Below, one piece after another: positions 1 through 64,000 of a DNA stretch of 64,000 nt. The translations under genes were made by a program, and so were the position numbers. Below the pieces are notes generated by a model, which did not search any database, was not told the origin of the DNA, and worked only from the letters and a program-made list of their open reading frames with translations. The stretch is from positions 62,001 through 126,000 of the IMG/VR virus record IMGVR_UViG_3300044712_001937. One strand, given 5' to 3'. The first letter of the stretch is position 1. Every line of letters starts with the position of its first letter.

Positions 1-2
1 GG

Positions 3-1478
3 GGTGATTCTGAAAATTTTGAAATTGGTATAACTCGACAGGATTTTAAAATTAGAGCTATTTTAATTAATACATTTACTGTTTTTGGCACATCATTTAC
101 TGATAATAATTCTACTCAATGGGGGCAACAGTTTGGTAGTCACGATTATGGTGGAACTTTAGCTGAATTACATTACGTTATTGATTCTCCAAATCAAGCA
201 AATAATATTGATATTAATCAAAAAAGAATCGGAAAAATTACCGAGACAATATATTATTTACCTGAAGATGTTTCAGACGCAACAATTCAGGATTATATCA
301 GTAATAATAAAGATTTAGGAACTTTATATAAAGTACTTGACCCAACAGAATATGCTATATATAAAAATAACGGTGATTTTGTATTTATAATACCTTGTAA
401 TCGTGGTAGAATTTATACTAATGAATTAGGTGTTGAAACTAAAGTATTATCTAATGAAAAAATTGGAGTTTTTGGAGAATTTAAAGGTTTTATTACTTTT
501 GAAATTACTGATGAAGATGTTCCATTTTCACATATAGAAAAAGACCTTGATGAAGGAAGTGGTCAAGCAGATAGTTATTATTGGTATAGAGCAACAAGAT
601 GTAAATTTAAATTTCCACAACATGCTAATAGAGGACAATCATTTATGTATGATGAACCCGGTGGAACTCAAGATTCAGGTGCAATTAAATGGCGTAATGA
701 ACATTTTACTTTTATTGGAAGTAATATATATAGTGTAGCTAAATTTAACCCAACAGTACATAATGGAACAAACCCTTATTATAGTGGAAATCAATTAAAC
801 AATGGATTTTTAAATTCAGATGTTATTAATGAAGTTACTAACTTTGAAAGTTCATTTAGAAGTATAGGTTTATTGTTAAGTAATGATAGTAATATTTTTC
901 CATCTAATATGACACGTAATGATGGTGGTAATATTACAAATGGATATTTTGGTGCAAATTGGATTAATTTTGCAATATACTTTCCACAACCAAGTACATA
1001 TAGAGGTGGTAATTCTCCAGTTTTAGGCGCATATCCTAATTTAGGGACTCCTTATTTAATATATACTCCTTCATTTTTAGCTCAACAATTCTACGGAAAT
1101 TATAATAATAAAACATATAATCCTGTTTATTGTTGGTTTGGTCAATCAAATAATAAACAGTTAATTGGTGCTGATAAAAAAAATACATTTGGATTTGCAC
1201 GTTCAGATTTACATTGGACTGATTTTATTTTAGTACCAACTTCTGATATTAATAAAATTGCAAATTATCAAAGTAAAGGATTTACTGATTCTAATGTTGC
1301 TGGTTTAACTAAAAGTAATTATAAAAATGGTGGAAATTTAAATTCATGCCCAATTACAAGTTATGCAAGATTAAATAATATAAGTACTAATAATCCAGAT
1401 ACTAAATATTATTTTTATAAAGGATTAGGTTTATCAGATTGTTTTAAATATTTGATTTCATTAAACTTATTAAAATAA
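3..1478 (+). CDS. 5'-truncated putative virion structural protein (Asn/Tyr/Gly-rich); the frame is open from base 3, so it is longer than the 645..1478 track ORF
   Basis: Manual translation from base 3 (GDSENFEIGITRQDF...) has no stop before 1478 and runs in frame into the track ORF; followed by a terminator. Confidence 0.65.
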   Translation, partial: GDSENFEIGITRQDFKIRAILINTFTVFGTSFTDNNSTQWGQQFGSHDYGGTLAELHYVIDSPNQANNIDINQKRIGKITETIYYLPEDVSDATIQDYISNNKDLGTLYKVLDPTEYAIYKNNGDFVFIIPCNRGRIYTNELGVETKVLSNEKIGVFGEFKGFITFEITDEDVPFSHIEKDLDEGSGQADSYYWYRATRCKFKFPQHANRGQSFMYDEPGGTQDSGAIKWRNEHFTFIGSNIYSVAKFNPTVHNGTNPYYSGNQLNNGFLNSDVINEVTNFESSFRSIGLLLSNDSNIFPSNMTRNDGGNITNGYFGANWINFAIYFPQPSTYRGGNSPVLGAYPNLGTPYLIYTPSFLAQQFYGNYNNKTYNPVYCWFGQSNNKQLIGADKKNTFGFARSDLHWTDFILVPTSDINKIANYQSKGFTDSNVAGLTKSNYKNGGNLNSCPITSYARLNNISTNNPDTKYYFYKGLGLSDCFKYLISLNLLK

Positions 1479-1507
1479 AAAAATCCGGTTAAATAACCGG
1501 ATTTTTT
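1477..1507. terminator. Bidirectional intrinsic terminator between convergent genes
   Basis: A7-TCCGGTT AAAT AACCGGA-T6 hairpin. Confidence 0.85.
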
Positions 1508-1523
1508 ATTGTTGCTTTTATCT

Positions 1524-2021
1524 TTATACCTTCTTCAGCGTATATACCGCATTGGCAAGTAATTCCCATCCACCTTGACCACTTGTAGCTGTTACTTTGA
1601 ATATAAGTGTTTTTGTTGCGGAATTGTAACTTTGTACCTGAAATTTAAGTCCATTTTCAATCTCAATTAAATTCTTAGCAGTGTTATATGTGAATTGGAT
1701 TCCCACAAGAGTAACTTCACCACTACAATTATTTGTCCAACCACATCCATTATAATTTGGCGAATAATCAAAATCAAATTTGAATGACATGTTAATGTCA
1801 GATAACCCATCATTACTCAAAGTACCACACTCATAGTAAGTTTTCCCATTTACTGCAACACTTTGGAAATTCCAACTACCTTCTAAAACAGTCTGACTGA
1901 TTATTGGTTTTACGGTTGGCTCATCTGGAGTAGCAACTTCGTCTTTATCCCCACCACAAGAAGAAAAACTTACCATTGCTATTGCGAAAATCGCTACTAA
2001 ATAAAATAATTTTGTTTTCAT
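1524..2021 (-). CDS. Bacteroidota-type lipoprotein, possible lipocalin-like beta-barrel
   Basis: Signal peptide ending FSSC-GGDKDE (lipobox with acidic tail); LEGSW motif; upstream TGTAAC-N16-CGTA promoter. Confidence 0.7.
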   Translation of the reverse strand: MKTKLFYLVAIFAIAMVSFSSCGGDKDEVATPDEPTVKPIISQTVLEGSWNFQSVAVNGKTYYECGTLSNDGLSDINMSFKFDFDYSPNYNGCGWTNNCSGEVTLVGIQFTYNTAKNLIEIENGLKFQVQSYNSATKTLIFKVTATSGQGGWELLANAVYTLKKV

Positions 2022-2143
2022 AATTTTTAAAAGTTTTTAAGTTATATCTGTATATACGATTGTTTTAAATAATTGTTACAAATTTTTATTATAAATTTTA
2101 AAGAATTATATAATAAAGTATTTATACGTAAAGTATTCATATA

Positions 2144-3304
2144 ATGGAAATATTGTTGAACAGTAGAAAAAATGTTAAATCGATAAATAGTAGCATAACT
2201 AATAAAATAGAGTTTAATAATAGAATAGCTCCTATGTTAGAATATGAAGTACATAATTTATTGAGTGCTACTGATATTTTTGATAATGAAAGAGAAGAAA
2301 ATGTTATTTATCGAATTTATGGTAAAATAAATTATCTATCAATTTTAAATGGAATTAAAAATGCTAATTTATATACTGAAGATTATTTTAAAAAAAATAC
2401 TGATTCTACAATACCTACAAAATCATTATTAAATACTTTTGAATTTTACATATTACGACCACATCATTATGAAAAATTTATAGATAGTAATATTAAATAT
2501 GTAAGATATTTTGAAGTAATTGCAATTCCAAATGATTTTGAATTATTACCTGCTGCATTCTCAACAAATATTTTTGGAGAACAAATATTTGCGTTTAATT
2601 GTACTAAAGATTTTAATGTTACAAATTATTATGATTCTTTTGGATTTCCAGTAACTGAATTATTTTTATATGCAAGATATAAACCGCAAATTATAAATTA
2701 TTCTTCCAGACCTGCAAAAAATGAAGAATTATATAATACAATATGGAAACTAACTGATGATAATTTTTCAAATATAAGTGTGTTGACGACACCAAGTTCA
2801 AATTCATTGTCAATAGGTGATGTTGTATATGGTGATGTTATTGAATATGGTAAAACAGAATTTTTGATTGAAAATTTAATAGAACAAACATACTATATAA
2901 AAACTCCGTATTCACCTAATACAAATGATAATGTAAGATGGAAATATAATCCTTTTATCCCATTGAGATTAAGATATTTTGGAAGTGAAGTATATACTGA
3001 AAATATTAATTCTACTATTTATGATGTGAAAAATACAATACCTAATTACGCAACATCGATAGATAGTTCTGGAAATTATGTTTGGAGAAGGATTTTACCT
3101 CAAGGATATACCGACCCAATAAGTAATGAAGGTGTTGATTATCCTTTTATTAATAAAAGAAGATATTTATTTGCAAATATAGAATTATCAGTTTCAACGG
3201 ATTTAACAGCTAATTCTATTATGACTAATTTACAATTTGCACCACCAACACCAATTGACTCAACTCCATTAACTGAATTAAATAGTTTTAATAAGCCATG
3301 TTAA
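2144..3304 (+). CDS. Putative virion (tail/baseplate) protein
   Basis: 386-aa ORF with GTATTTATA motif at 2118-2126; composition like neighbouring structural genes. Confidence 0.5.
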   Translation: MEILLNSRKNVKSINSSITNKIEFNNRIAPMLEYEVHNLLSATDIFDNEREENVIYRIYGKINYLSILNGIKNANLYTEDYFKKNTDSTIPTKSLLNTFEFYILRPHHYEKFIDSNIKYVRYFEVIAIPNDFELLPAAFSTNIFGEQIFAFNCTKDFNVTNYYDSFGFPVTELFLYARYKPQIINYSSRPAKNEELYNTIWKLTDDNFSNISVLTTPSSNSLSIGDVVYGDVIEYGKTEFLIENLIEQTYYIKTPYSPNTNDNVRWKYNPFIPLRLRYFGSEVYTENINSTIYDVKNTIPNYATSIDSSGNYVWRRILPQGYTDPISNEGVDYPFINKRRYLFANIELSVSTDLTANSIMTNLQFAPPTPIDSTPLTELNSFNKPC

Positions 3305-4128
3305 TTAAAGAACAAATAAAATTAAATTATAACGATATGAATTTAAAGTTTAACTTAAATTCAAATACTGACTTAACTGGATATCAACAAGAAATTGATA
3401 AATATACGACTACTAAAAGTGATAATTTAATTAATCCTATTAATGATTTAGAAATTAAAAGATTTAAGCTAAGTAAATATACTGAAATTTTTTTCTATTT
3501 TAACAATAATGGTTCATATGGGAATAATTATATTAATGCTGGTTTTTCTCAAACTGAAATAAATAGTAATGCATCAACGATTTTAAATAGTTTTTACATA
3601 TTAGATGTTTATGATTCATATAATCAATATAATCAAAATAAATTAGGTGTAATATACATGACTAAAATTTATCAAAATATAAATAATGGTATCGTTACTT
3701 ACACAACATTGCCCACTTATTATATTAATGATGGGTCAAGTCAATTTTATTATTTAAACTTACCTAAATATTATTTAAATCAGTTTACAGGTAATACAAT
3801 TTCAATATATGGTAAATTTAGTTTTTTTCAAGCTAAAGATGGTGTATTAAAACCATTTTATAATGATTTTAATAAAAATATACCAATGAATCCTATTTTT
3901 GAGTATGTTAAAATCGATGTTGATTTAGTTAATAAAACTTGGAATTTTAATGATTATACCAATAATAAAGGTAACTTATTAACTTTTTATGAAATTGCTA
4001 CATCAACAAGCAATAATAATTATGTAGATAAAATTAATAGTGATATTGAAACAATTGACGATGTTAAACCTGTATATCCTATAGAAAATAATTTTGATTA
4101 TACTACTGGTGATTATAAAACAGTATAA
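3298..4128 (+). CDS. Putative virion protein
   Basis: 276-aa ORF overlapping the previous stop (translational coupling). Confidence 0.45.
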   Translation: MLIKEQIKLNYNDMNLKFNLNSNTDLTGYQQEIDKYTTTKSDNLINPINDLEIKRFKLSKYTEIFFYFNNNGSYGNNYINAGFSQTEINSNASTILNSFYILDVYDSYNQYNQNKLGVIYMTKIYQNINNGIVTYTTLPTYYINDGSSQFYYLNLPKYYLNQFTGNTISIYGKFSFFQAKDGVLKPFYNDFNKNIPMNPIFEYVKIDVDLVNKTWNFNDYTNNKGNLLTFYEIATSTSNNNYVDKINSDIETIDDVKPVYPIENNFDYTTGDYKTV

Positions 4129-4877
4129 CCGAATTTTGGTTTTCTTGTAGTTTTAACTATTTCAAATTCTTTTTCATCTTGAATAAAAGCAAGTGCTTTA
4201 AGCGTATATTTTGAAACAAAAAATCTATCTCCATCAATATTTTCAATTGGATTAGATTCATTTAAACCTTCAAGAAGTAATGGAATCGGATTGCCTTTAA
4301 TAAATAAATATTCTTGTCGTGATGCAAAATTAGTTACAATTTGTTCATCATATAAATTCACATCTTCTCTATATTTTGTAAATAATGATACTTCATATGT
4401 TAAATCAACATTCACAGGTTCAGGCATTCTAAATTGTAAATATATTGTTTGTCCATTATCTAAAATTGGTACATTTAAATATCTAAATTTTCTACCTTGA
4501 GCAACTCGCCATTTACCACCTAATCTTGTTCCAGCTTCTTTATTTGTTCGTCTTACTGTAATATATGGAGTTGGAACATTATTATCGTTATCTGTAAATC
4601 TCCACGTTTTTGAAAATTCTCCCCATCTATCATTTTCTAAATAAAATGTAGGTACTAAATTATTATCAATTACTAATTTCATACCATCAAGATTCACATA
4701 ATCAAACACTGATTGGTCAATATCTTCAAATAATATAGTTCTTGGTAGATATTTAGTTTTAACGTCAGTTTGACGCATTAATTCTTCAATTCTATCCATT
4801 CCATATTCTAAGAAATTAGTTCCAACAGCAGGTGGATTAATATCCAAAGTTATTTTAGATTTTTTAGGAAGTGCCAT
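4113..4877 (-). CDS. Tail completion/sheath-stabilizer-like protein (T4 gp15-like)
   Basis: RTILFEDIDQSVFDYV and PEPVNVDLTYEVSLFTKY segments resemble jumbo-myophage tail terminator proteins; late motif at 4899-4907. Confidence 0.55.
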   Translation of the reverse strand: MALPKKSKITLDINPPAVGTNFLEYGMDRIEELMRQTDVKTKYLPRTILFEDIDQSVFDYVNLDGMKLVIDNNLVPTFYLENDRWGEFSKTWRFTDNDNNVPTPYITVRRTNKEAGTRLGGKWRVAQGRKFRYLNVPILDNGQTIYLQFRMPEPVNVDLTYEVSLFTKYREDVNLYDEQIVTNFASRQEYLFIKGNPIPLLLEGLNESNPIENIDGDRFFVSKYTLKALAFIQDEKEFEIVKTTRKPKFGYTVL

Positions 4878-4908
4878 TTATATTTTTTATGTATTTTATA
4901 TAAATACC

Positions 4909-4940
4909 TTTGACTTTAATATTTTTATTATATATATTTG
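4909..4940 (+). promoter_or_regulatory. Bacteroidota sigma-A promoter for the early operon starting at 4962
   Basis: TTTG (4909-4912), 20 nt, TATATTTG (4933-4940). Confidence 0.7.
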
Positions 4941-4961
4941 CTTACTTAATATTTTATCTAA

Positions 4962-5321
4962 ATGCTTGTAGAACGTAAAGAATATAAAGAAGAAGATGGG
5001 TCAATTGGATATATAGAATCAATATTTAAATCAGATAACGTTCTTAAATCAACATATTTTCCAAAAATGCAAAGATTATATATTGCATTTGGTAGAGGTG
5101 ATACTTATTCTTATGGAAATGTAACTCCAGAAATGTATGATGAATTTGAAAAGATTGATTCACAAGGTAAATATTTTTATAAAAATCTAAATAAAAATAT
5201 TAAATATCCATCACGTAAAGAATTTACATTATATCCAAATGAAGTGAAAGACTTGAAAGAAGTTGTTGAAGAATATAAAAATAATATTGAAGAAAATTAT
5301 GATGAAGATGGAGACGAATAA
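4962..5321 (+). CDS. KTSC-domain protein
   Basis: SDNVLKSTY...LYIAFGRGDTYSYGNVTPEMYDEFEKIDSQGKYFYKNL fits the KTSC pattern. Confidence 0.75.
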   Translation: MLVERKEYKEEDGSIGYIESIFKSDNVLKSTYFPKMQRLYIAFGRGDTYSYGNVTPEMYDEFEKIDSQGKYFYKNLNKNIKYPSRKEFTLYPNEVKDLKEVVEEYKNNIEENYDEDGDE

Positions 5322-5583
5322 TATTATTAATATTCTTAAACAAGCATTGAAATTTTATGCAAATGAAAATAATTATTCAGATGGTGGTGATGTTGCTTCT
5401 ATTGATTTAGATAAAGGTAATCATGCAAGATTTGCATTAGAACAAGCAAAAAAAATTGAAGATATTATGGATAATGCTGAAGATGAATTTGTGAAAAATA
5501 TTTCGAATGATATTGAAATGAATGTTGATAGTGACAAAATAATAAATTTAATCGAAAAATATAAAAATGATAACGGAATTTGA
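5263..5583 (+). CDS. Hypothetical protein
   Basis: ORF packed within the operon; true start may be a later Met. Confidence 0.55.
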   Translation: MLKNIKIILKKIMMKMETNNIINILKQALKFYANENNYSDGGDVASIDLDKGNHARFALEQAKKIEDIMDNAEDEFVKNISNDIEMNVDSDKIINLIEKYKNDNGI

Positions 5584-5941
5584 TGAATATCAAAAAGAAG
5601 CTATCTCAATGAGAGTTTCTTTAGAAAGATTTAAAGAAAATAATCCGGATTTACCTGAAAATGTGTTAAAAATAATGGCACTTACTTATGATGGATTAGG
5701 TTTAGGTGAGGCTGGTGAAGTTCAAGGTAAAATTAAGAAAATTATCAGAGATAATGGTGGAATAATTTCTGAAGATAATGTAAATGAATTAGTTGGCGAG
5801 ATGGGAGATACTCTATGGTATTTGGCATCTATGTGTGATATTCTTGGAATAACACTAAGCGAAGTTGCTGATTATAATATTGAAAAATTAAGGTCAAGAA
5901 TCCGTAGAGGAACTATGCATGGAAGCGGAGATAATCGATAA
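5567..5941 (+). CDS. MazG-like nucleoside triphosphate pyrophosphohydrolase
   Basis: GLGEAGEVQGKIKK...ELVGEMGDTLWY...NIEKLRSR motifs. Confidence 0.85.
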   Translation: MITEFDEYQKEAISMRVSLERFKENNPDLPENVLKIMALTYDGLGLGEAGEVQGKIKKIIRDNGGIISEDNVNELVGEMGDTLWYLASMCDILGITLSEVADYNIEKLRSRIRRGTMHGSGDNR

Positions 5942-6013
5942 ATTATGAAAATAGTATTGTGTTTATTGATTTTTTCAATCGTACCGAGTATTTATATAAA
6001 AAATATAAATATT

Positions 6014-6655
6014 ATGGTATTAAAGAATTGTTTAAATTGTAATAAAGAATTTTCAGTCGTTGATAGTAGAATTAATTCTGCTAAATATTGCTCAAAAGAA
6101 TGTGAAGGAAATTTTAAAAAAGGCGAAAATAATACAATATGTACAGAATGTGGTAAATCTTTTCATTTAAAAGAGTCACAAAAAAAACGTCATAAAAGAA
6201 CTCATGGATATTTTTGTTCTACTACTTGTGTTGCCAATTTTAGAAAAAAAGCATATTTGGGTGATAATAATCCTAATTTTAGGAATGCCGAAAGAGACGA
6301 TGGATATTTATTAGATAGATTACCTAAATTTGGTAGAATTAAATTACATCATAAAGTTGTTTTTGAACTTTTAGATATCGATAAAATACCTAAAAAATAT
6401 TGTATACATCATCGAGATTGTGAAATTGATAATAATGATAAAGAAAATTTAGTATTAATTTCATTAAGTGACCATAGATGGTTACATAAAAATTTTGGAA
6501 ATGCTACACTATGGGCATATAATAATAATAAAGTATCTTTAGAAGAATTATGTACATGGTGCAAAAATCCAGAAAAAGCACGTAGTTTATTACCATTAAA
6601 TATTATTAAACAAAAAGAAGATAAGTCTTATGAAAATTTTTATCAAGTATCATAA
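6014..6655 (+). CDS. HNH homing endonuclease with N-terminal Cys zinc-binding repeats (start revised from 5945)
   Basis: CxxC repeats; IHHRDCEIDNNDKENL...HRWLH; GTATTTATA at 5988-5996 lies 17 nt before ATG 6014. Confidence 0.8.
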   Translation: MVLKNCLNCNKEFSVVDSRINSAKYCSKECEGNFKKGENNTICTECGKSFHLKESQKKRHKRTHGYFCSTTCVANFRKKAYLGDNNPNFRNAERDDGYLLDRLPKFGRIKLHHKVVFELLDIDKIPKKYCIHHRDCEIDNNDKENLVLISLSDHRWLHKNFGNATLWAYNNNKVSLEELCTWCKNPEKARSLLPLNIIKQKEDKSYENFYQVS

Positions 6656-7103
6656 TCCAATTTGTAAATTAGAATCCTTCGGTAATTGGATTGATTTAAA
6701 GTCTGCTGAAAATGTTGAAATTAAACAATTTGAAAATAAATTAATTTCATTAGGTGTTTCAATGAAACTTCCAAAATATTTTCAAGGAAATATTGTTCCA
6801 AGAAGTGGAACTTATAATAAATATTTTGTAATTCAAGGTAATCATTATGGAGTTGTGGATGGGGGTGATGATAAATCTGATGGTTATTCTGGAAATAATG
6901 ATATTTGGAAATTTAATGCAATTGCAATTAAAAATACTAAAATATCTGAAGGTGATAGAATATGCCAATTTGAAATAAAACCTATAATGAAAGCTCCTTG
7001 GTATGTTAAATTAAAATGGATATTTACTTCTAAAATAGATTTTATTGAAGTAGATGATTTAAAATGTAATGATAGAGGTGGTTTCGGACATTCCGGAAAA
7101 TAA
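6630..7103 (+). CDS. dut: dUTPase (trimeric type)
   Basis: IVPRSG, GVVD, EGDRICQF and C-terminal RGGFGHSG motifs. Confidence 0.9.
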   Translation: MKIFIKYHNPICKLESFGNWIDLKSAENVEIKQFENKLISLGVSMKLPKYFQGNIVPRSGTYNKYFVIQGNHYGVVDGGDDKSDGYSGNNDIWKFNAIAIKNTKISEGDRICQFEIKPIMKAPWYVKLKWIFTSKIDFIEVDDLKCNDRGGFGHSGK

Positions 7104-7128
7104 TTAAATTATAAAAAATAAATATAAT

Positions 7129-7389
7129 ATGTTAGATGATAAATTAATAACATGGAAACATATGGATGTTAAAGCTATTGAAAATGCTTATGATAAAATA
7201 CATCCATTAATTTCAGGAGATTATCCTGATTCTAAAACCAGAAATAAATTAATAAAATTATTAGAAGCATTTCTTCCTGATTATAATTTTAAATGTGATG
7301 AAGAAAATAATCCCCCTAATGTTGTTAATTCAGGAAATATTGTGGTTAATGTGAGTAAAAATAATGAATATATTAATATAATTTTTTAA
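7129..7389 (+). CDS. Hypothetical protein
   Basis: 86-aa ORF in operon. Confidence 0.55.
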   Translation: MLDDKLITWKHMDVKAIENAYDKIHPLISGDYPDSKTRNKLIKLLEAFLPDYNFKCDEENNPPNVVNSGNIVVNVSKNNEYINIIF

Positions 7390-7391
7390 AT

Positions 7392-8111
7392 ATGAATATT
7401 ATTGAATTAAATAGATATCAATTTGAAGAAATATATTTTAGATTAACGGATTATGTTAATCCTATGTGGTCGAATATTTCTTATGATGAATGTGCAGAAT
7501 CCGCTTTAAAATATATTGAAGATAATTCATTATTAAATAATATTTCTGAAATGAATAAATTGGATGATGGGTATAAATTAATTAAATATTTAAATAATTT
7601 AAACGCATTTCATTCAATATATATAACACCCAATAAAAAAAGAATATTTTATGAAGGAGTTATGCCTTATAGATTTATTAATGAAATAAAGTTTCCTGAT
7701 AATTTTAATTTATCTGAAATTGATATTCAATTTTTATGTAAAAAATATAATTTAACTACATCTAAAGTAGATTTTGACTTATTTAAAATCTCTATTGGAG
7801 TTATTGCTGAAACAACTGAAGATTTTCAAAATTATGTTGATTCATTAGTTGGTGATAATTATAATAGAAAAACATCAAGATATGGGAAGTATACTAATAC
7901 TGATAAATTTACATATCATTGTATTTCAAAAGCAATACATTTATGTGGAATAACAGTTAAAGATGTACTTATAACTGAAAATGCTTATAAAAATAAAGAA
8001 ATAAATAAAATTATTGAAATAATAAAACCAACAATGTATCCATTGTCACCTGAAAAAGCAAAAGAAATTAAAGAAAATTTTGAAACATTAATTAATAAAC
8101 ATAAACAATGA
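7392..8111 (+). CDS. Hypothetical protein
   Basis: 239-aa ORF; stop overlaps thyA start. Confidence 0.6.
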   Translation: MNIIELNRYQFEEIYFRLTDYVNPMWSNISYDECAESALKYIEDNSLLNNISEMNKLDDGYKLIKYLNNLNAFHSIYITPNKKRIFYEGVMPYRFINEIKFPDNFNLSEIDIQFLCKKYNLTTSKVDFDLFKISIGVIAETTEDFQNYVDSLVGDNYNRKTSRYGKYTNTDKFTYHCISKAIHLCGITVKDVLITENAYKNKEINKIIEIIKPTMYPLSPEKAKEIKENFETLINKHKQ

Positions 8112-9271
8112 AACAATATTTAGATTTATTACAAAACATCATAGATAATGGTGTTGAAAAAGAATCCGGAAGAGCTAACATGGCAAATACTATTGGAATT
8201 TCTAATGGTATAATACGAATGAATTTACAAGATGGATTTCCATTGCTTACTACAAAGAAAATGTATTTAAAAGGCGTTATTCATGAATTATTATGGTTTC
8301 TTCGTGGTGACACTAACATTAAATATCTTGTAGATAATAATGTTAATATCTGGAATGATGATGCATATCGTTGGTATTTAACTTTATTAAATAAAAGGCA
8401 AAAAGAATTAGAAGGTTCATCAATTGAATTGGTTAAATTAACACAAGATGAATTTATAAATTGTGTTAAAAATTTTGATTCTATTTATGAAGATAAAATA
8501 AAATATATGATTTATTCTCATCACCCTGATGAGTTTCAACCTGTATTATCTATGCTATCTCATTTATTCGAATATGAATATCGTTTGGGTGACCTTGGGA
8601 AAGTTTATGGATATCAATGGAGAAATCAAAATGGTGTTGACCAAGTTAAAGAAGTACTTGACAATTTAAAAAATAATCCATATAGTCGTTATCATATTAT
8701 TGATGGTTGGAATAAAGCTGATTTTAATGAAATGGCATTACCTCCTTGTCATTTATTATATCAATTTATAGTTAGACCGTTAAGTTTTAAAGAAAGAAGA
8801 GATTTAGCACATAAATATGCTATTGATAATAATTTATTTCCATTAGCTATTGATGCTTTTGGAAATAAAGGAATTCCTGAATATATGAATACTATTGATG
8901 AAACAGGATGGAATATTCCTAAATTCTATCTTGATTTAAATATGTATCAACGTAGCTGTGATACTGCACTTGGTGTTCCGTTTAATATAGCATCTATGTC
9001 GTTATTACTTATGTTATTTGCTAAAGTAAATAATATGATTCCGGGGGTTTCTACATGGATTGGTGGTGATACTCATTTATATGTAAATCATATTGAAAAT
9101 ATTAAAGAACAAATAAACAGAGAACCATTTAAATTACCAAGTTTGAATATAAATAAAGAAATTAAAAATCTTGAAGATATTCTTAATTTAACTATCAATG
9201 ATTTCGAATTAGTAGGGTATGAATCGCATCCTGCAATTAAATTTGAACTATTTACTGGTTTAAAAAAATAA
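8108..9271 (+). CDS. thyA: Thymidylate synthase with insertions
   Basis: FPLLTTKK, ELLWFLRGDTN, GKVYGYQWR, ALPPCH, YQRSCD, GVPFNIAS, GDTHLY. Confidence 0.97.
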   Translation: MKQYLDLLQNIIDNGVEKESGRANMANTIGISNGIIRMNLQDGFPLLTTKKMYLKGVIHELLWFLRGDTNIKYLVDNNVNIWNDDAYRWYLTLLNKRQKELEGSSIELVKLTQDEFINCVKNFDSIYEDKIKYMIYSHHPDEFQPVLSMLSHLFEYEYRLGDLGKVYGYQWRNQNGVDQVKEVLDNLKNNPYSRYHIIDGWNKADFNEMALPPCHLLYQFIVRPLSFKERRDLAHKYAIDNNLFPLAIDAFGNKGIPEYMNTIDETGWNIPKFYLDLNMYQRSCDTALGVPFNIASMSLLLMLFAKVNNMIPGVSTWIGGDTHLYVNHIENIKEQINREPFKLPSLNINKEIKNLEDILNLTINDFELVGYESHPAIKFELFTGLKK

Positions 9272-9279
9272 AAACTTGA

Positions 9280-9513
9280 ATGATAATATTATATATAGTC
9301 ATAATAGTATTATTAATTGTAATAATTCTTTTTCTTTCTTTAGCGTTATATCACTTTATAAAAAAAAGTATATATCTATCAAAGAAAGAAAAGGAATATA
9401 TTTTATTTGTAATTGACATATTTAAGGAGTATGGGGATGATTTAGGAATTCAATCTAAAGACCAACATAAAATTTTATGTGATGAACTTGATAAAATAAA
9501 AAATAAATTATGA
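9280..9513 (+). CDS. Small membrane-anchored protein
   Basis: N-terminal hydrophobic stretch of about 25 aa. Confidence 0.55.
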   Translation: MIILYIVIIVLLIVIILFLSLALYHFIKKSIYLSKKEKEYILFVIDIFKEYGDDLGIQSKDQHKILCDELDKIKNKL

Positions 9514-9812
9514 GCTGGGGAATTACTTTTAAAACAGAAATTGAACTATTAAGAATGAGTTTTAATAGTATTGAAGAAGTTAAAGATAAAGTTAAAGAAA
9601 ATGATTCTTTAATTAATAGTCTTGAAATAGAAATTAAAATGTTTACATCATCAAATCCAAAAGATATAATTCCTAATGATTGGAATGAACAACCTATTGA
9701 TTGGATTAATAATCAAATTACTGAAAAGTTAAATTTACTACATGAATATATAATTGAGAATTTTAAATTATCCTGTTATATTGAATATTTAGAAGAACAA
9801 ACAATAATTTAA
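9510..9812 (+). CDS. Hypothetical protein
   Basis: 100-aa ORF coupled to the previous stop. Confidence 0.55.
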   Translation: MSWGITFKTEIELLRMSFNSIEEVKDKVKENDSLINSLEIEIKMFTSSNPKDIIPNDWNEQPIDWINNQITEKLNLLHEYIIENFKLSCYIEYLEEQTII

Positions 9813-9836
9813 ATCTATAAGATATTTTAAATAAAA

Positions 9837-9857
9837 AAAGGGAGTTTAACTCCCTTT
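9837..9857. terminator. Bidirectional terminator
   Basis: AAAGGGAGT-TTA-ACTCCCTTT between convergent genes. Confidence 0.75.
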
Positions 9858-10518
9858 ATAATGTAAAAATACTTTGGTCTTTATTCCAATTATCAAAATT
9901 AAACGGGTCAATACCCATTCTTTGTAATGTTTTTGTTGTTAGAACTTTAACTATCCTTGGTTCGATTTGCATATCTTTAATATCATTAAAGAAATAATAA
10001 AGTTTGTCAAGTTTTAAATCTTCAGGGTCTATTCCACGAAAATCCCAACCATTTACTATTTTATTATCTCTTTTTAACACTGCAAAATGTGTATATTTTG
10101 GGTTAACTCCAGTACTTTTTACTTCACTTATAGGTGAATCTATATTTAATTCATTAACAATAAAATTTTGTTGTTCATCACTTAACCACCAATTAATTAA
10201 TTCTTCATTTGAATTAAAATCACCATAATCTAATCCTAAAAAATAATTTTGAAATTTTTTTATTAATTCAGCTTTTTCATTAGGATTTTCATTTCCTTTA
10301 ACAAAATTTAATACAGATTGATACCAATTATATTCTGGAGAATTAATAGAATTAACTAATTTTGCATGACCGGGAAATTTGCTCATTATTATATTAAATG
10401 ATTCACTATTTTGAATTGGTTGTTGTTCTATATAATTTTCATTCAATTTTGATTTAAAATTTTCATTAACTTTTCCCATGACTTCAAAAAGTCTTTGTTT
10501 TGTATTTTGTTTATTCAT
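9856..10518 (-). CDS. Putative internal head protein with KQRLFEVMG leader
   Basis: N-terminus MNKQNTKQRLFEVMGKVNENFKSKLNE shared with 43262 and 43785 ORFs; late motif 10533-10541. Confidence 0.55.
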   Translation of the reverse strand: MNKQNTKQRLFEVMGKVNENFKSKLNENYIEQQPIQNSESFNIIMSKFPGHAKLVNSINSPEYNWYQSVLNFVKGNENPNEKAELIKKFQNYFLGLDYGDFNSNEELINWWLSDEQQNFIVNELNIDSPISEVKSTGVNPKYTHFAVLKRDNKIVNGWDFRGIDPEDLKLDKLYYFFNDIKDMQIEPRIVKVLTTKTLQRMGIDPFNFDNWNKDQSIFTL

Positions 10519-10544
10519 TGATTTAAATTTTATATAAATACTAA

Positions 10545-11096
10545 TTAATTTCCTTTTGTTTCATTTAAAAATGGAACAACATCTTCTTTTACAGGTACTC
10601 CTGTTATTTTTCGCCAGTAAGGTTTAAAACCTCCAATTGATTGTTTTGTTGTATCAGTAATCATATTAGCATTTTCGACTTCATAAAATCTTCTTTTTTC
10701 ACCCGAAAAATTATATTCGATAATATCACCACGATTAATTTCTAAATTTTTTTCTTCTAATTCTTTAAGATAAACTCCAAATGTAATATTTCCAGTATCA
10801 TCACGAGTTATACCACCTCTATTTTCGCCATAGTATAATTGTTTGCTTTCATCAACATTTACCATAACACTAATTTTCACAGGTGGCATAAATTTTTTGT
10901 CTTTAGATTTAGTTTGACCATATAAACTATGGGATTTAGTCTCAATAATATTAATCTTATGTATAGTAACTTCTTGAGCATTATCTGTATCAAGAAAATT
11001 TCTACCATACATTACATCAAGATTAAAAGAATTATCAGTCATAAATAAACCGTATCTATTATCTTCAAGATTTTCAACTTGTTTTTTCTTTCTCAT
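10545..11096 (-). CDS. Neck/head-closure protein (T4 gp14-like)
   Basis: Size, position next to the gp13-like gene, FMPPVKI...INRGDIIEY...FYEV pattern. Confidence 0.55.
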   Translation of the reverse strand: MRKKKQVENLEDNRYGLFMTDNSFNLDVMYGRNFLDTDNAQEVTIHKINIIETKSHSLYGQTKSKDKKFMPPVKISVMVNVDESKQLYYGENRGGITRDDTGNITFGVYLKELEEKNLEINRGDIIEYNFSGEKRRFYEVENANMITDTTKQSIGGFKPYWRKITGVPVKEDVVPFLNETKGN

Positions 11097-11098
11097 TG

Positions 11099-12217
11099 TT
11101 AAATACTAATTATAGGGAACATTGGTGGTTGATAACCACGTTCTTTATTTACATTTTCAGCAATCTTAGCACGTTCTTCAGTTAAGTTAACCTGACTTAA
11201 TTTAGTTAACTGGTCTAATATAATTTTTTCAGTATCTTCTTTTAATTTAGTTCCTTCTTCAAGTAAATGTCGATAATCCATAGTTAATTGCTTTTCAGCA
11301 ACACCAAGTTCACCAGTATAAAAACCACGAATTCCACCGATTACCATTTTTACTTTCGCAATAAGTAAATTACGTATTTGTTGACGAGCAACATCATTTA
11401 ATTTATCCCATTTCAATATTGTTGTTGGAGGGTCTGAAGGAAGTTTAATGATATCATCATTTTCTTCCATACATTTATCTCTTCCAGTATTATTAGTATC
11501 ATAATACCAATACCATACCTTTCTTCCATTATAATGTTTTCCCCATCCATCATTAATTTCATTTCGACTACCGGGTATAGGATATAAATGCAATAATTTT
11601 TCTCCTGATGCTAATCCAGTTATACGATATGTTAATGTAGATTGCATTACTCTTTGTTTTGTTCCTCTATCTTGTGCAGATAATAGTGCTGAATATGTGG
11701 GTTGAACATATGAAGCTGGACGACCAAGATAAGACCATCCTAACATTCCAGCAGACCAACCAACTGTTGTATATGGGTCAACTAACCCTCCACCTATTTC
11801 TGGTGGAGTTTCCCATAATACTTCATTAACTTCACGATTTGCAGGAATTAAATAATGTTGAGTGTTTGCAGAACATACTATATAATCACGTTTAAGTTCC
11901 CAACCAGTAGCTGCTGGAGCATTTGTGCCTAAACCAACTTGTTTAGAATAAGCATATGTAAAAGATTCCATATATTTATTTGATTTAGTAGTAAATGCAG
12001 ATAAAAAATCAGCGTTTCCACTACTTAAACCTTCTAATCCAATCCATTGTTGTTGAATTAACCAATTATTTATAATTGATGAATAATCTTCAAGTACCAT
12101 TTCATAATACGAATCCATCATTTCATCTTTTAACTCAAAAGGACGTAATGGATAACCTAATTCATGTTTTACATGAAGGTATAATTTATTTCTATCTACT
12201 GTTGTTATTAACGCCAT
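11099..12217 (-). CDS. Neck/head-tail adaptor protein (T4 gp13-like); start revised to MALITT
   Basis: KLYLHVKHELGYP...ELKDEMMD...VLEDYS start typical of gp13-like neck proteins; late motif 12243-12251. Confidence 0.6.
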   Translation of the reverse strand: MALITTVDRNKLYLHVKHELGYPLRPFELKDEMMDSYYEMVLEDYSSIINNWLIQQQWIGLEGLSSGNADFLSAFTTKSNKYMESFTYAYSKQVGLGTNAPAATGWELKRDYIVCSANTQHYLIPANREVNEVLWETPPEIGGGLVDPYTTVGWSAGMLGWSYLGRPASYVQPTYSALLSAQDRGTKQRVMQSTLTYRITGLASGEKLLHLYPIPGSRNEINDGWGKHYNGRKVWYWYYDTNNTGRDKCMEENDDIIKLPSDPPTTILKWDKLNDVARQQIRNLLIAKVKMVIGGIRGFYTGELGVAEKQLTMDYRHLLEEGTKLKEDTEKIILDQLTKLSQVNLTEERAKIAENVNKERGYQPPMFPIISI

Positions 12218-12267
12218 AATTTTATTATATTTGTATTTCAATAATAAATACTTTAAGATATTATATT

Positions 12268-12729
12268 ATGTCAAAAATTGAATATGAAATAGCTTTAAAT
12301 GAATCAGGAAGACCTTGTATTGAATTAGGTACAGATTATAAAGAAACTGCTGCTGATAAATTTTTTTGTATTGAAATAACGAGATATTTATTACAAGGAA
12401 TGTATAGTCGTAGAAGAGATGATTTAGACCAAAATACTGTAGAACAATTATTAAACTCTATCAATTTTCTTGGTCAAATTAGCGATGAAACCGCAGCATT
12501 AATTTGGAAAGGAATGAGAGAAGTAGGTGATATTGCATTTTTAACTAATAATAACTACCATATAATTGTTGAAACTCTTGAAGATTTAAATAAACTTGAC
12601 CAAAATTTAATTCTTTTTGGTGAAAAAATATTTAAAAGAAAAGAAGGATTAAAAGTGTTAGTTACTAAAGAGATGCAAATATATGAATTAGTTGGTGGTA
12701 TTGAAAATCAAAATTGGAGTAAATTATAA
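12268..12729 (+). CDS. Hypothetical protein
   Basis: 153-aa ORF coupled to the helicase. Confidence 0.55.
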   Translation: MSKIEYEIALNESGRPCIELGTDYKETAADKFFCIEITRYLLQGMYSRRRDDLDQNTVEQLLNSINFLGQISDETAALIWKGMREVGDIAFLTNNNYHIIVETLEDLNKLDQNLILFGEKIFKRKEGLKVLVTKEMQIYELVGGIENQNWSKL

Positions 12730-15227
12730 TGAAACCTACTTCAGAACAAGAACGAATATTTACATTCGTACAAAAACGTCCTGAAAATATTTTAATTAAG
12801 GCATTTGCTGGTTGTGGTAAATGCCTTGGTATCGATACATCTATTTTAATGTATGATGGTACAATAAAAAAAGTTCAAGAAATTAAAATAGGTGATTTTT
12901 TAATGGGCGATGATTCAACTCCAAGAAAAGTATTATCAATTAATTGTGGATATGGTGATTTATTTAACATAATACCTCAAAAGGGTAATTCTTGGATATG
13001 TAATGATATTCATGTAATGTCATTATATCATGAATATAAAAATAAAATAATTGATATTCCTCTTAATGAAATTAATTATCCTAAATATCCTAATGGTAAT
13101 TATAGATATGGACGTATAGTAAGAACTGGTGTAGAATTTAATTCACAAAATATAACAATCGACCCATATTTATTAGGATTATGGTTAGGTGATGGTACTA
13201 AAGAAAAAGGTTCACCTATAATACATGTACATGTAAACGAAAAACCTATTATCAATTATTTGTTAAATATTAAATATGAAAACATTACTCCGAAATTTAA
13301 TAAATATAAAAAAAATTTATATAGTGTTAGTTTAACCACAGAAAATTTTCATGGTCGAACTGTAAATAATATATTAAGAGATGAGTTTAAAAAATGTTTA
13401 AATGTTGATGGTAGTTTTTCAATACCAAAAAATTATTTAATTAATTCAACTGAAAATAGATTAAAATTATTAGCAGGTATTATCGATACTGATGGTCATA
13501 ATCATCATAAATATTTTGAAATTATAACTAAATATAAATCATTTGCAAATGATTTACTATTTCTTTCTCGTAGTTTAGGCTTTGCTGCTTATGTAAGTGA
13601 AAAAATTGGAACAATAAAAAAAATAAATTTTAGTGGCAAATATTGGAGAGTTATAATAAGTGGTTCTTTTGAGAATCTACCTTGTTTGCTTGATAGGAAA
13701 AGATGTAAGCCAAGAATACAAACTAAATCTGTTTTAAGAACTGGATTTAAAAAAGAATATGCTGGAAAGGGAAATTATTTTGGGTTTACTTTAGATGGTA
13801 ATGGAAGATTTTTATTGGAAGATTTTACTATAACCCATAATACTTCAACTATTGTTGAAGCTGTTAAAATGTTACCGAAAGATAAATCTATAATGTTTTT
13901 AGCTTTCAATAAACATATTCAAGAAGAATTAAAAACTAAATTGCCAGAACATGTTCGTTGTTACACTACATATGGATTAGGAAATGCAGCTATTAAAAGA
14001 AAATATGGTGATAAAATTAAATTTGATGAATTTAAAATAGATAAAATCATCAATAAAAAGGTTAAAAATTGGGATTTAGAATCTGAATTTAATGATGAAA
14101 ATGAAATTGCTATATATTTAAACAACATCAAAAAACTTGTTAATCTTTGTAGATTAACTATGACAATTAAACCTGAATATGTACCATATGTTGCAGATAG
14201 ATATGATGTAAATATCAATAAATCAAAAGATATTAAACGTGTACTTAAAGTTTTAGATGAAGCCACTACAGATAGAACATTGTACGATTATACCGATATG
14301 ATATTTTTACCTGCTATTGATAATGGAATATGGATGTTTCCACAGGATTATGTTTTTGTTGATGAAGTTCAAGATTTAAATCGTTGTCAAATAAAAATAA
14401 TTGAAAAAGTTTTAAAAAGAGATAAGACAAGTGGAAAATTTACTGGTAGATTAATTGCTGTTGGTGATTTTTTTCAAGGAATATATGGATTTAATGCTGC
14501 AGATGAAAAATCATTTGAATGGTTTGAAAAATTTGCAAACACTAAAATTTTACCGTTATCAGTTTCATTTAGATGTTCAAAAAACGTTATAATTGAAGCA
14601 CAAAAAATAGTTCCAGATATTAAAGCTTTAGATAATGCACCTGATGGTTTAGTTAGAGAAGGTGATGTTTTAAATGAAGCAGGTGATGGTGATTTTATTA
14701 TTTGTCGCACAACAATGCCATTAGTTAAGTTATTTTTTGAATTCCTTACACAACATAAAAAAGCTATTATTAAAGGTTCTGATATTGGAGTTCATTTAAT
14801 TGAATTAATTGGAAAAATAAATTCATTAGAAAATTTAGTTAATTTTTGGGAACGTGAACTACAAACATATAGAAAAGATTTAAAAGCGGAAGGTATTTTA
14901 AACCCAAATGAGCATTCGGGATATTCAAATCTTCAAGATAAAGTAACCACATTATTATTTTTAGCAAAAATAGCTGATAATGTTGAAGATTTGAAAAATA
15001 AAATAAAATTAATATTTACTGATGAAATTAAAGGTATTGTATTAAGTACTGTACATAAAGTAAAAGGTTTGGAAGCTAATCGTGTGTTTATTGTTCGTCC
15101 AGATTTATTACCAATGGCAAATGTTCAAGGTTGGCAATATATTCAAGAAAAAAATTTACATTATGTTGCTATTACAAGAGCTAAACATGAGTTAATTTAT
15201 GATAGAAATTGGAGTGATGAAAATTAA
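12729..15227 (+). CDS. UvrD/Rep-like SF1 helicase interrupted by an intein
   Basis: Walker A AFAGCGK/T split by the intein; VFVDEVQD, VGDFFQGIYGF, LSVSFRC, STVHKVKGLE, YVAITRA. Confidence 0.9.
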   Translation: MKPTSEQERIFTFVQKRPENILIKAFAGCGKCLGIDTSILMYDGTIKKVQEIKIGDFLMGDDSTPRKVLSINCGYGDLFNIIPQKGNSWICNDIHVMSLYHEYKNKIIDIPLNEINYPKYPNGNYRYGRIVRTGVEFNSQNITIDPYLLGLWLGDGTKEKGSPIIHVHVNEKPIINYLLNIKYENITPKFNKYKKNLYSVSLTTENFHGRTVNNILRDEFKKCLNVDGSFSIPKNYLINSTENRLKLLAGIIDTDGHNHHKYFEIITKYKSFANDLLFLSRSLGFAAYVSEKIGTIKKINFSGKYWRVIISGSFENLPCLLDRKRCKPRIQTKSVLRTGFKKEYAGKGNYFGFTLDGNGRFLLEDFTITHNTSTIVEAVKMLPKDKSIMFLAFNKHIQEELKTKLPEHVRCYTTYGLGNAAIKRKYGDKIKFDEFKIDKIINKKVKNWDLESEFNDENEIAIYLNNIKKLVNLCRLTMTIKPEYVPYVADRYDVNINKSKDIKRVLKVLDEATTDRTLYDYTDMIFLPAIDNGIWMFPQDYVFVDEVQDLNRCQIKIIEKVLKRDKTSGKFTGRLIAVGDFFQGIYGFNAADEKSFEWFEKFANTKILPLSVSFRCSKNVIIEAQKIVPDIKALDNAPDGLVREGDVLNEAGDGDFIICRTTMPLVKLFFEFLTQHKKAIIKGSDIGVHLIELIGKINSLENLVNFWERELQTYRKDLKAEGILNPNEHSGYSNLQDKVTTLLFLAKIADNVEDLKNKIKLIFTDEIKGIVLSTVHKVKGLEANRVFIVRPDLLPMANVQGWQYIQEKNLHYVAITRAKHELIYDRNWSDEN
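12822..13841 (+). mobile_element. Intein (340 aa) with LAGLIDADG-type endonuclease
   Basis: Starts CLGIDT, ends DFTITHN followed by Thr; contains LLGLWLGDG and LAGIIDTDG blocks. Confidence 0.92.
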
Positions 15228-15327
15228 ATTGTCATTATTTTGTAAATTTATGTCATTATTTGTAATTTTTTTATAAATTTGCATATTTATATCTTTATAA
15301 TAATAATAATTTAATTAATTTTACACA

Positions 15328-15447
15328 ATGAAAAAACTATTTTTTATTTCGATTATTTTCTGTGCTCTTTTAGCATCATGTACAAGTAATTCTTCATGCA
15401 ACAAAACCACAGACAGTACAGCAGTTGATACAACAGTTGTAAAATAA
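15328..15447 (+). CDS. 39-aa lipoprotein missed by the ORF track
   Basis: MKKLFFISIIFCALLASC-TSNSSCNKTTDSTAVDTTVVK; lipobox LASC; TAAATTTG promoter element upstream; hairpin downstream. Confidence 0.7.
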   Translation: MKKLFFISIIFCALLASCTSNSSCNKTTDSTAVDTTVVK

Positions 15448-15454
15448 TTTTGAC

Positions 15455-15482
15455 GTTCCATATCGCTTCGGTGATATGGAAC
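15455..15482 (+). terminator. Stable TTCG hairpin after the small lipoprotein gene
   Basis: GTTCCATATCGC-TTCG-GTGATATGGAAC; only a weak U-tract. Confidence 0.55.
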
Positions 15483-15501
15483 AATTTATTTTAATTAAAT
15501 T

Positions 15502-15780
15502 ATGAGGTGGATAGTAAGAATAACTAATGAATTAAACAAAAGAATCAATGTTTCCTTTGACCCTTTAAATGAAATCATTTATTTTCGTGGAGAATATAAA
15601 CCTAAAAATGTTGAATGGATTGTATTTAGTGAAATTATAAGTCCAATTAATATCGATTTAGATATTATCGAAACAAAATTATTTGAAGCTTATGAACTTT
15701 TAACAAAAAGAGTTGATATATATTTGAACCTTTCACAAGGTTTTGAATTTATTAAAGAAATTGAAATTAAAAAAGATTAA
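15502..15780 (+). CDS. Hypothetical protein
   Basis: 92-aa ORF. Confidence 0.55.
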   Translation: MRWIVRITNELNKRINVSFDPLNEIIYFRGEYKPKNVEWIVFSEIISPINIDLDIIETKLFEAYELLTKRVDIYLNLSQGFEFIKEIEIKKD

Positions 15781-16172
15781 AGTAATTCAGCTATTAATTT
15801 AATAGAATCACTTTCACTATAAGGATAATAATATTTAGTGTTAATAAATCCAAATGAACCCTTACCAACATTTGAATTATTCACCGGAACGTTTTTTTTT
15901 GACTCATTTAAAACATTTATTGATGTGTTCAAAGACCCAATAGATGTATTTATTTTTCCTAATTCATCATAAAACAATCTATTTTGTTCTTTTTGGTCAT
16001 TATACATTAATTGATAATGTTCTTCCATTTTATCTACTTTAGGAACTACAACTAATTGATAGAACCCATAAAATAAACCCAGCATTGATGTTATTAATAC
16101 AATAAAACTTCTTATTGAAAATATAATCTGAGTATTTGCATCAATTTTTGTATCAGTACCCTTTTTCACCAT
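15777..16172 (-). CDS. Single-pass membrane protein with coiled coil (holin/spanin-like candidate)
   Basis: One TM segment (FIVLITSMLGLFYGFYQLVVV) followed by a heptad-like region. Confidence 0.45.
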   Translation of the reverse strand: MVKKGTDTKIDANTQIIFSIRSFIVLITSMLGLFYGFYQLVVVPKVDKMEEHYQLMYNDQKEQNRLFYDELGKINTSIGSLNTSINVLNESKKNVPVNNSNVGKGSFGFINTKYYYPYSESDSIKLIAELL

Positions 16173-16193
16173 CTTAATTTCCTTTTTAATATA

Positions 16194-16661
16194 TTAATTT
16201 TTATTAAAATTAGAACTTTCCCACATAATTTTAATATCAATTCTATTATTATCAGTTTCGTACCAGTAAATCAAAGTATCATCTGTATTAATTAATGCAG
16301 TGAAACCTTTTGGAAATTGTTGAAACGTCATCTCAATGCCATTTATATAAATTTTAGCATTAAATATCCAAGTCTTTACTGATGTGTTATTTAATTTTGA
16401 ACCGCTAATTAAGTATAATTCATACCTATATTTAGGTAATGAAGCAACTGTTTTTCGCTTTTGCTCATAATTAGGACAACTTAAAATCCTTTGTACTGTT
16501 GCAAATGATGATATAGATAACATTTCTGATTTGGAAATTTCATAAGACCAATTACCATAATCAGCATATAATTTTTTTTCTCCATAAGTTTGACCATTAA
16601 TCGAGAAAAATGAAATTATTATTAGTATTCCGGATACTAAAGTTTTCAACTTCATTTGCAA
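16194..16661 (-). CDS. Secreted/periplasmic protein
   Basis: Signal peptide ending INGQ; late motif 16674-16682. Confidence 0.5.
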   Translation of the reverse strand: MQMKLKTLVSGILIIISFFSINGQTYGEKKLYADYGNWSYEISKSEMLSISSFATVQRILSCPNYEQKRKTVASLPKYRYELYLISGSKLNNTSVKTWIFNAKIYINGIEMTFQQFPKGFTALINTDDTLIYWYETDNNRIDIKIMWESSNFNKN

Positions 16662-16740
16662 TTTTATTACAGATATAAATACAATAAAATTTTACATTAT
16701 ATTATCAAAAATCATAAAAAATCTCATTTTTATATAAAAA

Positions 16741-16767
16741 AAAAGGGTTGATAATCTCAACCCTTTT
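16741..16767 (-). terminator. Terminator of the capsid operon
   Basis: AAAAGGGTTGA-TAATC-TCAACCCTTTT with a long A-run that forms the U-tract on the minus strand. Confidence 0.8.
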
Positions 16768-16785
16768 ATTCTATTGTATTATAGA

Positions 16786-18468
16786 TTATTGTAAATCACC
16801 AATACCCCAAGTTTGTAAACCATCACATAAGATTTTACCATAATAACGGTTAAGCACCATCTTTTTAGCGTAACGTGTCATGATACCACGAATAGGAGTG
16901 AAATCGAATGGATTGTACATTACAGGAGTTAACTGCATTGGTACATAAGGAGCATAAATATATCCAGTTTCAAGAATTGAAGTACCTTTGTGACCAATTA
17001 ATATTGTATTAGCTGGTGCATATGGGTCTCTGTAAACTTGATAACGACCTGATAAGATACCGATTTTTTCAATACCCATATTATATTTATCTTGTTCAGG
17101 GTCAGCATTACTAACGTGGAAATATTCAAGGTCATCGAATACTGCAGAAACTTCAGGAGAAACTACTACCCAAGAAGCACCACCACGTAATGTTGATTTA
17201 TGAATTTGAGCTGAAATTTGGTTAACTTTAGTGATTAAAGTTTGATTCCAGTCTTTTTGAGTTCCGTAATATGCATTAGTTTGTTTACGTAAACCATTGT
17301 AATCCCAACGAGCAACCCATGCAGCACCTCTACGTAAATCACGAAGAATTTCACGGTCAATTTCTGCAGCCATTTGTTCTGATAATAAAGCAGTTAATTC
17401 AGCTTCAGCATCAATATTATGGAAAGCACTAACGTCTTGAGCTAATTCAGGAGTCCACATAGCACGCATTTTACGTGATTCTACAGATACTGTTACTTGG
17501 TCAAGTACGAATGTAACTTCAGCCATTTTTGAATCTTCTTCCATATCACTATAAGTGTTATATGTTACAGTAAATGAAGGAGTTGTTGCAGCACTCAATG
17601 CTTGATAACCATTTGTACCTGCATATGAAATGTCAGCTACAAGAACAATTTGACCAGCACTATTAACAATTGCTTGTCCGTATTTTTGAACTTTTACATT
17701 AAAAGGAATTGAATTTCCAGCAGTAATAGTTTCAGATGCATAAGGAGCAGGAGCAGTTAAATTAACTGAAGCAGTTATTTTTAATGAAGCTAAGAAAGAT
17801 TCTGTATCCATTGGAACACCAGCAGGACCTATTAATTTTCCTTGGTCAGTTGTTGAAAAACCACCAGCAGTAATAGTAATATACTTATCAGTACCAAGTG
17901 TATAAGAAGCAACACTTGTAGTTGCTGTAATAGTTAATATTTCGCCTCTTGAACGGTCGAATAGTGAAGTACCTTCATCACCATAAGAAGTAGCATAGAA
18001 AGAATCATATAATGATTTAGTTTCAAACTGAGTTCTTTCAATGTTTGCTTTATCTGCAGCATTACCATATGCACCATTAGGTGAAGTATGTTCATTACCT
18101 GAAGTAGTTGTATGAGTATTATCTAATACACGTGTACTTGTTTTAGGGTTGATGTAATATAATTTACCAATAGGTAAATTTAATGCCTGTACAGATACGA
18201 TATCATTAGCTAATAATTTAGCAAATACCCTACGAATAACAGGGAATGCAACTGTTTCAAACTGACCACTTGAAGTAGCATCAGTAGATTCGTTAATCAT
18301 GTATGATAATTGGTTTTCGAATAATTGCGCACAATTTTCTTTAACATTACCATCTAATCCTTCTAACAAACCAATTTTTTCCCAACGGTTTGTAGTAATT
18401 TCTCTTTGTTCACGAAGTTGTTTTAATCCAATATTACCAACTTCAGCACTTTCTGTTAAAAATCCCAT
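16786..18468 (-). CDS. gp23: Major capsid protein (T4 gp23-like)
   Basis: FPVIRRVF, VSVQAL, ESRKMRAMWTPELAQD, AEAELTALLSEQMAAEIDREI, YIYAPYVP, GIMTRY. Confidence 0.97.
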   Translation of the reverse strand: MGFLTESAEVGNIGLKQLREQREITTNRWEKIGLLEGLDGNVKENCAQLFENQLSYMINESTDATSSGQFETVAFPVIRRVFAKLLANDIVSVQALNLPIGKLYYINPKTSTRVLDNTHTTTSGNEHTSPNGAYGNAADKANIERTQFETKSLYDSFYATSYGDEGTSLFDRSRGEILTITATTSVASYTLGTDKYITITAGGFSTTDQGKLIGPAGVPMDTESFLASLKITASVNLTAPAPYASETITAGNSIPFNVKVQKYGQAIVNSAGQIVLVADISYAGTNGYQALSAATTPSFTVTYNTYSDMEEDSKMAEVTFVLDQVTVSVESRKMRAMWTPELAQDVSAFHNIDAEAELTALLSEQMAAEIDREILRDLRRGAAWVARWDYNGLRKQTNAYYGTQKDWNQTLITKVNQISAQIHKSTLRGGASWVVVSPEVSAVFDDLEYFHVSNADPEQDKYNMGIEKIGILSGRYQVYRDPYAPANTILIGHKGTSILETGYIYAPYVPMQLTPVMYNPFDFTPIRGIMTRYAKKMVLNRYYGKILCDGLQTWGIGDLQ

Positions 18469-18494
18469 TTTTAATATTTTTAATTTTTATTTAT

Positions 18495-20174
18495 TTATTT
18501 TTTACCTCTTGTTTCCACGTAATTGATAAGTTTTCTCATTTTATTAATATGAGCATCATTTGCGTAGGCTGTTTTTTCTACTACTTCATCAAGTTTTTGC
18601 TTTGAACTTGGTTGTATTGAGGTAGATACCTTTTTTTCAAAGCTTTCAGTTATAGTTTTTTTACCAACTTTCATTTCTGAAAGAATAGTTTTATATTTAT
18701 TCTGTGATTCAGTAATACTATTAACTTGTTTAAATTCGTTAATAATTTTTATTTTATCTTCTTGTGTTAATGCTAATTCTTCATTCACTAAAATATTATT
18801 TACATGAGCTAAATTAGTATTGAACACAGCCATTTCTTTTAATTGTGAACGATATTTCTCAAGAGCGTTTTTATAGCTTTCGATTAAAGTACTTGCAGAT
18901 TTTTTATATTTAATACTTTCATTTAATTTTTTAGTCAATTTCTTGTTTTCATCAATTAAACCTCCTAATTTTTTACTAACATTTTCATTTGTATTGTTTA
19001 CACTACCCAAACGTTTATGTCTACCTTGTGCAAAATCAGGAGCTGGTAAATGGTCACCTGCAACTTGTTTACTTGCACTATGAGCAATACCCATAGCTTC
19101 GTCAACAGGAGCATTTCCATCACCTAAAGTATTTGTAATATCTTCTTCTGTAATAGAAGTTTCATCGGTTACAGCAGGAGCAACTTGTTGTGATAATTGT
19201 TCTAATTCTTCGTCACTCATACCTTCTAAATTTGCAGTAATGCCTTGAATTAAAGCAGAACGGTCTATTTCAGCAATTTCTTCAGGTTCTTCTTGACTTT
19301 CTTCACCACCAAATTCACCAATAAGACCTTGTAATATTTCAACCATGTCTTTTAGTTTTTCAACAGTAGAATCTTCATTACCTTCTTCACCACCTTCAAT
19401 ATTTTCCATTCCTTCAATACCTTCATCATTATCTTCACCACCTTCACCATTTTCATTACCTTTCATACCTTCTTCACCACTTCCAGCATTGTCAAGTTCA
19501 CCACTTAAATTATCCATATTTGATATTTCATCATCAATTTCATCAATAGTGATAACTTCATCGCTGCCATCCATTTCATCTAAAGCTGTGTTAATTTCAT
19601 TCATGTCAAGACCTGTCATATCAAGTTCTTCACTAACATTAGTCATTGGTTTTCCTGAAGTTGGAGCTACAATTTTATTGTCAAATCTTTTTCCGTTATT
19701 ACTATCGGCACTATTACCAAAATTAGGAGTATCAGATTCTTTATCAGCTATAAAACTTTTTTCACGTTCTTCAAAAATTCCAGTATTTTTTGCTTTTTCA
19801 GTAAATGTGCTATCATCACGTGTATCTGTGATTTTAACATCTTCTGAAACTTTAGCAACATTCTTAGCACCTTTAGTAAAAGGTTCACCTTTGTTTACAA
19901 CCGAATTGGTTTCTTTAATTTGTTCTTTCATAACAGGTTCTTCATTATTTGTATTTGTATTATCTACTTCAGTAGATTCTTCGCTTTCGTCCAATTTTTT
20001 ATAGGACTCTTTTTTAGATTTATTTTTAGTAATTTCTTCTTTCAATAAATTATTAAACTTATCTGGAAATTCATCTACTAACTTTTTCTTTGCATTAGCT
20101 TCTGCTGTTTCCAAAATTGCGTTATAGTCGCTTAAAGCTTCTTTTATTATTGATGTTTTTTTATCGTCTTTCAT
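18495..20174 (-). CDS. Prohead core/scaffold protein (gp22-like)
   Basis: Acidic coiled-coil protein between protease and MCP genes; many (I/L/V)xE sites. Confidence 0.75.
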   Translation of the reverse strand: MKDDKKTSIIKEALSDYNAILETAEANAKKKLVDEFPDKFNNLLKEEITKNKSKKESYKKLDESEESTEVDNTNTNNEEPVMKEQIKETNSVVNKGEPFTKGAKNVAKVSEDVKITDTRDDSTFTEKAKNTGIFEEREKSFIADKESDTPNFGNSADSNNGKRFDNKIVAPTSGKPMTNVSEELDMTGLDMNEINTALDEMDGSDEVITIDEIDDEISNMDNLSGELDNAGSGEEGMKGNENGEGGEDNDEGIEGMENIEGGEEGNEDSTVEKLKDMVEILQGLIGEFGGEESQEEPEEIAEIDRSALIQGITANLEGMSDEELEQLSQQVAPAVTDETSITEEDITNTLGDGNAPVDEAMGIAHSASKQVAGDHLPAPDFAQGRHKRLGSVNNTNENVSKKLGGLIDENKKLTKKLNESIKYKKSASTLIESYKNALEKYRSQLKEMAVFNTNLAHVNNILVNEELALTQEDKIKIINEFKQVNSITESQNKYKTILSEMKVGKKTITESFEKKVSTSIQPSSKQKLDEVVEKTAYANDAHINKMRKLINYVETRGKK

Positions 20175-20277
20175 ATTATTAAATTATCAGTCAATACCAT
20201 AATTTTTATATAAATACATTCTTTTTATGGAAAAGTATTATTTTTAATAATTTTCTTGTTTTTTTAAAAAAATTTGA

Positions 20278-20997
20278 TTATAACAAAAACTTGTCAATAG
20301 CTGTAATAATCTTATTTTCATCTTCTTTTAAATAAATTCCATTTTTATTTACATAATTTTCACCGAAACTATTATTAGTACCAGTTTGACTAATTGGAAA
20401 TAAAAATGCACCGGGTGTACTTGGTGTTGCAACTAAGTCAAAACCAATTAATTCGAAATCATTCTGTACTAAATTTTCACCATTAATTTCCTTTAATGTA
20501 CCGACACCACGGGAACTAATACCTAATTTTATTTTATTTTGTAGATATAAAACGATTTTATCACCTATAACTGAACAAACACCATATTTAATATATCCCG
20601 GACTTACAATTAATTTTAATTGTCCATATAACACATTTTCCTCATCTCCCTTACCCCACCACATTTTAGTAATTAAATGTGAAATGTTTTGTAAGGAAAT
20701 GATGCTTGAATCCGGATGGTCAGCTTCTGAAACTGCACTATTATTATCAACTAATTGTTGATACATTTGTGCTTGTGGTACTAATACGTCTTTAGGATAT
20801 ATCCTACCATTTTTATTTTTAACACCCCATTTTTGTAATACACAGTTAACTAATACTGGTTCATTTGGTTTTAATACAAATCCTTCAGTTATTATTGTAG
20901 GATTCAATTCAGAGCTTAAAAAACCTGCGTCATGCTCAATAAGAATCATTTTTTCGTTGAAACGATTTTCGCAATATGTGTTAATATATTTAATCAT
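20278..20997 (-). CDS. gp21: Prohead protease (T4 gp21-like, S77)
   Basis: KNKNGRIYPKDVL, SEADHP, LGISSRGVG, FDLVATPSTPGA. Confidence 0.95.
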   Translation of the reverse strand: MIKYINTYCENRFNEKMILIEHDAGFLSSELNPTIITEGFVLKPNEPVLVNCVLQKWGVKNKNGRIYPKDVLVPQAQMYQQLVDNNSAVSEADHPDSSIISLQNISHLITKMWWGKGDEENVLYGQLKLIVSPGYIKYGVCSVIGDKIVLYLQNKIKLGISSRGVGTLKEINGENLVQNDFELIGFDLVATPSTPGAFLFPISQTGTNNSFGENYVNKNGIYLKEDENKIITAIDKFLL

Positions 20998-21011
20998 TTT
21001 TATTATTCAAT

Positions 21012-21689
21012 TTATTCCGCATATTTCCAAATATATCCACCTGCGGTTTTTTTTCTTCCGTTACAAACATCTGAAATTGTGCAACGATTTATTTTTAATT
21101 CTTTAGATGCTGTTATTACTCCTAACCATATTTTAATTTTGTTATAATTTAAATCAAATTGTATAATAGTTTTATATTTTTTTGATGATTCAGGTCTTAA
21201 CTTACCATACATAGGATTATTTTCACCAGTTCGATGAATTGATAAACTTTTTCTACCTTCTTCACTAATTTTTCTATTTTTAGCACCAATTCTCATTCTT
21301 TCAATAGTTTCACTACTGTAAATTCTATTTTTTAATGCATTAGAAATTTTTTTATTTACAATAAATCCTTGATTACCGCCACGACCACCACTTGCAATAT
21401 TGGTTAAATTAAATCCCCATGATTTAATTAAATCAATCCAATATATTTCCCAAAATCCCCAATTATCTATTGGAACAGAATCGAGAATATTAAGAATAGG
21501 TTTTAAATTTTTATTTAGTAGCGATAATATCCAATTATTTTTATGAGTATTGCTATATTTACATTTTCTCACATGTTCAATTAATCTAAATTTTGGATTA
21601 TCTGACTTACCCAAATACCTAATTTCATCGGTATTTGGGTAAGTTAATGAATATATGTAAGTTTGCCCTGCTTTTAATATTTCACTCAT
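21012..21689 (-). CDS. GIY-YIG homing endonuclease with NUMOD3/NUMOD1-like repeats
   Basis: YIYSL...YLGKSDNPKFRLIEH; GENNPMYGK; C-terminal CNGRKKTAGGYIWKY. Confidence 0.88.
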   Translation of the reverse strand: MSEILKAGQTYIYSLTYPNTDEIRYLGKSDNPKFRLIEHVRKCKYSNTHKNNWILSLLNKNLKPILNILDSVPIDNWGFWEIYWIDLIKSWGFNLTNIASGGRGGNQGFIVNKKISNALKNRIYSSETIERMRIGAKNRKISEEGRKSLSIHRTGENNPMYGKLRPESSKKYKTIIQFDLNYNKIKIWLGVITASKELKINRCTISDVCNGRKKTAGGYIWKYAE

Positions 21690-21815
21690 ATTAAATATCT
21701 TTTATATAAATAGTTTAATTATCAATTTTCTTTTTATAAATAGTTTAAAGAATTCAATAAGAAGTAAATATTTAAGAAATATTATCGTATGTATTTATAG
21801 AAAATTAATTAGTAT

Positions 21816-24800
21816 ATGAGTAATAAAGTTGATTTAATTGACCCTAATGGAATTAACACAATTTCTGAATTTGGCGATAAGGGAATTCCACAATACCAAG
21901 ATATGTATATTTTTGTTGAATTAGCTGCTATTAGTAGAGGTAGAACTGTATTAACAACATCAGGTGGTTTTAATGACCCTTCAGTTATAGTTAATTTAAT
22001 TGGAGTTAATCAAATAGATGCTGAAAATAATTCTAATAATGGAAATTTTACAACAAATTATTATGATGGAAGTACTGGAGAATATATAAATTATGAAAGT
22101 TTTGGTATTGAAAGTATTAAAATTAAAATTGATTCATCATATGTACCACAAATAAATATTAGATTCGTTGATATTAGAGGTGTATCATTTTTTAATCAAA
22201 ATAATTCTCCATATAGAATTATGTTTGATTTTCCACCACCTATTTTTCAATTAAAAGTAAAAGGTTATTATGGGCATCCATTGAAATATCAAATGCATAT
22301 GGTTAAATATAACACAGATTTTCAAGCAAATACTGGTAATTTTTATATTGATGCTCAATTTATTGCATTAACATATGCGCCATTAACCGATGTATTATTT
22401 AGATATATAGTTAATTTTCCATTAATGGATGAAATTCCAACAAACTCAGATACTACACTTCCACCTAATAATACTTATGAGTTGTATCAAAAAGTAAAGA
22501 ATTTATATAGTGTTGGTGCTGATAAAATAAAAGCTGATGTTAATAATAAAAAAATTGAAGAAATTACGACAACTATAAATGCTAAAATCGCAGCCATTAA
22601 TTATATTAATGATATTAAAAATAATTCTTATTTAACTGATGAAACTGTTTCAGCAGTCAGTCCACCTAATTTAGTTGTTTATGAAAATCCGGGAGATGGT
22701 AGTTTTTATAATTATACTATTGTTAATAACACATCTCAATATGATGAAATGCTTAAAGCAGCTAAAGATGGTAAGAAAAATAGCACATTTGGTTTATATT
22801 TAAATATGTATACTACTAATACAAGCCAAACAAGTATAGCATATGAAGCCATGAAAAAATGGAGTATTGGTCTTGCAATTGCAGGTACTGATATTTCAGG
22901 TTCTGAAGCTTTTTTTGATAATTTTGATACAACTTGGAACATTAAAACAGGAAAAAGAGATGATATTAAACATCATTACGTTAATATTGATTTAACTAAA
23001 TATTATAAATTAGTTACAGAATCAATTGAAAATGATAAATTAAATAAAAAAAATTCTTTAAATGAATTAGATGTTAAAATTAATGAAACTGTTATAGGTA
23101 CACTTGGAATGATGCCTACTGTTTATAATGTATTTAAAATTATTTTAGATGATGTTGATAAATTTTTTAGTAAATTAGCATATACATCTCGTGAATCGCA
23201 AAATCATCATTCTGATAGTGCAAATAGAGCATTAATAACTGACCCTAATTTATTTAGAGATAATAGTAGAGATAAAGAATTATATGCATTTCCATTATGT
23301 GTTAAGGAAAAAGTACTTAATTGTGTAAAAACCGAAAGTAGAGTAGCACCTATTGAACTTAGCCAAAAATGTTCAACTAAATTTCCAGAATTAAAATTAA
23401 TAGATGAATTCATTAAAACATTTCAAAAACAAAAGAAAATTAATGAATTTACAAATAAGAAAAATGAAACTACTGATGATGGTAATAGTGTGTGGATACC
23501 AGTATCACCATATGATGCAAGTTTAGGTACTATATATAATGATGCTAATGATGCATCTACGCCATATTTAAACGTACATAATATTGAAGAATTATATGAA
23601 ATATTATTACAAAGATTTTACATATTATCTCAATCTGCATTAAGTAAAACGTTTTATGATGAATCAAGTTCATCTATACGAGATTTTTATGCTAAAGCAG
23701 AAGCTCGTAATTTAATTACTTCATTAGACCAAAATTTAATCCAATCATTACAAACTAATGTAGAAAATGTTATTAAGAAAAATGCAAGTAATTTTTACAA
23801 CTTTATTGAAAAATCTACCAATGTTAATTTAAAAAACACATATATTAGTAATGATAATGAAACAATTCCTTTAGCTAAATCAACAAATTCAGCTCAAATT
23901 TACAAAAGAGCTAATAGTAATTATAGTGGAGTTTTTATATCTGCTGAAGATAAAATTGATGAATTAACACCAGATAAAGATTCAACTAATTTAGTTGTAA
24001 AAAAACTTGCTGAATTAGTTGAACAACCATCATGGCTTTCAAGTTGGTTTGGAGCTAAGAACGAATTTGCAGATATGTTTGGAATTACAACTAAAAATTT
24101 ATTTTCAGTAAATGATATTATTGATTCAGGAAGTGATAATGCTAAAGCAACCGCACGTGATGATAGATATAATGCAGGTGTTGCTGGAAAATTTAGTGTT
24201 CTTGATGTTGAATATTGGAATTGTACAAGATATATTATTGCTACAACAAGAGTAACTGAAGATGACATTGATGAAACATATTATATTGACTATGCAAAAA
24301 CTAATGGAAATTTCAGTTTACTTAATAAAACTCCTTCAGACCCTGAAGTTAATAATGTATTTGAATCATTATGTTTTGTTTTTGAAGAATATGGATGGGA
24401 TATTCATAGAATTTTAAATTCAAGTAATGTGAGTTATGAATTAAAAAAATTATTAATTCTATCTAATTTTGGAAATACTTTATCTTTTTTCGCTAAATAT
24501 CCAAAAGATTTGAATTTTATGCTCACACTTCCTGCAATATTACAAATACCAGCATTTTTAATTGGGTATTATGCAATGTTGCTTGAAGATAATATGAAAC
24601 CGGGTGAAAAATTATATATTGAATTCGATAATTTAATAAATAATAAAGCTTTAGATAGTAATGGAAATAATATAGTATTATCCGATAAATTTTGCCATTA
24701 CGGTATACATATATTTGCAGATATACATGATATTTTAAAATTATCTGAAAACGATAAATCATATATTAAAGAGTTCGCTAACAGTCTTGATTATTTTAAT

Positions 24801-27017
24801 TCTACTGAAATAAATAAATATATCAAAGGTTTTATAGATTTAATTAATGATTGTCTTAAAGATGGTAAAACATTAGTTTCATCTAATAAAGATATTGATA
24901 ATGATAAACTTAAAGTTGCTTTTGGTATGCAAACATTAGAAGGTGAAGGTCAATCACCTAAAGTTACTTGGAATCCAGCACCCAGATTTGCACAAGTTCA
25001 AGATTTTTATTATAAAATTCTCACTAAATTTAATTTTGTCAACTATAATAATAGTTTAGATATTAATGATACTATAGATACTAAATATATATCATTAAAA
25101 ACTACAAATTTAGATTCTACTCTGAAAAAACCGATAAACGATACATTTTTCACTGCATTTTTTAATGAACTAACACCTAACATTCCAAAAAAAGCTGATG
25201 AATTAAAAAAAGAAAATAAAGATATTGAAAAAATGTCTGTCGATGAAGATATTATAACTCAAACATATTATTCGTTTAAAAATATTAATGACAAATGGCT
25301 CACAAATCTTCCTAAAGATGATGAAGATTGTAAATTTGATGACCCAAAAAATTCATTATGTAAAGGTTATCCATTTAATGAACCGGGTAAAGCATTGATA
25401 GATTCATTTGTATTTGTTGATAGAGCTATGAACCCTATTGGCGATACTATGCTTAACACACAAATTCTTTTAGATATATATGAAGACCCTAATATAAGCG
25501 TTTATTCTGTATTATCACAATTATTATCATTAAATGGATTCGAATTTTTTCCGTTACAAAATTTCATGAATTTTTCGACAGAAAAATGGAAAGAATCTTT
25601 TTTAATTAATACTGGTGAACCTGTAAAAACAAATCCAACTTTTGTATGTATGTATATTGGAGGTACTTCAAGTTATCCAACAAGAGGTCTTAATTTAACA
25701 AATAATGGGTTTGAAGATGATTGTATCGTAGATTTAAAAAATGCTACAGCTACTGATTTTGCATATGATGAAAAATGTATAGAAGATAATGGTGCAACAA
25801 ATGATGATACCGATAAACAAGAAACTGATGAAAGAAACAAAACAGTTAAGGCGTTTAAAGTTAGATTTGGTGAACAAAACCAATCAATGTTTACAGATAT
25901 TAAAATTGATAGTAAAGATTATCCTGAAACAAACGAATCAATTCAAATTTTGTCACAATTAGCTGGAGATAATAAACCTGCTGCACCTACACCTAAAGGT
26001 CAAAATTTATTTAGTTTATATGAAAATAGGTCATATAAAGCAACTATTACTGGTTTAGGCAATGTTATGATTCAACCAACACAATATTTTCAATTAGAAA
26101 ATATACCGATGTATAATGGAGCGTATATTATTCTTAGTGTTGAGCATAATATTAGTGCAAATAAAATGATGACATCATTTTCAGGAATGAAGATATTAAA
26201 ATATCCAATTCCAAGAGTAACTGATGCTTCTGCATTATTTGGTGTTGATGGTGGCGATTCTGATGAAACTGGTAATTATAGTGCAAGCAATATATATGCT
26301 GGTACTCAAGCTGAAACTATATCTCAAGCAAAATTAGATAAATTAAATTCTGTATTTGGTATTGATGTATCGTATGCTCAAGGAAATATTAATTGGAATA
26401 AAATAACAATTCCTAAAGGTGATGGATATCATAAACCTGATTGGGTTATAATAAAAACAACTCAAGGTACTACCATAATAGATAAAAAAGCTGTTAGAAA
26501 TGCTACAGGTGTAAAAAATGCAGGAATTAAAGCAACATATTATCATTTTGCACAACCATATACTGGCAATAACATTATAGATAATGCGAAAGAACAGGCA
26601 AAATATTTTTTAACTCAAGTTAAAGCTCTTAGTGGTATAAAAAAACCTGATTTCCCTCTTGTTGTTGATTTTGAACATATTGATTCAAAAGGAATTTTTT
26701 GGAGTAATAACAAAACTAATAATGATTTATGGTTAAAAACATTTATAGCAGAATTAAAAACTGCTGGTTATGATACTATTATTTATGGCGGTGGCGGTGC
26801 ATTAAAAGATTGTACGAGTGCAAATTTCAGTCCAACGCCATTATGGTTATCACAATATATTGAACCTGAATTAAATAATCCAAATCCTCCAAAGGGTTGG
26901 GATTGGACTATTTGGCAATTTAGTAGTATGGGTAAAGTAAATGGAATTACTGAAAATACTGTAGATATAAATGCTATGAAAAAAACTTATTTTGATAAAT
27001 ATCCATTAATATCATAA
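21816..27017 (+). CDS. Large tail/baseplate hub protein with C-terminal GH25 muramidase
   Basis: C-terminal GIDVSYAQG, IIKTTQG, YYHFAQP, VVDFE, WTIWQFS...VDIN motifs of GH25; late motif 21791-21799. Confidence 0.8.
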   Translation: MSNKVDLIDPNGINTISEFGDKGIPQYQDMYIFVELAAISRGRTVLTTSGGFNDPSVIVNLIGVNQIDAENNSNNGNFTTNYYDGSTGEYINYESFGIESIKIKIDSSYVPQINIRFVDIRGVSFFNQNNSPYRIMFDFPPPIFQLKVKGYYGHPLKYQMHMVKYNTDFQANTGNFYIDAQFIALTYAPLTDVLFRYIVNFPLMDEIPTNSDTTLPPNNTYELYQKVKNLYSVGADKIKADVNNKKIEEITTTINAKIAAINYINDIKNNSYLTDETVSAVSPPNLVVYENPGDGSFYNYTIVNNTSQYDEMLKAAKDGKKNSTFGLYLNMYTTNTSQTSIAYEAMKKWSIGLAIAGTDISGSEAFFDNFDTTWNIKTGKRDDIKHHYVNIDLTKYYKLVTESIENDKLNKKNSLNELDVKINETVIGTLGMMPTVYNVFKIILDDVDKFFSKLAYTSRESQNHHSDSANRALITDPNLFRDNSRDKELYAFPLCVKEKVLNCVKTESRVAPIELSQKCSTKFPELKLIDEFIKTFQKQKKINEFTNKKNETTDDGNSVWIPVSPYDASLGTIYNDANDASTPYLNVHNIEELYEILLQRFYILSQSALSKTFYDESSSSIRDFYAKAEARNLITSLDQNLIQSLQTNVENVIKKNASNFYNFIEKSTNVNLKNTYISNDNETIPLAKSTNSAQIYKRANSNYSGVFISAEDKIDELTPDKDSTNLVVKKLAELVEQPSWLSSWFGAKNEFADMFGITTKNLFSVNDIIDSGSDNAKATARDDRYNAGVAGKFSVLDVEYWNCTRYIIATTRVTEDDIDETYYIDYAKTNGNFSLLNKTPSDPEVNNVFESLCFVFEEYGWDIHRILNSSNVSYELKKLLILSNFGNTLSFFAKYPKDLNFMLTLPAILQIPAFLIGYYAMLLEDNMKPGEKLYIEFDNLINNKALDSNGNNIVLSDKFCHYGIHIFADIHDILKLSENDKSYIKEFANSLDYFNSTEINKYIKGFIDLINDCLKDGKTLVSSNKDIDNDKLKVAFGMQTLEGEGQSPKVTWNPAPRFAQVQDFYYKILTKFNFVNYNNSLDINDTIDTKYISLKTTNLDSTLKKPINDTFFTAFFNELTPNIPKKADELKKENKDIEKMSVDEDIITQTYYSFKNINDKWLTNLPKDDEDCKFDDPKNSLCKGYPFNEPGKALIDSFVFVDRAMNPIGDTMLNTQILLDIYEDPNISVYSVLSQLLSLNGFEFFPLQNFMNFSTEKWKESFLINTGEPVKTNPTFVCMYIGGTSSYPTRGLNLTNNGFEDDCIVDLKNATATDFAYDEKCIEDNGATNDDTDKQETDERNKTVKAFKVRFGEQNQSMFTDIKIDSKDYPETNESIQILSQLAGDNKPAAPTPKGQNLFSLYENRSYKATITGLGNVMIQPTQYFQLENIPMYNGAYIILSVEHNISANKMMTSFSGMKILKYPIPRVTDASALFGVDGGDSDETGNYSASNIYAGTQAETISQAKLDKLNSVFGIDVSYAQGNINWNKITIPKGDGYHKPDWVIIKTTQGTTIIDKKAVRNATGVKNAGIKATYYHFAQPYTGNNIIDNAKEQAKYFLTQVKALSGIKKPDFPLVVDFEHIDSKGIFWSNNKTNNDLWLKTFIAELKTAGYDTIIYGGGGALKDCTSANFSPTPLWLSQYIEPELNNPNPPKGWDWTIWQFSSMGKVNGITENTVDINAMKKTYFDKYPLIS

Positions 27018-27046
27018 AAAAAGGGACTTAAATAAGTCCCTTTTTT
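27017..27046. terminator. Bidirectional terminator
   Basis: A6-GGGACTTA AA TAAGTCCC-T6. Confidence 0.85.
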
Positions 27047-27810
27047 AATTCGTGTAAACTAATTATATCATCATCCACAGTTTCGGGATTATATTTCATT
27101 TCATTAATTTTATTTATTGCTTTATTAATACTTTCAATATTTGCATTAGCTTTAGCATTTTCTAATAACATAATATTATTAGTTTTATAATCTTTTAACA
27201 TTGATTCTTTTTGTTTTTTCGTTGATTTTATCAATTGCAATAATAATGTTTTATCGTCTTCATTTAATCCTTCATATTTTTCATTAAATTTATCAATAGC
27301 AATTTCAATTACAGCTTCATCCACGTGCTCAACAGTTTCTACCAATTCAACTAAATTCTTTTTGGGCGATTTTATATGATTTAAAACTACAGTAAATGAT
27401 TCATGAATTTTATCAACATCAACTTTATCGTAATCATTTAATGATTCTCTAATTAAACAATTAATAGCATTATATAATTCAACTTTTTCTTCATCAATAG
27501 ATGTTGTGTTTTCATTAATAAATGAATTTAATTTAGCATGTTCATTATCAATTTCATCAATAGTGTAAATTTCAAATTGTTTTATATTATTATCAATATA
27601 ACGAGTTGCCATCATATCGTTATCAATATGTTTATTTTCGATGTTGTTATAAATTTTAAACTCCAATTGTAATATTGGTGAATTTTTCACAACATCAAAA
27701 AATTTTGAAGTAAGTTTCTTTGATTCTTCATTTAAAGTTTTACTGAAATAAGAATCCTTTAATTTATTTGAAATTAATAGATTAACAACACCTATGTTAA
27801 TATTTTTCAT
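27028..27810 (-). CDS. Conserved head-module hypothetical protein
   Basis: 260-aa helical ORF downstream of the portal gene; late motif 27830-27838. Confidence 0.55.
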   Translation of the reverse strand: MKNINIGVVNLLISNKLKDSYFSKTLNEESKKLTSKFFDVVKNSPILQLEFKIYNNIENKHIDNDMMATRYIDNNIKQFEIYTIDEIDNEHAKLNSFINENTTSIDEEKVELYNAINCLIRESLNDYDKVDVDKIHESFTVVLNHIKSPKKNLVELVETVEHVDEAVIEIAIDKFNEKYEGLNEDDKTLLLQLIKSTKKQKESMLKDYKTNNIMLLENAKANANIESINKAINKINEMKYNPETVDDDIISLHELKKGLI

Positions 27811-27891
27811 ATAGTTAAATTAGATTTTCTATAAATACTGTAATTATTTAATAATGTTAGCATAATACTATTAATAAATTTTAATATTAAA

Positions 27892-29883
27892 CTATTCATT
27901 TAAATCGATGTTTTCAATATCTTCAATTTCAATATCTTCTACAATAATATTTTTTTGTTCAGTATTAATACTTTCGCCTTTTTTTAATAATTCATCAATT
28001 TGATTTATCATTAACTCAGCATTTTTATTTAAATTTTCATTAATTTTATTATTTTCAAATATAATTCTTTTATTTATTTGAGTATTTCTTTTTTCAGTTT
28101 CAGAATGACTACCAAAAATCATTTCTTCAACATGTTTATTATAATTAAAAGTTTCTTTATTTTCAGCCATTGGTGGAGTTCCACCCATTTCACCACCTGC
28201 TGGTGGCATACCGCCTCCTACTGGTGCTGGTGCACCACCCATTGGTGCTGGTGGCATACCGCCCATTTCACCACCTGCTGGTGGTATACCACCTCCTACT
28301 GGTGCTGGTGGCATACCACCTGTAGCACCCGACATATTCATTGCATCTTCTGGAACTCCAAATCTTGCATCAATATCTTTAAATAAACCAGATTTTTTAA
28401 TTGAAATTGGAGAATCTGCAAGTTCTTGCATCACAACTTTTTCCATTTTTTGTTGTTTCAAATCTTCAACAATTTCTCTATCACTCATATTGAATAATAT
28501 TCGTTTAGCATTAGTATGAGACATTGCAGCAATACCACCTTCACCACGAGTTAATTCAGTATATGTTTGTGCTTTTTCACGGAATAATTCAGCTTTTAAT
28601 TGTTCTGCTTGTGTTGAAGGATTTGTTAATGTAAGAGTAAAACTATTTAAATCTTCACCACTATAACCCAATAAATATAAATGAATCATTGCCATTTTAT
28701 TGAGTTCTTGAATAATTGCTTGTTGGATACGATTAATTTTCTTAGCAAAACGAATATCATATTGAGCTAAATTTTTTCCACCACCTGCTGCGTCTTGAAA
28801 ACTTAAAAACGGTTTTGGAATTCCTAATCCAATAAATAAATTATCTCTTAGATATTCAATATCTTGAATTTGGTCAAGATTAGATGCACCCGGAAGTGTA
28901 TCAACTCCAGTTGCAGTATTTGCATTACGAACAGGTATGAAATAATCTTCATCATTACCTAATATATTAAATCTATAATCGATTTGACCATCATTAGGTG
29001 ATACTTGTGCAACTTTTTTAAATTTAGTTGCTACTTTATAGATATAATCTTCAATATCATCTTCATCAATATTACCTACATCAATTTTAAATACCTTTTT
29101 TTCCCCAGCACGTATAATACGATAAGTTAACATGGCATCTTCAGCCATAACTAATTGCCTAAATACTCTACGTACTTTATTTAACACAGATGAACCATAT
29201 GGTAAATATTTATCATCACCAAGTAGCCTAAAATGCGCAATTTCAAAAACGTTAAATTCATCACCAGTCATTCTTTCTTTAAATTTTATAATTGGTTTAC
29301 CGTTTTGAACTCTTTCAATTCTTTCTATTTCATAATTAACTAATTGCTTAACATGACTAATACCTTTTTTACGTTCTCCATATAGTAAAACAAAATTATC
29401 GCCATACTTTACAGTATTTCTTACCCAAAAAGGTAAATTAACGTTAATATCGATAGTATTATAGAAAAAATCTTCTAATAATAGTTTTATTCTTTCTTTA
29501 TTAGAATTTATATTTAACATTTTACCATTTAATCCAATAGTAGTACATTCTTCCATAAATAAATCCAATGCACTTGAAATAATTGGATAATATTCCATAC
29601 CTTCATAATCAATATAAGCTGGAAGTCTGGCTGCTTCATATTGTAATGCTTTTTGAAAACCTCTATCTGTTGTTCTGAAAAATTTATTTTGAAGTTCTCT
29701 TTTTTGTTCTAATTCTAAACCTTTACGATGTATTTCTTCAGGACTATTACCTTTAATAATAATTTTGCTTGTATTATTTGTAGGAATAATTTGAGCTTGA
29801 TTAGTTTGATTTTGAAAACCATCAAGATTAAGCATTTTATTTAGGTTTTGATATATAGTTCCCTTTTTATCTTGTTCAGCCAT
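27892..29883 (-). CDS. gp20: Portal protein (T4 gp20-like)
   Basis: YEGMEYYPIISSALD, KYLPYGSSVL, EDAMLTYRIIRAGEKKVFKIDVGN, EDYFIP, LPGASNL. Confidence 0.95.
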   Translation of the reverse strand: MAEQDKKGTIYQNLNKMLNLDGFQNQTNQAQIIPTNNTSKIIIKGNSPEEIHRKGLELEQKRELQNKFFRTTDRGFQKALQYEAARLPAYIDYEGMEYYPIISSALDLFMEECTTIGLNGKMLNINSNKERIKLLLEDFFYNTIDINVNLPFWVRNTVKYGDNFVLLYGERKKGISHVKQLVNYEIERIERVQNGKPIIKFKERMTGDEFNVFEIAHFRLLGDDKYLPYGSSVLNKVRRVFRQLVMAEDAMLTYRIIRAGEKKVFKIDVGNIDEDDIEDYIYKVATKFKKVAQVSPNDGQIDYRFNILGNDEDYFIPVRNANTATGVDTLPGASNLDQIQDIEYLRDNLFIGLGIPKPFLSFQDAAGGGKNLAQYDIRFAKKINRIQQAIIQELNKMAMIHLYLLGYSGEDLNSFTLTLTNPSTQAEQLKAELFREKAQTYTELTRGEGGIAAMSHTNAKRILFNMSDREIVEDLKQQKMEKVVMQELADSPISIKKSGLFKDIDARFGVPEDAMNMSGATGGMPPAPVGGGIPPAGGEMGGMPPAPMGGAPAPVGGGMPPAGGEMGGTPPMAENKETFNYNKHVEEMIFGSHSETEKRNTQINKRIIFENNKINENLNKNAELMINQIDELLKKGESINTEQKNIIVEDIEIEDIENIDLNE

Positions 29884-29954
29884 TTTTATAATTTTTTATA
29901 TTTTTTTATAAATACTAAATGTTTTTTGAAAAGACATTTGTATATAAATACATT

Positions 29955-32033
29955 TTATTTTTTAATTAATCCATCAAATAACCAAGAATTTACACCATAT
30001 GGATTCATAGGCGATGAACTGGATGGCGATATAATAGGTTTATTTTTTAATTGTTGTTTAGAACCTATTGTTTTCACATCATTTAAATTCATAATAGCTG
30101 TTAACATTTTTTCAGTAATTCCTTTACTTTGTTTAAACCTAACCATATCAAAATTAAGAACGTATAATCCTATTGATAAACCCATTATTGAATCATCATG
30201 GAATGAACGTTTATGGTCAGCAACACGATTTCCGGGAATTGTTACAAATGTTTTTAATTCACTAAGTAATCTTGTAGACCTTATCAACACATCTTCTAAA
30301 TGAATAGCTCGTTGCATTTCAAGTAATACTGAAGCTCTATTGTTACCGATGAAAAAACCCGGTATTAAATCAACAGTAATTACAGAACCATCGGACATAG
30401 TTTTTTGACCTTTTTTAATATATCCTTGTAATCTATCTCTGGAAGGTTTATGTGAAACTTCTGCATAATGAATACTTTCTTCAGGATAACCATATTCAAT
30501 TAATTTTTCAACAGTTTGAACTCCATAACCACCAGTTATATCAACAACACAATACGCATTATTATATCTTTTTCCGTATTGATATGCAACTTCAGCAAGT
30601 TGTTGTGGTGATATTTTACCATAATATTCTGCAACTTGCTCAACTTTATGCCTTTTTATTTTAACTTTTTTAATTTTATCACCTTTAGTTATAATTTTTT
30701 CTTCAATAATTTCAATAGTTTTTAACATATTTAATGTTGAATTATCTTCGCCATGTCCGGGAGATGCATCTAATGCCATTATATAATTTTCACCGGGTAA
30801 TGGGTCTTCGAAAATCCACATATTTAAATCAACATATTCTTGACGAAGTATAGGTCTAATTTCATTTTCTTGTATTCTTTTTAGATATTCTTCAGCAATA
30901 AAATTATCTCCTGAACCTAAAAATGAACATAATAATTCTTGCGCAATTTTGCGCATATCTCCGTTAGCTCCTTTAATTTGTTCTTCAAACCAAGGAGATG
31001 TGGCTTCCCAGCCATCATCAACCATTTTATTTCTTTGTGATTTACTCCACTTTTCGTCTGGAATTTTTATTTCATCTTCTTTATTCTTGTTCTTAACCCA
31101 ACTTAACCCAACATTATATCTTGGGTCATTAAACCACCACAATTCGACTGCTTTAAAACCATTATCACTTAAACCAGTTTCTTTATTGATTTTACGAGCA
31201 CCATCAAAATGTTTATAAAATACAGCATCTAAACCTGATGGTGTACTAACCATAATAGCTCTACCACCTGTACCAAGTGTTGGTTTAGCTGCAGTCCAAA
31301 ATTTATCACCCATATCAGTCCATGCAGTTTCATCCCAAAATATTAAAGTAGGTGTCATACCACGTAAACCACCTTTAGCTGAAAATGCACCTAATTTAGA
31401 ATCATTATCATATATTTTTAATTTTTGAGTGTCTTTATATTTTCCACCAAGACTTTCCCTACCAGTTTTTGGTCTTAACCAAGCAGGACAACCTTCAATA
31501 AATAATACAACGTCACTCATAATTTCATCACGAGCAGTTTCAAGTTTATTTGCAATGATTGCAACCTGTCTATTTGAATTGAACATAATGTACCAAGCAA
31601 TATATGCACAAGTAGTTGTAGAAATACCTGCCTGTCGATATTTATTAGCAACAACTAATCGATTATCTCTATATGTTTGAATTAATTCTTTTTGAAAATC
31701 AAATAATTTAAAAGGCACTATTAGACCAGCTAAACCTTGTGTTTGGTCGAAAATAGTTAAATATGTCTCAATAAAATAAATTGGATTAGTACCACAACGA
31801 ACAATTTCTTTTTCTTGCTCATATAATGTTAATTCGCTTGCTTTTTTAGCAATTCCAGCTTCAGTAACGATAATCGGTTCAATTTTTCCCGATTTTTTTC
31901 GCATTTCTTCCGCTAATTTCCTAATTTGTTCCTTTTCTTTTTCTTTATTATAATCTAACGGAATTATAGGTATATGTTCTGGATATTGTGACTCTTCTTT
32001 ATCTAATTTATCTAATTCGTCTTTAGTACTCAT
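29955..32033 (-). CDS. gp17: Terminase large subunit (T4 gp17-like)
   Basis: NKYRQAGIST, LIFWDETAW, VSTPSG, QELLCSFLGSG, ALDASPG, HDDSIM. Confidence 0.95.
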   Translation of the reverse strand: MSTKDELDKLDKEESQYPEHIPIIPLDYNKEKEKEQIRKLAEEMRKKSGKIEPIIVTEAGIAKKASELTLYEQEKEIVRCGTNPIYFIETYLTIFDQTQGLAGLIVPFKLFDFQKELIQTYRDNRLVVANKYRQAGISTTTCAYIAWYIMFNSNRQVAIIANKLETARDEIMSDVVLFIEGCPAWLRPKTGRESLGGKYKDTQKLKIYDNDSKLGAFSAKGGLRGMTPTLIFWDETAWTDMGDKFWTAAKPTLGTGGRAIMVSTPSGLDAVFYKHFDGARKINKETGLSDNGFKAVELWWFNDPRYNVGLSWVKNKNKEDEIKIPDEKWSKSQRNKMVDDGWEATSPWFEEQIKGANGDMRKIAQELLCSFLGSGDNFIAEEYLKRIQENEIRPILRQEYVDLNMWIFEDPLPGENYIMALDASPGHGEDNSTLNMLKTIEIIEEKIITKGDKIKKVKIKRHKVEQVAEYYGKISPQQLAEVAYQYGKRYNNAYCVVDITGGYGVQTVEKLIEYGYPEESIHYAEVSHKPSRDRLQGYIKKGQKTMSDGSVITVDLIPGFFIGNNRASVLLEMQRAIHLEDVLIRSTRLLSELKTFVTIPGNRVADHKRSFHDDSIMGLSIGLYVLNFDMVRFKQSKGITEKMLTAIMNLNDVKTIGSKQQLKNKPIISPSSSSPMNPYGVNSWLFDGLIKK

Positions 32034-32078
32034 TTATAAATTTTTATAATAAATACTTAAAAAATAGTATTTATTGAT

Positions 32079-32654
32079 ATGGTAAAATGTGGTATATATA
32101 AAATAGTATCAAAAAACACAAATAGAATTTATATTGGTAGTTCATCTAACATAGTTAAAAGATGGAATACACATATTAATAATTTATTAAATAATAAACA
32201 TCATTCAATAAAATTACAACGACATTTTAACAAATATGGTATTGATGATTTATTATTTTCAATAATTGAAGAATGTTCAATAGAATCTTTGTTAAATAAA
32301 GAACAATATTATTTAGATAATAATTATTGTTATTTTAATATATGTAAAAATGCAAGAAATTGTTCAGGTAGAATACCTTGGAATAAAGGTATGAAAATGT
32401 CTAAAGAATTTTCAACAAAAATGAGTATTATTGGTATTGGTAATAAAAATCGTATTGGTAAAACCCATAGTATTGAAACTATTAATAAAATACGAAATAG
32501 TTCAAAAAATAGAATTTTTAAAACTAAATTAAGTGATATTGAAATTAATGAAATTAAATTAAAATATATACCTAAAAAATATAATTCATTAAAATTAGCA
32601 AAAGAATATAATGTAAGTAAAAGTACAATTTTAAAAATAATACATAAAGTGTAA
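32079..32654 (+). CDS. GIY-YIG homing endonuclease, antisense to the packaging module
   Basis: CGIYKI...IYIGSS...RW..H...L.NNKHHS..LQ..FNKYG; C-terminal HTH-like segment. Confidence 0.88.
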   Translation: MVKCGIYKIVSKNTNRIYIGSSSNIVKRWNTHINNLLNNKHHSIKLQRHFNKYGIDDLLFSIIEECSIESLLNKEQYYLDNNYCYFNICKNARNCSGRIPWNKGMKMSKEFSTKMSIIGIGNKNRIGKTHSIETINKIRNSSKNRIFKTKLSDIEINEIKLKYIPKKYNSLKLAKEYNVSKSTILKIIHKV

Positions 32655-32659
32655 AATAA

Positions 32660-32894
32660 TTAAAATTGTACTAACCGCAAAAAATGGTAAATATCTTGAT
32701 TTATCATTTTTCGAAACACATATGCCCTAACATGGTGCTATGTGCAAATTAATATGCAAAATACGTAGTTGACTAATTGTTTCAACGTGACTTACGACTT
32801 TAGTTTTAATGGAGATTCACCAGCTCGAACAATTACCGTTTCCATGTCACTCTACGAATTTCGATTTCCTTCCTCCGAATGGTAGGATGAACTC
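32660..32894 (-). ncRNA. Putative structured noncoding RNA upstream of the terminase gene
   Basis: GC-richer gap with no plausible ORF; several complementary helices on the minus strand; preceded by CTATTTATA (32908-32900). Confidence 0.6.
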
Positions 32895-32912
32895 AAAAAT
32901 ATAAATAGTTAT

Positions 32913-33395
32913 TTATTGAAATTTTATCGAAGAAGTTTCAATAAATTCATTATTTTTTAATATAATTTTTCTCGCTGATAACATATCTTTAACTTTAGCT
33001 AAAGTCATACCGTAGTGAAATACTAATAATGGTAAATCATCATTATCTTGTTCAAACATACTTTCATAATCACTAATCATATTACCATTTTCATCTTGTT
33101 TATCTACTTCATACGCTAACGCATGGATTGTATAATAACCATGCATATATGGTCTATCTACAGCTTCATGTAAACAACACAAATCAAATGTTTTTGTTTT
33201 AAGATTGATAGTTTCATTGATATAATCCTCAGTTGGTGGTTCAGCATTATCACAAGCAGGTGATAAATCCCAACGCCAAGCTTCTATATCAATTTTTGAA
33301 TCATCATGGGAAAAGATAAATTCGTATAATCCTTCATCTTTAGAGTTATATCCAATTTTTAATACGAATATTAGTTTTAACTTATTTTCATCCAT
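32913..33395 (-). CDS. Hypothetical protein
   Basis: 160-aa ORF with late motif 33407-33415. Confidence 0.6.
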   Translation of the reverse strand: MDENKLKLIFVLKIGYNSKDEGLYEFIFSHDDSKIDIEAWRWDLSPACDNAEPPTEDYINETINLKTKTFDLCCLHEAVDRPYMHGYYTIHALAYEVDKQDENGNMISDYESMFEQDNDDLPLLVFHYGMTLAKVKDMLSARKIILKNNEFIETSSIKFQ

Positions 33396-33430
33396 AGTAT
33401 TTTTTTTATAAATACGATATGGATTAGAAT

Positions 33431-33841
33431 TTATTGATATAGAGTGCCTAAATTATCAAAATTCACATTAACATTTGTGTTATATTTTTCATTGATAAAA
33501 TCATTAAGAGCTGTAATTTCAAAAGAATATATTTTTTTAATTAATTTCCACTTTTTCAATAATATAAAATAACTTATTATTGTAATTATTAATAATATTA
33601 TAAATAATTTAAATGAAAAAAATAAGATTATTAATAATAATAATATTGGTATTATATTCTTTATAAGATATATGTAACTATGTAGAACATGTAAAAATTC
33701 TTCACAATATGAAATAGTAATATCTTTCATTTTAAAATATTCTTCTTTCTTAAGAAGTTCTTCATATTCGTTTTTATTATAATTAGTTTTACGAATAAAT
33801 TTTAATGATTTATATTTCCTATTTATTGTTCTTAGTTCCAT
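33431..33841 (-). CDS. Membrane protein (start revised to MELRTINRKY)
   Basis: Two adjacent hydrophobic segments; TGTAAC-N16-CGTA promoter at 33888-33863. Confidence 0.55.
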   Translation of the reverse strand: MELRTINRKYKSLKFIRKTNYNKNEYEELLKKEEYFKMKDITISYCEEFLHVLHSYIYLIKNIIPILLLLIILFFSFKLFIILLIITIISYFILLKKWKLIKKIYSFEITALNDFINEKYNTNVNVNFDNLGTLYQ

Positions 33842-33950
33842 ATGATTTATTTTTTTGATATATACGGTAAGTAGATTCAATTGTTACATATAAAACAAAA
33901 AAGCCAGTATTTTATTACTGACTTTTTGTTTTTATTTAATTTTAAATCAA

Positions 33951-36668
33951 TTATACACCACCCATTGAAGTTTTACCTCCAGTACCACCAGATGCAAAAG
34001 GATTTTCAGTTCTTAAAGGTGTGTATATGTAATTACCACCTTGTAAACCAAAACTTGGATTTTTTAATTTATCCATTTCATAACCTTGTTGCATTAGTGC
34101 ATATTTTTGTTCAGTACTCATTTTCATTGCTGCTTGTTTTCTTGCTCCAGCCATCAATGATTGTGAAAATATTTTATTAAAAGCATCGTTAATTGAATTT
34201 GGGTCAGCTTGATTTATTTTTTCAAATTTACTTGCATTACTTGAAAATGTATCCAAAAAACCTTCATCAATATTTCCTTTAAAATTTTTGAATTGTTCAT
34301 CAATAACAATATCAAGTTTTTTCAATGCTTCAGGTTTACTACTTTCATTTAAAGTAGATTTTCTTAAACCAGCTTTTTCTTCAATACGATTACGAATATA
34401 TCGTCTAAGTTTAACTTCAGATTCACTCATAATTGGTTTATCAGTTTCAGCACCTTCACGTTTTACATTTTTCCACATTGCTGCAGCAGCTACAGCTTTA
34501 GGGTCTTTAGCACCACTTGCTTTTGCTTTTGCTTCAACATCCTTAAATCCTTTACCCGGTTTACCGATATCTTTACCTGCTTTTGCTTGTTTTACAACTT
34601 CAGATTTTTTTTCTTTTGATAATCCAGCACTTGGTTTTTCAGTTTCTTTAATCACACCCATATTGGTAGCTGATTTAGCTTTAAACTTTTCTTGTGATGG
34701 AACACCATCAGTAGTTGTTTTAAATTTTTGATTTGCAGGAGCATTAAATGCAACTCCATTATCAATACCAGTTGCAATTTTACCTTGTGGTGCAACACCT
34801 TTTTGTTTTGGGTTTAATATAGCTTCTTTAATACCTTTTTTTACAGGTTTATTAAATGCCACACCATTAGCCATTCCAGTTTTTTTACCACCTTGTGGTG
34901 CAACACCTTTTTGTTTTTTATTTAATATAGCTTCAGATACAACACCAAGAGATTGTGCAGGAGGTGCAAAACCAACATTAGGTTGAGTTTCAACTCCATC
35001 AACATCTTCTTCAACAGTTTTAATTCCAGCACCTGCGCTTGTTCCAGCAATATTTGCTTGACCACCACGAGTAAGTTGATTAGTAATACCTTGAATAACT
35101 TTAGTAGTATCAATAGGTGTTTGTCCAGCTTTTTGAAGTCTTTGATTTATAGCATTAATTTGTTGTGCAAATTGATTAGCTAAATCATTAGCTTTTTTCA
35201 TTTCACCAGCAACTTCGCCACTATGATATGTTTGTTTAACTGCAGTTGCAGCATTTCCAATACCTTGTGCAACATTTTGTCCAGCTTGTTTTACATTTTG
35301 AACTGCTTGACCCACTTTTTCAGCACCTGCCTGATAAGCATTTTTAGCAACATTTTTAGCAGCATTACCAACAGCTTGTCCACCTTTAGCAATTCCACCA
35401 ACAGCAGCTTTACCTAAATTAGATAATCCACCCCATAATTCATCAATTTGACCAGAAATATCATCACCTTCATTCATTTGACCAGCATAAGGTGTCAAAT
35501 TATCTGCATATTCTTCATGTCCATAATCATTTTTCAATGAATTAATTATTTCAGGATTTGAAAGTAATGCTACTAATTTAAAATCAGGTTTATTTTCTCC
35601 GTCATTATAACCATTTGCAAATCTACTAATAACATTAGTTTTTTCTTCATCACCACATTCCATTAAAGATTCTTTAGTATAACCTAATGATTCTGCAAAT
35701 TTACCAAAACCTTGACATTCCAAACATTCACCTTCACCAATTTCAGCAGCTTTTTCTTCAGGTTCAACATCAAGATTTGCAATTTCTTCATCAGGTACTA
35801 CTTTAAGTATAATATCGGCAAGACCTTTTCTATCACTAATATCCATTTCTTTAAAATCATCTTTGAAAGGAGCTAAAAAAGTTTTAACATAACCTTGAAC
35901 TTGTTGAGGTTCTAATTCTGTTTTTCTTAATAAATTAGTTAATTTACCTAATTTAGATTCAATATCTTGTACAGTTAAACTTTTTTGGTCATCTGGAGTC
36001 ATAGCATCACCAGTTTCATCACCTTCAGGTTCAGGTGTTTCTTCACCACCATCTAATTCACCTTCAGGTTCAGGTGCTACTTCAGGTTCGGGAGTTTCTT
36101 CACCACCATCTAATTCACCTTCAGGTTCAGGTGCTACTTCAGGTTCGGGAGTTTCTTCACCACCACCATCTAAACCAGTTTCAGGTTCAGGTGTTGGAGC
36201 TGGTTCAGGTGCTACTTCAGGTGCAGTTGCAGCAGCTTGTGCATCGTTTAACCCTTTTTCAGCAGCATTAATTTCTTCTTCAGCACCTTCTTCAACACTT
36301 TCACCAAGTAATCTTTTTTTACCACCATTTGGATTTGCTTTATATTTAGTTGTTTCATTAATAGTATGGAACAACATATTTCTTTGTTTTTCAGCTTCAC
36401 TTAATGAGTGAAATTGATAATTAGTAACATTTGACAACCCACCAATATATGCAAAATCAGCAACATTAGGGTCTTGTTTAAGACCAGCTTTTTTTATGTA
36501 GTAATTATGATTTTCTTTAATAATACCATAAGCAACTCCATCAGATGCTCTTTTATAGTCGATTAAACTACCTAAATTACGTGTAGATTCTTTTATAGAA
36601 ACTTTTTTTACTTCAGCTAATGTATTTAGTCTTTGGAAAAACGCTTCTTTTGAATTATTCTTTTTCAT
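33951..36668 (-). CDS. Large acidic prohead core/internal protein with repeats
   Basis: 905 aa, low complexity, many (I/L/V/M)xE sites; late motif 36712-36720. Confidence 0.6.
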   Translation of the reverse strand: MKKNNSKEAFFQRLNTLAEVKKVSIKESTRNLGSLIDYKRASDGVAYGIIKENHNYYIKKAGLKQDPNVADFAYIGGLSNVTNYQFHSLSEAEKQRNMLFHTINETTKYKANPNGGKKRLLGESVEEGAEEEINAAEKGLNDAQAAATAPEVAPEPAPTPEPETGLDGGGEETPEPEVAPEPEGELDGGEETPEPEVAPEPEGELDGGEETPEPEGDETGDAMTPDDQKSLTVQDIESKLGKLTNLLRKTELEPQQVQGYVKTFLAPFKDDFKEMDISDRKGLADIILKVVPDEEIANLDVEPEEKAAEIGEGECLECQGFGKFAESLGYTKESLMECGDEEKTNVISRFANGYNDGENKPDFKLVALLSNPEIINSLKNDYGHEEYADNLTPYAGQMNEGDDISGQIDELWGGLSNLGKAAVGGIAKGGQAVGNAAKNVAKNAYQAGAEKVGQAVQNVKQAGQNVAQGIGNAATAVKQTYHSGEVAGEMKKANDLANQFAQQINAINQRLQKAGQTPIDTTKVIQGITNQLTRGGQANIAGTSAGAGIKTVEEDVDGVETQPNVGFAPPAQSLGVVSEAILNKKQKGVAPQGGKKTGMANGVAFNKPVKKGIKEAILNPKQKGVAPQGKIATGIDNGVAFNAPANQKFKTTTDGVPSQEKFKAKSATNMGVIKETEKPSAGLSKEKKSEVVKQAKAGKDIGKPGKGFKDVEAKAKASGAKDPKAVAAAAMWKNVKREGAETDKPIMSESEVKLRRYIRNRIEEKAGLRKSTLNESSKPEALKKLDIVIDEQFKNFKGNIDEGFLDTFSSNASKFEKINQADPNSINDAFNKIFSQSLMAGARKQAAMKMSTEQKYALMQQGYEMDKLKNPSFGLQGGNYIYTPLRTENPFASGGTGGKTSMGGV
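36037..36165. repeat. Perfect 57-bp tandem repeat (about 2.3 copies) encoding EPEVAPEPEGELDGGEETP
   Basis: Unit at 36037 and 36094, partial copy at 36151. Confidence 0.9.
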
Positions 36669-36747
36669 TTGTATTTTTTTATTATTGCTAATTATTTACT
36701 TTACATTTTTTTATAAATACTTTATTTAAAGCAAAAAAATGTAGTTA

Positions 36748-36996
36748 TTATATTATTTCGTATTTTTCATTTGTGATTTTATACTTGATTAACATTTCAT
36801 AAACTTTAGGTGTTATTAATTTTTTTCGCTTATAATTATTAATAACAGTTTGATTTGCATTTTTTAATGAAACATTTTCGTTTAAATATTTCATATTATT
36901 ATGTAAAGATTCTAATATTGAATTGAATGTTTTTTCAGCTTTTTTGACTTCAACATACTCATTTAATTGTTTCTTTGTCACATAAATTCTTTTCAT
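36748..36996 (-). CDS. Small head-associated hypothetical protein
   Basis: MKRIYVTKKQLNEYVE start with LNE motif. Confidence 0.5.
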   Translation of the reverse strand: MKRIYVTKKQLNEYVEVKKAEKTFNSILESLHNNMKYLNENVSLKNANQTVINNYKRKKLITPKVYEMLIKYKITNEKYEII

Positions 36997-37817
36997 TATA
37001 ATTCAGGATTTAAAAATTCATCAAGACTTAACTCTTGAGTTAAATATTGGTTATTTAATTCATATAATTTTTCAAGATATCCTGTATTCCTTATAACTTT
37101 AAATACAAGATTTTCTGTTGAAAATTCACCTCCTTTTTCAAGTCCGGATTGTCTATATTTTTTTATCTTATCTCGTAAATCATTATATTTTTTAGTAAAA
37201 TCTTCTGAATCTAAATTTGACTCTAAATCATCAATAGCATTCATTAAATCTGATGCTTTTAGTTGTACATCACCAGTATCAACATTAATAATTTTTTTAG
37301 TAGGTTTTCTAATCCATAAATTTTTAATTAAAGAATATGCTCCTGAAGAATATCTTGTTACTTCATTGTTTTCGTAATACATTTCAACATCATGACCTTT
37401 AACTTGAATTGGAAGTCTTTCATTCCATAAAGTCTTTTTTAATTTAAGGTAATCACCAACAAATTCTTCATTATCAGAAATTTGTTTAAAATCAAGAATT
37501 ATATGAATGTCTAAATCTGAATTTTCACTATAATTATAATTAGCCATACTACCAATAAGTAAAACATCGTTGAAATTAAGATTTTCCATATCGGAATATT
37601 CAATAAATCTTTTAGCATTCAATAATAATGCTTTTCTTACATCAGGTTTAATATTTTCATTTTCATCCCAAATTAGAGGATTTAATGTTTCATGCATTTG
37701 AATTGATGTAACATCAACTTCATCAGGTTGTACAACTTCTTTCAACACTTCAGAAATATTATTCTTTTTCCAAAATCTACCTGACCATGAACGTGGATTT
37801 TTATTTATATCAACCAT
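36996..37817 (-). CDS. DNA polymerase beta-superfamily nucleotidyltransferase
   Basis: LIGSMANYNYSENSDLDIHII (GS...DxD) and HDVEMY third carboxylate. Confidence 0.8.
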   Translation of the reverse strand: MVDINKNPRSWSGRFWKKNNISEVLKEVVQPDEVDVTSIQMHETLNPLIWDENENIKPDVRKALLLNAKRFIEYSDMENLNFNDVLLIGSMANYNYSENSDLDIHIILDFKQISDNEEFVGDYLKLKKTLWNERLPIQVKGHDVEMYYENNEVTRYSSGAYSLIKNLWIRKPTKKIINVDTGDVQLKASDLMNAIDDLESNLDSEDFTKKYNDLRDKIKKYRQSGLEKGGEFSTENLVFKVIRNTGYLEKLYELNNQYLTQELSLDEFLNPEL

Positions 37818-37819
37818 AA

Positions 37820-38131
37820 TTACAATTCTAATAATGAATTAATTAATTTTTGTTGGTTTTCAGATAATGCAGGTGTTGACTGTGATTTAAATGCTTTTGC
37901 TTTTTTTTCAACTAATAATGAATATAATACATCAATAACCTCATATTCATTTTCTTGTAGTAATCTATCAATAGCATTTTTAATATTTCCAACTTTAACT
38001 AAATATGCTCTATCATATTCTGCAGTTTCGGGATTATCAATAGTCCAATTTTTAAACGCTTCATGAATTTTTAATTCAGGGTTTAATTTTACCATATTTT
38101 CGAATAGTAGTTTTTTACTATCTTTTTTCAT
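37820..38131 (-). CDS. Putative internal head protein with KLLFENM leader (start revised)
   Basis: MKKDSKKLLFENMVKLNPELKIHE; late motif 38148-38156. Confidence 0.55.
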   Translation of the reverse strand: MKKDSKKLLFENMVKLNPELKIHEAFKNWTIDNPETAEYDRAYLVKVGNIKNAIDRLLQENEYEVIDVLYSLLVEKKAKAFKSQSTPALSENQQKLINSLLEL

Positions 38132-38206
38132 AAAAAATATATTTTTATATAAATACATTATTATTAATTAAAGTGTTATTGTATTTATATAAAATTCTCA
38201 TACGAA

Positions 38207-40087
38207 ATGAATTTAGAATGTTTAAATACTATAATTACCGATAATTTAGCAATTCATATTGATTTAACTAATCTTAAATCTTGGAATTTAAATACCGGAT
38301 TTACTTCATTTAGTTTAACTAAATGGAAGAAAGCATTTTCTGATAATATCAATCTAATTGATTTAGGTTTAACTGGTTTTGATAATGGAAAAACTAATAT
38401 TATGCATAGTGGAATTACTCTTACACCTAAAGATAATTTATTTTCTATGTATAGAATTGGTTATAATGATATTTACAACCCAACAAGTAATAATACAAGT
38501 GGATATACTGCAATAACAAGATATGATATATATCCTATGTACGGTGTTACTACAGGTCAAAGTGGAAATTATTTTGATTTAAATGGAGGATATTTACAAG
38601 GATTTTTTAAATTGAATGGTTATAATTATGAATTATTACCAGCCAGATATGGAAAAGGTATTACTATTGAAACATTGGTTAATTTATATCCTAATTCATA
38701 TGGTATTTTTTATACAATGGGTTTACGAGCCGAAGACAAATTTAACACATATTTTTCAGGAGAAACAATAGTTAAAAATAATGAAGTTACTGGTGTTACA
38801 ACAAGTTTTAATAATTATTTAGATAGCTTAAAAGAAAATATTACAATAAAAAAAGCGTTTAGTTCATACGAAGATAATAAAACAGTTGTTTATTCACAAA
38901 TACCACAACTTGATAATATTGAAAATAATATAATTGCTTTTGAAATTACTCAAGATAAATATTTGGCTTATAAATATATTGATAGTAATGGGATTGTTAT
39001 TGAAGATAAATCTTTAAAAACTATTAATAATTCAGGTTTTACCCTTATTTCAATAACATATACTCCTAATGAAAATATTGTTGACCCAGATATTTTAGAA
39101 TGTGCTGAAAGAAGGACTGGAAAATTAACATTTTATATCAATGGTCGTTCTGTATGGACAATTAAAGAATATCCTGAATTTTATTTTCACTCAATTATTA
39201 ATGATAAAGAAAAGCAAATTGGTGTTCCATATTCAATTAGTTGGGGTGGTGGTAGTTTTGGTTTAAAACATTCTTGGCATTATGATATACAATCATATTC
39301 AATATACACAGGTCAAAATAATACATATATTAATAATAATATTTTTGTACAAGGTTATCCATTACCTACAGAGTGTATTCCAATTCCAGATGAAAGTTAT
39401 TTAAATGGATTATCAATAAGTGCAAATAGTAATACGTTTTATTCTGTTGATGAATGTAATCCATTAATAACACATCCCATAACTGTAATGTCTATAAATT
39501 ATACTGGACAAACAGGCACTACTTCCGGAAACACATTCTTAATTAAATTTAATCACCCAATTTCAATATTATCAAATCGAGATTATGATGTAAAATTATC
39601 TATATTCGATAAAGATTTTTTTAAAAGAAATTTAAATATTGTAAATAAAGCATCCATTTTAATATATAGTGATGAAACTGATGTTAATATTATTGAAGAT
39701 AATGAATATACATATCCATCTTCTGGAAATTCTAATGTTTGGGTTGATTTAAAATCAAAGTTCAACATACCCGATAATTCTGGAAAGAAAAATGTTTATA
39801 TAGGTTTATTACTTGAAACTAATGATAGTTTTAATTTAAATCAACCATTTTATGTGAAAGATTTCATATACACCGGAGCAGATATTTTAACTCAAGATAA
39901 TAGAAAAAGAAATTTAACTATTGAGCAAAATTTTGATTCTGGATTTATTGGTGGAATTCAAAAACTTAGAGTTTATGATAATGCTTTAACATCGCAAGAA
40001 ATTTTACATAATGCATTTATTGAAGCTAATAATTATCCAGATTTGAATTTTATAGTTAGTAAAGGTGGTAGAATAATTTATAGATAA
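38207..40087 (+). CDS. LamG/concanavalin A-like virion protein
   Basis: FTLISITY...KLTFYINGR and GFIGGIQKLRVYDNALTSQEILHN are typical LamG motifs; late motif 38181-38189. Confidence 0.7.
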   Translation: MNLECLNTIITDNLAIHIDLTNLKSWNLNTGFTSFSLTKWKKAFSDNINLIDLGLTGFDNGKTNIMHSGITLTPKDNLFSMYRIGYNDIYNPTSNNTSGYTAITRYDIYPMYGVTTGQSGNYFDLNGGYLQGFFKLNGYNYELLPARYGKGITIETLVNLYPNSYGIFYTMGLRAEDKFNTYFSGETIVKNNEVTGVTTSFNNYLDSLKENITIKKAFSSYEDNKTVVYSQIPQLDNIENNIIAFEITQDKYLAYKYIDSNGIVIEDKSLKTINNSGFTLISITYTPNENIVDPDILECAERRTGKLTFYINGRSVWTIKEYPEFYFHSIINDKEKQIGVPYSISWGGGSFGLKHSWHYDIQSYSIYTGQNNTYINNNIFVQGYPLPTECIPIPDESYLNGLSISANSNTFYSVDECNPLITHPITVMSINYTGQTGTTSGNTFLIKFNHPISILSNRDYDVKLSIFDKDFFKRNLNIVNKASILIYSDETDVNIIEDNEYTYPSSGNSNVWVDLKSKFNIPDNSGKKNVYIGLLLETNDSFNLNQPFYVKDFIYTGADILTQDNRKRNLTIEQNFDSGFIGGIQKLRVYDNALTSQEILHNAFIEANNYPDLNFIVSKGGRIIYR

Positions 40088-40134
40088 TTCAAAAAAAATT
40101 TAAATACATCGTATTTAACTATAAATTATATACT

Positions 40135-40344
40135 ATGGGCAAACTTGATGAAATTTATGAAGGTTGGAAAAATTATATATTTCCAAGTCCTACAGTTGAA
40201 AAAGAAGCAAAACGAAGAATTGAAATTTGTGTTAAAAATGAATGTAAAAAATTTAAAAATAATAATACATGTGGATTGTGCGGTTGTTATATGCCAGCTA
40301 AAGTAAGAAGTATCAAATCACATTGTGTTATGGGTAAATGGTGA
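40135..40344 (+). CDS. Small Cys-rich (zinc-binding) protein
   Basis: RRIEIC...C...CGLCGCYMPAKVR...CVMGKW. Confidence 0.65.
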   Translation: MGKLDEIYEGWKNYIFPSPTVEKEAKRRIEICVKNECKKFKNNNTCGLCGCYMPAKVRSIKSHCVMGKW

Positions 40345-40902
40345 TTATGCACCATTTAACCTATCAACAATAATATCTCCAATGAAAGTATCAAAGAATT
40401 TTTCTTTTAATCTCAAATCCTTTTCATTATTATAAGCTTTAAATTCTATAATATCATTATCTGAACTAAGTAGTTTAACTGTAACATTTTCCCAAGAAAT
40501 ATCATAATTACCAACACTACTGTTGACAGAATTATCAGTATATTGACCTACTTTATTTACAATAATATTATCTTCGCCATTATTTCCAAAATCCAATCCA
40601 ATTAAAATAGGTTCTTTCATTGGGTCATATTTATATTCAAACTTCACATAATAATCTATTGTAATATATACTGAATCGTCAGTATTACCTTCCCAATTTC
40701 CACCTATATTTAATGGTTCTTGCTCAATTATTTTAAATTTTTCCTTAAATTTCCATATCGAATCAATTATTAATTGTTTTTGAAAATCAACATTTTGTAA
40801 TAATTTAATCTCATCTTGTAAATTTATCTCTTTATCATTATTTAAAAAATCAAAACTTGAAAATTCTTCATTTATAATATTTATAATATTTTTATTTTCC
40901 AT
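40345..40902 (-). CDS. Putative internal head protein (IINEE leader)
   Basis: MENKNIINIINEEF; late motif 40920-40928. Confidence 0.5.
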   Translation of the reverse strand: MENKNIINIINEEFSSFDFLNNDKEINLQDEIKLLQNVDFQKQLIIDSIWKFKEKFKIIEQEPLNIGGNWEGNTDDSVYITIDYYVKFEYKYDPMKEPILIGLDFGNNGEDNIIVNKVGQYTDNSVNSSVGNYDISWENVTVKLLSSDNDIIEFKAYNNEKDLRLKEKFFDTFIGDIIVDRLNGA

Positions 40903-40984
40903 CGTATTAGAAATTTTATAATAAATACTGACTCAATAATATAAATCTTGAAACATTTTCTAAATGTTGACGTATTTATAAATG

Positions 40985-41135
40985 AAAAGTCATTGCTTAA
41001 TTATTAATTAAGTTAGGTCTGATAAAAGTCAGGAATGATTTTTAAATTTTATTGCCAGTTAGTGGTTATGTAAAATTTAAAAGACTTGACTATTGATAAT
41101 TGCATCAAAATTTAATTTCGATGCAATTATTTTTT
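40985..41135 (+). ncRNA. Putative small structured RNA with its own promoter and terminator
   Basis: TGAAAC-N16-CGTA at 40949-40974; three-way junction plus long hairpin; terminator ATAATTGCATC...GATGCAATTAT-T run. Confidence 0.55.
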
Positions 41136-41143
41136 AAAATAAA

Positions 41144-41174
41144 TTTGTATTTATAAAAAAAATAATTACATTTG
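41144..41174 (+). promoter_or_regulatory. Bacteroidota sigma-A promoter of tRNA cluster 1
   Basis: TTTG 41144-41147, 19 nt, TACATTTG 41167-41174. Confidence 0.75.
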
Positions 41175-41206
41175 TACCGAATAAGTATAACATAATAAAT
41201 ATTCAA

Positions 41207-41281
41207 ATGAAAAATTTAATACATATCCACCCCCAACCACAACAACATCCACAAATGTTGAATGGGGATAATATGGCTTAA
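41207..41281 (+). CDS. Attenuator leader peptide 1, MKNLIHIHPQPQQHPQMLNGDNMA (His/Pro/Gln-rich)
   Basis: Manual translation; lies between promoter and terminator; contains antiterminator segment TTGAATGGG. Confidence 0.8.
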   Translation: MKNLIHIHPQPQQHPQMLNGDNMA

Positions 41282-41313
41282 ATTTTTTAAAAAAGTTTTT
41301 AAGTTTAACATAT

Positions 41314-41348
41314 AAAAACCCATTCAGAGAAATTTGAATGGGTTTTTT
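41314..41348 (+). terminator. Conditional terminator of attenuator 1
   Basis: AAAAACCCATTCA-GAGAAATT-TGAATGGGTTTTTT. Confidence 0.85.
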
Positions 41349-41375
41349 ATTTTCAGGGATTGGGCGAGTTTAATA

Positions 41376-41386
41376 TGTTCTTTGAA
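41376..41386 (+). promoter_or_regulatory. boxA-like antitermination site
   Basis: TGTTCTTTGAA shortly after the terminator. Confidence 0.55.
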
Positions 41387-41464
41387 TTATCGAAATTGAG
41401 GTTATTTTTTTTATGTTAACTTAATTAATTTCGACATTAATTGTATTTATAATGAAAAATATAT

Positions 41465-42103
41465 ATGAATATTGAAAATTTAAAATTAATAATTGAAAAC
41501 AGTACTTCATTAAGTGAAGTTTGTAAGAAAATGAATATAAATAATAATGGTAACTCATTTAAAAAAATAAAAAAATTTATAAATGATGAAAGTATATCAA
41601 TATCTCATTTTAAGCGAAAATCAAAAAATATTTATAATGTTGATAAATTAAAATTATTAGTAAAAAATTCTACAACATATTCTGAAATATGTAGAGGGTT
41701 TAATATTAAAGAAACTGGTGGAAATATTAAAACAATTAAACAAAAAATTAATGAATCTAATATAGATATATCACATTTTAATGGTAAAGGTTGGAATAAA
41801 GGGAAAAGATATATTAATAATTTTAAAAAAAGTGAATTAAACAAAATATTAGTTGAAAATTCAACATATATTAATACGCATAAACTTAAATTAAGATTAA
41901 TTAAAGAAGGCTTACTTGAGCATAAATGCTATGGAGATAACTGTTGTATTATCAATATGTGGAATAATAAATTAATATCATTACAATTAGACCATATTAA
42001 TGGAAATAGAAGAGATAATAGAATTGAAAATCTTAGATTATTATGTCCTAATTGTCATTCACAAACTGAAACATATGGAGGTAAAAATAACGTAAAAAAA
42101 TAA
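41465..42103 (+). CDS. HNH homing endonuclease inserted ahead of tRNA cluster 1
   Basis: LQLDHINGNRRDNRIENLRLLCPNCHSQTETY; duplicated N-terminal repeat; late motif 41443-41451. Confidence 0.9.
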   Translation: MNIENLKLIIENSTSLSEVCKKMNINNNGNSFKKIKKFINDESISISHFKRKSKNIYNVDKLKLLVKNSTTYSEICRGFNIKETGGNIKTIKQKINESNIDISHFNGKGWNKGKRYINNFKKSELNKILVENSTYINTHKLKLRLIKEGLLEHKCYGDNCCIINMWNNKLISLQLDHINGNRRDNRIENLRLLCPNCHSQTETYGGKNNVKK

Positions 42104-42110
42104 TATATTT

Positions 42111-42185
42111 CTGGGTGTTCCACAGATGGATATATGGGCGTGCCTTGGAAGCACGTGTTCGTGAGTTCGAATCTCACCACTCAGA
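42111..42185 (+). tRNA. tRNA-Pro(UGG)
   Basis: Acceptor CTGGGTG/CACTCAG; CGTGC-CTTGGAA-GCACG; TTCGAAT T-loop. Confidence 0.85.
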
Positions 42186-42200
42186 CTAAATTGTTTTAAT

Positions 42201-42273
42201 GGTGTTTGAAGCATTAAGGTGATGTGCTTGACTGTGAATCAAGAGAAAACGGGTCAGTACCGTTCTTACACCC
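42201..42273 (+). tRNA. tRNA-His(GUG), atypical T-loop
   Basis: CTTGA-CTGTGAA-TCAAG; acceptor has mismatches; T-loop GTCAGTA. Confidence 0.7.
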
Positions 42274-42332
42274 AAATTATCGGTTAATTAACCTATAAAA
42301 TATATTTATAGGCATTTTAAAAGATAAAATTA

Positions 42333-42407
42333 CGGAATGTTGAGGAATTGGTTTCCCTCGCCTACCTTGGACGTAGGAGCATGTCGGTTCGAGTCCGGTC
42401 ATTCCGA
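42333..42407 (+). tRNA. tRNA-Pro(UGG)
   Basis: CGGAATG/CATTCCG; CCTAC-CTTGGAC-GTAGG. Confidence 0.88.
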
Positions 42408-42416
42408 CTATTAAAT

Positions 42417-42492
42417 CGAGTAATTGGGGAGTTGGTCACCCCGCCACATTTGGGATGTGGAGAACTCGCAGGTTCGAATCCTGCTTACTCGA
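42417..42492 (+). tRNA. tRNA-Pro(UGG)
   Basis: CGAGTAA/TTACTCG; CCACA-TTTGGGA-TGTGG. Confidence 0.88.
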
Positions 42493-42494
42493 CT

Positions 42495-42567
42495 GTATTA
42501 GTGGACTGTTGGTAGTCCGTCAAGATTGTGGCTCTTGCTGACGGGGGTTCGATTCCCCTCTAATACC
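42495..42567 (+). tRNA. tRNA-His(GUG)
   Basis: GTATTAG/CTAATAC, C discriminator; CAAGA-TTGTGGC-TCTTG. Confidence 0.85.
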
Positions 42568-42573
42568 CTAAAT

Positions 42574-42657
42574 TGTCCTTTGGTGGAATTGGTTTAAACA
42601 CAACTGTCTTTGAAGCAGTAACCTTCGGGTTTGCAGGTTCGAGTCCTGCAAGGACAA
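42574..42657 (+). tRNA. tRNA with Gln(UUG) anticodon and long variable arm
   Basis: TGTCCTT/AAGGACA; ACTGT-CTTTGAA-GCAGT; variable arm ACC-TTCG-GGT. Confidence 0.85.
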
Positions 42658-42664
42658 CTAAAAT

Positions 42665-42736
42665 TACTCAATAGTGTAATGGCTACCACACAACACTTTG
42701 ACTGTTGTAATTCTGGTTCGAGTCCAGATTGAGTAA
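42665..42736 (+). tRNA. tRNA-Gln(UUG)
   Basis: TACTCAA/TTGAGTA; CAACA-CTTTGAC-TGTTG. Confidence 0.88.
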
Positions 42737-42776
42737 CAATTTAAATAAAATTGCGTATATTACTAAAAAAACAATT

Positions 42777-43198
42777 ATGAATTATAATCTTTTCCTTGAT
42801 GATGTAAGAGAACCTGATGAAGTATTTGGATATACTAATAATCAGCTATATTTAATAGGTTGGAAAATAGTTCGAAATTATGATGAATTCATTAAATGTA
42901 TTTCTGAAAATGGAATTCCTAATGCTATTAGTTTTGACCATGATTTAGGACATGAACATTATAAAATACAAACCAATATTAGCTATAATCAATTTAAAGA
43001 AAAAACTGGTTTTCATTGCGCAAAATGGTTGATTGATTATTGTATTGTATTGATAATAAATTAGAACTTCCAAACACTATTTTAATACATTCATGGAATA
43101 AAGTGGGTAGTGCAAACATTAAGTCGTTATTTGATACATATAATAAAGTAAAAAATATTAACACTCCTAACAATTATCCACCAATACCTTATTCTTAA
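42777..43198 (+). pseudogene. Cyclic-phosphate-processing receiver-like protein, frameshifted by a TATTG x3 tract
   Basis: LFLDDVREP...ISFDHDLG...TGFHCAKWL; removing one TATTG unit (43038-43052) restores IDNKLELPNTILIHSWNKVGSANIKSLF. Confidence 0.7.
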
Positions 43199-43261
43199 GA
43201 ATAGAATAAATTCATATCGGATTTTTATAATATTTATTGTATTTATTATAAATTTCTGATT

Positions 43262-43756
43262 ATGGAATATAAAAATAATAAACAAAAACTTTTTGAAGTT
43301 ATCGCAAGACTTGATAAAACATTCAAACCTAAATTGAATGAAAGTAATGATAAATCAAACAAAAAGGGATTCCATACCAATATTGAAGAAGATACTATTA
43401 ATAATAATAACTTTAGAAAAGTATTATATACTGGTCAAAATTTACAATTAGTTTTAATGGCTTTAAAACCCGGTGAAGAAATTGGTGAAGAAACTCATCC
43501 AAATATTGACCAATTTTTTAGAATTGATGCTGGTAATGGTAAATGTATTATTAATGATAATGAATATAATTTAAAAAATGGTGATTGTATTATAGTTCCC
43601 GCAGGTTCTAAACATAATATAATTAATAATGGTAAGAAAGAATTAAAATTATATACCATATATTCACCTCCACATCATAAAGATGGTATTATCTTTAAAA
43701 CCAAAGACGAAGCTGAAAATAGTAAAGAAAAATTTAATGGTAAAACAACAGAATAA
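43262..43756 (+). CDS. Cupin-domain protein with KQKLFEV leader
   Basis: LKPGEEIGEETHPNIDQFFRIDAG...IVPAGSKHNIIN...LYTIYSPPHH; late motif 43239-43247. Confidence 0.85.
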   Translation: MEYKNNKQKLFEVIARLDKTFKPKLNESNDKSNKKGFHTNIEEDTINNNNFRKVLYTGQNLQLVLMALKPGEEIGEETHPNIDQFFRIDAGNGKCIINDNEYNLKNGDCIIVPAGSKHNIINNGKKELKLYTIYSPPHHKDGIIFKTKDEAENSKEKFNGKTTE

Positions 43757-43784
43757 ATAATATTAAAAATAATAAATTAGCAAT

Positions 43785-44057
43785 ATGAAAGACAGTAAAC
43801 AAAGATTATTTGAAGTAATGGGAAGACTTGATAAAACTTTTAAACCCAAAAATGTTCTTAATGAATGGAATTTCGATAAGAAAAAAGATGATGATTCTGA
43901 AGAAGAAAAAAAAGAAGGTGAAGAAACTCAAGAACATGAAGAATCTGAAACACCTGCTGAAGAAAAAAAAGAACATAAAGAAGATAAAGAATTAGACGAA
44001 GCTGATGAAGTAAAACCTAAAATCCCTGTAAATGCTATTGCAAAGGTGGGTAAATAA
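43785..44057 (+). CDS. Small acidic protein with KQRLFEVMG leader
   Basis: MKDSKQRLFEVMGRLDKTFKPKNVLNE followed by an E/K/D-rich tail. Confidence 0.65.
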   Translation: MKDSKQRLFEVMGRLDKTFKPKNVLNEWNFDKKKDDDSEEEKKEGEETQEHEESETPAEEKKEHKEDKELDEADEVKPKIPVNAIAKVGK

Positions 44058-44085
44058 ATTTTTTTTAAAAAAAAGTTAAAAATAA

Positions 44086-44123
44086 TTTGTTTTTAATTGA
44101 AACTTTTTTACCTTTGTATCGTA
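44086..44123 (+). promoter_or_regulatory. Overlapping sigma-A and ECF-type promoters of tRNA cluster 2
   Basis: TTTG 44086-44089 + TACCTTTG 44109-44116; TGAAAC 44098-44103 + N16 + CGTA 44120-44123. Confidence 0.75.
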
Positions 44124-44159
44124 TTTAGTTTAAAACGCTATAACAATTAAAAAATAGAA

Positions 44160-44252
44160 ATGATGAAAAAAGTACTCGACATATTAGTAGCAGAAACATT
44201 AGTTGCCTTATTATGGGCAGTTGATGAAGATATGCTATGTTCAGTCGGGTAA
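44160..44252 (+). CDS. Attenuator leader peptide 2, MMKKVLDILVAETLVALLWAVDEDMLCSVG (V/L/A/D/E/W-rich)
   Basis: Manual translation; 3' end GTTCAGTCGGGT is a perfect 12-nt complement of the terminator 5' arm. Confidence 0.82.
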   Translation: MMKKVLDILVAETLVALLWAVDEDMLCSVG

Positions 44253-44280
44253 GTTTTATTACGATATAAAACAAGTTTTT

Positions 44281-44318
44281 AAAAAAACCCGACTGAACTA
44301 AAATCAGTCGGGTTTTTT
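44281..44318 (+). terminator. Conditional terminator of attenuator 2
   Basis: A7-CCCGACTGA-ACTAAAA-TCAGTCGGG-T6. Confidence 0.9.
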
Positions 44319-44325
44319 GTTTTTA

Positions 44326-44338
44326 TGTTCTTTGACAT
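44326..44338 (+). promoter_or_regulatory. boxA-like antitermination site
   Basis: TGTTCTTTGACAT between the terminator and the first tRNA. Confidence 0.65.
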
Positions 44339-44349
44339 GCTGGAATTTT

Positions 44350-44422
44350 CGAGGTCGTGGTGTAATGGTCTGCATAACACACTGTCACTGTGTCGGTTGG
44401 GGTTCGAGTCCCCCGGTCTCGG
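44350..44422 (+). tRNA. tRNA-Asp(GUC)
   Basis: CGAGGTC/GGTCTCG; ACACA-CTGTCAC-TGTGT; G discriminator. Confidence 0.85.
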
Positions 44423-44486
44423 CAATATCCTATCGGAAGGTAGGAGAAACTAAATTATTTAAATCCGGAATAGAATAATTTAGAAA

Positions 44487-44561
44487 GGACGTATAGTTTA
44501 TATGGGTGTGAATGCCACCGAGATGGGGTGGTGGTTGCTGGTTCAAATCCAGTTACGTCTG
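44487..44561 (+). tRNA. Atypical tRNA, nominal Ile(GAU), noncanonical anticodon loop
   Basis: GGACGTA/TACGTCT; CCACC-GAGATGG-GGTGG (no U33). Confidence 0.55.
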
Positions 44562-44567
44562 CAAAAT

Positions 44568-44643
44568 ATCACCATAGGGGAGTCTGGTCGTCCCTGCTTG
44601 CCTGTCACGCAAGAGAACACGGGTTCAAATCCCGTTGGTGGTG
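44568..44643 (+). tRNA. tRNA-Asp(GUC)
   Basis: ATCACCA/TGGTGGT; CTTGC-CTGTCAC-GCAAG. Confidence 0.85.
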
Positions 44644-44790
44644 CTAATACTTTACTGTCGAATTATATTAAGTTGATATAATTTATGAAGATAAGCGGAT
44701 TGGTGTAATAAACACATCTACCTTAAATAAGTAGAAACCTGTAACATGTGAAAGTTATCATCCGCAACAAGAAAGTAAAGTATTTATTAT

Positions 44791-44874
44791 CGTGCATTAT
44801 GCAAGCGGTCAAAGCGGCAAGTCCTTCAAACTTGTATCGAAAGATTTCGAGGGGTTCGAATCCCCCATGCATGA
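44791..44874 (+). tRNA. tRNA with Glu(UUC) anticodon and long variable arm
   Basis: CGTGCAT/ATGCATG; CAAGT-CCTTCAA-ACTTG (C33); variable arm ATC-GAAA-GAT. Confidence 0.75.
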
Positions 44875-45141
44875 CTTTAGTTATTTTCATTCAAAAGTGT
44901 AATACAATGCACTTTTGAATGAAAACACAATCATTAGTATCATATATGAGACTTTCAACAATAAATGTTGAATATTTCTATAAAATTTTAAGTTATTGTG
45001 GAAAATATACAACAAATTGAATAAAAGTTATTTATTTTCTACAATATATAATGTATGAAATAACCAACATTAGTAAAACGATGAAATTATATTCTAAACT
45101 AATAACCACTTAGCTTATAAGCATATTTTAAAAATTACGTA

Positions 45142-45426
45142 ATGTGTGAAATAACAAACATTATTTATATGGAAAACGAAATTTTAAAAAAAGAAATCCT
45201 TAAACTCCGGGAAGAAAATGAAGACCTTAAAAGTAAATTAATTGATTTAACTTTTGAACAAAATTATAGCATTGAAAAAGAATTAGCTGAAATTGTTCGA
45301 GAATTATATTCTGGTGTTTGTGAAGAATTAAAAAATAAAAAAAGTGAACTTACTAAAAAACAAATTTTAGAAAATATTAGAAATAATCTACAAGAATTTG
45401 CAAAAAACTATAAGTTTAAATTATAA
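45142..45426 (+). CDS. Hypothetical coiled-coil protein
   Basis: 94-aa ORF; probable start at MENEIL. Confidence 0.55.
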   Translation: MCEITNIIYMENEILKKEILKLREENEDLKSKLIDLTFEQNYSIEKELAEIVRELYSGVCEELKNKKSELTKKQILENIRNNLQEFAKNYKFKL

Positions 45427-45430
45427 AAAT

Positions 45431-45502
45431 GCTCGGTTGGTAAAGTGGCTAATACGTCTGACTTTCTATCAGGAGTCACGGGTTCGATTCCCGTACCGAG
45501 TA
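45431..45502 (+). tRNA. tRNA-Glu(UUC)
   Basis: GCTCGGT/ACCGAGT; TCTGA-CTTTCTA-TCAGG. Confidence 0.85.
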
Positions 45503-45576
45503 CAATTAGGTGTCTAAAGCATTAAAGACTTAAATTCGGTAAAAAGTTAAATAATTAAGCCATGCCTAATTAAATC

Positions 45577-45648
45577 AGTCTCTTAGCGTAGCGGAAGCGC
45601 ATCTGCCTTACATGCAGAGGGTCATAGGTTCGAATCCTATAGGGACTA
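45577..45648 (+). tRNA. tRNA-Val(UAC)
   Basis: AGTCTCT/AGGGACT; TCTGC-CTTACAT-GCAGA. Confidence 0.88.
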
Positions 45649-45766
45649 CAAATGTCTATCATAGCTGGGTAAAATCCCTTAAAGGAATACTGGAGTAACG
45701 ATAACCTAAGTGAAGTGGTATTATGCGAGATAGTTATAATGAAAAGTTGGTCACTCAGTAATTATA

Positions 45767-45841
45767 GGGTGAAAATGGTGTAAGTATGGGAGCACATCTG
45801 CATGAAAGCAGCAGGACGAAGTTCGAATCTTTAACACTCCA
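45767..45841 (+). pseudogene. Degenerate tRNA-like element
   Basis: D-like and TTCGAAT arms present, but 6-nt anticodon loop (ATGAAA) and poor acceptor pairing. Confidence 0.5.
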
Positions 45842-45846
45842 CAAAT

Positions 45847-45931
45847 TGGAAAATGGTGTAATGGCTAAACATCCCACTCTTACAAAGTGGAGACGAGAAG
45901 TATAATCCGAGTTCGAATCTCGGTTTTCCAA
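45847..45931 (+). tRNA. tRNA with Val(UAC) anticodon and long variable region
   Basis: TGGAAAA/TTTTCCA; CCACT-CTTACAA-AGTGG; 16-nt variable region. Confidence 0.8.
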
Positions 45932-45939
45932 CATAAAAT

Positions 45940-46020
45940 GTCCTCTTGGTGGAACGGTAGACACGATAGTTTTAGAAACTATTGCTGAAAGGTGTGAGAG
46001 TTCAAGTCTCTCAGAGGATA
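45940..46020 (+). tRNA. tRNA-Leu(UAG)
   Basis: GTCCTCT/AGAGGAT; ATAGT-TTTAGAA-ACTAT; class II arm. Confidence 0.88.
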
Positions 46021-46066
46021 CTAATATTTTATAATAATTAAAATAAACTTAATTCTTGCAAAAACA

Positions 46067-46732
46067 CTATTTATTTTTTATTATGTTAACAATAACGTTT
46101 AAATATTTTTTTGATGTTTGTTCTTTGAAATATTTTTGTTGTGATGTGTCAATAATGCATAATTCAATCCCTTGTTCTAAACAAGCTTGAAATTTTCTAT
46201 TATCATTATTTTGAATTTGTTGAAGTTTATTTTCGCCAAATATTGGTTCATAATGAAATAAACCATTTAACTCAAAAGCAAGTTTAAGTGAAGGAATATA
46301 AATATCTAATTCAGAATTTATTATATCTTTATTATTAAATAATATTTCTAAATCAGGATATAATAATTTTAATTGTCCTTCAAGATAAATTTCAAGTTTA
46401 GACCTACGATTACCTTTTGTTTTATGTGTATTATTATAAATTGCAGCACATGATTGTGAACAAAAATGATTGTTTGATTTTTTTATTTCACTATTAGGTT
46501 TTATAATTTCAATACCACAATTAATACAAGTAAAAATTGTACTATTATTGAAATATAGTGAACGACATTTTTTTGTACAAAAATTACCACGATTATATTT
46601 ATTTTCTTTTATATAATGTTTTATTCTCTTTTTTTGACATTGGAAAATATTATCACAATAGTGACATTTTAAATTCAAAAAATCATTTGATTTAGCTGTA
46701 TTAAATTCTTCTTTGGTAAATAATGGAATCAT
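46067..46732 (-). CDS. Zinc-finger plus PD-(D/E)XK/Vsr-like endonuclease inserted antisense in tRNA cluster 2 (start revised to MIPLFT)
   Basis: CxxC repeats; ELDIYIPSLKLAFELNGLFHY; late motif on the minus strand at 46755-46747. Confidence 0.75.
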   Translation of the reverse strand: MIPLFTKEEFNTAKSNDFLNLKCHYCDNIFQCQKKRIKHYIKENKYNRGNFCTKKCRSLYFNNSTIFTCINCGIEIIKPNSEIKKSNNHFCSQSCAAIYNNTHKTKGNRRSKLEIYLEGQLKLLYPDLEILFNNKDIINSELDIYIPSLKLAFELNGLFHYEPIFGENKLQQIQNNDNRKFQACLEQGIELCIIDTSQQKYFKEQTSKKYLNVIVNIIKNK

Positions 46733-46820
46733 AAGACTTAATTTATAATAAATACTATAAATTTTCATTTTCGATATAGTTTTTCGGGACAAAGTAAAAG
46801 AATTAATTAATAATATATAT

Positions 46821-46907
46821 GGCTTTGTGGCGAAATTGGCAGTACGCAACAGACTTAAAATCTGTGGTTCAGTAATGGACGTGTCGGTTCAAGTCCGACC
46901 AGAGCTA
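46821..46907 (+). tRNA. tRNA-Leu(UAA)
   Basis: GGCTTTG/CAGAGCT; ACAGA-CTTAAAA-TCTGT. Confidence 0.9.
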
Positions 46908-46975
46908 CGCTATTGAGTTTTACACTTTTAGATTTCCGTGAAGTTAGTTAATAACTGAGAAAGAAAAAGTGATAT

Positions 46976-47051
46976 GGGGTATGGGACTGCTAGGGTTGGT
47001 CATCTCGCTTGCACCGAGAAAATCAGGACGATTCGAATTCGTCATGCTCCA
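46976..47051 (+). tRNA. tRNA-Ala(UGC)
   Basis: GGGGTAT/ATGCTCC with G3:U70; TCTCG-CTTGCAC-CGAGA. Confidence 0.88.
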
Positions 47052-47112
47052 CTGAGACAGACTGTTAGAATTTTATAGAACCTGTTGCTGGGTAGCGTAA
47101 AAATTCGAATAT

Positions 47113-47187
47113 GGTTCTGTAGCCCAATTGGTAGAGGCATCAGATTTAAATTCTGTATAGGTGTGGGTTCGACTCCCACCATCCCTA
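47113..47187 (+). pseudogene. tRNA-like gene, nominal Leu(UAA), mismatched acceptor stem
   Basis: Good D and T arms, CAGA-TTTAAAT-TCTG; GGTTCTG does not pair well with CATCCCT. Confidence 0.55.
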
Positions 47188-47194
47188 CTAACAT

Positions 47195-47265
47195 ACATCT
47201 GTCGTCTAATGGTAAGATATCGGTTTCCAACTCCGAGGATAAGGTTTCGATTACTTTCAGGTGTG
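47195..47265 (+). tRNA. tRNA-Trp(CCA)
   Basis: ACATCTG/CAGGTGT, G discriminator; loop TTCCAAC. Confidence 0.75.
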
Positions 47266-47283
47266 CTAATTAATTATAAATAT

Positions 47284-47550
47284 ATGAGTAGTGAAGATGG
47301 TAGGTATCATATAACTGATATCAAAACAGGTAGAAAATTTTTAGTTGAACCAATTGGTAATCCCCATGTTAATTGGGGTGATGTAAACCCTGCAACAAAA
47401 AAATTAGAAGGGGATTATGGTGATAAATATCGAGGTTCAATCGATGAAAAAAATTCAATAATTACTGAACAAAATGGATTTAAAAATATTATTGTAGGAG
47501 AAATTGGTGAATCTCCAGTAGATTTGATGAATAAAATTTTAAATTCTTAA
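47284..47550 (+). CDS. Conserved phage hypothetical protein (start revised to MSSEDG)
   Basis: The upstream part of the track ORF overlaps tRNAs; ATG at 47284. Confidence 0.65.
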   Translation: MSSEDGRYHITDIKTGRKFLVEPIGNPHVNWGDVNPATKKLEGDYGDKYRGSIDEKNSIITEQNGFKNIIVGEIGESPVDLMNKILNS

Positions 47551-47652
47551 ATTGCCGAATATTACCGGATATTGCCGGAATAAAATAAATTAATACTGAA
47601 TATCAAGTATTTATATTTTTATTTTATTACCGGATATTACCGGAATAAAATA
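47551..47652. repeat. Five 10-bp ATTRCCG(G/A)A(T/A) repeats in two blocks
   Basis: Units at 47551, 47561, 47571, 47626, 47636; each block ends TAAAATA. Confidence 0.8.
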
Positions 47653-47730
47653 TTGCTTATTTTGGGTTGACGATAGTAAGTTCCAAACATTTAGGAATGA
47701 TATGAGGGTTCATTCATAAGCGCATCTAAT

Positions 47731-47813
47731 ACGTCCGTGACCGAGTGGTTAAAGGTGATAGTCTCCAAAACTATTTGCGAAAGCATACGTGGGTTCAAAT
47801 CCTACCGGGCGTG
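47731..47813 (+). tRNA. tRNA with Trp(CCA) anticodon and long variable arm
   Basis: ACGTCCG/CGGGCGT; ATAGT-CTCCAAA-ACTAT; arm TGC-GAAA-GCA. Confidence 0.85.
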
Positions 47814-47875
47814 CTTTAATTTATTAAAAATCAATAACTTATGAAAACGCAAAAAGCAATGAGCACCCTATTAGG

Positions 47876-48335
47876 GTGCAATTAACAAGACAAGAACGAA
47901 GAAGAAATAAACATAGTGATGAATTTAATTTAATTTTCAAAATTTTTTTTTCAATCATATCGTTATAAAATACTTGATTTTTCAGGTGTTGACATTAAAA
48001 CTTTATTATCTTTAAATCATGAAGATTCTAAAGTTTGTTTTAAAAAATTTGATAATGGAGAATATTCGAAGGATGAAATATATTTTCAAGGTATTCCAAC
48101 CAGACATCCAAATATTCTTAAATCAATAATTATATCAAAAAAATCTTGGGGTTTACATGTTAAAATGTGGAGTGATGGTATTTATGAAGGTTGTTTCACT
48201 AAAAAAGAAATTTTAGAACAATTTTATGATAAAAATATTATTATACCTAATAGTTTTTTATTAGATTTAGATAATCAAATTATAAAAAAATTTAAGAATT
48301 ATGGCATCACAAAACAAATTAAAAAAGATGATTAA
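47876..48335 (+). pseudogene. Hypothetical ORF broken at a T9 homopolymer
   Basis: GTG-QLTRQERRR frame joins the QSYRYKILDFSG...KKDD frame if one T is removed at 47943-47951. Confidence 0.45.
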
Positions 48336-48486
48336 TAGTTATTGTTGGAGTAGTTTAAAAAATACTGTACAAGAAATGAAATTAAAACGTGTACTTTTTT
48401 ATACTGCAAATGATAGAAAAATGAATAAAAAGGTAGATTGTAACAACATTGATTAAAATTCGTATTTATAAACAAAACTTATATTT

Positions 48487-48921
48487 ATGAAAAAAACTAT
48501 TTTAAGTATTATTTTATCGTTAATATCTATTCTTGGATATACACAAGAAGTATCAGGTCAATTTACTAAATTGAATGAATCGTATTATCAAAATAATTTC
48601 GCAAATCAGATTAAAGGAAAAACTGAAGTTATTTTAGATGATAAAGCTCGTGTAGATATTGTTACGGATACTTTTGCAATTGAAGTTGATTTTGCTGAAA
48701 AATGGGCAGAATCTATAGGACAATCTCAATATTATGCGAGAAAATTAAATAAAAAAGCTGGTATATTATTAGTTATAAATCCTGCAACTGATGATAAATA
48801 TTTAAAACGTCTAATCATTACTACAATTTATGAAAATGTAACTGTTTGGTTATGGGATTATACAACAGATAAATGGTGTAAAGTTCAAACTAAAATTGAA
48901 TATTCATATAAATTTCAATAA
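48487..48921 (+). CDS. Signal-peptide-bearing PD-(D/E)XK-like protein
   Basis: Signal peptide; ARVDIVTDTFAIEVDFAEKWAESIGQSQYY. Confidence 0.6.
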   Translation: MKKTILSIILSLISILGYTQEVSGQFTKLNESYYQNNFANQIKGKTEVILDDKARVDIVTDTFAIEVDFAEKWAESIGQSQYYARKLNKKAGILLVINPATDDKYLKRLIITTIYENVTVWLWDYTTDKWCKVQTKIEYSYKFQ

Positions 48922-48959
48922 TTCTTGATAATTTCAATTTTAAAATATAAATTTGCCTA

Positions 48960-49697
48960 ATGTTAATATTGACAAGAAAAAAAGATTATTATGATGGTGT
49001 TGCTGGTTCAACTGGCATTGATAAAACCATTGTATATGAACGAGAAGAAAAGGAACTTACAAATAAAGAAGTTCCAATGTTTTTCGTACATGGAAGTCAT
49101 TCTTGGCAAAAAAATAGAGATTCTGCTTTTATTAATTTCAGATATCATAATTTAAAAAAAGAATTTCAGAAAAAATATCCATTAATGAATTATTTTATTA
49201 TTGGATTTTGTGGGAAACTTTATGTGGGTTGGAAACTTTACTATGAAATTCCACAAGGTTTCTCAATTCCTAATAAATTAATTACTGAAATTACATTTGA
49301 TGAAAGTTATATTACATCAATGATTGACGATAAAAGCGGATGGCGTGGTAAGTTTTCAGATAATTTAAATGAGATTAAAAATTACGATGCTTTAGATATA
49401 TTTAGAAAATATCACACTCCAATATTTGTATTTGATTCGGATTACGATGTTACATACATTTCAAATAATGGAAAATATAGAAACATGAATTCCAAATTCT
49501 TCATAAATCCAACTCTAAATAAATATGAATTTTATAAAATATTTGATTCATTTCAAGCATTTCAAGAAATTCAAATGTTTATGAGTGGTGTGTTAGGTTC
49601 TAATGAAAAAAATATTGTTGAAGTTGAAGATAAATACAAGATTACACAATATGGATTTGATAAATGGAGCTTTAGAAAAGAACCAAGTAAAAAATAA
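48960..49697 (+). CDS. Conserved phage hypothetical protein
   Basis: KKDYYD...FYKIFDSFQAFQEIQMFMSGVL...KITQYGFDKWSFRK; TAAATTTG promoter element upstream. Confidence 0.65.
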   Translation: MLILTRKKDYYDGVAGSTGIDKTIVYEREEKELTNKEVPMFFVHGSHSWQKNRDSAFINFRYHNLKKEFQKKYPLMNYFIIGFCGKLYVGWKLYYEIPQGFSIPNKLITEITFDESYITSMIDDKSGWRGKFSDNLNEIKNYDALDIFRKYHTPIFVFDSDYDVTYISNNGKYRNMNSKFFINPTLNKYEFYKIFDSFQAFQEIQMFMSGVLGSNEKNIVEVEDKYKITQYGFDKWSFRKEPSKK

Positions 49698-49700
49698 ATA

Positions 49701-49976
49701 ATGAATATGGAAGTTAAAAAAATATTAATAATACCTGCCAGATTTGTTGAAAAAACTGAAGAAGGTAAATATATTATTGATGTTTTATTACAAAATAAGC
49801 ATAAATCTATAACTGAAAGGAGATTGTTTGATGAATATTCTCTTAAAGGTATTGATAATCCTAATTTATTATTTATTGGTATTTTAACTGGAGTTGGTGT
49901 TATGCAATGTAATTTCATGGATGCTAATGACTATGAAGATTTATTTAAGAAAAAATGGAATGTATTATTAAAATAA
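49701..49976 (+). CDS. Hypothetical protein
   Basis: 91-aa ORF. Confidence 0.55.
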   Translation: MNMEVKKILIIPARFVEKTEEGKYIIDVLLQNKHKSITERRLFDEYSLKGIDNPNLLFIGILTGVGVMQCNFMDANDYEDLFKKKWNVLLK

Positions 49977-49991
49977 GTTCTTTAACATAAT

Positions 49992-50350
49992 GGGGGTGAC
50001 TGGCTTTGATTTCAGGTAGGGCGGTAACGTAAGCAAGTAGTAGTTGAATCGGACTACTCTAAAAAGGTTCAAAACAATAAATGCAGAAGACATTATGTCT
50101 ATTCCAACTTCCTTGACAAAAGGAAAAAGCGTATTCGCACAGAGTGCTGAACTTGCAATAGCAGCTTAAGGAAACAATAAACGGCAAAAGCATGTAAACA
50201 TGTGAGGTTTGAGATACCTTTAAATAATCACTCTGGTTTTTTTGTTTTCCATAATAACTTAATATTTTGTTGATTTAGAAAAATCAAATAAACTTGTAGA
50301 AAGCTTATTAAACACAGGAAAGACGAGGGGTTCGATACCCTCCACCTCCA
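49992..50350 (+). ncRNA. ssrA: tmRNA with tag (A)AEDIMSIPTSLTKGKSVFAQSAELAIAA
   Basis: 5' GGGGGTGACTGG pairs with 3' CACCTCCA; T-arm GGTTCGATACCC; internal ORF 50083-50169 ending LAIAA-stop. Confidence 0.93.
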
Positions 50351-50396
50351 CAAACTTTTTTCTATCTCCATAGTATTTATATGAAAATGTAATACT

Positions 50397-50951
50397 ATGG
50401 GAGATTGGAAAAAAAATAGGAAAACAGTAGCCACAATATGTAAAACGTGTAGTAAAACTTTTGAAAAAATAAAAACTGAATATAATAGAACAGAAAAATT
50501 AGGTAAAAATCATTATTGTAGTAGAAATTGTTGTGGAAAAGACAATATAAAAAAAACTATGGGTGAATGGTTTGGAAATGGTAATACATCTCATTTAAAA
50601 AATATTATAAGAAGTGATGAATTTACTGGATTTAGAGAATTTCTTAGGAGAGCAAGAAATAGAGATAAATTAGGTGATTTAACTTTAGAAGATATTAAAG
50701 AAACGTGGAATAATCAAAATGGTATTTGTCCATATACTGGAATTAAATTAACATTACCTACATATAGTAGAAATAAAAAAAATGTTTTTCAAGAATTAGC
50801 ATCATTGGATAGAATTGATTCTAACAAACCTTATGAAAAAGGAAATATTGTGTTTGTATGTGCATCAATTAATTTAATGAAAAATTCAATGACTGAAGAA
50901 GAAACTATTGCATTTTGTAAAAAAATTGCTTTATTTTGGTATAATAAATAA
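50397..50951 (+). CDS. HNH-like homing endonuclease immediately after tmRNA
   Basis: CPYTG...LASLDRIDSNKPYEKGNIVFVCASINLMK; late motif 50373-50381. Confidence 0.75.
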   Translation: MGDWKKNRKTVATICKTCSKTFEKIKTEYNRTEKLGKNHYCSRNCCGKDNIKKTMGEWFGNGNTSHLKNIIRSDEFTGFREFLRRARNRDKLGDLTLEDIKETWNNQNGICPYTGIKLTLPTYSRNKKNVFQELASLDRIDSNKPYEKGNIVFVCASINLMKNSMTEEETIAFCKKIALFWYNK

Positions 50952-51399
50952 TCAATCGATTATGGATATTGAAAAATTTAAAAAACATTTGGATGAATGG
51001 ATTGAATCTCCAAGTGGTAAAGCTTATATTGAAAAAGAACGAAAGGAATATGAACTAAAAATTCAAAGATATAATAGTTTTACTGATTGGCTTAAAACAA
51101 ATAGTTTTGATAATTTATTGTATCGTTTAATTATTAAACACGATGAAGAATATAGAGCTAAATGTTATGAAAATGGTTATGAACCATATCCAAATCATGT
51201 TTTACAATTTATTATTGATTATGCTTTTACTTTCGGCAAAAAAGTGAATAAAAAAATCATTAAAAAAAATAAACTCGATTCAGATTTTCCATATGATATT
51301 ACAGAATTTGAAGGTTTTTATTTTCAAATTATATATGGACAGGGTAGTATTGTTAGAATTTATAATCGAGATGATACAAGATTATTGTTGCAAATATAA
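50908..51399 (+). CDS. Hypothetical protein
   Basis: ORF in operon; probable start MDIEKF. Confidence 0.55.
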   Translation: MHFVKKLLYFGIINNQSIMDIEKFKKHLDEWIESPSGKAYIEKERKEYELKIQRYNSFTDWLKTNSFDNLLYRLIIKHDEEYRAKCYENGYEPYPNHVLQFIIDYAFTFGKKVNKKIIKKNKLDSDFPYDITEFEGFYFQIIYGQGSIVRIYNRDDTRLLLQI

Positions 51400-51635
51400 T
51401 GTCAAATAAAAAAAGAAATAAAGCTATTCGTGCAAAATACGAATTAGAAAAAGAAAAAAAAGAACATCCTGACTGGTGTTATTGTGATGAACCAGATTAT
51501 GATTTTAATTCTCCAATTGGAAAAACTGAACCAATTGATGGTTTTCCGTATTGGAATTCTGAAAATTATACTCAGGATATTTTTTTATGTAAAAAGTGTT
51601 TAAAAAAACATGTAATAAAAATAGTATTTGCATAA
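51399..51635 (+). CDS. Small Cys-containing protein
   Basis: CYC and CKKC motifs. Confidence 0.5.
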   Translation: MSNKKRNKAIRAKYELEKEKKEHPDWCYCDEPDYDFNSPIGKTEPIDGFPYWNSENYTQDIFLCKKCLKKHVIKIVFA

Positions 51636-51638
51636 TTT

Positions 51639-51724
51639 GGCGAAGTGATGGAACTGGTAGACATGCAGGACTTAAAATCCTGTGGTCAGTAATGACCGTG
51701 TGGGTTCGACTCCCATCTTCGCTA
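51639..51724 (+). tRNA. tRNA-Leu(UAA)
   Basis: GGCGAAG/CTTCGCT; CAGGA-CTTAAAA-TCCTG. Confidence 0.92.
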
Positions 51725-52021
51725 CAAATAAAATTTTAATAGTATTTATGAAAAATAAATTATCTGAACCACCAAAACCTCCTTTATGTAGGATAATAAG
51801 AGAAGGATGTACTCATTTTTGTAATAAATGTCATTCATCGACACCAAGAAGATGGGTTTTGATTGGTAAAAGATATTGTTTAAATCCTGATTGTCAAAAT
51901 TCATATGGCTATAAAGAAAAAGAGTAATAATGATTGTGGATGTGGTAAACCAGTTAAAGTTACTGACTCAAGTAATAAAAAAAGTAATTTTAAAAAAATT
52001 ATACCAAAAAAATGAAAAAAT

Positions 52022-52102
52022 GTTCTCGTGATGGAATGGTAGACTTGGCAGTTTCAAAAATTGTTGCTGAAAAGCGTGTGGGTTCGAGTCCCACCGGGAA
52101 TA
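52022..52102 (+). tRNA. tRNA-Leu(CAA)
   Basis: GTTCTCG/CGGGAAT; loop TTCAAAA; class II arm. Confidence 0.82.
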
Positions 52103-52185
52103 CAAAAATAAAATTTATTATTCTCAGTAAAGAAGAAGTTGAGAATGATAGAAGTAAAGCTTATAAATATTTAATTTAAATTTTT

Positions 52186-52428
52186 ATGAAAATTCACTAT
52201 AATCCATACGTTAATAATGATGAAGAAGATTATCCTGAATTTGCTTTATGTGGAACATTAATGCCTCAAGATGGTGGAAATGAAACTAATGATGAAAAAT
52301 TTGTGACATGTAAAAAATGTTTAAAATCAATAAAAAAAATTAATAATTGGAGAGATGAAACTGAAAAATATATATTAAATGATATGCAAGGTTTCGTTGA
52401 TTTTCAAAATAAAAATAATTTAATATGA
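52186..52428 (+). CDS. Small zinc-binding protein
   Basis: ALCG...VTCKKC. Confidence 0.55.
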   Translation: MKIHYNPYVNNDEEDYPEFALCGTLMPQDGGNETNDEKFVTCKKCLKSIKKINNWRDETEKYILNDMQGFVDFQNKNNLI

Positions 52429-52477
52429 AAAAAATCTTTGAATTCTTGTAGGTACGCTCTAATGCGACCACAAGAAT

Positions 52478-52780
52478 ATGGGTGGATTAAAAGAAATTGT
52501 AAAATCAACCACAAATCGTGGTGAGTTCAATCGTGCATATAAAATGCATTTAGAACATTCCGGAAAAATTCATTGTTCCAGATGTGGTTATCATCGTGGT
52601 GAAAACGAAGATAATAATTATTATGGAGGTTATAAAAAAACTAATGGTCATTGGAGTATAACATACCCAAATTGGAAATTAGTATCTAAACAACCAAAAC
52701 AATGGATGAAAAAACCAATCAATATTGTGTATGAAACAAGACACAATCGTGAATATGTTGAGATTAAATTCTCAACATAA
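52478..52780 (+). CDS. Hypothetical protein
   Basis: 100-aa ORF with CSRC motif. Confidence 0.55.
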   Translation: MGGLKEIVKSTTNRGEFNRAYKMHLEHSGKIHCSRCGYHRGENEDNNYYGGYKKTNGHWSITYPNWKLVSKQPKQWMKKPINIVYETRHNREYVEIKFST

Positions 52781-52784
52781 ACAT

Positions 52785-52855
52785 TGCGATATCGTCTAAT
52801 GGTAGGACACCTCTCTCATAAGGAGTGAATTGCAGTTCGATTCTGCATATCGCAA
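52785..52855 (+). tRNA. tRNA-Met/Ile2(CAU)
   Basis: TGCGATA/TATCGCA; loop CTCATAA. Confidence 0.82.
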
Positions 52856-52879
52856 CAACATTCCAGCATGTTAAAACAA

Positions 52880-52905
52880 AAAAACCCGGATGATACCGGG
52901 TTTTT
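52880..52905. terminator. Bidirectional terminator
   Basis: AAAAACCCGG-ATGATA-CCGGGTTTTT. Confidence 0.85.
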
Positions 52906-53338
52906 AAAATTTAACGTTACATGTTTTTTCTTTAAAATCGAATTCTAATTCGGAGATATATAACGAACTACCTTTAACTAATGTTGGATTAGCAAGTATA
53001 AATTTCCATTCAAAATCATTTATATTTTTTTGTATATTTTCTTGTACAATTTCATCAGTTTGTTTATCTGTATAATTAACATAAAAAATTCCTTCAACTT
53101 TTTCAACATCAACAATAAAATTTTCAATACCCATTTGGTTAAGCCAAAAGCTTACTTTCCAAGTAACATTAATATCACTACCTACAATATCTGAATCATA
53201 TTGAGAAGAGAAACTACTAAAGCCATAAAAATATGAATTTTGTAATTTTTCTGTAAATGTGAATCTATCATCAGTTAAGGCATAACTTTCATTTAGATAA
53301 TTTTGAATTTCTTCTTTAATAATATGTTGTAAACTCAT
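52904..53338 (-). CDS. Putative internal head protein (IIKEE...LNE leader)
   Basis: MSLQHIIKEEIQNYLNES; late motif 53355-53363. Confidence 0.55.
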   Translation of the reverse strand: MSLQHIIKEEIQNYLNESYALTDDRFTFTEKLQNSYFYGFSSFSSQYDSDIVGSDINVTWKVSFWLNQMGIENFIVDVEKVEGIFYVNYTDKQTDEIVQENIQKNINDFEWKFILANPTLVKGSSLYISELEFDFKEKTCNVKF

Positions 53339-53414
53339 TATATTAATTTTTAAATATAAATACTTTGATTATTATTAAAATTAATTTAATATATTTGTCG
53401 ATATTAATAACATT

Positions 53415-53714
53415 ATGACAAAATTTGCGTATAAGTTATTCAGGAAGAAAAAATGTGGTGATATTACGTCATTATTTATCAATAATACAAGAGTCTTACC
53501 ATTAAATACTTGGATTGAAGCTAAAGGATACCCAACGCCCGGTTTTAAATTTAGACCATTTTGGCATTGTACAGAGCAACCAATTGCACCACATTTAAGT
53601 ATGAAAGGTAGAGTTTGGTTAAAAGTAGAAATGGAAGATTTTGAAGAATTAATAAGACCTGAAAATCAAGGTGGAAAATGGTTTTTAGCTAAAAAAATAA
53701 AAATACTAATATGA
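53415..53714 (+). CDS. Hypothetical protein
   Basis: 99-aa ORF after a TATATTTG promoter element at 53390-53397. Confidence 0.6.
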   Translation: MTKFAYKLFRKKKCGDITSLFINNTRVLPLNTWIEAKGYPTPGFKFRPFWHCTEQPIAPHLSMKGRVWLKVEMEDFEELIRPENQGGKWFLAKKIKILI

Positions 53715-54730
53715 TTAAGAAAGAAGAAATTACAGTAAACAAGTCGCATTGGGAAAATATGAATAGTGATGAATTGGAAATATTTGCAAATAAAATATTT
53801 CAATACTATCGTGAAAATGGTTTTCCATATTTTCCTACTGACATTGAAAGTAGGATGAAAGATTTTAACACATTAAAGAAATTTGATTTTTCAAATATTA
53901 TTCAAGATGATGTTGTTAATCAAACAATGCATGGTTTAGGTCTGGCTTGGTCATATTTTCCACATGCTTTTGAAGTGAAATGTGGTAATAAAATGACTCC
54001 TTATGAAGCATTTATAGATGATGAAATATTTATGAGAGTAATACGGAGAAGATTAAAAATGGGTACATATATTAGTGATTCTGGAATTAGAAAAATGTTG
54101 AAATTATTTAGTAATGTTCAAAGTGTTTCCAATTTTAGACCTACTGCAGCAGCAGCTATATATAACACTTTTGCAAAAAACGGTGTGGTTTGGGATATGT
54201 CTGGTGGTTGGGGTGGTAGATTACTTGGTGCAATTGTAAGTAATGTTGGAAAATATATTGCAACTGAACCATCTACTAAAACATACGAAGGATTAAGAAA
54301 ATTAGGTGAAGATTTTGGAAAAGAAAATAAATGGGAAATATATCCTGTTGGTAGTGAAGATTTTTTACCAATTGCAAATTCTTTAGATTTGTGTTTTACA
54401 TCTCCACCATATTTTAACCAAGAAAAATATGCAGATGAGCCAACTCAAAGTTATATTAAATATCCTACTCGTGAAGAATGGATTGAAGGATTTTTAATTA
54501 AAACATTTGAGAATTGTCATTGGGGATTAAAGGATGATGGTTTGATGATTATTAATATTGCTGATGTAATAGGTAGAAATAGTATAAAATTAGAAGAAGA
54601 TACTATCAAATCTGCTGAAAAAGCAGGATTTAAATTAAGGAAAAAATTCTATCTTGCATTATCGAATGTTAATATGAGAAATAAAGAAAATAAACATAAA
54701 TTTGAACCGATGTTCTTATTTACTAAATAA
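53711..54730 (+). CDS. SAM-dependent DNA amino-methyltransferase-like protein
   Basis: WDMSGGWGGRLLGA (motif I) and FTSPPYF (motif IV). Confidence 0.82.
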   Translation: MIKKEEITVNKSHWENMNSDELEIFANKIFQYYRENGFPYFPTDIESRMKDFNTLKKFDFSNIIQDDVVNQTMHGLGLAWSYFPHAFEVKCGNKMTPYEAFIDDEIFMRVIRRRLKMGTYISDSGIRKMLKLFSNVQSVSNFRPTAAAAIYNTFAKNGVVWDMSGGWGGRLLGAIVSNVGKYIATEPSTKTYEGLRKLGEDFGKENKWEIYPVGSEDFLPIANSLDLCFTSPPYFNQEKYADEPTQSYIKYPTREEWIEGFLIKTFENCHWGLKDDGLMIINIADVIGRNSIKLEEDTIKSAEKAGFKLRKKFYLALSNVNMRNKENKHKFEPMFLFTK

Positions 54731-54788
54731 ATTATGAAAATTTTGGGGTAATTTTACATTACTTGGTATTTATAATAAAATATTGATT

Positions 54789-55559
54789 ATGAGTATTGGT
54801 ATATATAAAATTACAAATCCTAAAGGAAAAATTTATATTGGACAAAGTATAAATCTTGAAAAAAGAATTAATGATTATAAATATTTGAATTATTCAAAAA
54901 ATCAATATAAATTATATAATTCATTTCAAAAATATGGTATTGATTCACATATTTTTGAAATAATAGAAATTTGTGAAATTCATAATTTAAACAATAGAGA
55001 AAGATATTGGCAGGATTTTTATGATGTTTTACATAATGGTCTTAATTTAATATTAACGACCAATGATAATTGTTTACCAATTGTTTCTAAAGAAACTAAA
55101 GAAAAAATAAAAAAAAGTCTTAATAATTATTTTATTAAATTAGGTACTTTAAAAAGAAATGAAATTTATGGAAAAAGCAGTCGTAAACGAAAAGGATGTA
55201 TAGGATTAAAAGGACGTGTTATTTCTGATGAAACTAAAAGAAAAATAAGTATTGCAAAAAAAGGACATATAGTTTCTGACGATACTAAACTAAAAATTAA
55301 AAACAAAATGATTGGTAGAGAAATTTCATGGAGTAAAAAAATTGGTGATAGTAATCGTGGAAAAAGTAAAAATAAAGGAAAACACTGTAAACCAATAATT
55401 CAATTAAATAAAAATGGAGAAATTTTAAATAAATGGAAAAGTATTTCTCAAGCATCAATTGAAACAAAAATTCCATTTAATTCAATATCTAATTGTTTAA
55501 CTGGTTATTGTAAAACATCAAGAGGTTTTATTTGGAAATATGATAATAATATAGAATAA
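54789..55559 (+). CDS. GIY-YIG homing endonuclease with NUMOD repeats
   Basis: MSIGIYKITNPKGKIYIGQS; NUMOD3-like SDETKRKIS; GFIWKY; late motif 54766-54774. Confidence 0.9.
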   Translation: MSIGIYKITNPKGKIYIGQSINLEKRINDYKYLNYSKNQYKLYNSFQKYGIDSHIFEIIEICEIHNLNNRERYWQDFYDVLHNGLNLILTTNDNCLPIVSKETKEKIKKSLNNYFIKLGTLKRNEIYGKSSRKRKGCIGLKGRVISDETKRKISIAKKGHIVSDDTKLKIKNKMIGREISWSKKIGDSNRGKSKNKGKHCKPIIQLNKNGEILNKWKSISQASIETKIPFNSISNCLTGYCKTSRGFIWKYDNNIE

Positions 55560-56608
55560 TGAATAAAGAATTAAATATATTGCATGAACAAGGTTTATTG
55601 CAAAAACAAGTTCATCCTAATTATAAATTAATTATTTGGAATTATACTCCAAAAGTTAGTTATGAAAAATTATGGAAAACTAATGATTTATTATTAAAAT
55701 GTCGAGGTTTAGTGACTGATTTTCAAGGAAATATAATTGCTAATTGTATTCCTAAATTCTTTAACTATGAAGAATTAAATTATAATGATATTCCTAACGA
55801 ACCTTTTGAATTTACAGATAAAATGGATGGTTCTTATATTAATTTTTTTAATTATAATGGTAATTGGATTTTTTCCTCACGAGGTTCATTTTCATCAGAA
55901 CAAGCTATATTAGCTAATAAAATATTTAATGAAAAATATTTTAATAAAGTAATATTAAATCCAGAATATAATTATATTATGGAATTAATAGGAATTGATA
56001 ACAGAATTGTTATTTATTACCCTAATAATGATTTAGTTTTATTAACTTGTTTTTCAAAAGAAAATAAAGAAATTAATATATATTCTGAAGAATTTAATGG
56101 GTTTAATAAGGTTAAAAAATATGATGGAATAATTGATTATAAAAAAATAAAAGCATTAATTTCTGACGATACTGAAGGATATGTTATTCGTTTTAAAAAT
56201 GGATTTAGAATGAAAATTAAAGGAGATGAATATTGTAGATTACATTCGATAATAACTAATGTTTCGAATATTGTAATTTGGAAACATATGAAAGATGGTT
56301 TACCTTTTGAAGAATTGCTTGATAGAGTTCCGGATGAATTTTATAATTGGGTACTTAAAACTAAAAATGAATTAGAAGATAATTATTATGCCATTGAATG
56401 TCCATTATTAAAAGAATTTGTAGAAATATATTATTTTAATGGTAGTTATAATCGCACAAAATTTGCTAAAGCAGTTTTAGAATCTAAATCTAAACATAAA
56501 TCTATATTATTCTCCTTATTTGATAATAAAAAATATAATCAAGTAATTTGGAAAGCAATTAGACCTACATTTAGTAAGCCATTTCGAGATGGTTATGATA
56601 CGGATTAA
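55559..56608 (+). CDS. T4 Rnl1-family RNA ligase
   Basis: CRGLV...IPKFFNY, KMDGS (motif I), ELIG, EGYVIRF, MKIKGDEY. Confidence 0.85.
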   Translation: MNKELNILHEQGLLQKQVHPNYKLIIWNYTPKVSYEKLWKTNDLLLKCRGLVTDFQGNIIANCIPKFFNYEELNYNDIPNEPFEFTDKMDGSYINFFNYNGNWIFSSRGSFSSEQAILANKIFNEKYFNKVILNPEYNYIMELIGIDNRIVIYYPNNDLVLLTCFSKENKEINIYSEEFNGFNKVKKYDGIIDYKKIKALISDDTEGYVIRFKNGFRMKIKGDEYCRLHSIITNVSNIVIWKHMKDGLPFEELLDRVPDEFYNWVLKTKNELEDNYYAIECPLLKEFVEIYYFNGSYNRTKFAKAVLESKSKHKSILFSLFDNKKYNQVIWKAIRPTFSKPFRDGYDTD

Positions 56609-56613
56609 TTGAT

Positions 56614-56642
56614 AAAAGCGAAGGTTTCTTCGCTTTTTTTTT
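56614..56642 (+). terminator. Intrinsic terminator
   Basis: AAAAGCGAAG-GTTT-CTTCGC-T run. Confidence 0.85.
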
Positions 56643-56667
56643 GTATTTATAATAAAACAATATAGAT

Positions 56668-57474
56668 ATGAAAATAATTAAATTTTTGAAGAAAATTTTT
56701 CCGTTCTTCTTTAAGAAGAAAAAAATAATTAATGTAAAATTTGGATGGAAAAAAGATGATTATGACCCAAGAGATTTTAAATTTAAAATTACAACTCCCC
56801 ATGAATTACCTCCAATGGTTGACCTTAGAAACTTATGTCCACCAGTGTATAATCAAGGAAGTGTTGGAAGTTGTACAGCTAATGCACTTGGTGCTGCATT
56901 TCAATTCGAACAAATAAAACAAAAAAAAGAAGATTTTATTCCTTCAAGATTATTCATTTATTATAATGAAAGAGCTATGGAAGGTACTATTAATGAAGAT
57001 GCTGGTGCAATGATTCGTGATGGTATTAAAACAATGGTTAAAGATGGTGTATGTCCTGAAACTATGTGGGAATACATTGAAAATAGATTTAGAACTAAAC
57101 CAAGTGATAATTGTTATAAAGCTGCACTTGATAATCAAGTATTAGAATATTTAAGAATATCACCGTCTTTATATGAAATTAAACATTGTTTAAATGAAGG
57201 TTACCCAATATCTTTCGGATTTTTAATATATCCTTCTTTTATGGATGGTGATGTTGCTCGTACTGGTATAGCTAATATGCCAAAAAATAATGAGAATTAT
57301 ATTGGTGGTCATGCAGTATTAGCTGTCGGATATGATGATAGTAAAGAAGCATTAATTGTTAGGAATAGCTGGGGTGAAAATTGGGGAATTAATGGATATT
57401 TTTATTTACCTTATGGTTATATTACAACTCCCGAATTATCAAATGATTTCTGGACAATTAGATTGGTGGAATAA
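56668..57474 (+). CDS. Papain-like (C1) cysteine peptidase
   Basis: NQGSVGSCTANA, GGHAVLAVGYDD, VRNSWG; late motif 56643-56651. Confidence 0.92.
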   Translation: MKIIKFLKKIFPFFFKKKKIINVKFGWKKDDYDPRDFKFKITTPHELPPMVDLRNLCPPVYNQGSVGSCTANALGAAFQFEQIKQKKEDFIPSRLFIYYNERAMEGTINEDAGAMIRDGIKTMVKDGVCPETMWEYIENRFRTKPSDNCYKAALDNQVLEYLRISPSLYEIKHCLNEGYPISFGFLIYPSFMDGDVARTGIANMPKNNENYIGGHAVLAVGYDDSKEALIVRNSWGENWGINGYFYLPYGYITTPELSNDFWTIRLVE

Positions 57475-57490
57475 AATAAATTAAAAATAT

Positions 57491-57533
57491 TGTAACTTTT
57501 TTTTGGAAGTCTCGTATTTATATCATATATTTG
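57491..57533 (+). promoter_or_regulatory. Overlapping ECF-type and sigma-A promoters of tRNA cluster 3
   Basis: TGTAAC 57491-57496 + N16 + CGTA 57513-57516; TTTG 57502-57505 + TATATTTG 57526-57533. Confidence 0.75.
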
Positions 57534-57619
57534 CAGAGTGAATTTAATGAATTCTGTATTTGACTGTTTTGAATGGCGAGGGTCATTAAATTTAATAACA
57601 AAATAAACAATATAAAGAA

Positions 57620-57709
57620 ATGAGAACATTTGGTACATATTATTACGGTAAAAAATCCTATAAACACCTTATAGGATTCGGGAATTCTATGTCCAAAATG
57701 CAAAGATAA
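57620..57709 (+). CDS. Attenuator leader peptide 3, MRTFGTYYYGKKSYKHLIGFGNSMSKMQR (Tyr/Lys-rich)
   Basis: Manual translation; contains GGATTCGGG complementary to the terminator 5' arm and an 8-bp protector hairpin. Confidence 0.8.
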   Translation: MRTFGTYYYGKKSYKHLIGFGNSMSKMQR

Positions 57710-57736
57710 CAGCAATGATTTTTGCGTAATGAACTG

Positions 57737-57766
57737 AAACCCGAATTCGAAAGATTCGGGTTTTTT
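57737..57766 (+). terminator. Conditional terminator of attenuator 3
   Basis: AAACCCGAAT-TCGAAAG-ATTCGGG-T6. Confidence 0.88.
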
Positions 57767-57780
57767 GTTTTTATATAAAT

Positions 57781-57863
57781 TGTGTAGATGGTAAATTGGC
57801 TAAATCAGAGGCTTGTAACACCTTCGTCATTCGACTATGTAGGTTCGATTCCTACCTGCACAA
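57781..57863 (+). tRNA. tRNA-Tyr(GUA)
   Basis: TGTGTAG/CTGCACA; loop TTGTAAC; class II arm. Confidence 0.8.
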
Positions 57864-57870
57864 CAAATTT

Positions 57871-57943
57871 GACTTCGTGGCGCAATTGGTAGCGCAATAG
57901 GCTTTTAACCTATGGGTTGGGGATTCGACTTCCCCCGGAGTCA
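57871..57943 (+). tRNA. tRNA-Lys(UUU)
   Basis: GACTTCG/CGGAGTC; ATAGG-CTTTTAA-CCTAT. Confidence 0.88.
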
Positions 57944-58003
57944 CGGTAGGAAGACTGTTATAATTTCATAGTTCCAAGTAATGGAAAGCATAGAAATTAA
58001 ATT

Positions 58004-58087
58004 GGGAGTGCGCTAACGCTGGAGAGTTAGGTTTGTCTGTAAAACAAATGTCTTTCGGCTGAGTGGGTTCGAATCCCACTACTCCCA
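58004..58087 (+). tRNA. tRNA-Tyr(GUA)
   Basis: GGGAGTG/TACTCCC; TTTGT-CTGTAAA-ACAAA. Confidence 0.88.
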
Positions 58088-58153
58088 CAAATTTAATATT
58101 AAAATAGGTGTATTATACCTATGTTTAATAGTATTTATATTAAATTTAATATT

Positions 58154-58549
58154 ATGTTTGAAAATTGTAAAAATTCAAAAAAACAAGGTGATTTAGGATT
58201 AGGAAAAGCAATTGGATGGTTAACAGAATGTGGTTATACTGTTTCTATACCATTAACTGATTCACAAGATTATGATTTGATTGTTGATATGGATAATAAA
58301 TTAAATAAAGTTCAAGTTAAAACAACCAGATATAAAAATAAAAATGGAATTTTTTGTGTTAATTTATCAGTTAAAGGAGGCAATCAAAGTAGTAATACAA
58401 TAAAAAAATTTGATGCTAATTTTACTGATTATGTTTATGTTTATACATCGAATAATGAAATGTATTTTATTCCGTCATGTGAAATAAAAACAAAAAATAA
58501 TTTAAATATTGGTAAATTATTTTCAAAATATAAAATAATGACTTCGTAA
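58154..58549 (+). CDS. PD-(D/E)XK homing-endonuclease-like protein within tRNA cluster 3 (start revised)
   Basis: KKQGDLG...PLTDSQDYDLIVD...KVQVKT; GTATTTATA at 58131-58139. Confidence 0.82.
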   Translation: MFENCKNSKKQGDLGLGKAIGWLTECGYTVSIPLTDSQDYDLIVDMDNKLNKVQVKTTRYKNKNGIFCVNLSVKGGNQSSNTIKKFDANFTDYVYVYTSNNEMYFIPSCEIKTKNNLNIGKLFSKYKIMTS

Positions 58550-58612
58550 CTTAATTGGTAGAGTACCACTCTCTTAAAGTGGGAGTTGTGGGTTCAAATC
58601 CCACCGAAGTCA
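58540..58612 (+). tRNA. tRNA-Lys(CUU)
   Basis: GACTTCG/CGAAGTC; CCACT-CTCTTAA-AGTGG. Confidence 0.9.
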
Positions 58613-58696
58613 CTAACTGAACTTAGCAAATGGAGTTCTGTCAACCATCAAGCATGATTAAATCGTAGGAGGGGGAGAGTTTAAAATTTGCAATAT

Positions 58697-58783
58697 GACC
58701 TTGTAGCTCAACTGGATAGAGCTTCTGGCTTTTAACCAGAAGGGAGCGTAATGCCGTTGTGGGTTCGAGTCCCACCGGGGTCA
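58697..58783 (+). tRNA. tRNA with Lys(UUU) anticodon and long variable arm
   Basis: GACCTTG/CGGGGTC; TCTGG-CTTTTAA-CCAGA; 18-nt variable region. Confidence 0.85.
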
Positions 58784-58790
58784 CAAAATT

Positions 58791-58942
58791 GGATTGTCTT
58801 TCGGTGTGGTGAACCGAGCCGTCCCGATAAGGACGGTGCTCAAAAGGATATGGTTAATAAAGAAGATTTCTCGCCTATGTATGATAGATGCGCATAATAA
58901 CATAGGATGGTGCTTCGCTTGGTTCGAATCCCCTACAGTCCA
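58791..58942 (+). ncRNA. tRNA-Ile-like RNA with about 75-nt insertion in the variable region
   Basis: Acceptor GGATTGT/ACAGTCC, D arm, CGTCC-CGATAA-GGACG, TTCGAAT loop. Confidence 0.55.
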
Positions 58943-58957
58943 CTAATATTTATTTTT

Positions 58958-59194
58958 ATGGAAACAATTAAAGAAATCGTAAAGGGGACTATGGCAAAAT
59001 TAAGCCATATATGCAATTCTAAAGCATATTTTATTATTGACACTGAATACCATCAATATCAATTAGAAATTGATTGTAGTGACAAAGAATGGGAAAATAC
59101 GTATATTTATCCGGAATATAAAAGCATTACTTTAATGCGATGGATAAAAAAAGGTATAGATAAGAATGATGATTCATTTATAATGCTGAAATAA
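58958..59194 (+). CDS. Hypothetical protein (start revised to METIKE)
   Basis: The upstream part of the track ORF overlaps the tRNA-like element. Confidence 0.6.
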   Translation: METIKEIVKGTMAKLSHICNSKAYFIIDTEYHQYQLEIDCSDKEWENTYIYPEYKSITLMRWIKKGIDKNDDSFIMLK

Positions 59195-59319
59195 AATTCA
59201 GCATTTTTTTTGTTAAAATTTTTAAAATTTATTTAGTCTAATTAAAAATAACCTTGCATTTTTCGTATATAATATTTAAATTTGAGAAAAAATAACTTTA
59301 AGCTTAATTAATATGAAAA

Positions 59320-60147
59320 ATGGCTAAAAATGAAAAGAAAAAAGTAACTACAACTACAGTTACAACAACTGTTACAGAAGAAATTCTAACTACTCCTACA
59401 AACGAAAAAACTCACATTATTTGTATTCTTGACCGTTCAGGTTCTATGCATTCTATTATTAATGACTCAATTGGTGGGTTTAATACTTTTTTAAAGAAAC
59501 AAAAAGACCTTCCTGATGAAGCTACAATTACAGTTGTAATATTTGATGACCAATATGAATTAATTTATGATAATATTGATATTAAAAGTGCAGAATTATT
59601 GACTGATAAAATTTGGTCTCCACGTGGCAATACTGCGTTATATGACGCAATTGGAAAAACCATTACAACTGAAAAAGCTAAGTTCAGTAAACTTGGAAAA
59701 GATGCTCCTGCTAAAGTTTTAGTTTGTCTTGTAACTGATGGACAAGAAAATTCAAGTCATGAATATAAATCTGATGCAATCAAAAAAATGATTAAATCAT
59801 GTGAAGACGAAAATTGGAATTTTATTTATTTAGCAGCTAATCAAGACGCATTTGCAGTTGGAAGTAGTTTTGGTATGAGTGTTGGAAATACTTATAATTA
59901 TACAGCTTCAAGTCGTGGTGTTGCAGATATGTCAAATGTTATGTTTAGTGCAACTGCTTCTTATCGTGGTATGGATTCTAAATCTGCAAGTTTTAAAAAA
60001 ATGTCTAAATCATTAGTTGATTTAGATGAAAACGATGATGCTATTAATTTAACTAATAATGGTACTTCGGGTACGTTAAATATTAATGGTAATAATATTA
60101 CAACCAGTACAACATATGTTACTGATACTACAATTCCAAAGAAATAA
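59320..60147 (+). CDS. vWA (MIDAS) domain protein
   Basis: ILDRSGSM, RGNTALYDAIG, VTDGQENSS. Confidence 0.9.
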   Translation: MAKNEKKKVTTTTVTTTVTEEILTTPTNEKTHIICILDRSGSMHSIINDSIGGFNTFLKKQKDLPDEATITVVIFDDQYELIYDNIDIKSAELLTDKIWSPRGNTALYDAIGKTITTEKAKFSKLGKDAPAKVLVCLVTDGQENSSHEYKSDAIKKMIKSCEDENWNFIYLAANQDAFAVGSSFGMSVGNTYNYTASSRGVADMSNVMFSATASYRGMDSKSASFKKMSKSLVDLDENDDAINLTNNGTSGTLNINGNNITTSTTYVTDTTIPKK

Positions 60148-60191
60148 AAATTTTTGTTTTTTTCTGTTTATGTATCTATATTTAGTTTAAC

Positions 60192-60218
60192 AAAAAGGGT
60201 GATTTATTCACCCTTTTT
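60192..60218. terminator. Bidirectional terminator
   Basis: AAAAAGGGTGA-TTTAT-TCACCCTTTTT. Confidence 0.85.
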
Positions 60219-60725
60219 TATTACAATTTCATAATATTGAATTAATTGCTTTTCGTATTCGAAATATCTGATATTAGATTCATCTGGAGTATAATTTACC
60301 ATTTCTCTTCCTTTAATAACTACTCCATCATATCCAAGTTTCTGCATTTCATCTTCAATTGTAGTTTGAGAAAAAAATATTCTCTTATCACCATAACCAC
60401 TTTTATCAAGTAAATTTTTATTTTTTAAATAATTATATATTAGAGAATTGTAACTCCAAATTTCCCAATCATTTAAGGTATTAAATATTTTTGGATTTTT
60501 AGGAATAGCACCTACAACAAAAAATACTTTTCCATATTGTTTTGCTAAATTTTTATTAGATAAAAATGCAGTATATAATCCTCTTCCTAACATTGCTGCA
60601 CCACCATTTTCTTCACCTACTTCTCTAATACCTCTAATAGTAACGTTTTTTCTTTTCCATCTAAGATATTCAGATTGATTAAAATTGTTTATAACTTCAT
60701 TTATTATAGATATTAAATTATTCAT
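60204..60725 (-). CDS. ADP-ribosyltransferase-like protein with IINE leader
   Basis: TIRG...LGRGLYT...LAKQYG...GYDGVVIKGREMVNY resembles small phage ART domains; late motif 60742-60750. Confidence 0.6.
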   Translation of the reverse strand: MNNLISIINEVINNFNQSEYLRWKRKNVTIRGIREVGEENGGAAMLGRGLYTAFLSNKNLAKQYGKVFFVVGAIPKNPKIFNTLNDWEIWSYNSLIYNYLKNKNLLDKSGYGDKRIFFSQTTIEDEMQKLGYDGVVIKGREMVNYTPDESNIRYFEYEKQLIQYYEIVIKKGE

Positions 60726-60930
60726 ATTTTGTTAAATTTAATATAAATACTATAAATATTTACTTATAGTAAATTTATTTAGATGAAACTAAAGGTTAAA
60801 AAGTTATTAGATAAGATATTGAAAAAAAGATAAAATATTTTTATCTAAATTTTATATAAAACTTGAATTTATTGGTATTTAGATTTACCTTTGTAAATAT
60901 ATGAAATAATATAAATCTAAATATAAAAAT

Positions 60931-63315
60931 ATGAATAAAACTATTAATGGTTATAAACTATTATCTGATTTTAAATTTCAATCTAATTATAGTAAATTTA
61001 ATGAAAATTTAAGTAGAAAAGAAAGTTGGAGTGAAAGTGTAGATAGAGTTTTTAATGAAATGCATGAAATTAAATTTAAAAAAATTTTAGAATCCAATCC
61101 TAAATTTAAAGAATATTATGATTTTGCAATAAAAAGATATAAAGATAAAAAAGTTTTAGGTTCTCAAAGAGCACTCCAATTTGGAGGTACGCCAATATTA
61201 AAACATAATGCTAAAATATTTAATTGTACAGTATCTTATTGTGATAGAATTGAATTCTTTCAAGAAGCAATGTATATGTTATTATGTGGATGTGGCGTTG
61301 GATTTAGTGTACAAAATAAACATATTGATAAACTACCTACAATAAAAAAAAGAAGTAATAAATCTAAAGTATTTGAAATAGAAGATTCTATTGAAGGTTG
61401 GAGTGATGCAATCGGAGTATTATTATCAAGTTATTTTGATGGAAATGTACCTTTTTCTAAATATCAAAATTGTCATGTAAATTTTGATTATAGTAATATT
61501 AGACCTAAAGGTTCATATATTAGTGGAGGATTTAAAGCTCCCGGACATGAAGGTTTAAGAAATTCTATTCAAAAAATAGAAGAATTATTGGAAAAGGAAT
61601 TAGATAAACAAAACTTTAATGGGAAAATTGAATCAATAATTGCATATGATATAGTTATGCATATGTCAGATGCTGTTTTATCTGGTGGTGTCAGAAGAAG
61701 TGCAACTATTTGTCTATTTAGCCCTAATGATAATAAAATGTTAAATGCTAAAACAGGTAATTGGTTTATTGAAAATCCTCAAAGAGCAAGAAGTAATAAT
61801 TCAGTTTTATTAAATAAAAATACTTTAACTAAAGAAGAATTTAATCATTTTTTTAAATATACTAAACAATTTGGAGAACCGGGTTTTGGTTTTACTACCA
61901 ATGAAGATATTATATTTAACCCTTGTTTTGAAATTGGAATGTATCCTCAAACTGAGGAAGGAATTTCAGGTTGGGAATGTTGTAACTTAGTTGAAATAAA
62001 TGGAAATTCTTGTATTAATGAAGAAGAATTTTATGATAATTGTAAAGCTGCTGCATTTATTGCTACATTACAAGCAACATATACTGATTTTAAATATTTA
62101 AAACCTGAAAGTAAAAAAATATGTGATAGAGAAGCGTTATTAGGTGTAAGTATTACAGGTTTTATGAACAATCCACAAATATTATTAAATCCAGATATTC
62201 AAAAAAAAGGTGCTAAAATAGTTAAAGAAATAAATAAAGAAGTTGCTGAAATGATTGGTATTAATCAAGCAGCAAGAACTACTTGTGTTAAACCTTCAGG
62301 TAATGCATCTACATTATTAGGTACTGCATCAGGAATTCATGGTGAACATTTTAGAAGATATTTTAGAAACGTTCAAGTTAATAAGGATGATGATATAGGC
62401 ATTTATTTGAAAAAAATAAATCCTAAAATGTTTGAAAATTCAGTTTGGAGTGCAAATAATACCGATTGGGTAATTTCTTTTCCTATTGAAGCTAATGTTA
62501 ATAGTATATTTAAAGATGAATTAGTAGGAACTAAATTATTGGAATATGTTAAATTAACTCAACAAAATTGGGTTGAAGAAGGAACTAATGTTGATTTGTG
62601 TATTGAAAAATCAATTAGACATAATGTAAGTAATACTATTATCGTAGATAATTGGGAAGAAATTGAAAATTACATTTTTGAAAATAAACAATGGTTTTCA
62701 GGAATAAGTTTATTACCAATGACAGGAGATAAAGATTATAATCAAGCACCATTTACTTCAATTTTAACATCAAAAGAATTAGTGAAAAAATATGGAGATA
62801 TTGCAATGTATGCATCAGGATTGATTGTTGATGGTTTAAATGCATTTAATAATAATTTGTGGTTAGCTTGTGATATTCTAAATGGACTCGGTGAAAAAAT
62901 TGAATATAATGAAGAAGATGTAAAAAATGAATTAATGAAATTAACTCCAAGAGAAGCTTGGAGTAATTTAGGTTTTAAAAACGGAACGTTAGATATTCTT
63001 TCAAAAACATTTATTAAACCAGAAGTTGAAGAATATAAAAGATATATGGATTCAACATTAATAGGTAGTGTACATAATTATGCATTAAAAAAAGATTGGA
63101 TTCGTAGAGCTAAACAATTTTCTGAACGATATTTTAAATCAATCAAAGAAATGACTTATTGCTTAAAAGATGTTAATAATTATCATAAATGGATTGAAAT
63201 TAATAGAGAATTGAAAGATGTTGATTGGGAAAATATAGTTGTGAAACCTAAATATACAGATATTGATACTACAGGAGCAGTTGCTTGTAGTGGTGGTGCT
63301 TGTGAATTAACATAA
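60931..63315 (+). CDS. nrdJ: Ribonucleotide reductase, probably class II (B12-dependent, monomeric type)
   Basis: FNC, RRSA, NPCFEI, CCNLVE, TCVKPSGN and C-terminal CSGGACEL; no small-subunit gene adjacent. Confidence 0.85.
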   Translation: MNKTINGYKLLSDFKFQSNYSKFNENLSRKESWSESVDRVFNEMHEIKFKKILESNPKFKEYYDFAIKRYKDKKVLGSQRALQFGGTPILKHNAKIFNCTVSYCDRIEFFQEAMYMLLCGCGVGFSVQNKHIDKLPTIKKRSNKSKVFEIEDSIEGWSDAIGVLLSSYFDGNVPFSKYQNCHVNFDYSNIRPKGSYISGGFKAPGHEGLRNSIQKIEELLEKELDKQNFNGKIESIIAYDIVMHMSDAVLSGGVRRSATICLFSPNDNKMLNAKTGNWFIENPQRARSNNSVLLNKNTLTKEEFNHFFKYTKQFGEPGFGFTTNEDIIFNPCFEIGMYPQTEEGISGWECCNLVEINGNSCINEEEFYDNCKAAAFIATLQATYTDFKYLKPESKKICDREALLGVSITGFMNNPQILLNPDIQKKGAKIVKEINKEVAEMIGINQAARTTCVKPSGNASTLLGTASGIHGEHFRRYFRNVQVNKDDDIGIYLKKINPKMFENSVWSANNTDWVISFPIEANVNSIFKDELVGTKLLEYVKLTQQNWVEEGTNVDLCIEKSIRHNVSNTIIVDNWEEIENYIFENKQWFSGISLLPMTGDKDYNQAPFTSILTSKELVKKYGDIAMYASGLIVDGLNAFNNNLWLACDILNGLGEKIEYNEEDVKNELMKLTPREAWSNLGFKNGTLDILSKTFIKPEVEEYKRYMDSTLIGSVHNYALKKDWIRRAKQFSERYFKSIKEMTYCLKDVNNYHKWIEINRELKDVDWENIVVKPKYTDIDTTGAVACSGGACELT

Positions 63316-63336
63316 ATATAATACTCAAATAGTTAT

Positions 63337-63367
63337 AAAAATCCTCTTAATATTTAAGGGGATTTTT
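63337..63367 (+). terminator. Intrinsic terminator after the RNR gene
   Basis: AAAAATCCTCTTAA-TAT-TTAAGGGGATTTTT. Confidence 0.8.
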
Positions 63368-63469
63368 TATTGTATATTAATTTGAATATATGCAAATAAA
63401 GCTATATTTGATATGTAACAAATTAATAATATCTTCGTACTTTATTTTATAATTAAAATATTAATATTT

Positions 63470-64000
63470 ATGTATCAGAACTGGATAAATTCAAGAGGTT
63501 TACGAACATTAAATTACCAAGAAAATGCAGTAACTAAAGTCAATAATAGTTTAGAGGAACAGGAAATAACTGTTTTAGCTGCATGTCCAAGTGCAGGAAA
63601 AACTATTATGACTATTCTTATTATGGATGAGTATCTTAAACAAAATCCAAATCATAAGGTAATGGTTTTAACACATGGAACAACTGTTTTACGTACTCAA
63701 TTTTATGATGTGCTTAAAGAAGTTAAACCTGATTTTTCTTATAATCTTGTTGAAAAAATTTCACAATATGACCCAAGTGTAGGTGCTAACATTTGTCTTC
63801 CACAAACTATTGCCGGATATAAATTAAATAAAATCGATTTATTGATTGTAGATGAAGCACATCAATTCTATTATGGTGAAAAATTAATTAAAGATATTAT
63901 TAAACAAACTCATCCTAAAAAACAATTATTACTTACAGGTTCACCTTCACCATTTATCGCTAAAAACTTACCAATAATTCCAATTACTTTAAATACCATT
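63470..64000 (+). CDS. SF2 DExH helicase, 3'-truncated by the window end (not in the ORF track)
   Basis: MYQNW...LNYQ...ACPSAGKT...LIVDEAHQ...LLTGSPS; TGTAAC-N16-CGTA promoter 63414-63439. Confidence 0.85.
   Translation, partial: MYQNWINSRGLRTLNYQENAVTKVNNSLEEQEITVLAACPSAGKTIMTILIMDEYLKQNPNHKVMVLTHGTTVLRTQFYDVLKEVKPDFSYNLVEKISQYDPSVGANICLPQTIAGYKLNKIDLLIVDEAHQFYYGEKLIKDIIKQTHPKKQLLLTGSPSPFIAKNLPIIPITLNTI

Follow-up and report, generated by a model that had tools for sequence, protein, structure and literature searches.

Leader-peptide attenuators are well known from the amino-acid biosynthetic operons of proteobacteria (trpL, hisL, pheL, leuL, thrL, ilvL; modelled in PMC1183508), where a short translated leader contains a run of regulatory codons, four RNA segments form protector, antiterminator and terminator, and the position of the ribosome decides between termination and read-through; some of these leaders, such as thrL and ilvL, sense several amino acids. 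The locus described here appears to share this layout, its protector being predicted by folding, but the genes downstream are tRNA genes rather than enzymes, suggesting that the output feeds directly back on the sensed quantity. Additionally, the element is viral, it is preceded by a Bacteroidota-type promoter, a single genome holds a set of such switches that partitions the tRNA repertoire, and there is no sequence similarity to any Rfam leader family. T-box riboswitches (RF00230) are likewise transcription attenuators that monitor the state of a specific tRNA and control translation-related genes, but they bind uncharged tRNA directly through a specifier codon, need no ribosome or ORF, and control synthetases, transporters and biosynthesis rather than tRNA genes; no T-box match was found here. 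Phage tRNA genes themselves have been linked to tRNA-targeting defences, with T5 tRNA-Tyr acting against retron-Eco7 PtuAB, phage-expressed tRNA-Lys against PrrC170, and T5 tRNA-Lys against PARIS (PMC11555353, PMC11464382, PMC10264068), such that phage-encoded tRNAs replace host tRNAs depleted during infection. In T5 the tRNA-Tyr is overexpressed from a strong promoter (PMC11555353), whereas in the present phage expression appears to be conditional on ribosome stalling at the matching codons.

The analysed window is a 64-kb stretch (positions 62,001 to 126,000) of a 365-kb, 27% GC jumbo phage (IMG/VR UViG_3300044712_001937), and its relevant features are collected in Table 1. A first-pass annotation had interpreted the locus as a His/Pro/Gln leader controlling seven tRNA genes that read its control codons, with a protector hairpin overlapping an antiterminator that a terminating ribosome would mask and a stalled ribosome would leave free. 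Every sequence statement in that annotation was confirmed against the window, and its interpretation is supported at the sequence level, although the regulation itself is inferred rather than measured. The annotation did not mention the HNH endonuclease ORF lying between the terminator and the first intact tRNA gene, nor the stump of a destroyed tRNA-Pro gene.

Table 1. Features of the His/Pro/Gln attenuator locus and its two sister loci (window coordinates)
Feature	Position	Strand	Description
Promoter, Bacteroidota sigma-A type	41144..41174	+	-33 TTTG (41144-41147), 19-nt spacer, -7 TACATTTG (41167-41174); ends 32 nt before the leader ATG
Leader ORF	41207..41281	+	24 codons, MKNLIHIHPQPQQHPQMLNGDNMA; control codons 41222-41254 (residues 6-16, HIHPQPQQHPQ, 10 of 11 H/P/Q); stop codon at 41279
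Region 1 (protector arm)	41231..41248	+	Inside the control codons; C-run CCCCA (41231-41235) and CAACA/CAACAT (41240-41248); predicted to pair with region 2
Protector hairpin	41243-41248 and 41255-41260	+	CAACAT and ATGTTG
Region 2 (antiterminator 5' arm)	41256..41267	+	Core TTGAATGGG at 41258-41266, copying the 3' arm of the terminator; 12 nt between this segment and the stop codon
Intrinsic terminator	41314..41349	+	15-pair stem and 4-nt loop (GAAA) at 41314-41347; region 3 CCCATTCAG (41319-41327) in the 5' arm; region 4 TTGAATGGG (41334-41342) in the 3' arm; T run 41343-41348
tRNA-Pro stump	41354..41370	+	First 17 nt of a gene destroyed by the HNH insertion
GTTCTTTGA motif	41377..41385	+	Left end of the insert
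HNH homing-endonuclease ORF	41465..42103	+	212 aa; PF13392, PF01844
Seven tRNA genes	42111..42737	+	Pro-TGG 42111-42186, His-GTG 42202-42272, Pro-TGG 42333-42408, Pro-TGG 42417-42493, His-GTG 42495-42568, Gln-TTG 42574-42658 (85 nt, long variable arm), Gln-TTG 42665-42737
Sister attenuator 2	44086..44318	+	Promoter 44086-44116; leader 44160-44252 (MMKKVLDILVAETLVALLWAVDEDMLCSVG); antiterminator TCAGTCGGGT at 44241; terminator 44282-44318; followed by Asp, Asp, Glu, Glu, Val, Val, Leu, Leu, Ala, Trp, Trp tRNAs (44350-47814)
Sister attenuator 3	57502..57764	+	Promoter 57502-57533; leader 57620-57709 (MRTFGTYYYGKKSYKHLIGFGNSMSKMQR); antiterminator GATTCGGG at 57675; terminator 57736-57764; followed by Tyr, Lys, Tyr, Lys, Lys tRNAs (57781-58784)

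Region 2 and region 3 can form 9 pairs, one of them G-U, and the leader-terminator RNA folds with z = -5.5 against shuffles. H/P/Q make up 10 of 23 leader residues, compared with 8.0% in the long ORFs of the phage (binomial p = 4e-6). The promoter consensus is as cited in PMC7366714; only 8 full matches occur on the + strand of the window, 3 of which sit in front of the 3 leaders, and in relatives the motif is present before 12/15, 17/19, 20/24 and 3/3 leaders of attenuators 1, 2, 3 and 4, respectively. No other TAnnTTTG was found on the + strand between 41175 and 42928, and no terminator-like site was found on the + strand between 41349 and 44282. Of the seven tRNA genes, six were called by ARAGORN, whereas the first His-GTG gene was found only by Rfam. 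In a close relative (L016), which is identical to the window up to 41370 and then diverges, the HNH gene is absent and an intact 96-nt tRNA-Pro starts 6 nt after the T run, showing the original position of the terminator; in the present phage the 764-nt insert, whose HNH gene is similar to those of many phages, separates the switch from the tRNAs. Within the window only tRNA and tmRNA passed the Rfam gathering thresholds, and in a permissive scan of 41100-41420 the best hits reached 21 bits or less against thresholds of 54 or more, all of them terminator-like.

Sixteen distinct homologues that keep the H/P/Q leader were recovered from related 330-365-kb phages whose neighbouring proteins are only 45-55% identical. 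The variation of the leader follows a coding pattern, with third-position entropy of 0.79 against 0.32 and 0.24 for positions 1 and 2, and with indels of 3 or 6 nt in the control-codon part. The C-terminal part in the window is read in another frame than in relatives, yet it keeps the same RNA segment and the same stop codon, and GAAYGGGG in region 2 is invariant in position in all 16 homologues. The antiterminator helix is paired in 98.4% of cells (slid controls give 13-61%), and the terminator, which is the RNAalifold consensus, is paired in 94.5% of cells, with 3 pairs showing changes on both sides. In three homologues (L110, L128 and L129) a U-A pair is changed to C-G, the A-to-G change in region 3 being compensated in both region 2 and region 4.

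Folding with a modelled 30-nt ribosome mask reproduced the expected switch. A stall on codons 1-14 lets the antiterminator form, whereas a ribosome at codon 15 or later, or at the stop, masks region 2; the expected stalled and stop states were obtained in 16/16 homologues each, and without a ribosome region 2 is sequestered by upstream pairing in 15/16. The protector is predicted by folding, but it has no covariation support, as the arm is constrained by the codons: the CCCC:GGGG pairing is possible in 85% of cells, and the C-run is created by the rare codons CAC and CCC (7% and 4% usage). The full-length RNA always prefers the terminator thermodynamically, so the switch must be kinetic. A long helix closing the leader from the start-codon to the stop-codon region, seen in the minimum free energy fold of the window, is not supported in relatives (67% paired, no better than a slid control).

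The same architecture occurs three times in the window and a fourth time in relatives, and each leader is enriched only in the amino acids of its own tRNA cluster, with counts of 10/23 for P/H/Q, 20/29 for DEVLAW (p = 3e-5), 8/28 for K/Y (p = 0.03) and 31/43 for TCNFSRGI (p = 3e-4); all off-diagonal comparisons are non-significant. The link between codons and tRNAs also co-varies in one relative (L117), in which an Arg-ACG tRNA accompanies a CGC codon in leader 1, and the absence of a Val tRNA accompanies the absence of Val control codons in leader 2. Downstream of the ribonucleotide reductase gene, where relatives have the fourth attenuator, no tRNA lies within 10 kb in this phage. No such leaders were detected in more distant phages with mixed tRNA arrays (L046, L061, L135), although the detection thresholds were tuned on the present family and this is weak negative evidence. 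Searches of IMG/VR with the 626-aa neighbour and a degenerate HPQPQQHPQ pattern returned only the contig itself, and the cupin gene led to seven loci, none with tRNAs. Among INPHARED phages no relative was found at the DNA or protein level, the nearest being a 595-kb uncultured huge phage at 49% identity for one protein. A scan of GTDB genomes with a leader/region-2 pattern, which was too loose, gave no host assignment, as it sits on a 5.9-kb contig binned with an Anaerolinea MAG and probably mis-binned.

Combined, these results suggest, with good but not complete confidence, that the locus is a ribosome-mediated transcription attenuator gating the His/Pro/Gln tRNA gene cluster, although there is no experimental or transcriptomic evidence and neither the host nor whether it couples transcription with translation is known. 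In the proposed sequence of events, host RNA polymerase starts at the Bacteroidota-type promoter and transcribes the leader. If a ribosome reads quickly through the H/P/Q codons it reaches the end of the ORF and covers region 2, and if no ribosome loads, region 2 is held by the C-rich control codons; in both cases the terminator forms and transcription stops. If the ribosome stalls because decodable His, Pro or Gln tRNA is scarce, region 1 is covered, region 2 stays free and pairs with the 5' arm of the terminator as soon as that arm is made, and the polymerase reads on into the tRNA genes, in this phage first crossing the inserted HNH gene. The result would be a negative-feedback supply circuit in which the phage makes exactly those tRNAs whose shortage is slowing ribosomes. 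That termination responds to translation, the direction of the response, and tRNA supply as the physiological signal are inferences. Leader-peptide attenuation has been reported as likely in flavobacteria (PMC9723704), but no description of attenuator-controlled tRNA genes was found in the literature searched, and this would be the first attenuator known to control tRNA genes.

Of the alternatives, the one that survives best, though unlikely, retains the mechanism but takes amino-acid starvation as the signal, as in biosynthetic operons, so that the phage would adjust tRNA output to the nutritional state of the cell. Any A-site vacancy gives the same stall, so the sequence cannot tell the two signals apart, and classical attenuators respond to charged-tRNA shortage (PMC1183508). 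However, making more tRNA does not relieve a lack of amino acid, the grouping by tRNA identity and the co-variation of leader codons with tRNA gene content fit a tRNA-supply sensor better, and neighbouring RNA-repair genes point to tRNA damage as the relevant stress. Less likely still, the short ORF and terminator could be a self-contained unit or the end of an upstream transcript, with the tRNA genes transcribed from their own downstream start site and the codon match having no regulatory meaning. A conserved GTTCTTTRA motif, possibly a promoter-like box or a processing signal, lies 5-20 nt upstream of the tmRNA gene and of other tRNA genes; it precedes the first tRNA after attenuator 2 in 17/19 relatives and after attenuator 1 in 6/15, and occurs in the window as GTTCTTTGA. 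If the motif is a promoter, the tRNAs in this phage could be expressed independently of the attenuator. It lacks the TA of the -7 box and has no -33 partner, however, and in relatives the terminator is 1-28 nt from the first tRNA, leaving no room for a separate promoter; in L016, L110 and all attenuator 3 copies whose first tRNA lies within 7-22 nt of the terminator, there is neither the motif nor such room. A conserved, covarying antiterminator would also have no purpose without regulated read-through, and four leader classes each match their own cluster. A functional small protein with incidental RNA structures is very unlikely: the N-terminal MKNL motif and PQ-rich core are conserved, but the C-terminal third is frame-shifted in the window while its nucleotides and stop position are kept, the conserved EWG/ERG residues follow the RNA pairing, and the four peptides share only the architecture. 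Chance coincidence in AT-rich DNA, suggested by the C/A-rich low-complexity control tract, is rejected by the leader composition, the fold score, the conservation and covariation in 16 homologues, and the three parallel classes.

Phage tRNA genes have been debated for fifty years, as codon compensation or as counter-defence, and are usually treated as constitutively expressed cargo, whereas here they appear to be under demand-driven feedback through the oldest known RNA switch, with the regulated product being the very molecule sensed. The sequence logic, in which leader composition predicts downstream tRNA content, could be used to annotate such switches in other viral genomes, and the elements would supply compact, portable codon-specific sensors for Bacteroidota and a natural example of a multiplexed sensor of translational capacity. 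A broader reading, possible but tentative, is that the phage carries a modular, codon-resolved sensor array in which each of three to four leader peptides reports the decoding capacity for one subset of codons and switches on only the matching replacement tRNAs. The phage could thereby detect and answer host tRNA depletion as it happens, whether caused by anticodon-nuclease defences aimed at Lys, Tyr and other tRNAs or by its own AT-rich codon demand; in this reading the Lys/Tyr switch, which lies close to a T4 Rnl1-type RNA ligase, is an inducible counter-defence. The family of uncultured jumbo phages concerned is large and widespread, as the neighbouring protease gene has thousands of close homologues in metagenomes.

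The 64-kb window, positions 62001-126000 of the IMG/VR contig UViG_3300044712_001937 (364,702 bp), has a GC content of 26.8% and encodes portal, terminase, major head protein, an endolysin domain and ribonucleotide reductase. It also holds 25 tRNA genes called by ARAGORN, 3 more found only by Rfam, and a tmRNA gene; it is therefore an uncultured jumbo phage, and it has no relative in the INPHARED collection. The first-pass annotation had proposed a leader-peptide attenuator sensing His, Pro and Gln codons ahead of seven cognate tRNA genes, and every coordinate that it gave was found to be correct. Two segments within the leader can form a protector hairpin, and region 2, being a copy of the 3' arm of the terminator, can therefore pair with the 5' arm. 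The terminator is strong, with 15 pairs, a GAAA loop and six T, and the start coordinate of the finding is the -33 TTTG of a Bacteroidota-type promoter (consensus as quoted in PMC7366714). Seven tRNA genes follow (Pro, His, Pro, Pro, His, Gln, Gln), one of the His genes being detected only by Rfam. The residues H/P/Q make up 8.0% of the phage's long ORFs but 10 of 23 in the leader (p = 4e-6), and the region folds far better than shuffles (z = -5.5). The positions of these and other features are collected in the table.

Features of the attenuators and the surrounding tRNA region (positions in the window unless a locus such as L016 or the contig is named)
Feature	Position	Strand	Sequence or remark
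Attenuator 1, promoter (-33 TTTG)	41144		TTTG-N19-TACATTTG
Attenuator 1, leader ORF	41207-41281		MKNLIHIHPQPQQHPQMLNGDNMA
Attenuator 1, protector hairpin	41243-41248 and 41255-41260		CAACAT with ATGTTG
Attenuator 1, region 2	41258-41266		TTGAATGGG
Attenuator 1, terminator 5' arm (region 3)	41319-41327		CCCATTCAG
Attenuator 1, terminator 3' arm (region 4)	41334-41342
tRNA-Pro stump	41354-41370
GTTCTTTRA motif	41377-41385, 44327-44335, 46120-46128, 49977-49985		also in many relatives
HNH endonuclease ORF	41465-42103
cREC_REC (cyclic-phosphate processing receiver) protein	42777-43064
Attenuator 2, promoter	44086-44116
Attenuator 2, leader	44160-44252		MMKKVLDILVAETLVALLWAVDEDMLCSVG
Attenuator 2, spacer	44253-44281
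Attenuator 2, terminator	44282-44318
tRNA-like genes seen only by Rfam	44487-44561 and 47113-47187
Protein of 245 aa	48960-49697
Leu(TAA), Leu(CAA), Met(CAT) group	51639-52856
T4 Rnl1-type RNA ligase	55559-56608
Attenuator 3, promoter	57502-57533
Attenuator 3, leader	57620-57709		MRTFGTYYYGKKSYKHLIGFGNSMSKMQR
Attenuator 3, terminator	57736-57764
Homing-endonuclease-type and zinc-finger ORFs other than the HNH ORF	54783-55559, 58121-58549
Same group	46067-46849	-
Long tRNAs for Gln, Glu, Val, Trp and Lys	42574-42658, 44791-44875, 45847-45932, 47731-47814, 58697-58784
Long tRNA-Pro of relative L016	L016 3217-3312	-
First tRNA after the attenuator 1 terminator in relative L128	L128 3617-3880		appears interrupted
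Region downstream of ribonucleotide reductase	L257 12383-22382 (contig 125313-135312)		no tRNA genes

The first-pass annotation missed that the terminator and the first intact tRNA are 764 nt apart, with the gap holding an HNH endonuclease ORF. A close relative from an ENA metagenome, L016, has the identical leader peptide but no HNH gene, and there a 96-nt tRNA-Pro starts 6 nt after the T run. The window matches L016 exactly to the end of the 17 nt following the terminator that are listed as a stump and then diverges, so this segment is what remains of that tRNA, and the HNH gene is thus a recent insertion into the first tRNA of the cluster. The ancestral layout is promoter, leader, terminator and tRNAs, with no room for another promoter. 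Between 41175 and 42928 there is no other TAnnTTTG box on the + strand, and no terminator-like site was found on that strand before 44282. Additionally, homing-endonuclease-type ORFs (HNH, GIY-YIG with NUMOD, PD-(D/E)XK) and a zinc-finger ORF are scattered through the tRNA region, and the relatives L118, L127 and L101 have inserts similar to the HNH insert at the same place. In another relative, L128, the first tRNA after the attenuator 1 terminator appears to be interrupted by an insert of about 200 nt with acceptor halves recognisable at both ends, suggesting that it may be an intron.

Two more units with the same architecture lie in the window. Attenuator 2 is followed by Asp, Asp, Glu, Glu, Val, Val, Leu, Leu, Ala, Trp and Trp tRNAs, and attenuator 3 by Tyr, Lys, Tyr, Lys and Lys tRNAs; in each, the last codons of the leader contain a copy of the terminator's 3' arm. 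Relatives carry a fourth class, as in the relative L025, where the leader MKRIAYILVSSLTTTSRIGEGTFCSDFGRNNIADTGSGFINLKR precedes Thr, Cys, Asn, Phe, Ser, Phe, Arg, Phe, Gly, Ile and Asn tRNAs. Each leader is enriched only in the amino acids of its own cluster, and every cross-comparison is non-significant. This phage has no tRNA genes within 10 kb downstream of its ribonucleotide reductase gene (locus L257), where relatives carry the fourth attenuator and the Thr/Cys/Asn/Phe/Ser/Arg/Gly/Ile cluster.

Homologues of the C1 peptidase gene next to attenuator 3 number in the thousands. An alignment of these, together with one of the 245-aa protein, retrieved about 120 loci from IMG/VR, many of which come from 327-365-kb contigs. 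Across this family the tRNA genes are always grouped as Pro/His/Gln, Asp/Glu/Val/Leu/Ala/Trp, Leu/Leu/Met and Lys/Tyr. A scripted search for a terminator, an upstream ORF and an antiterminator found attenuator 1 in 16 distinct sequences, attenuator 2 in about 19 and attenuator 3 in about 18. In the three Pro/His/Gln clusters without a detected attenuator 1 (L118, L127 and L132), the locus ends or an endonuclease-type ORF fills the upstream sequence. The promoter motif precedes most leaders by 20-45 nt. In contrast, the Leu(TAA), Leu(CAA), Met(CAT) group, although conserved in the whole family, has no detectable leader-terminator unit and follows protein-coding genes directly.

In the alignment of the 16 attenuator 1 sequences, the antiterminator helix forms a standard pair in 98.4% of cells, against 13-61% when partners are slid, and the terminator helix does so in 94.5%. 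In the relatives L110, L128 and L129 the A of region 3 is G, and both of its partners, the T in region 2 and the T in region 4, are C; one change is thus compensated in two alternative helices. Region 2 (GAAYGGGG) is read as Glu-Trp-Gly or Glu-Arg-Gly in relatives but as (Leu)-Asn-Gly in the window, owing to a one-base deletion before it and a one-base insertion after it, while the nucleotides and the stop codon stay in place. The RNA is therefore what is conserved there, not the peptide. Analogous compensations were seen in the other two attenuators. In attenuator 2, TGGTCGAGA occurs with TCTCGACCA in the relative L100, against CAGTCGGG with CCCGACTG elsewhere. In attenuator 3, GATTCGGG occurs with CCCGAATTC in the window, against GAATCGGG with CCCGATTC elsewhere, and its protector helix has TCCTATAA with TTATAGGA in the window, against TTCTATAA with TTATAGAA in the relative L014. 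In most relatives, the spacer between the stop codon of leader 2 and its terminator also holds a conserved CCTCCTTTCTT (alignment A5 of relatives of this segment, columns about 140-150), which is the same as the anti-Shine-Dalgarno tail of 16S rRNA, although the window's own copy lacks it.

The pattern of variation indicates that the leader is translated. Up to the end of the control codons, third codon positions vary much more than first and second positions (entropy 0.79 against 0.32 and 0.24), and indels in the control-codon part are 3 or 6 nt, whereas the spacer has indels of any length. The control codons vary synonymously or among H, P and Q. The phage itself uses CAA (96%), CAT (93%) and CCA/CCT (45% each), and the two rare codons in the leader, CAC and CCC, create the C-run that pairs with the GGGG of region 2.

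To model the switch, ViennaRNA folding was run with a 30-nt stretch made unpairable to mimic a ribosome. With no ribosome, the nascent RNA up to region 3 pairs region 2 with the control-codon region in 15 of 16 homologues, and no antiterminator formed. With the A site on any codon up to the His of PQPQQH (codon 14 in the window), 6-9 antiterminator pairs form in all 16, whereas with the A site on codon 15 or later, or on the stop codon, region 2 is covered and no antiterminator forms in any of them. The protector pairing itself has no covariation support, and a long helix closing the whole ORF, seen in the window's fold, is not conserved. The complete RNA always prefers the terminator, so the choice must be made kinetically during transcription, as in classical attenuators.

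The content of leader and cluster also co-varies in one relative, L117, in which the first gene after the terminator of attenuator 1 is tRNA-Arg (ACG), and that leader alone has an Arg codon (CGC) at the head of the control run. The same phage has no tRNA-Val in cluster 2, as checked with both ARAGORN and Rfam, and its leader 2 alone has no Val among the control codons. These are single cases, but they point the way the hypothesis predicts.

Combined, these sequence-based results support the interpretation put forward in the first-pass annotation, and the mechanism as stated is considered likely, although it is inferred rather than measured. A stall on His, Pro or Gln codons most likely reports that decodable tRNA for those codons is short; read-through would then produce exactly those tRNAs, with termination resuming once supply is restored. 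Extra tRNA cannot cure a lack of amino acid, so tRNA supply is more likely the relevant signal than amino-acid shortage. Supply could fall because of the phage's extreme A/T-ending codon demand or because host tRNAs are lost during infection, alternatives that the sequence alone does not separate. The genomic context fits tRNA damage as a theme: the T4 Rnl1-type RNA ligase lies two genes upstream of the Lys/Tyr attenuator, conserved in synteny with the C1 peptidase in relatives, and the cREC_REC protein lies directly after the Pro/His/Gln cluster, both suggesting tRNA repair. Speculatively, this may be linked to the fact that Lys and Tyr tRNAs are the known targets of PARIS, PrrC and retron-Eco7 PtuAB, which T5-like phages counter with their own tRNAs (PMC11464382, PMC11555353, PMC10264068).

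A less likely alternative is that these tRNAs are expressed independently of the attenuator. The conserved motif GTTCTTTRA lies 5-20 nt upstream of the 5' end of the tmRNA gene, of the first tRNA after attenuator 2 in 17 of 19 relatives, where it extends to GTTCTTTGACATGYTGGAAATTT, and of some attenuator 1 clusters, as well as at the left end of the HNH insert in the window. In several cases an inserted ORF or an intron-bearing tRNA follows it directly, and it could be a promoter-like box, a processing signal or a homing site. If it is a start site, it would give attenuator-independent expression, in this phage possibly of the HNH gene and all seven tRNAs. However, it is absent where the terminator abuts the tRNA (L016, L110 and the attenuator 3 copies whose first tRNA follows within about 20 nt), so it cannot replace the attenuator model in general.

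The element is inferred to work like the trp, his, phe, leu, thr and ilv leader-peptide attenuators and meets their structural definition, apart from the protector pairing, which is only predicted by folding, but it matches none of the curated Rfam leader families, nor the T-box. It differs in that it appears to control tRNA genes, lies in a virus, and comes as a set of switches that divides the tRNA repertoire by amino acid; full-text literature searches found no report of attenuator-controlled tRNA genes or of such leaders in phages. A Bacteroidota host is inferred only from the promoter motif, the one genome-collection hit being a short contig binned with an Anaerolinea MAG. Leader-peptide attenuation as such is considered likely in flavobacteria and Bacteroides (PMC9723704, PMC7366714).

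The tRNA genes themselves showed some unusual forms. The tRNAs for Gln, Glu, Val, Trp and Lys (and Pro in L016) listed as long in the table are 84-96 nt, and each sits near a normal-length gene with the same anticodon, possibly reflecting escape from nucleases or different identity rules. For Gln, Glu and Trp the fold shows a hairpin in the variable region, like class II tRNAs, whereas Val and Lys did not fold that way. Of the two tRNA-like genes seen only by Rfam, one has an unusual anticodon loop, and ARAGORN calls undetermined ('???') tRNAs among the cluster-2 genes of several relatives; the other is a 75-nt tRNA with a UAA (Leu) anticodon but no long variable arm.

What the first reader, a model, noticed from the sequence alone, without database searches (positions are those of the whole stretch)
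41376..49988. rrn-like boxA sites placed after the attenuators and before tmRNA
TGTTCTTTGAA (41376), TGTTCTTTGACAT (44326) and AGTTCTTTAACAT (about 49977) resemble bacterial rrn boxA (E. coli TGCTCTTTAACA). Inference: once RNA polymerase passes the attenuator it recruits NusB/NusE antitermination to traverse kilobases of untranslated, hairpin-rich tRNA array, mimicking host rRNA operons. No clear boxA was seen after attenuator 3.
Basis: partly seen in the sequence, partly recalled or inferred. Interest (0 to 1): 0.6.

Follow-up and report, generated by a model that had tools for sequence, protein, structure and literature searches.

The report
Host-type boxA sites on phage tRNA operons
A 365 kb phage of a Bacteroidota host places copies of its host's ribosomal-RNA "boxA" signal just after the attenuators of its tRNA arrays, before its tmRNA and before its own CRISPR array, most likely so that host polymerase can finish these long untranslated transcripts.

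Summary
They are real boxA elements, but of the Bacteroidota type rather than the E. coli type.

- **Exact host match.** The 18-mer at 44326 (TGTTCTTTGACATGCTGG) recurs exactly outside the window, after a fourth attenuator. It is also identical to the 16S-23S spacer boxA of a Bacteroidota rrn operon. It differs at 2-3 of 18 positions from the two closest Bacteroidales spacer boxAs fetched (4-6 from the other three).
- **Independent scan.** A weight matrix built only from ten Bacteroidales rrn boxAs puts its four best hits in the 365 kb genome before the tmRNA, before two tRNA arrays, and before a phage CRISPR array.
- **Conservation.** In 25 related phage loci chosen through a neighbouring protein, matrix hits lie 26:2 on the tRNA strand. 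The order terminator, boxA, tRNA-Asp recurs in 11 of them.
- **Host signature.** Phage genes carry Bacteroidota TAnnTTTG promoters and almost no Shine-Dalgarno sites. I found no phage NusB, S10, NusG or RNA polymerase.

Best reading: host NusB/S10 bind the boxA and make the polymerase termination-resistant across untranslated RNA. Binding and activity are untested. The site at 41376 is weaker, the one at 46119 is doubtful, and attenuator 3 has none. This is a new deployment of a known mechanism.

The parts
41140..41174 (+). Two Bacteroidota-type -7 promoter boxes (TAAATTTG at 41140, TACATTTG at 41167) upstream of attenuator 1
   Evidence: Pattern listing. TAnnTTTG is enriched 7-fold at -30 to -40 from phage start codons.
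41207..41281 (+). Leader peptide ORF 1 (24 aa, contains HIHPQPQQHPQ). The array downstream encodes tRNA-Pro x3, His and Gln x2.
41314..41352 (+). Attenuator 1 terminator hairpin with T-run. Its 5' arm can instead pair with the 3' end of the leader ORF.
   Evidence: folds (-18.0 kcal/mol for both the terminator and the alternative).
41376..41395 (+). boxA site 1, TGTTCTTTGAATTATCGAAA.
   Evidence: 12.3 bits, rank 17 genome-wide. The homologous Pro/His/Gln attenuator in relative L017 is also followed by TGTTCTTTCGTATAATGG.
41465..42103 (+). HNH endonuclease ORF lying between boxA 1 and tRNA array 1
   Evidence: Pfam HNH_3 and HNH.
42111..42737 (+). tRNA array 1 (Pro, Pro, Pro, His, Gln, Gln, plus one extra Rfam tRNA hit at 42202)
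44109..44116 (+). Promoter -7 box TACCTTTG, with TTTG about 23 nt upstream, for attenuator 2
44160..44252 (+). Leader peptide ORF 2 (30 aa, rich in V, L, D, E, A, W). The array downstream encodes Asp, Glu, Val, Leu, Ala and Trp tRNAs.
   Evidence: A homologous leader is present in L017.
44282..44318 (+). Attenuator 2 terminator. The alternative pairing uses the leader ORF end, including its stop codon.
   Evidence: -20.7 kcal/mol for the terminator; the pre-terminator segment that contains the alternative pairing folds at -28.7.
44326..44343 (+). boxA site 2, TGTTCTTTGACATGCTGG, 6-7 nt before tRNA-Asp
   Evidence: 18.5 bits, joint second genome-wide. The exact 18-mer occurs in a Bacteroidota rrn spacer (L118) and in 15 phage tRNA-array contigs. 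The order terminator, boxA, tRNA-Asp is conserved in 11 of the 25 relatives.
44350..47814 (+). tRNA array 2 (3.5 kb, 11 ARAGORN tRNAs plus 2 further Rfam hits), interrupted by a minus-strand ORF
46119..46131 (+). Weak internal boxA-like site TGTTCTTTGAAAT. It follows tRNA-Leu(tag) and lies inside the 3' end of minus-strand ORF 46067-46849. It may be chance or a remnant.
   Evidence: 8.9 bits. In relatives L005 and L015 an exact boxA also follows tRNA-Leu(tag).
48948..48955 (+). Promoter -7 box TAAATTTG for ORFs 48960-49697 and 49701-49976, which run into the tmRNA gene
49976..49993 (+). boxA site 3, AGTTCTTTAACATAATGG. It starts on the last base of the stop codon of ORF 49701-49976 and ends 2 nt into the tmRNA.
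   Evidence: 20.2 bits, best hit in the genome. The same arrangement is seen in related phages and in some Bacteroidales ssrA genes, where a TAnnTTTG promoter lies upstream.
49992..50353 (+). Phage tmRNA gene
   Evidence: ARAGORN; Rfam RF00023, 81.9 bits.
57526..57764 (+). Attenuator 3, which has no boxA: promoter TATATTTG at 57526, leader ORF 57620-57709 (contains TYYYGKKSYK), terminator 57736-57764
   Evidence: The homologous Tyr/Lys attenuators in L003 and L010 also lack a boxA.
57781..58784 (+). tRNA array 3 (Tyr, Lys, Tyr, Lys, Lys; 1 kb), containing a PD-(D/E)XK endonuclease ORF

Best explanation
The motifs are genuine rrn-type boxA elements of the phage's Bacteroidota host, copied into the phage's stable-RNA operons.

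Proposed sequence of events:
1. Host RNA polymerase starts at a TAnnTTTG promoter.
2. It reads a short leader ORF whose codons match the tRNAs encoded downstream.
3. It either stops at the attenuator terminator or reads through.
4. If it reads through, the next RNA made is the boxA, with core GTTCTTTGACATGYTGG.
5. Host NusB-S10 bind this RNA and, with NusG and NusA, convert the polymerase into an rrn-like antitermination complex.
6. That complex resists Rho, and hairpin-induced pausing, across 0.6-7 kb of untranslated, highly structured tRNA.

The same signal sits at the boundary between translated and untranslated RNA before the tmRNA. It also sits about 12 nt into the transcript of the phage's own CRISPR array.

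Placing the boxA after rather than before the terminator keeps the attenuator decision free of antitermination.

Shown here: sequence identity to host rrn boxA, position, strand, promoters and conservation. Inferred: Nus binding, Rho resistance and the reason for the placement.
For: 1. **Host rrn match.** Six Bacteroidales rrn operons carry AGTTCTTTGAAAATATTGAAG-type boxA about 100 nt before 16S. They carry AAGTTCTTTGACATATTGGAAG-type boxA just before 23S. The leader boxAs lie downstream of TAnnTTTG promoters. A Bacteroidota rrn spacer (L118; its 16S 3' end is 94% identical to a Bacteroidales 16S) holds the exact phage 18-mer.
2. **Independent scan.** A matrix from those ten host sites puts its top four hits in the phage genome before the tmRNA, two tRNA arrays and a CRISPR array.
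3. **Conservation.** 15 of 16 exact 18-mer hits in IMG/VR lie in tRNA arrays of other phages. In 25 unique loci anchored on protein 48960-49697 (39-57% identity), hits of 13 bits or more are 26 on the + strand and 2 on the - strand. Fifteen of them lie within 30 nt of a tRNA or tmRNA. The flanks and the terminator stems vary.
4. **Same motif before other untranslated host RNAs.** It precedes a Spirosoma CRISPR array (L039). At least 8 of 30 Bacteroidales ssrA leaders read by eye carry such a motif; a strict pattern scores 5 of 30, one of them about 65 nt upstream. It also lies in a 250 nt mRNA leader. boxA before CRISPR arrays and suhB is known (PMC13753749).
5. **Host polymerase.** TAnnTTTG occurs 23 times against 3.2 expected at -30 from start codons. 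Shine-Dalgarno-like sites precede only 16 of 391 ORFs. No phage NusB, S10, NusG, Rpb2-like or T7-like polymerase was detected. B. thetaiotaomicron has NusB, S10 and NusG.
6. **Published function.** The rrn complex blocks Rho and interferes with intrinsic termination (PMC13753749, PMC12360218).
Against: - No RNA data exist. All five sequencing runs that hold this DNA are rhizosphere or other metagenome DNA. Transcript starts, read-through and polarity are therefore unobserved.
- Binding of NusB/S10 cannot be tested with these tools.
- The actual host species is unknown.
- The boxA keeps a nearly fixed distance (5-7 nt) to the next tRNA, and it abuts the tmRNA 5' end. Antitermination does not require this, so it may point to an added role in processing.
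- Array 3 and the Leu/Leu/Met cluster (51639-52856) have no boxA.
- Site 41376 scores only 12 bits and is followed by a translated ORF.
- Highly diverged phage polymerases could escape the Pfam searches.
Confidence: 0.75

Rival explanations
1. The motif is DNA-level. It would be a -7-like promoter element (a TTCTTTG variant of TAnnTTTG) that starts transcription of tRNA and tmRNA genes just downstream, with the terminator upstream acting only as an insulator.
For: - The TTTG core is followed 5-7 nt later by the tmRNA 5' end, in the phage and in host genome G015.
- Spacing to the tRNA 5' ends is constant at 5-7 nt.
- The motif sits directly after terminators.
Against: - In host rrn operons the same motif lies in the 16S-23S spacer, and in the 16S leader downstream of canonical promoters.
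- Most host ssrA genes that have the motif carry a canonical TAnnTTTG 10-25 nt upstream of it; L221 and L228 show none within 75 nt.
- The phage CRISPR site has TATATTTG 17 nt upstream.
- All four attenuators have their own promoters.
- The motif lacks the conserved TA of the -7 box.
Confidence: 0.07
2. The motif is an RNA element bound by Nus factors or another host protein, but its main role is folding or processing of the precursor (a chaperone role as in rRNA maturation, or defining the RNase P or other cleavage context). Protection from termination would be secondary.
For: - Fixed short spacing to tRNA 5' ends, and direct abutment to the tmRNA 5' end in phages and hosts.
- The conserved extension CATGYTGG lies beyond the 8-12 nt boxA core.
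- rrn antitermination complexes are known to aid rRNA folding (PMC10250234 and PMC8632103; titles and abstracts seen).
Against: - The same motif stands about 170 nt before the phage CRISPR array, 80 nt before an ORF (site 1), and about 100 nt before 16S. No tRNA-like 5' end is nearby in any of these cases.
- The two roles are not exclusive.
Confidence: 0.12
3. boxA acts negatively, as in E. coli suhB and Salmonella hisG. Bound NusB/S10 would promote Rho termination or block translation, for example limiting expression of the HNH endonuclease after site 1.
For: - boxA can stimulate Rho-dependent termination depending on context (PMC12360218).
- Site 1 lies 80 nt before a translated ORF.
Against: - The strongest sites precede only untranslated RNA, whose production is the evident purpose of the operon.
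- The context is the same as in rrn operons and CRISPR arrays, where boxA is positive.
Confidence: 0.04
4. The motifs are chance AT-rich matches with no function.
For: - Loose matches are not enriched.
- A Markov null yields 0.5 hits of 18 bits or more per genome.
Against: - The top four matrix hits all precede stable-RNA operons in sense orientation.
- Strand bias in independently anchored relatives is 26:2.
- The exact 18-mer is conserved across phages of 27-45% GC whose flanks have diverged.
Confidence: 0.02

Closest known systems
rrn operon boxA / ribosomal antitermination complex (NusB-S10-NusG-NusA-SuhB-S4), E. coli and B. subtilis
   Same: The sequence class is shared: E. coli UGCUCUUUAACA and B. 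subtilis AUGAUCUUUGAAA (PMC13753749) against phage UGUUCUUUGACA and AGUUCUUUAACA. In all cases the element is single-stranded RNA placed early in a long untranslated transcript, often just after a hairpin. No phage-specific protein is needed. One Bacteroidota rrn spacer boxA is identical to the phage site over 18 nt.
   Different: Here it sits in a phage genome, before tRNA arrays, a tmRNA and a CRISPR array rather than rRNA. In this phage three of the sites sit directly downstream of a leader-peptide attenuator terminator, a fourth weak one lies inside array 2, and the tmRNA and CRISPR sites do not follow attenuators. A conserved 3' extension (CATGYTGG) abuts the next gene. Binding and activity are untested.
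Lambdoid phage nut sites (boxA + boxB + N protein)
   Same: A phage uses host NusB/S10 through a boxA in its own transcripts to obtain processive antitermination.
   Different: There is no boxB hairpin downstream of the boxA, because the tRNA starts 5-7 nt later. I did not search for an N-like protein. The boxA is of the full rrn consensus type, not the weakened lambda type. It serves stable-RNA operons, not the early-to-late gene cascade.
boxA upstream of bacterial CRISPR arrays (cited in PMC13753749; the primary study is recalled from memory as Stringer et al. 2020 and was not read here)
   Same: boxA protects a long untranslated repeat array from Rho. The exact phage 18-mer precedes a Spirosoma CRISPR array (L039). 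A boxA also precedes the phage's own 6-repeat array at genome 218899.
   Different: That work concerns chromosomal arrays. Here the array is phage-borne, sits next to a 482 aa Cas12f1/TnpB-like gene, and carries the same signal as the phage's tRNA operons.
Leader-peptide attenuation of amino-acid operons (trp, his, leu, pheST)
   Same: The units just upstream of the boxAs have a promoter, a short ORF enriched in particular codons, and mutually exclusive antiterminator and terminator hairpins.
   Different: The regulated genes are tRNAs that read the leader's own codons. A boxA follows the terminator. The host phylum lacks Shine-Dalgarno-led initiation.

Membership tests
rrn-type boxA (Nus-factor antitermination signal) | Sequence fits the boxA consensus (E. 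coli UGCUCUUUAACA; B. subtilis AUGAUCUUUGAAA) | tested here: met
   Sites 44326 and 49976 each differ from the E. coli 12-mer at 2 positions. The consensus sequences come from PMC13753749.
rrn-type boxA (Nus-factor antitermination signal) | Matches the boxA of the host clade's own rrn leader and 16S-23S spacer | tested here: met
   Ten Bacteroidales rrn boxAs were read. The exact 18-mer is in a Bacteroidota rrn spacer, L118. The host-derived matrix gives the phage sites 18.5-20.2 bits, against 15-27 bits for the host sites themselves. The host phylum is inferred, not proven.
rrn-type boxA (Nus-factor antitermination signal) | Lies on the transcribed strand, downstream of a promoter and upstream of long untranslated RNA | tested here: met
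   TAnnTTTG promoters lie upstream of every site. Strand bias in relatives is 26:2. Downstream lie 0.6-7 kb tRNA arrays, a tmRNA and a CRISPR array. Promoters are predicted from sequence only.
rrn-type boxA (Nus-factor antitermination signal) | Conserved in relatives while the flanks diverge | tested here: met
   The core GTTCTTTGACATGYTGG is kept while the terminator stems and the 3 nt before GTTC vary.
rrn-type boxA (Nus-factor antitermination signal) | NusB, S10 and NusG are available in the infected cell | tested here: inconclusive
   None was detected in the complete phage genome. All three are present in the Bacteroides thetaiotaomicron control (same calls). The real host is unidentified.
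rrn-type boxA (Nus-factor antitermination signal) | NusB-S10 binds the RNA | not testable with these tools
   No RNA-protein binding tool or data were available.
rrn-type boxA (Nus-factor antitermination signal) | The element confers read-through of Rho-dependent (or intrinsic) terminators | not testable with these tools
   No RNA runs hold this phage.
Lambda-type nut site | boxB hairpin a few nt downstream of boxA, bound by a phage N protein | tested here: not met
   A tRNA or tmRNA begins 0-7 nt after the extended boxA, which leaves no room for a boxB. Hairpins, where present, lie upstream. I did not search for an N-like protein.
Bacteroidota sigma-A promoter (-33 TTTG / -7 TAnnTTTG) | TA at the first two positions of the -7 box, and location upstream of the transcript start | tested here: not met
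   The motif reads GTTCTTTG with no TA. In host genomes it sits inside rrn spacers and downstream of canonical promoters.

The most novel reading that the evidence does not exclude
Huge phages of Bacteroidota build their tRNA genes into two-stage operons.
- **Stage one:** a leader-peptide attenuator senses shortage of exactly the tRNAs encoded downstream.
- **Stage two:** a host-identical boxA, placed after the terminator, locks the polymerases that pass into an rrn-like, Rho-resistant state.

On this reading the same boxA is a general mark for stable-RNA operons in Bacteroidota (rRNA, ssrA, CRISPR arrays). The phage would have taken it over for its tRNA arrays, tmRNA and its own type V CRISPR array. 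The conserved extension and fixed spacing could also couple antitermination to 5' processing.
Probability: 0.5. Interest if true: 0.8.

Novelty: new variant of a known kind. Interest (0 to 1): 0.62.

Why it matters
- **How large phages express stable RNA.** It shows how a very large phage can get kilobases of untranslated tRNA, a tmRNA and a CRISPR array transcribed by host polymerase. Such RNA would normally be a target for Rho in the host cell.
- **A host-prediction marker.** The phage boxA equals the host-clade rrn boxA, so the motif can be read from sequence as a cheap host marker.
- **boxA outside model bacteria.** It extends boxA/Nus antitermination, studied almost only in E. coli, lambda and recently Bacillus, to Bacteroidota and their phages. 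It suggests boxA marks several stable-RNA genes there.
- **A design rule.** Together with the attenuators, it implies a sensor first and a processivity switch second. This can be tested with simple reporters and would be useful for engineering long non-coding operons in Bacteroides.

Tried and rejected
- **Sigma-70 promoter reading of the TTGACA inside the motif.** The -10 element would fall inside the tRNA, and no TATAAT-like hexamer is present.
- **Bacteroidota -7 promoter reading.** I took this seriously because of the TTTG core and the spacing. I rejected it after reading host rrn, ssrA and phage CRISPR contexts.
- **Near-identity search of deposited phage genomes.** It found no relatives, only an HNH fragment and a tRNA-Asp piece.
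- **Literature search for the motif as a string.** It returned only unrelated primers and siRNAs. No paper linking phage tRNA arrays with attenuators or boxA was found in the library.
- **The 18-mer in genome contigs.** Most of the 36 hits are coding-sequence coincidences (a VFFDMLG-type peptide) in high-GC genomes. A 12-mer count in 61 Bacteroidales genomes is barely above its reversed control. Short-pattern counting is therefore uninformative, and rrn copies are mostly missing from MAGs.
- **Multi-copy hits in G008, G024 and G062.** They turned out to be a roughly 100 nt sRNA-like repeat and insertion-sequence ends, not rrn.
- **RNA evidence.** Only DNA metagenome runs hold the sequence, so I did not use read laying.
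- **TAG=Q reading near the CRISPR locus.** It changed almost nothing, so I claim no alternative code.
- **Complex prediction.** I did not use it because it cannot take RNA.

Full report
**Setting.** The window is bases 62001-126000 of a single 364,702-base virus record. The record has direct terminal repeats, is estimated complete and has 26% G+C. It carries 49 tRNA genes and one tmRNA gene. All five sequencing runs that hold the DNA are metagenome DNA (four rhizosphere, one unspecified), and no RNA run holds it. No close relative exists among deposited phage genomes.

**The observation.**
- Simple counting is not convincing. The 9-mer GTTCTTTRA occurs 6 times against 2.7 expected, and loose 13-mer matches are not enriched.
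- All four + strand 9-mer hits fall in the 41-50 kb stable-RNA region.
- The site at 44326 extends to an 18-mer, TGTTCTTTGACATGCTGG. It recurs exactly at genome 137414, after another terminator and 7 nt before tRNA-Cys.

**What surrounds the sites.**
- Each has a Bacteroidota-type promoter (TAnnTTTG).
- Each has a short ORF and a strong terminator hairpin with a T-run.
- In each, the last codons of the ORF can pair with the terminator's 5' arm as an alternative structure.
- Each leader peptide is enriched in the amino acids whose tRNAs follow:

| Attenuator | Leader peptide | tRNAs downstream |
|---|---|---|
| 1 (window 41207-41281) | contains HIHPQPQQHPQ | Pro, Pro, Pro, His, Gln, Gln |
| 2 (window 44160-44252) | rich in V, L, D, E, A, W | Asp, Glu, Val, Leu, Ala, Trp |
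| 3 (window 57620-57709) | contains TYYYGKKSYK | Tyr, Lys, Tyr, Lys, Lys |
| 4 (genome 137215-137340) | rich in S, T, I, R, N, G, F, C | the 7 kb array starting at 137439 |

boxA-like sites follow the terminators of attenuators 1, 2 and 4 by 7-28 nt. Attenuator 3 has none: its terminator ends 16 nt before tRNA-Tyr. The tmRNA site follows two translated ORFs, not an attenuator. It begins on the last base of the stop codon of ORF 49701-49976 and ends 2 nt into the tmRNA.

**Which host?** In the phage, TAnnTTTG is found 23 times in the -30 bin before start codons, against 3.2 expected. Only 16 of 391 ORFs have a Shine-Dalgarno-like sequence. Both are hallmarks of Bacteroidota (established knowledge). 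I detected no phage NusB, S10, NusG, Rpb2-like or T7-like polymerase. Transcription from these promoters is therefore by host polymerase with host factors.

I fetched six rrn operons from five Bacteroidales genomes.
- About 100 nt before 16S, downstream of one to three TAnnTTTG promoters, they carry AGTTCTTTGAAAATATTGAAG, AGTTCTTTAACAGATATGG or close variants.
- Just before 23S they carry AAGTTCTTTGACATATTG(A/G)AAG or AAGTTCATTGACATGTTGGCAA.
- These are the leader and spacer boxAs, and they resemble the phage sites well beyond the E. coli core.
- A metagenome contig (L118) with the end of a 16S gene, a spacer and a 23S gene holds the exact phage 18-mer in its spacer. Its 16S end is 94% identical to a Bacteroidales 16S.

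**An independent scan.** I built a 20-nt weight matrix from the ten host rrn sites only and scanned both strands of the phage genome.
- The top three hits are 49974 (20.2 bits), 44324 and genome 137412 (18.5 bits each).
- The fourth hit, at genome 218899 (17.4 bits), led to something I had not looked for. It lies 17 nt after a TATATTTG promoter. About 170 nt further on is a CRISPR array of six 36-nt repeats. Directly upstream is a 482 aa Cas12f1/TnpB-like ORF.
- boxA before CRISPR arrays is a known use of the element (PMC13753749).
- So the four best hits mark four untranslated RNA operons, all in sense orientation.
- A Markov null gives 0.5 hits of 18 bits or more per genome, against three observed. 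The positional coincidence is the stronger argument.
- Site 41374 scores 12.3 bits (rank 17) and site 46117 scores 8.9 bits.

**Conservation.**
- The exact 18-mer occurs in 16 IMG/VR contigs, and 15 of them are tRNA arrays of other phages with 34-40% G+C. In these, it lies about 7 nt before a tRNA or tRNA-like 5' end.
- In JGI metagenomes, about 30 of the 80 returned contigs are such arrays, and several place the motif directly after a terminator.
- To avoid circularity, I collected relatives through the protein encoded at 48960-49697, which gave 35 loci (25 unique) at 39-57% identity, several from 330-360 kb genomes.
- In those loci, the host-derived matrix gives 26 hits of 13 bits or more on the gene strand and 2 on the other strand. 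Fifteen lie within 30 nt of a tRNA or tmRNA. The order terminator, boxA, tRNA-Asp recurs in 11 of the 25 loci, with varying stems and flanks.
- tmRNA genes of relatives are mostly preceded by GTTC(T/A)TT(G/A/T)A variants at the same spacing.
- The whole module of promoter, homologous leader peptide, terminator and boxA is present in L017, L003, L010, L009 and L005.
- The Pro/His/Gln attenuator of L017 is followed by TGTTCTTTCGTATAATGG, which supports the weak site 1.
- The Tyr/Lys attenuators of L003 and L010 lack a boxA, as here.

**The same motif in Bacteroidota chromosomes.**
- The exact 18-mer precedes a CRISPR array in Spirosoma (L039).
- It lies in a 250 nt leader of an AAA-ATPase gene in Muribaculaceae and Prevotellaceae, after a TATATTTG promoter.
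- By eye, at least 8 of 30 sampled Bacteroidales ssrA genes carry a boxA-like motif just upstream of the tmRNA 5' end; a strict pattern finds 5, one of them about 65 nt upstream. Most have a canonical promoter upstream of the motif; L221 and L228 show none within 75 nt. The phage tmRNA leader copies this arrangement.

**Promoter or boxA?** The motif has a TTTG core and sits 5-7 nt before RNA 5' ends, so I considered a -7 promoter variant.
- Against this, it occurs inside rrn spacers.
- It lies downstream of canonical promoters in rrn leaders, most of the ssrA leaders that carry it and the phage CRISPR unit.
- It lacks the TA of the -7 box.
- The fixed spacing remains unexplained. It may reflect a second role in processing or common descent of the boxA-tRNA units.

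**Mechanism (inferred).** boxA RNA recruits NusB-S10. With NusG, NusA and accessory proteins this forms the rrn antitermination complex. [quoted passage not shown]
- Untranslated tRNA arrays, the tmRNA and a CRISPR array are the kind of RNA Rho would attack, and Bacteroidota have Rho (PMC12360218).
- No intrinsic terminator-like site was found on the + strand inside the arrays, so Rho is the likelier target.
- Putting the boxA after the attenuator terminator would leave the attenuation decision untouched by antitermination. This is my inference.
- The strongest boxAs head the longest untranslated units (3.5 kb and 7 kb) and the tmRNA. The 1 kb Tyr/Lys array has none.

**Verdict.** The element belongs to the boxA family by sequence, position, strand and conservation. 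Binding and activity are untested. It is not a lambda-type nut site.

The novelty lies in where the signal is used. An rrn-type boxA that needs no nut-type boxB is carried by a family of huge phages. It sits behind leader-peptide attenuators of tRNA operons, before a phage tmRNA, and before a phage CRISPR array. I found no description of this in the searchable literature.

Noticed in passing
window 41140-41352, 44109-44318, 57526-57764; genome 137164-137400 (L251:65-301): Four leader-peptide attenuators precede tRNA arrays. Each leader ORF is enriched in the amino acids whose tRNAs follow, and its 3' end pairs with the terminator's 5' arm. Homologous leaders occur in related phages (L017, L003, L010, L009, L005). 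This is probably the more remarkable feature of the region.
   Followed up: partly
genome 217417-219451 (L252:7418-9452; L250): A phage-borne compact type V-like CRISPR locus. It has a 482 aa Cas12f1/TnpB-like ORF (Pfam PF07282), then a TATATTTG promoter, a boxA, and six 36-nt repeats (GTTGTAAACAACC...ACTTACAAC) with 29-30 nt spacers. I found no other cas genes of 150 aa or more nearby.
   Followed up: partly
genome 219501-219596 (L250:802-897): A 96-nt tRNA-like element lies just after the CRISPR array. ARAGORN calls it tRNA-His(atg), and Rfam gives a weak tmRNA-like hit (31 bits, below the cut-off). A T-arm-like piece precedes it.
   Followed up: no
genome 148036-148110: A tRNA with anticodon CTA, a TAG suppressor that ARAGORN calls tRNA-Pyl. 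Reading TAG as Gln changed almost nothing in the one 18 kb stretch I tested, so no recoding is shown.
   Followed up: partly
window 42574-42658, 44791-44875, 45847-45932, 47731-47814, 57781-57864 and others: Many phage tRNAs for Gln, Glu, Val, Trp, Tyr and Lys are 84-88 nt long and sit beside normal 72-76 nt copies with the same anticodon. This suggests introns or long insertions in one copy of each pair. Rfam finds further tRNA-like genes at 42202, 44487 and 47113 that ARAGORN misses.
   Followed up: no
window 41465-42103 (+), 46067-46849 (-), 58121-58549 (+): ORFs with nuclease or zinc-finger domains are inserted in or next to the tRNA arrays: HNH, zf-FCS and PD-(D/E)XK. They look like homing-type mobile genes.
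   Followed up: partly
L034, L042, L045, L051 (Muribaculaceae/Prevotellaceae MAG contigs): The exact 18-mer lies in a conserved leader of about 250 nt before a 720-740 aa AAA-ATPase gene. An upstream stretch complementary to it (TGTCAAAGAACAGCA) could sequester the boxA in a long hairpin, which may be a regulated boxA.
   Followed up: no
L079-L081, L083 (genome G008); L108, L110, L113, L140, L148, L183: Two unidentified conserved non-coding units in bacteria or metagenomes start with the boxA motif. One is a multi-copy unit of about 100 nt ending in a terminator hairpin. The other is a unit beginning ...TTTCGATTAGGAGTTGCCAG. Neither has an Rfam match at gathering score.
   Followed up: no
L002, L005, L015 and similar, just after the 18-mer: In related phages the sequence after the boxA looks like a tRNA with a large insertion in the D-arm region (..GTAGCTCTAATTGGCGAGCC..GCGAGAGC..). 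ARAGORN does not call it.
   Followed up: no

Follow-up and report, generated by a model that had tools for sequence, protein, structure and literature searches.

The 64-kb window (the whole stretch of DNA analysed here, positions 62,001 to 126,000 of IMG/VR record IMGVR_UViG_3300044712_001937) comes from a giant phage of Bacteroidota and carries a 3.5-kb tRNA cluster that is preceded, in order, by a promoter of the Bacteroidota type, a short open reading frame, a terminator and an rrn-type boxA (Table 1). We first examined the content of the cluster. ARAGORN identified Asp x2, Glu x2, Val x2, Leu(tag), Leu(taa), Ala and Trp x2 genes, and Rfam searches added two tRNA-like genes, one with anticodon GAU (Ile-like, with A33) and one with anticodon UAA. 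The cluster therefore has 13 solid genes, and a 14th candidate (about 45776-45840) was detected only at a relaxed ARAGORN threshold.

Table 1. Features of the leader region, the tRNA cluster and the two sister units (window coordinates)
Position	Strand	Feature	Observation
44086-44116	+	Bacteroidota-type promoter, TTTG-N19-TACCTTTG	Conserved in four att2 lineages
44160-44252	+	Leader ORF of 30 codons; regulatory run, codons 5-24	Start conserved across lineages is the second ATG, at 44163 (29 codons)
44172-44180	+	Region 1, GTACTCGAC	Pairs with region 2 in the MFE fold and in the RNAalifold consensus
44197-44226	+	12-bp hairpin inside the leader; possible RNA polymerase pause hairpin (function inferred)	Present in the MFE fold; consensus hairpin with some two-sided changes across lineages
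44239-44250	+	Region 2, 5' strand of the antiterminator, GTTCAGTCGGGT	Overlaps the TAA stop (44250-44252) by one base
44282-44324	+	Intrinsic terminator; 5' arm 44282-44296 containing region 3 (44287-44298, ACCCGACTGAAC), 3' arm 44304-44318, T-run to 44324	-21.8 kcal/mol
44327-44343	+	rrn-type boxA (44327-44338), GTTCTTTGACAT, followed by GCTGG	Conserved after the terminator in relatives
44350-46021	+	First half of the tRNA cluster: Asp, Ile-like (44487-44561), Asp, Glu (long arm), Glu, Val, Val (long arm), Leu(tag)	ORF at 45142-45426 within it
46120-46131	+	Second boxA-like site, one mismatch (function inferred)	Inside the reverse-strand ORF 46067-46849
46821-47814	+	Second half of the tRNA cluster: Leu(taa), Ala, Leu-like UAA (47113-47187), Trp, Trp (long arm)	ORF at 47284-47550 before the last Trp gene
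41144-41388	+	Sister unit 1 (att1): promoter, His/Pro/Gln-rich leader (41207-41281), terminator (41314-41347), boxA-like site (41377)	Precedes Pro x3, His x2 and Gln x2 tRNAs (42111-42737), with an HNH ORF inserted in between
57502-57772	+	Sister unit 3 (att3): promoter, Tyr/Lys-rich leader (57620-57709), terminator (57736-57764)	Precedes Tyr, Lys, Tyr, Lys, Lys tRNAs (57781-58784)

Codon content and pairing potential of the leader

We next asked whether the composition of the leader ORF could be due to chance. Residues 5-24 include 18 of 20 that are Val, Leu, Ala, Asp, Glu or Trp, the six identities of the tRNA genes that follow. The background frequency of this set in the long ORFs of the window is 0.309, giving a binomial P of about 6e-8, and of 405 ATG-started ORFs of 15-50 aa in all six frames, only this one reaches 18, the next best having 15. 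The remaining two codons of the run (ATA Ile and ACA Thr) have no cognate tRNA in the cluster. The earlier note had matched the Ile-like gene to the single Ile of the leader; this match holds at the amino-acid level only, as a GAU anticodon would not read ATA.

Region 2, at the 3' end of the ORF, is a perfect 12-nt complement of region 3 in the 5' arm of the terminator. The duplex scores z = -6.1 against dinucleotide shuffles, with 0 of 300 reaching it, and would be mutually exclusive with the terminator, which is the strongest terminator-like site in 40-60 kb. The pattern TTTG-N18-20-TAnnTTTG has only 7 matches in 64 kb, and 3 of them lie just upstream of the three leaders of the window; in the unit studied here the ORF begins 44-47 nt after the -7 element. 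Most of the factual statements of the earlier note were confirmed by these analyses; however, its proposal of dual promoters was not, since one promoter is well supported but a second rests only on a recurring CGTATTTA motif.

The boxA 17-mer is also found at the rrn spacer boxA position, in the 16S-23S spacer before the 23S gene, in Bacteroidota genomes. A search with GTTCTTTGACATRYTGG gave >= 120 hits. In 5 of 5 loci checked the sequence lies after the spacer tRNAs and 85-200 nt before the 23S gene, and 65 of 122 sites have Ile/Ala tRNAs within 400 nt upstream.

To determine whether a translating ribosome could choose between the two structures, we used a ribosome-footprint folding model in which the transcript ends before the 3' arm of the terminator and the ribosome masks 12 nt beyond the A-site codon. 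In this model the antiterminator is intact for stalls up to Glu23/Asp24 and is gone two codons later. Loss of the antiterminator right after the last cognate codons was seen in 12 of 12 elements modelled (2 att1, 4 att2 and 6 att3 lineages, att2 being the element described here), and again in 10 unrelated modules. At equilibrium, however, the terminator always wins, so the switch must be kinetic, as in the trp attenuator. In addition, the untranslated transcript also forms the antiterminator in the model before the 3' arm emerges, and a default-off state would therefore depend on the folding kinetics of region 1 with region 2.

Conservation in relatives and co-variation with the tRNA array

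Six att2 lineages keep the architecture. Region 1:2 pairing is invariant (8 invariant pairs in the RNAalifold consensus of 4 lineages), one Trp codon is retained in each lineage, and the orthologous leaders differ by in-frame 3-nt indels and by shuffling of residues within the V/A/L/E/D set. The antiterminator core of 8-9 bp is conserved, with one compensatory A-T to T-A change. The relatives are not assembly duplicates of one sequence, as their peptidase identities are 45-78%.

The two sister units have entirely different leader compositions that are again cognate to their own tRNAs; the cross-matrix of the three leaders and three arrays is 0.91/0.90/0.78 on the diagonal and 0 off it. A fourth family has a 49-aa leader rich in Ile, Ser, Thr, Asn, Gly, Phe and Cys, which stands before Cys, Asn, Ile, Ser, Phe, Gly, Met and Thr tRNAs (27/34 codons, P = 3e-5).

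We then examined whether this arrangement is found more widely by scanning IMG/VR for a T-run followed by boxA. Of 114 such sites, 30 precede tRNA arrays, and these carry a leader plus terminator. Leader and array co-vary over 22 leader families from many phages: the summed z of leader versus own array is 46.8, against -0.7 +/- 6.0 for permuted pairings, and 0 of 20,000 permutations reach it. The relationship extends to the codon box, since 26 of 36 informative Leu/Ser/Arg codons fall in the box served by the array's anticodons, against a permuted 51%, and 7 of 5000 permutations reach the observed value. An antiterminator duplex beats shuffles at p <= 0.05 in 25 of 34 elements. The arrangement is not universal, however, because the cultured crAss-like phages crAss001 and IAS virus lack the module before their arrays.

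Discussion

All of the evidence described above is computational, and the phage is uncultured. This evidence supports the proposal of the earlier note that the element is a leader-peptide attenuator tuned to the downstream tRNAs, and we consider it likely that it is a classical four-segment, ribosome-mediated transcription attenuator placed in front of tRNA genes instead of amino-acid biosynthesis genes. In this model, host RNA polymerase starts at the Bacteroidota-type promoter and a ribosome begins translating the leader. When the aminoacyl-tRNAs for Asp, Glu, Val, Leu, Ala and Trp codons are plentiful, the ribosome would run to the end of the ORF and cover segment 2, the terminator would fold, and transcription would stop before the tRNAs. 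When any of these aminoacyl-tRNAs is scarce, the ribosome would stall somewhere in codons 5-24, leaving segment 2 free to pair with segment 3, so that the terminator cannot form and the polymerase reads on to the boxA, which presumably loads Nus factors for passage through the long untranslated, structured tRNA array. With no ribosome at all, segment 1 could sequester segment 2 as an anti-antiterminator, with termination as the default. Stalling at any one class should suffice, and the leader would thus behave as an OR gate, as the earlier note had suggested. If the shortage were of amino acid rather than tRNA, however, making more tRNA would not help. Control of all 13-14 genes by this one leader is an inference, because the cluster is interrupted by three ORFs, one of them on the opposite strand, and contains a second boxA-like site, and internal promoters cannot be excluded.

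Alternative explanations appear less probable. One could envisage that the attenuator is real but reads general translation status or amino-acid starvation rather than tRNA supply, with the codon choice reflecting only the commonest phage codons. The leader codons are indeed mostly the phage's preferred codons, such as TTA, GAA, GAT, GTA/GTT and GCA, and any slowing of the ribosome would give read-through in the footprint model. We nevertheless regard this possibility as unlikely, because the three leaders in one genome use disjoint amino-acid sets that each match only their own array, rare residues such as Trp, His and Cys appear exactly where the array has that tRNA, and codon-box choice for Leu, Ser and Arg follows the array's anticodons. 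It is still less likely that the ORF encodes a functional hydrophobic micropeptide ahead of an ordinary, leaky terminator to which its end is only incidentally complementary. Residues 5-21 would form a plausible hydrophobic helix, and the N-terminal MKKVLDIL and the LLW motif are conserved, but the N-terminal block is conserved at the nucleotide level and pairs with segment 2, the middle of the peptide is shuffled rather than conserved, and the sister leaders are hydrophilic. Furthermore, complementarity to the terminator arm recurs in other elements, and a promoter followed within about 200 nt by a strong terminator makes little sense without regulated read-through.

An RNA-only switch of the T-box or riboswitch kind, in which uncharged tRNA or a metabolite is bound directly and the ORF is irrelevant, is also very doubtful. 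T-box leaders likewise use an antiterminator/terminator choice and sense tRNA, but no Rfam family of the T-box or any leader type (including the His, Leu, Thr and Trp leaders) matched positions 40500-59500 even at E <= 1, the element is short (about 165 nt from ATG to T-run), its reading frame is preserved by in-frame indels, and its composition is matched to the array in frame at the amino-acid and codon level. Finally, although AT-rich genomes contain many small ORFs and promoter-like sites, the sequence statistics reject a chance combination of a terminator for the upstream gene, a promoter and a spurious ORF; the promoter lies upstream of the leader, so the terminator does not serve the upstream gene, and the arrangement is conserved in six lineages and co-varies with the array globally.

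The multivalent attenuators of the enterobacterial ilvGMEDA, ilvBN and thr operons also mix codons for several amino acids in a short leader ORF, and stalling on any of the sensed codons relieves termination through alternative hairpins. They control biosynthetic enzymes and sense 2-3 amino acids, whereas the element described here is phage-encoded, would control tRNA genes and sample six classes (up to about 18 in related modules such as L279 and L187), is driven by a Bacteroidota promoter and is followed by boxA. With the trp and his attenuators it shares the 1:2, 2:3 and 3:4 segment logic, a stop codon next to segment 2, and a terminator more stable than the antiterminator, but its codon run is heterogeneous rather than tandem and identical, and the regulated product is the RNA component of the sensed molecule itself, which would give direct feedback on tRNA supply. 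The regulated genes of leader-peptide attenuators are usually amino-acid biosynthesis or aaRS genes; that they are tRNAs in this case is the novel point and does not conflict with a mechanistic requirement. T-box riboswitches serve the same biological purpose, reading the state of a specific tRNA to adjust genes of the translation supply chain, but bind uncharged tRNA directly without a ribosome, occur mainly in Firmicutes, and regulate aaRS, biosynthesis and transporter genes. The boxA is identical to that of Bacteroidota 16S-23S spacers and is likewise placed ahead of long untranslated structured RNA genes, but it sits in a phage tRNA unit directly after a regulated terminator, and no boxB or boxC has been defined. 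In crAss001 and IAS virus, arrays of many tRNA genes also lie behind a TTTG/TAnnTTTG promoter, but the promoter abuts the first tRNA, and there is no leader ORF, terminator or boxA.

We found no published report of an attenuator wired in this way. The element would constitute a demand-driven feedback loop, in which shortage of a given charged tRNA turns on the phage genes for that tRNA, and their product turns the switch off again. Leader-peptide attenuators acting as codon samplers are probably a general, previously undescribed way for phages of Bacteroidota to run their tRNA arrays on demand, each array being preceded by a promoter, a short ORF spelled in the codons that the array decodes (from 2 up to about 18 amino-acid classes), a terminator with a competing antiterminator, and a host rrn-type boxA. 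The ribosome itself would report which charged tRNAs are running short, whether through codon-usage mismatch or through host tRNA depletion or cleavage as a defence, and the phage would answer by transcribing exactly those tRNAs, with negative feedback.

Features of the element and its surroundings

The window lies at positions 62001-126000 of IMGVR_UViG_3300044712_001937, a 364.7-kb uncultured phage contig. Its GC content is 26.8%. It carries a major head protein, portal and terminase, and it has no close relative among GenBank phages. The window holds 26 ARAGORN tRNA/tmRNA genes, plus several tRNA-like genes that are detected only by Rfam or with relaxed settings. The coordinates of the features described below are collected in the table.

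Positions of the features of the three leader units and of neighboring loci
Position	Strand	Feature
40971, 44120, 57513	+	CGTATTTA motif
41144		Promoter pattern upstream of leader 1
41207-41281		Leader of unit 1 (att1)
41314-41347		Terminator of unit 1
41377		Two-mismatch boxA copy following att1
41465-42103; 46067-46849	second ORF on the reverse strand	Endonuclease-like ORFs inserted in the tRNA units
42574-42658, 44791-44875, 45847-45932, 47731-47814, 58697-58784; L004 9484-12600; L062 4582-4666		tRNAs with a long variable arm
42777-43064 and 55559-56608		RNA-repair-type genes (cREC_REC domain; T4 Rnl1-like RNA ligase)
43262-43340 and 43785-43865; L005 1235-1930	L005: reverse	Unrelated proteins sharing an N-terminal stretch
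44086		Promoter pattern upstream of leader 2
44160-44252		Leader ORF of unit 2 (att2)
44163		Second ATG, the conserved start in relatives
44172-44180		Segment 1 (GTACTCGAC, codons Val-Leu-Asp)
44197-44226		12-bp hairpin, inferred pause site
44239-44250		Segment 2
44282-44318		Terminator of unit 2
44287-44298		Complement of segment 2
44327		boxA (GTTCTTTGACAT)
44487-44561		tRNA-like gene, anticodon GAU
45142-45426		ORF within the cluster
46120		One-mismatch boxA copy, mid-cluster
47113-47187		tRNA-like gene, anticodon UAA
47284-47550		ORF within the cluster
47551-47655		Two copies of a repeat of about 25 nt
49977-50351		Phage tmRNA, with a one-mismatch boxA copy at 49977
56668-57474		Papain-family peptidase, just before att3
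57502		Promoter pattern upstream of leader 3
57620-57709		Leader of unit 3 (att3)
57736-57764		Terminator of unit 3

We first examined whether the features described in an earlier note, made from the sequence alone, could be confirmed. The leader ORF translates as stated there, although in relatives the conserved start is the second ATG. Codons 5-24 are 18/20 Val, Leu, Ala, Asp, Glu or Trp, a set that makes up 30.9% of residues in the window's long ORFs, so the binomial P is 6e-8. Among 405 ATG-started ORFs of 15-50 aa in six frames, no other ORF reaches 18, and the next best has 15. The 12-mer of segment 2 is the exact complement of a sequence in the terminator region and shares one base with the TAA stop codon, and its duplex energy is 6.1 sd better than that of dinucleotide shuffles of the leader. 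The terminator, followed by T6-G-T5, is the best terminator-like site between 40 and 60 kb.

Downstream of the terminator, ARAGORN finds Asp x2, Glu x2, Val x2, Leu(tag), Leu(taa), Ala and Trp x2. Rfam adds two tRNA-like genes. One (41.5 bits) has the anticodon loop GAGAUGG, which gives GAU (Ile-like), with A33 instead of the universal U33; a ?-anticodon tRNA-like gene sits at the same place, after the first Asp, in two relatives, L064 (where ARAGORN makes the same two-base "ga" call) and L286. The other has the anticodon UAA, a short variable arm and three mismatches in the acceptor stem, and may be a decaying or non-standard Leu-type tRNA. The note had counted 14 tRNA genes, but a 14th gene is doubtful. 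tRNAs with a long variable arm (84-88 nt, a class-II-like body) carry Gln, Glu, Val, Trp and Lys anticodons, and each stands beside a normal-length tRNA with the same anticodon. Relatives have long-arm Cys, Asn, Ile, Gly, Met and Glu. This body plan is unusual for these identities. Between the ORF at 47284-47550 and the last tRNA-Trp lie the two repeat copies (TTACCGGATATT.CCGGAATAAAAT).

Three leader units in the window

The same logic occurs three times in the window. The leader of unit 1 contains the run HIHPQPQQHPQ and carries a copy of the 3' arm of the terminator that follows it, and the unit precedes Pro x3, His x2 and Gln x2. An HNH ORF lies between the att1 terminator and the first tRNA-Pro, whereas in the orthologue L052 the tRNA follows the terminator by 16 nt. 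The leader of unit 3 contains the run YYYGKKSYK and is followed by a terminator, and the unit precedes Tyr, Lys, Tyr, Lys, Lys. The enrichments give P = 8e-11 and P = 3e-5 for units 1 and 3, respectively, and the 3 x 3 matrix of leader run against tRNA set is 0.91/0.90/0.78 on the diagonal and zero elsewhere. The Bacteroidota promoter pattern TTTG-N18-20-TAnnTTTG occurs only seven times in the 64 kb, and three of those sites are immediately upstream of the three leaders. Each unit is therefore a self-contained promoter-leader-terminator cassette. The note had proposed dual promoters, the second of which is unconfirmed; the motif CGTATTTA recurs next to the promoters of all three attenuators and is conserved in their orthologues, and it may be a second promoter element or a factor-binding site.

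Modelled position of the ribosome and antiterminator formation

We next carried out folding analyses in which the ribosome was represented as a mask. Equilibrium folding always gave the terminator, as in the trp attenuator, and thus could not discriminate; a co-transcriptional model was used in its place. When the transcript was ended just before the 3' arm of the terminator and the ribosome's footprint was masked to 12 nt past the A-site codon, the att2 antiterminator was intact for every stall position up to Glu23, was partly lost at Asp24, and was gone by the next codons. The loss coincides with the last cognate codons in all 12 elements modelled (2 lineages of att1, 4 of att2 and 6 of att3). 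Without a ribosome, the full-length fold pairs segment 1 with GUCGGGUA in segment 2, giving the classical 1:2 + 3:4 state, although the co-transcriptional model without a ribosome still forms the 2:3 pairing. The 12-bp hairpin within the leader could serve as a pause site, a role that is inferred.

Relatives of the element

Megablast of 40-60 kb and blastn of the attenuator against GenBank phages found no relative, and the hits were only tRNA, HNH or low-complexity matches. Relatives of the upstream cupin gene (L036-L041) carry no tRNAs, the 626-aa ORF upstream found only itself, and the 88-aa ORF inside the cluster gave one useful relative, which lacked upstream sequence. Orthologues were reached instead by walking from a relative, L005, and by DNA pattern scans, which gave six lineages of att2: the window, L046/L058, L052-type, L061/L064, L286 and L290. 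Unrelated proteins (a cupin, a 90-aa acidic protein and, in L005, a 231-aa protein) share a very similar N-terminal stretch of about 25 residues (..K.KLFEV..RLDKTFKPK..), which may be a common targeting or assembly tag.

All six lineages have the promoter, the leader, an 8-9-bp conserved antiterminator core, the terminator, boxA and the six tRNA classes. The first eight codons, which constitute segment 1, are conserved at the nucleotide level, whereas the middle of the leader differs by in-frame 3-nt indels and by reshuffling of Val, Ala, Leu, Glu and Asp. Every lineage keeps exactly one Trp codon. Because indels in the terminator region made column-wise counting of pairs unreliable, pairs were counted per sequence; one antiterminator pair changes A-T to T-A, and a terminator pair changes A-T to T-A in the L052 lineage. 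This is the pattern expected for selection on RNA pairing plus codon content, not on a peptide.

Covariation of leader and tRNA array

We then asked whether leader composition follows the downstream array beyond this family. In L004, a 49-codon leader rich in Ile, Ser, Thr, Asn, Gly, Phe and Cys precedes Cys, Asn, Ile x2, Ser x3, Phe x2, Gly, Met x2 and Thr. Of 34 regulatory codons, 27 are in the set (P = 3e-5), and the unit has its own antiterminator, terminator and boxA. Among the T-run plus boxA sites found in IMG/VR, 30 have a tRNA array starting 11-250 nt downstream, and these carry a small ORF plus terminator upstream. A strict terminator search missed imperfect stems and one family (L204, L253, L304), and these were checked by eye and by refolding. 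Of the modules so identified, L288 has the stretch LPETYHNDQPEDNKPL before Thr, Tyr, Glu, His, Asp, Asn, Gln, Pro and Leu; L256 has LPLHSTLLSSSRRP before Ser, Thr, Ser, Leu, Arg, His, Pro, Met and Leu; and L279 has 27 consecutive in-set residues before a 20-tRNA array.

Over 22 leader families, the summed z-score of each leader against its own array is 46.8, while permuted pairings give -0.7 +/- 6.0 with a maximum of 23.8, and 0 of 20,000 permutations reach the observed value. At the codon level, 26 of 36 informative Leu/Ser/Arg codons lie in the codon box served by the array's anticodons; permutations average 51%, and 7 of 5000 reach the observed fraction. This argues that tRNA species are being matched, not just amino acids. 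An upstream segment complementary to the terminator's 5' arm beats shuffles at p <= 0.05 in 25 of 34 elements, and at p <= 0.01 in 12.

boxA and the host

The boxA sequence follows the att2 terminator. Of the two one-mismatch copies, one lies in the middle of the cluster and the other three bases before the phage tmRNA (tag ending in ...AELAIAA), and a two-mismatch copy follows att1. The 17-mer GTTCTTTGACATRYTGG has at least 120 matches in species-representative genomes, and about 67 of the 80 listed are Bacteroidota, including Pedobacter, Mucilaginibacter, Chitinophaga, Niabella and Bacteroidales. In five of five loci checked with Rfam, the 17-mer lies after the spacer tRNAs and 85-200 nt before the 23S gene, and 65 of 122 sites have Ile/Ala tRNAs just upstream. 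The note's assignment of a boxA downstream of the leader is therefore right and, together with the promoter type, it points to a Bacteroidota host and to host RNA polymerase. Only two bacterial-genome sites precede tRNAs. One of them is in L107, a 5864-bp contig of a MAG labelled Anaerolinea sp., which carries an att2-type terminator, boxA and three tRNA-Asp genes and is probably a phage contig mis-binned into a bacterial MAG. In L074, an Algoriphagus MAG, a host-type boxA lies inside a bacterial tRNA operon (Arg - boxA - Leu, Pro, Met), so boxA before tRNAs is not exclusive to phages.

Discussion

Although no measurement exists, the most likely mechanism is ribosome-mediated attenuation that couples transcription of the phage tRNA genes to the supply of the matching aminoacyl-tRNAs. 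It would act as an OR gate over six classes with negative feedback, followed by boxA-dependent processive antitermination through the array. Two codons of the run (ATA and ACA) lack a cognate tRNA in the cluster, and the Ile-like tRNA (GAU), which the note had matched to the leader's single Ile, would not read ATA. The cluster contains three ORFs, one of them a zinc-finger ORF on the opposite strand. No + strand terminator was found inside the cluster, and the second boxA suggests one long transcript, but internal promoters are not excluded. The context fits a tRNA-supply or tRNA-repair theme, in that a cyclic-phosphate-processing receiver-domain protein, a T4 Rnl1-like RNA ligase and a phage tmRNA lie among the arrays. 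The physiological trigger, either codon mismatch or host tRNA loss during infection, is inferred.

Mechanistically, the element most likely is a leader-peptide attenuator, and it conforms to the structural criteria for which a clear answer was obtained. It is closest to the multivalent ilv and thr attenuators, and it differs in its target (tRNA genes), its owner (a phage), its breadth (six classes here, about 18 in relatives) and its coupling to boxA. No Rfam leader or T-box model matches. Cultured crAss-like phages, which we examined as a possible experimental system, lack the module before their arrays. Literature searches found no report of leader-peptide attenuation of tRNA genes, although the literature searched was incomplete for older subscription journals and the result is thus absence of evidence; a search of papers for boxA as a sequence word was uninformative.

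The element gives a sequence signature for annotating such units in metagenomic phage genomes and a natural design for synthetic sensors of individual tRNA pools. It would also extend classical attenuation to non-coding RNA products, to leaders that sample many amino acids at once, and to a combination with boxA antitermination. Why phages carry tRNAs, and how they control them, has been debated for decades, the main ideas being codon compensation, replacement of degraded host tRNAs, and evasion of anticodon nucleases. A switch that reads the ribosome's waiting time at the codons served by the array would show that the phage measures tRNA shortage directly and responds class by class, which would make the "supply on demand" idea testable with simple reporters.
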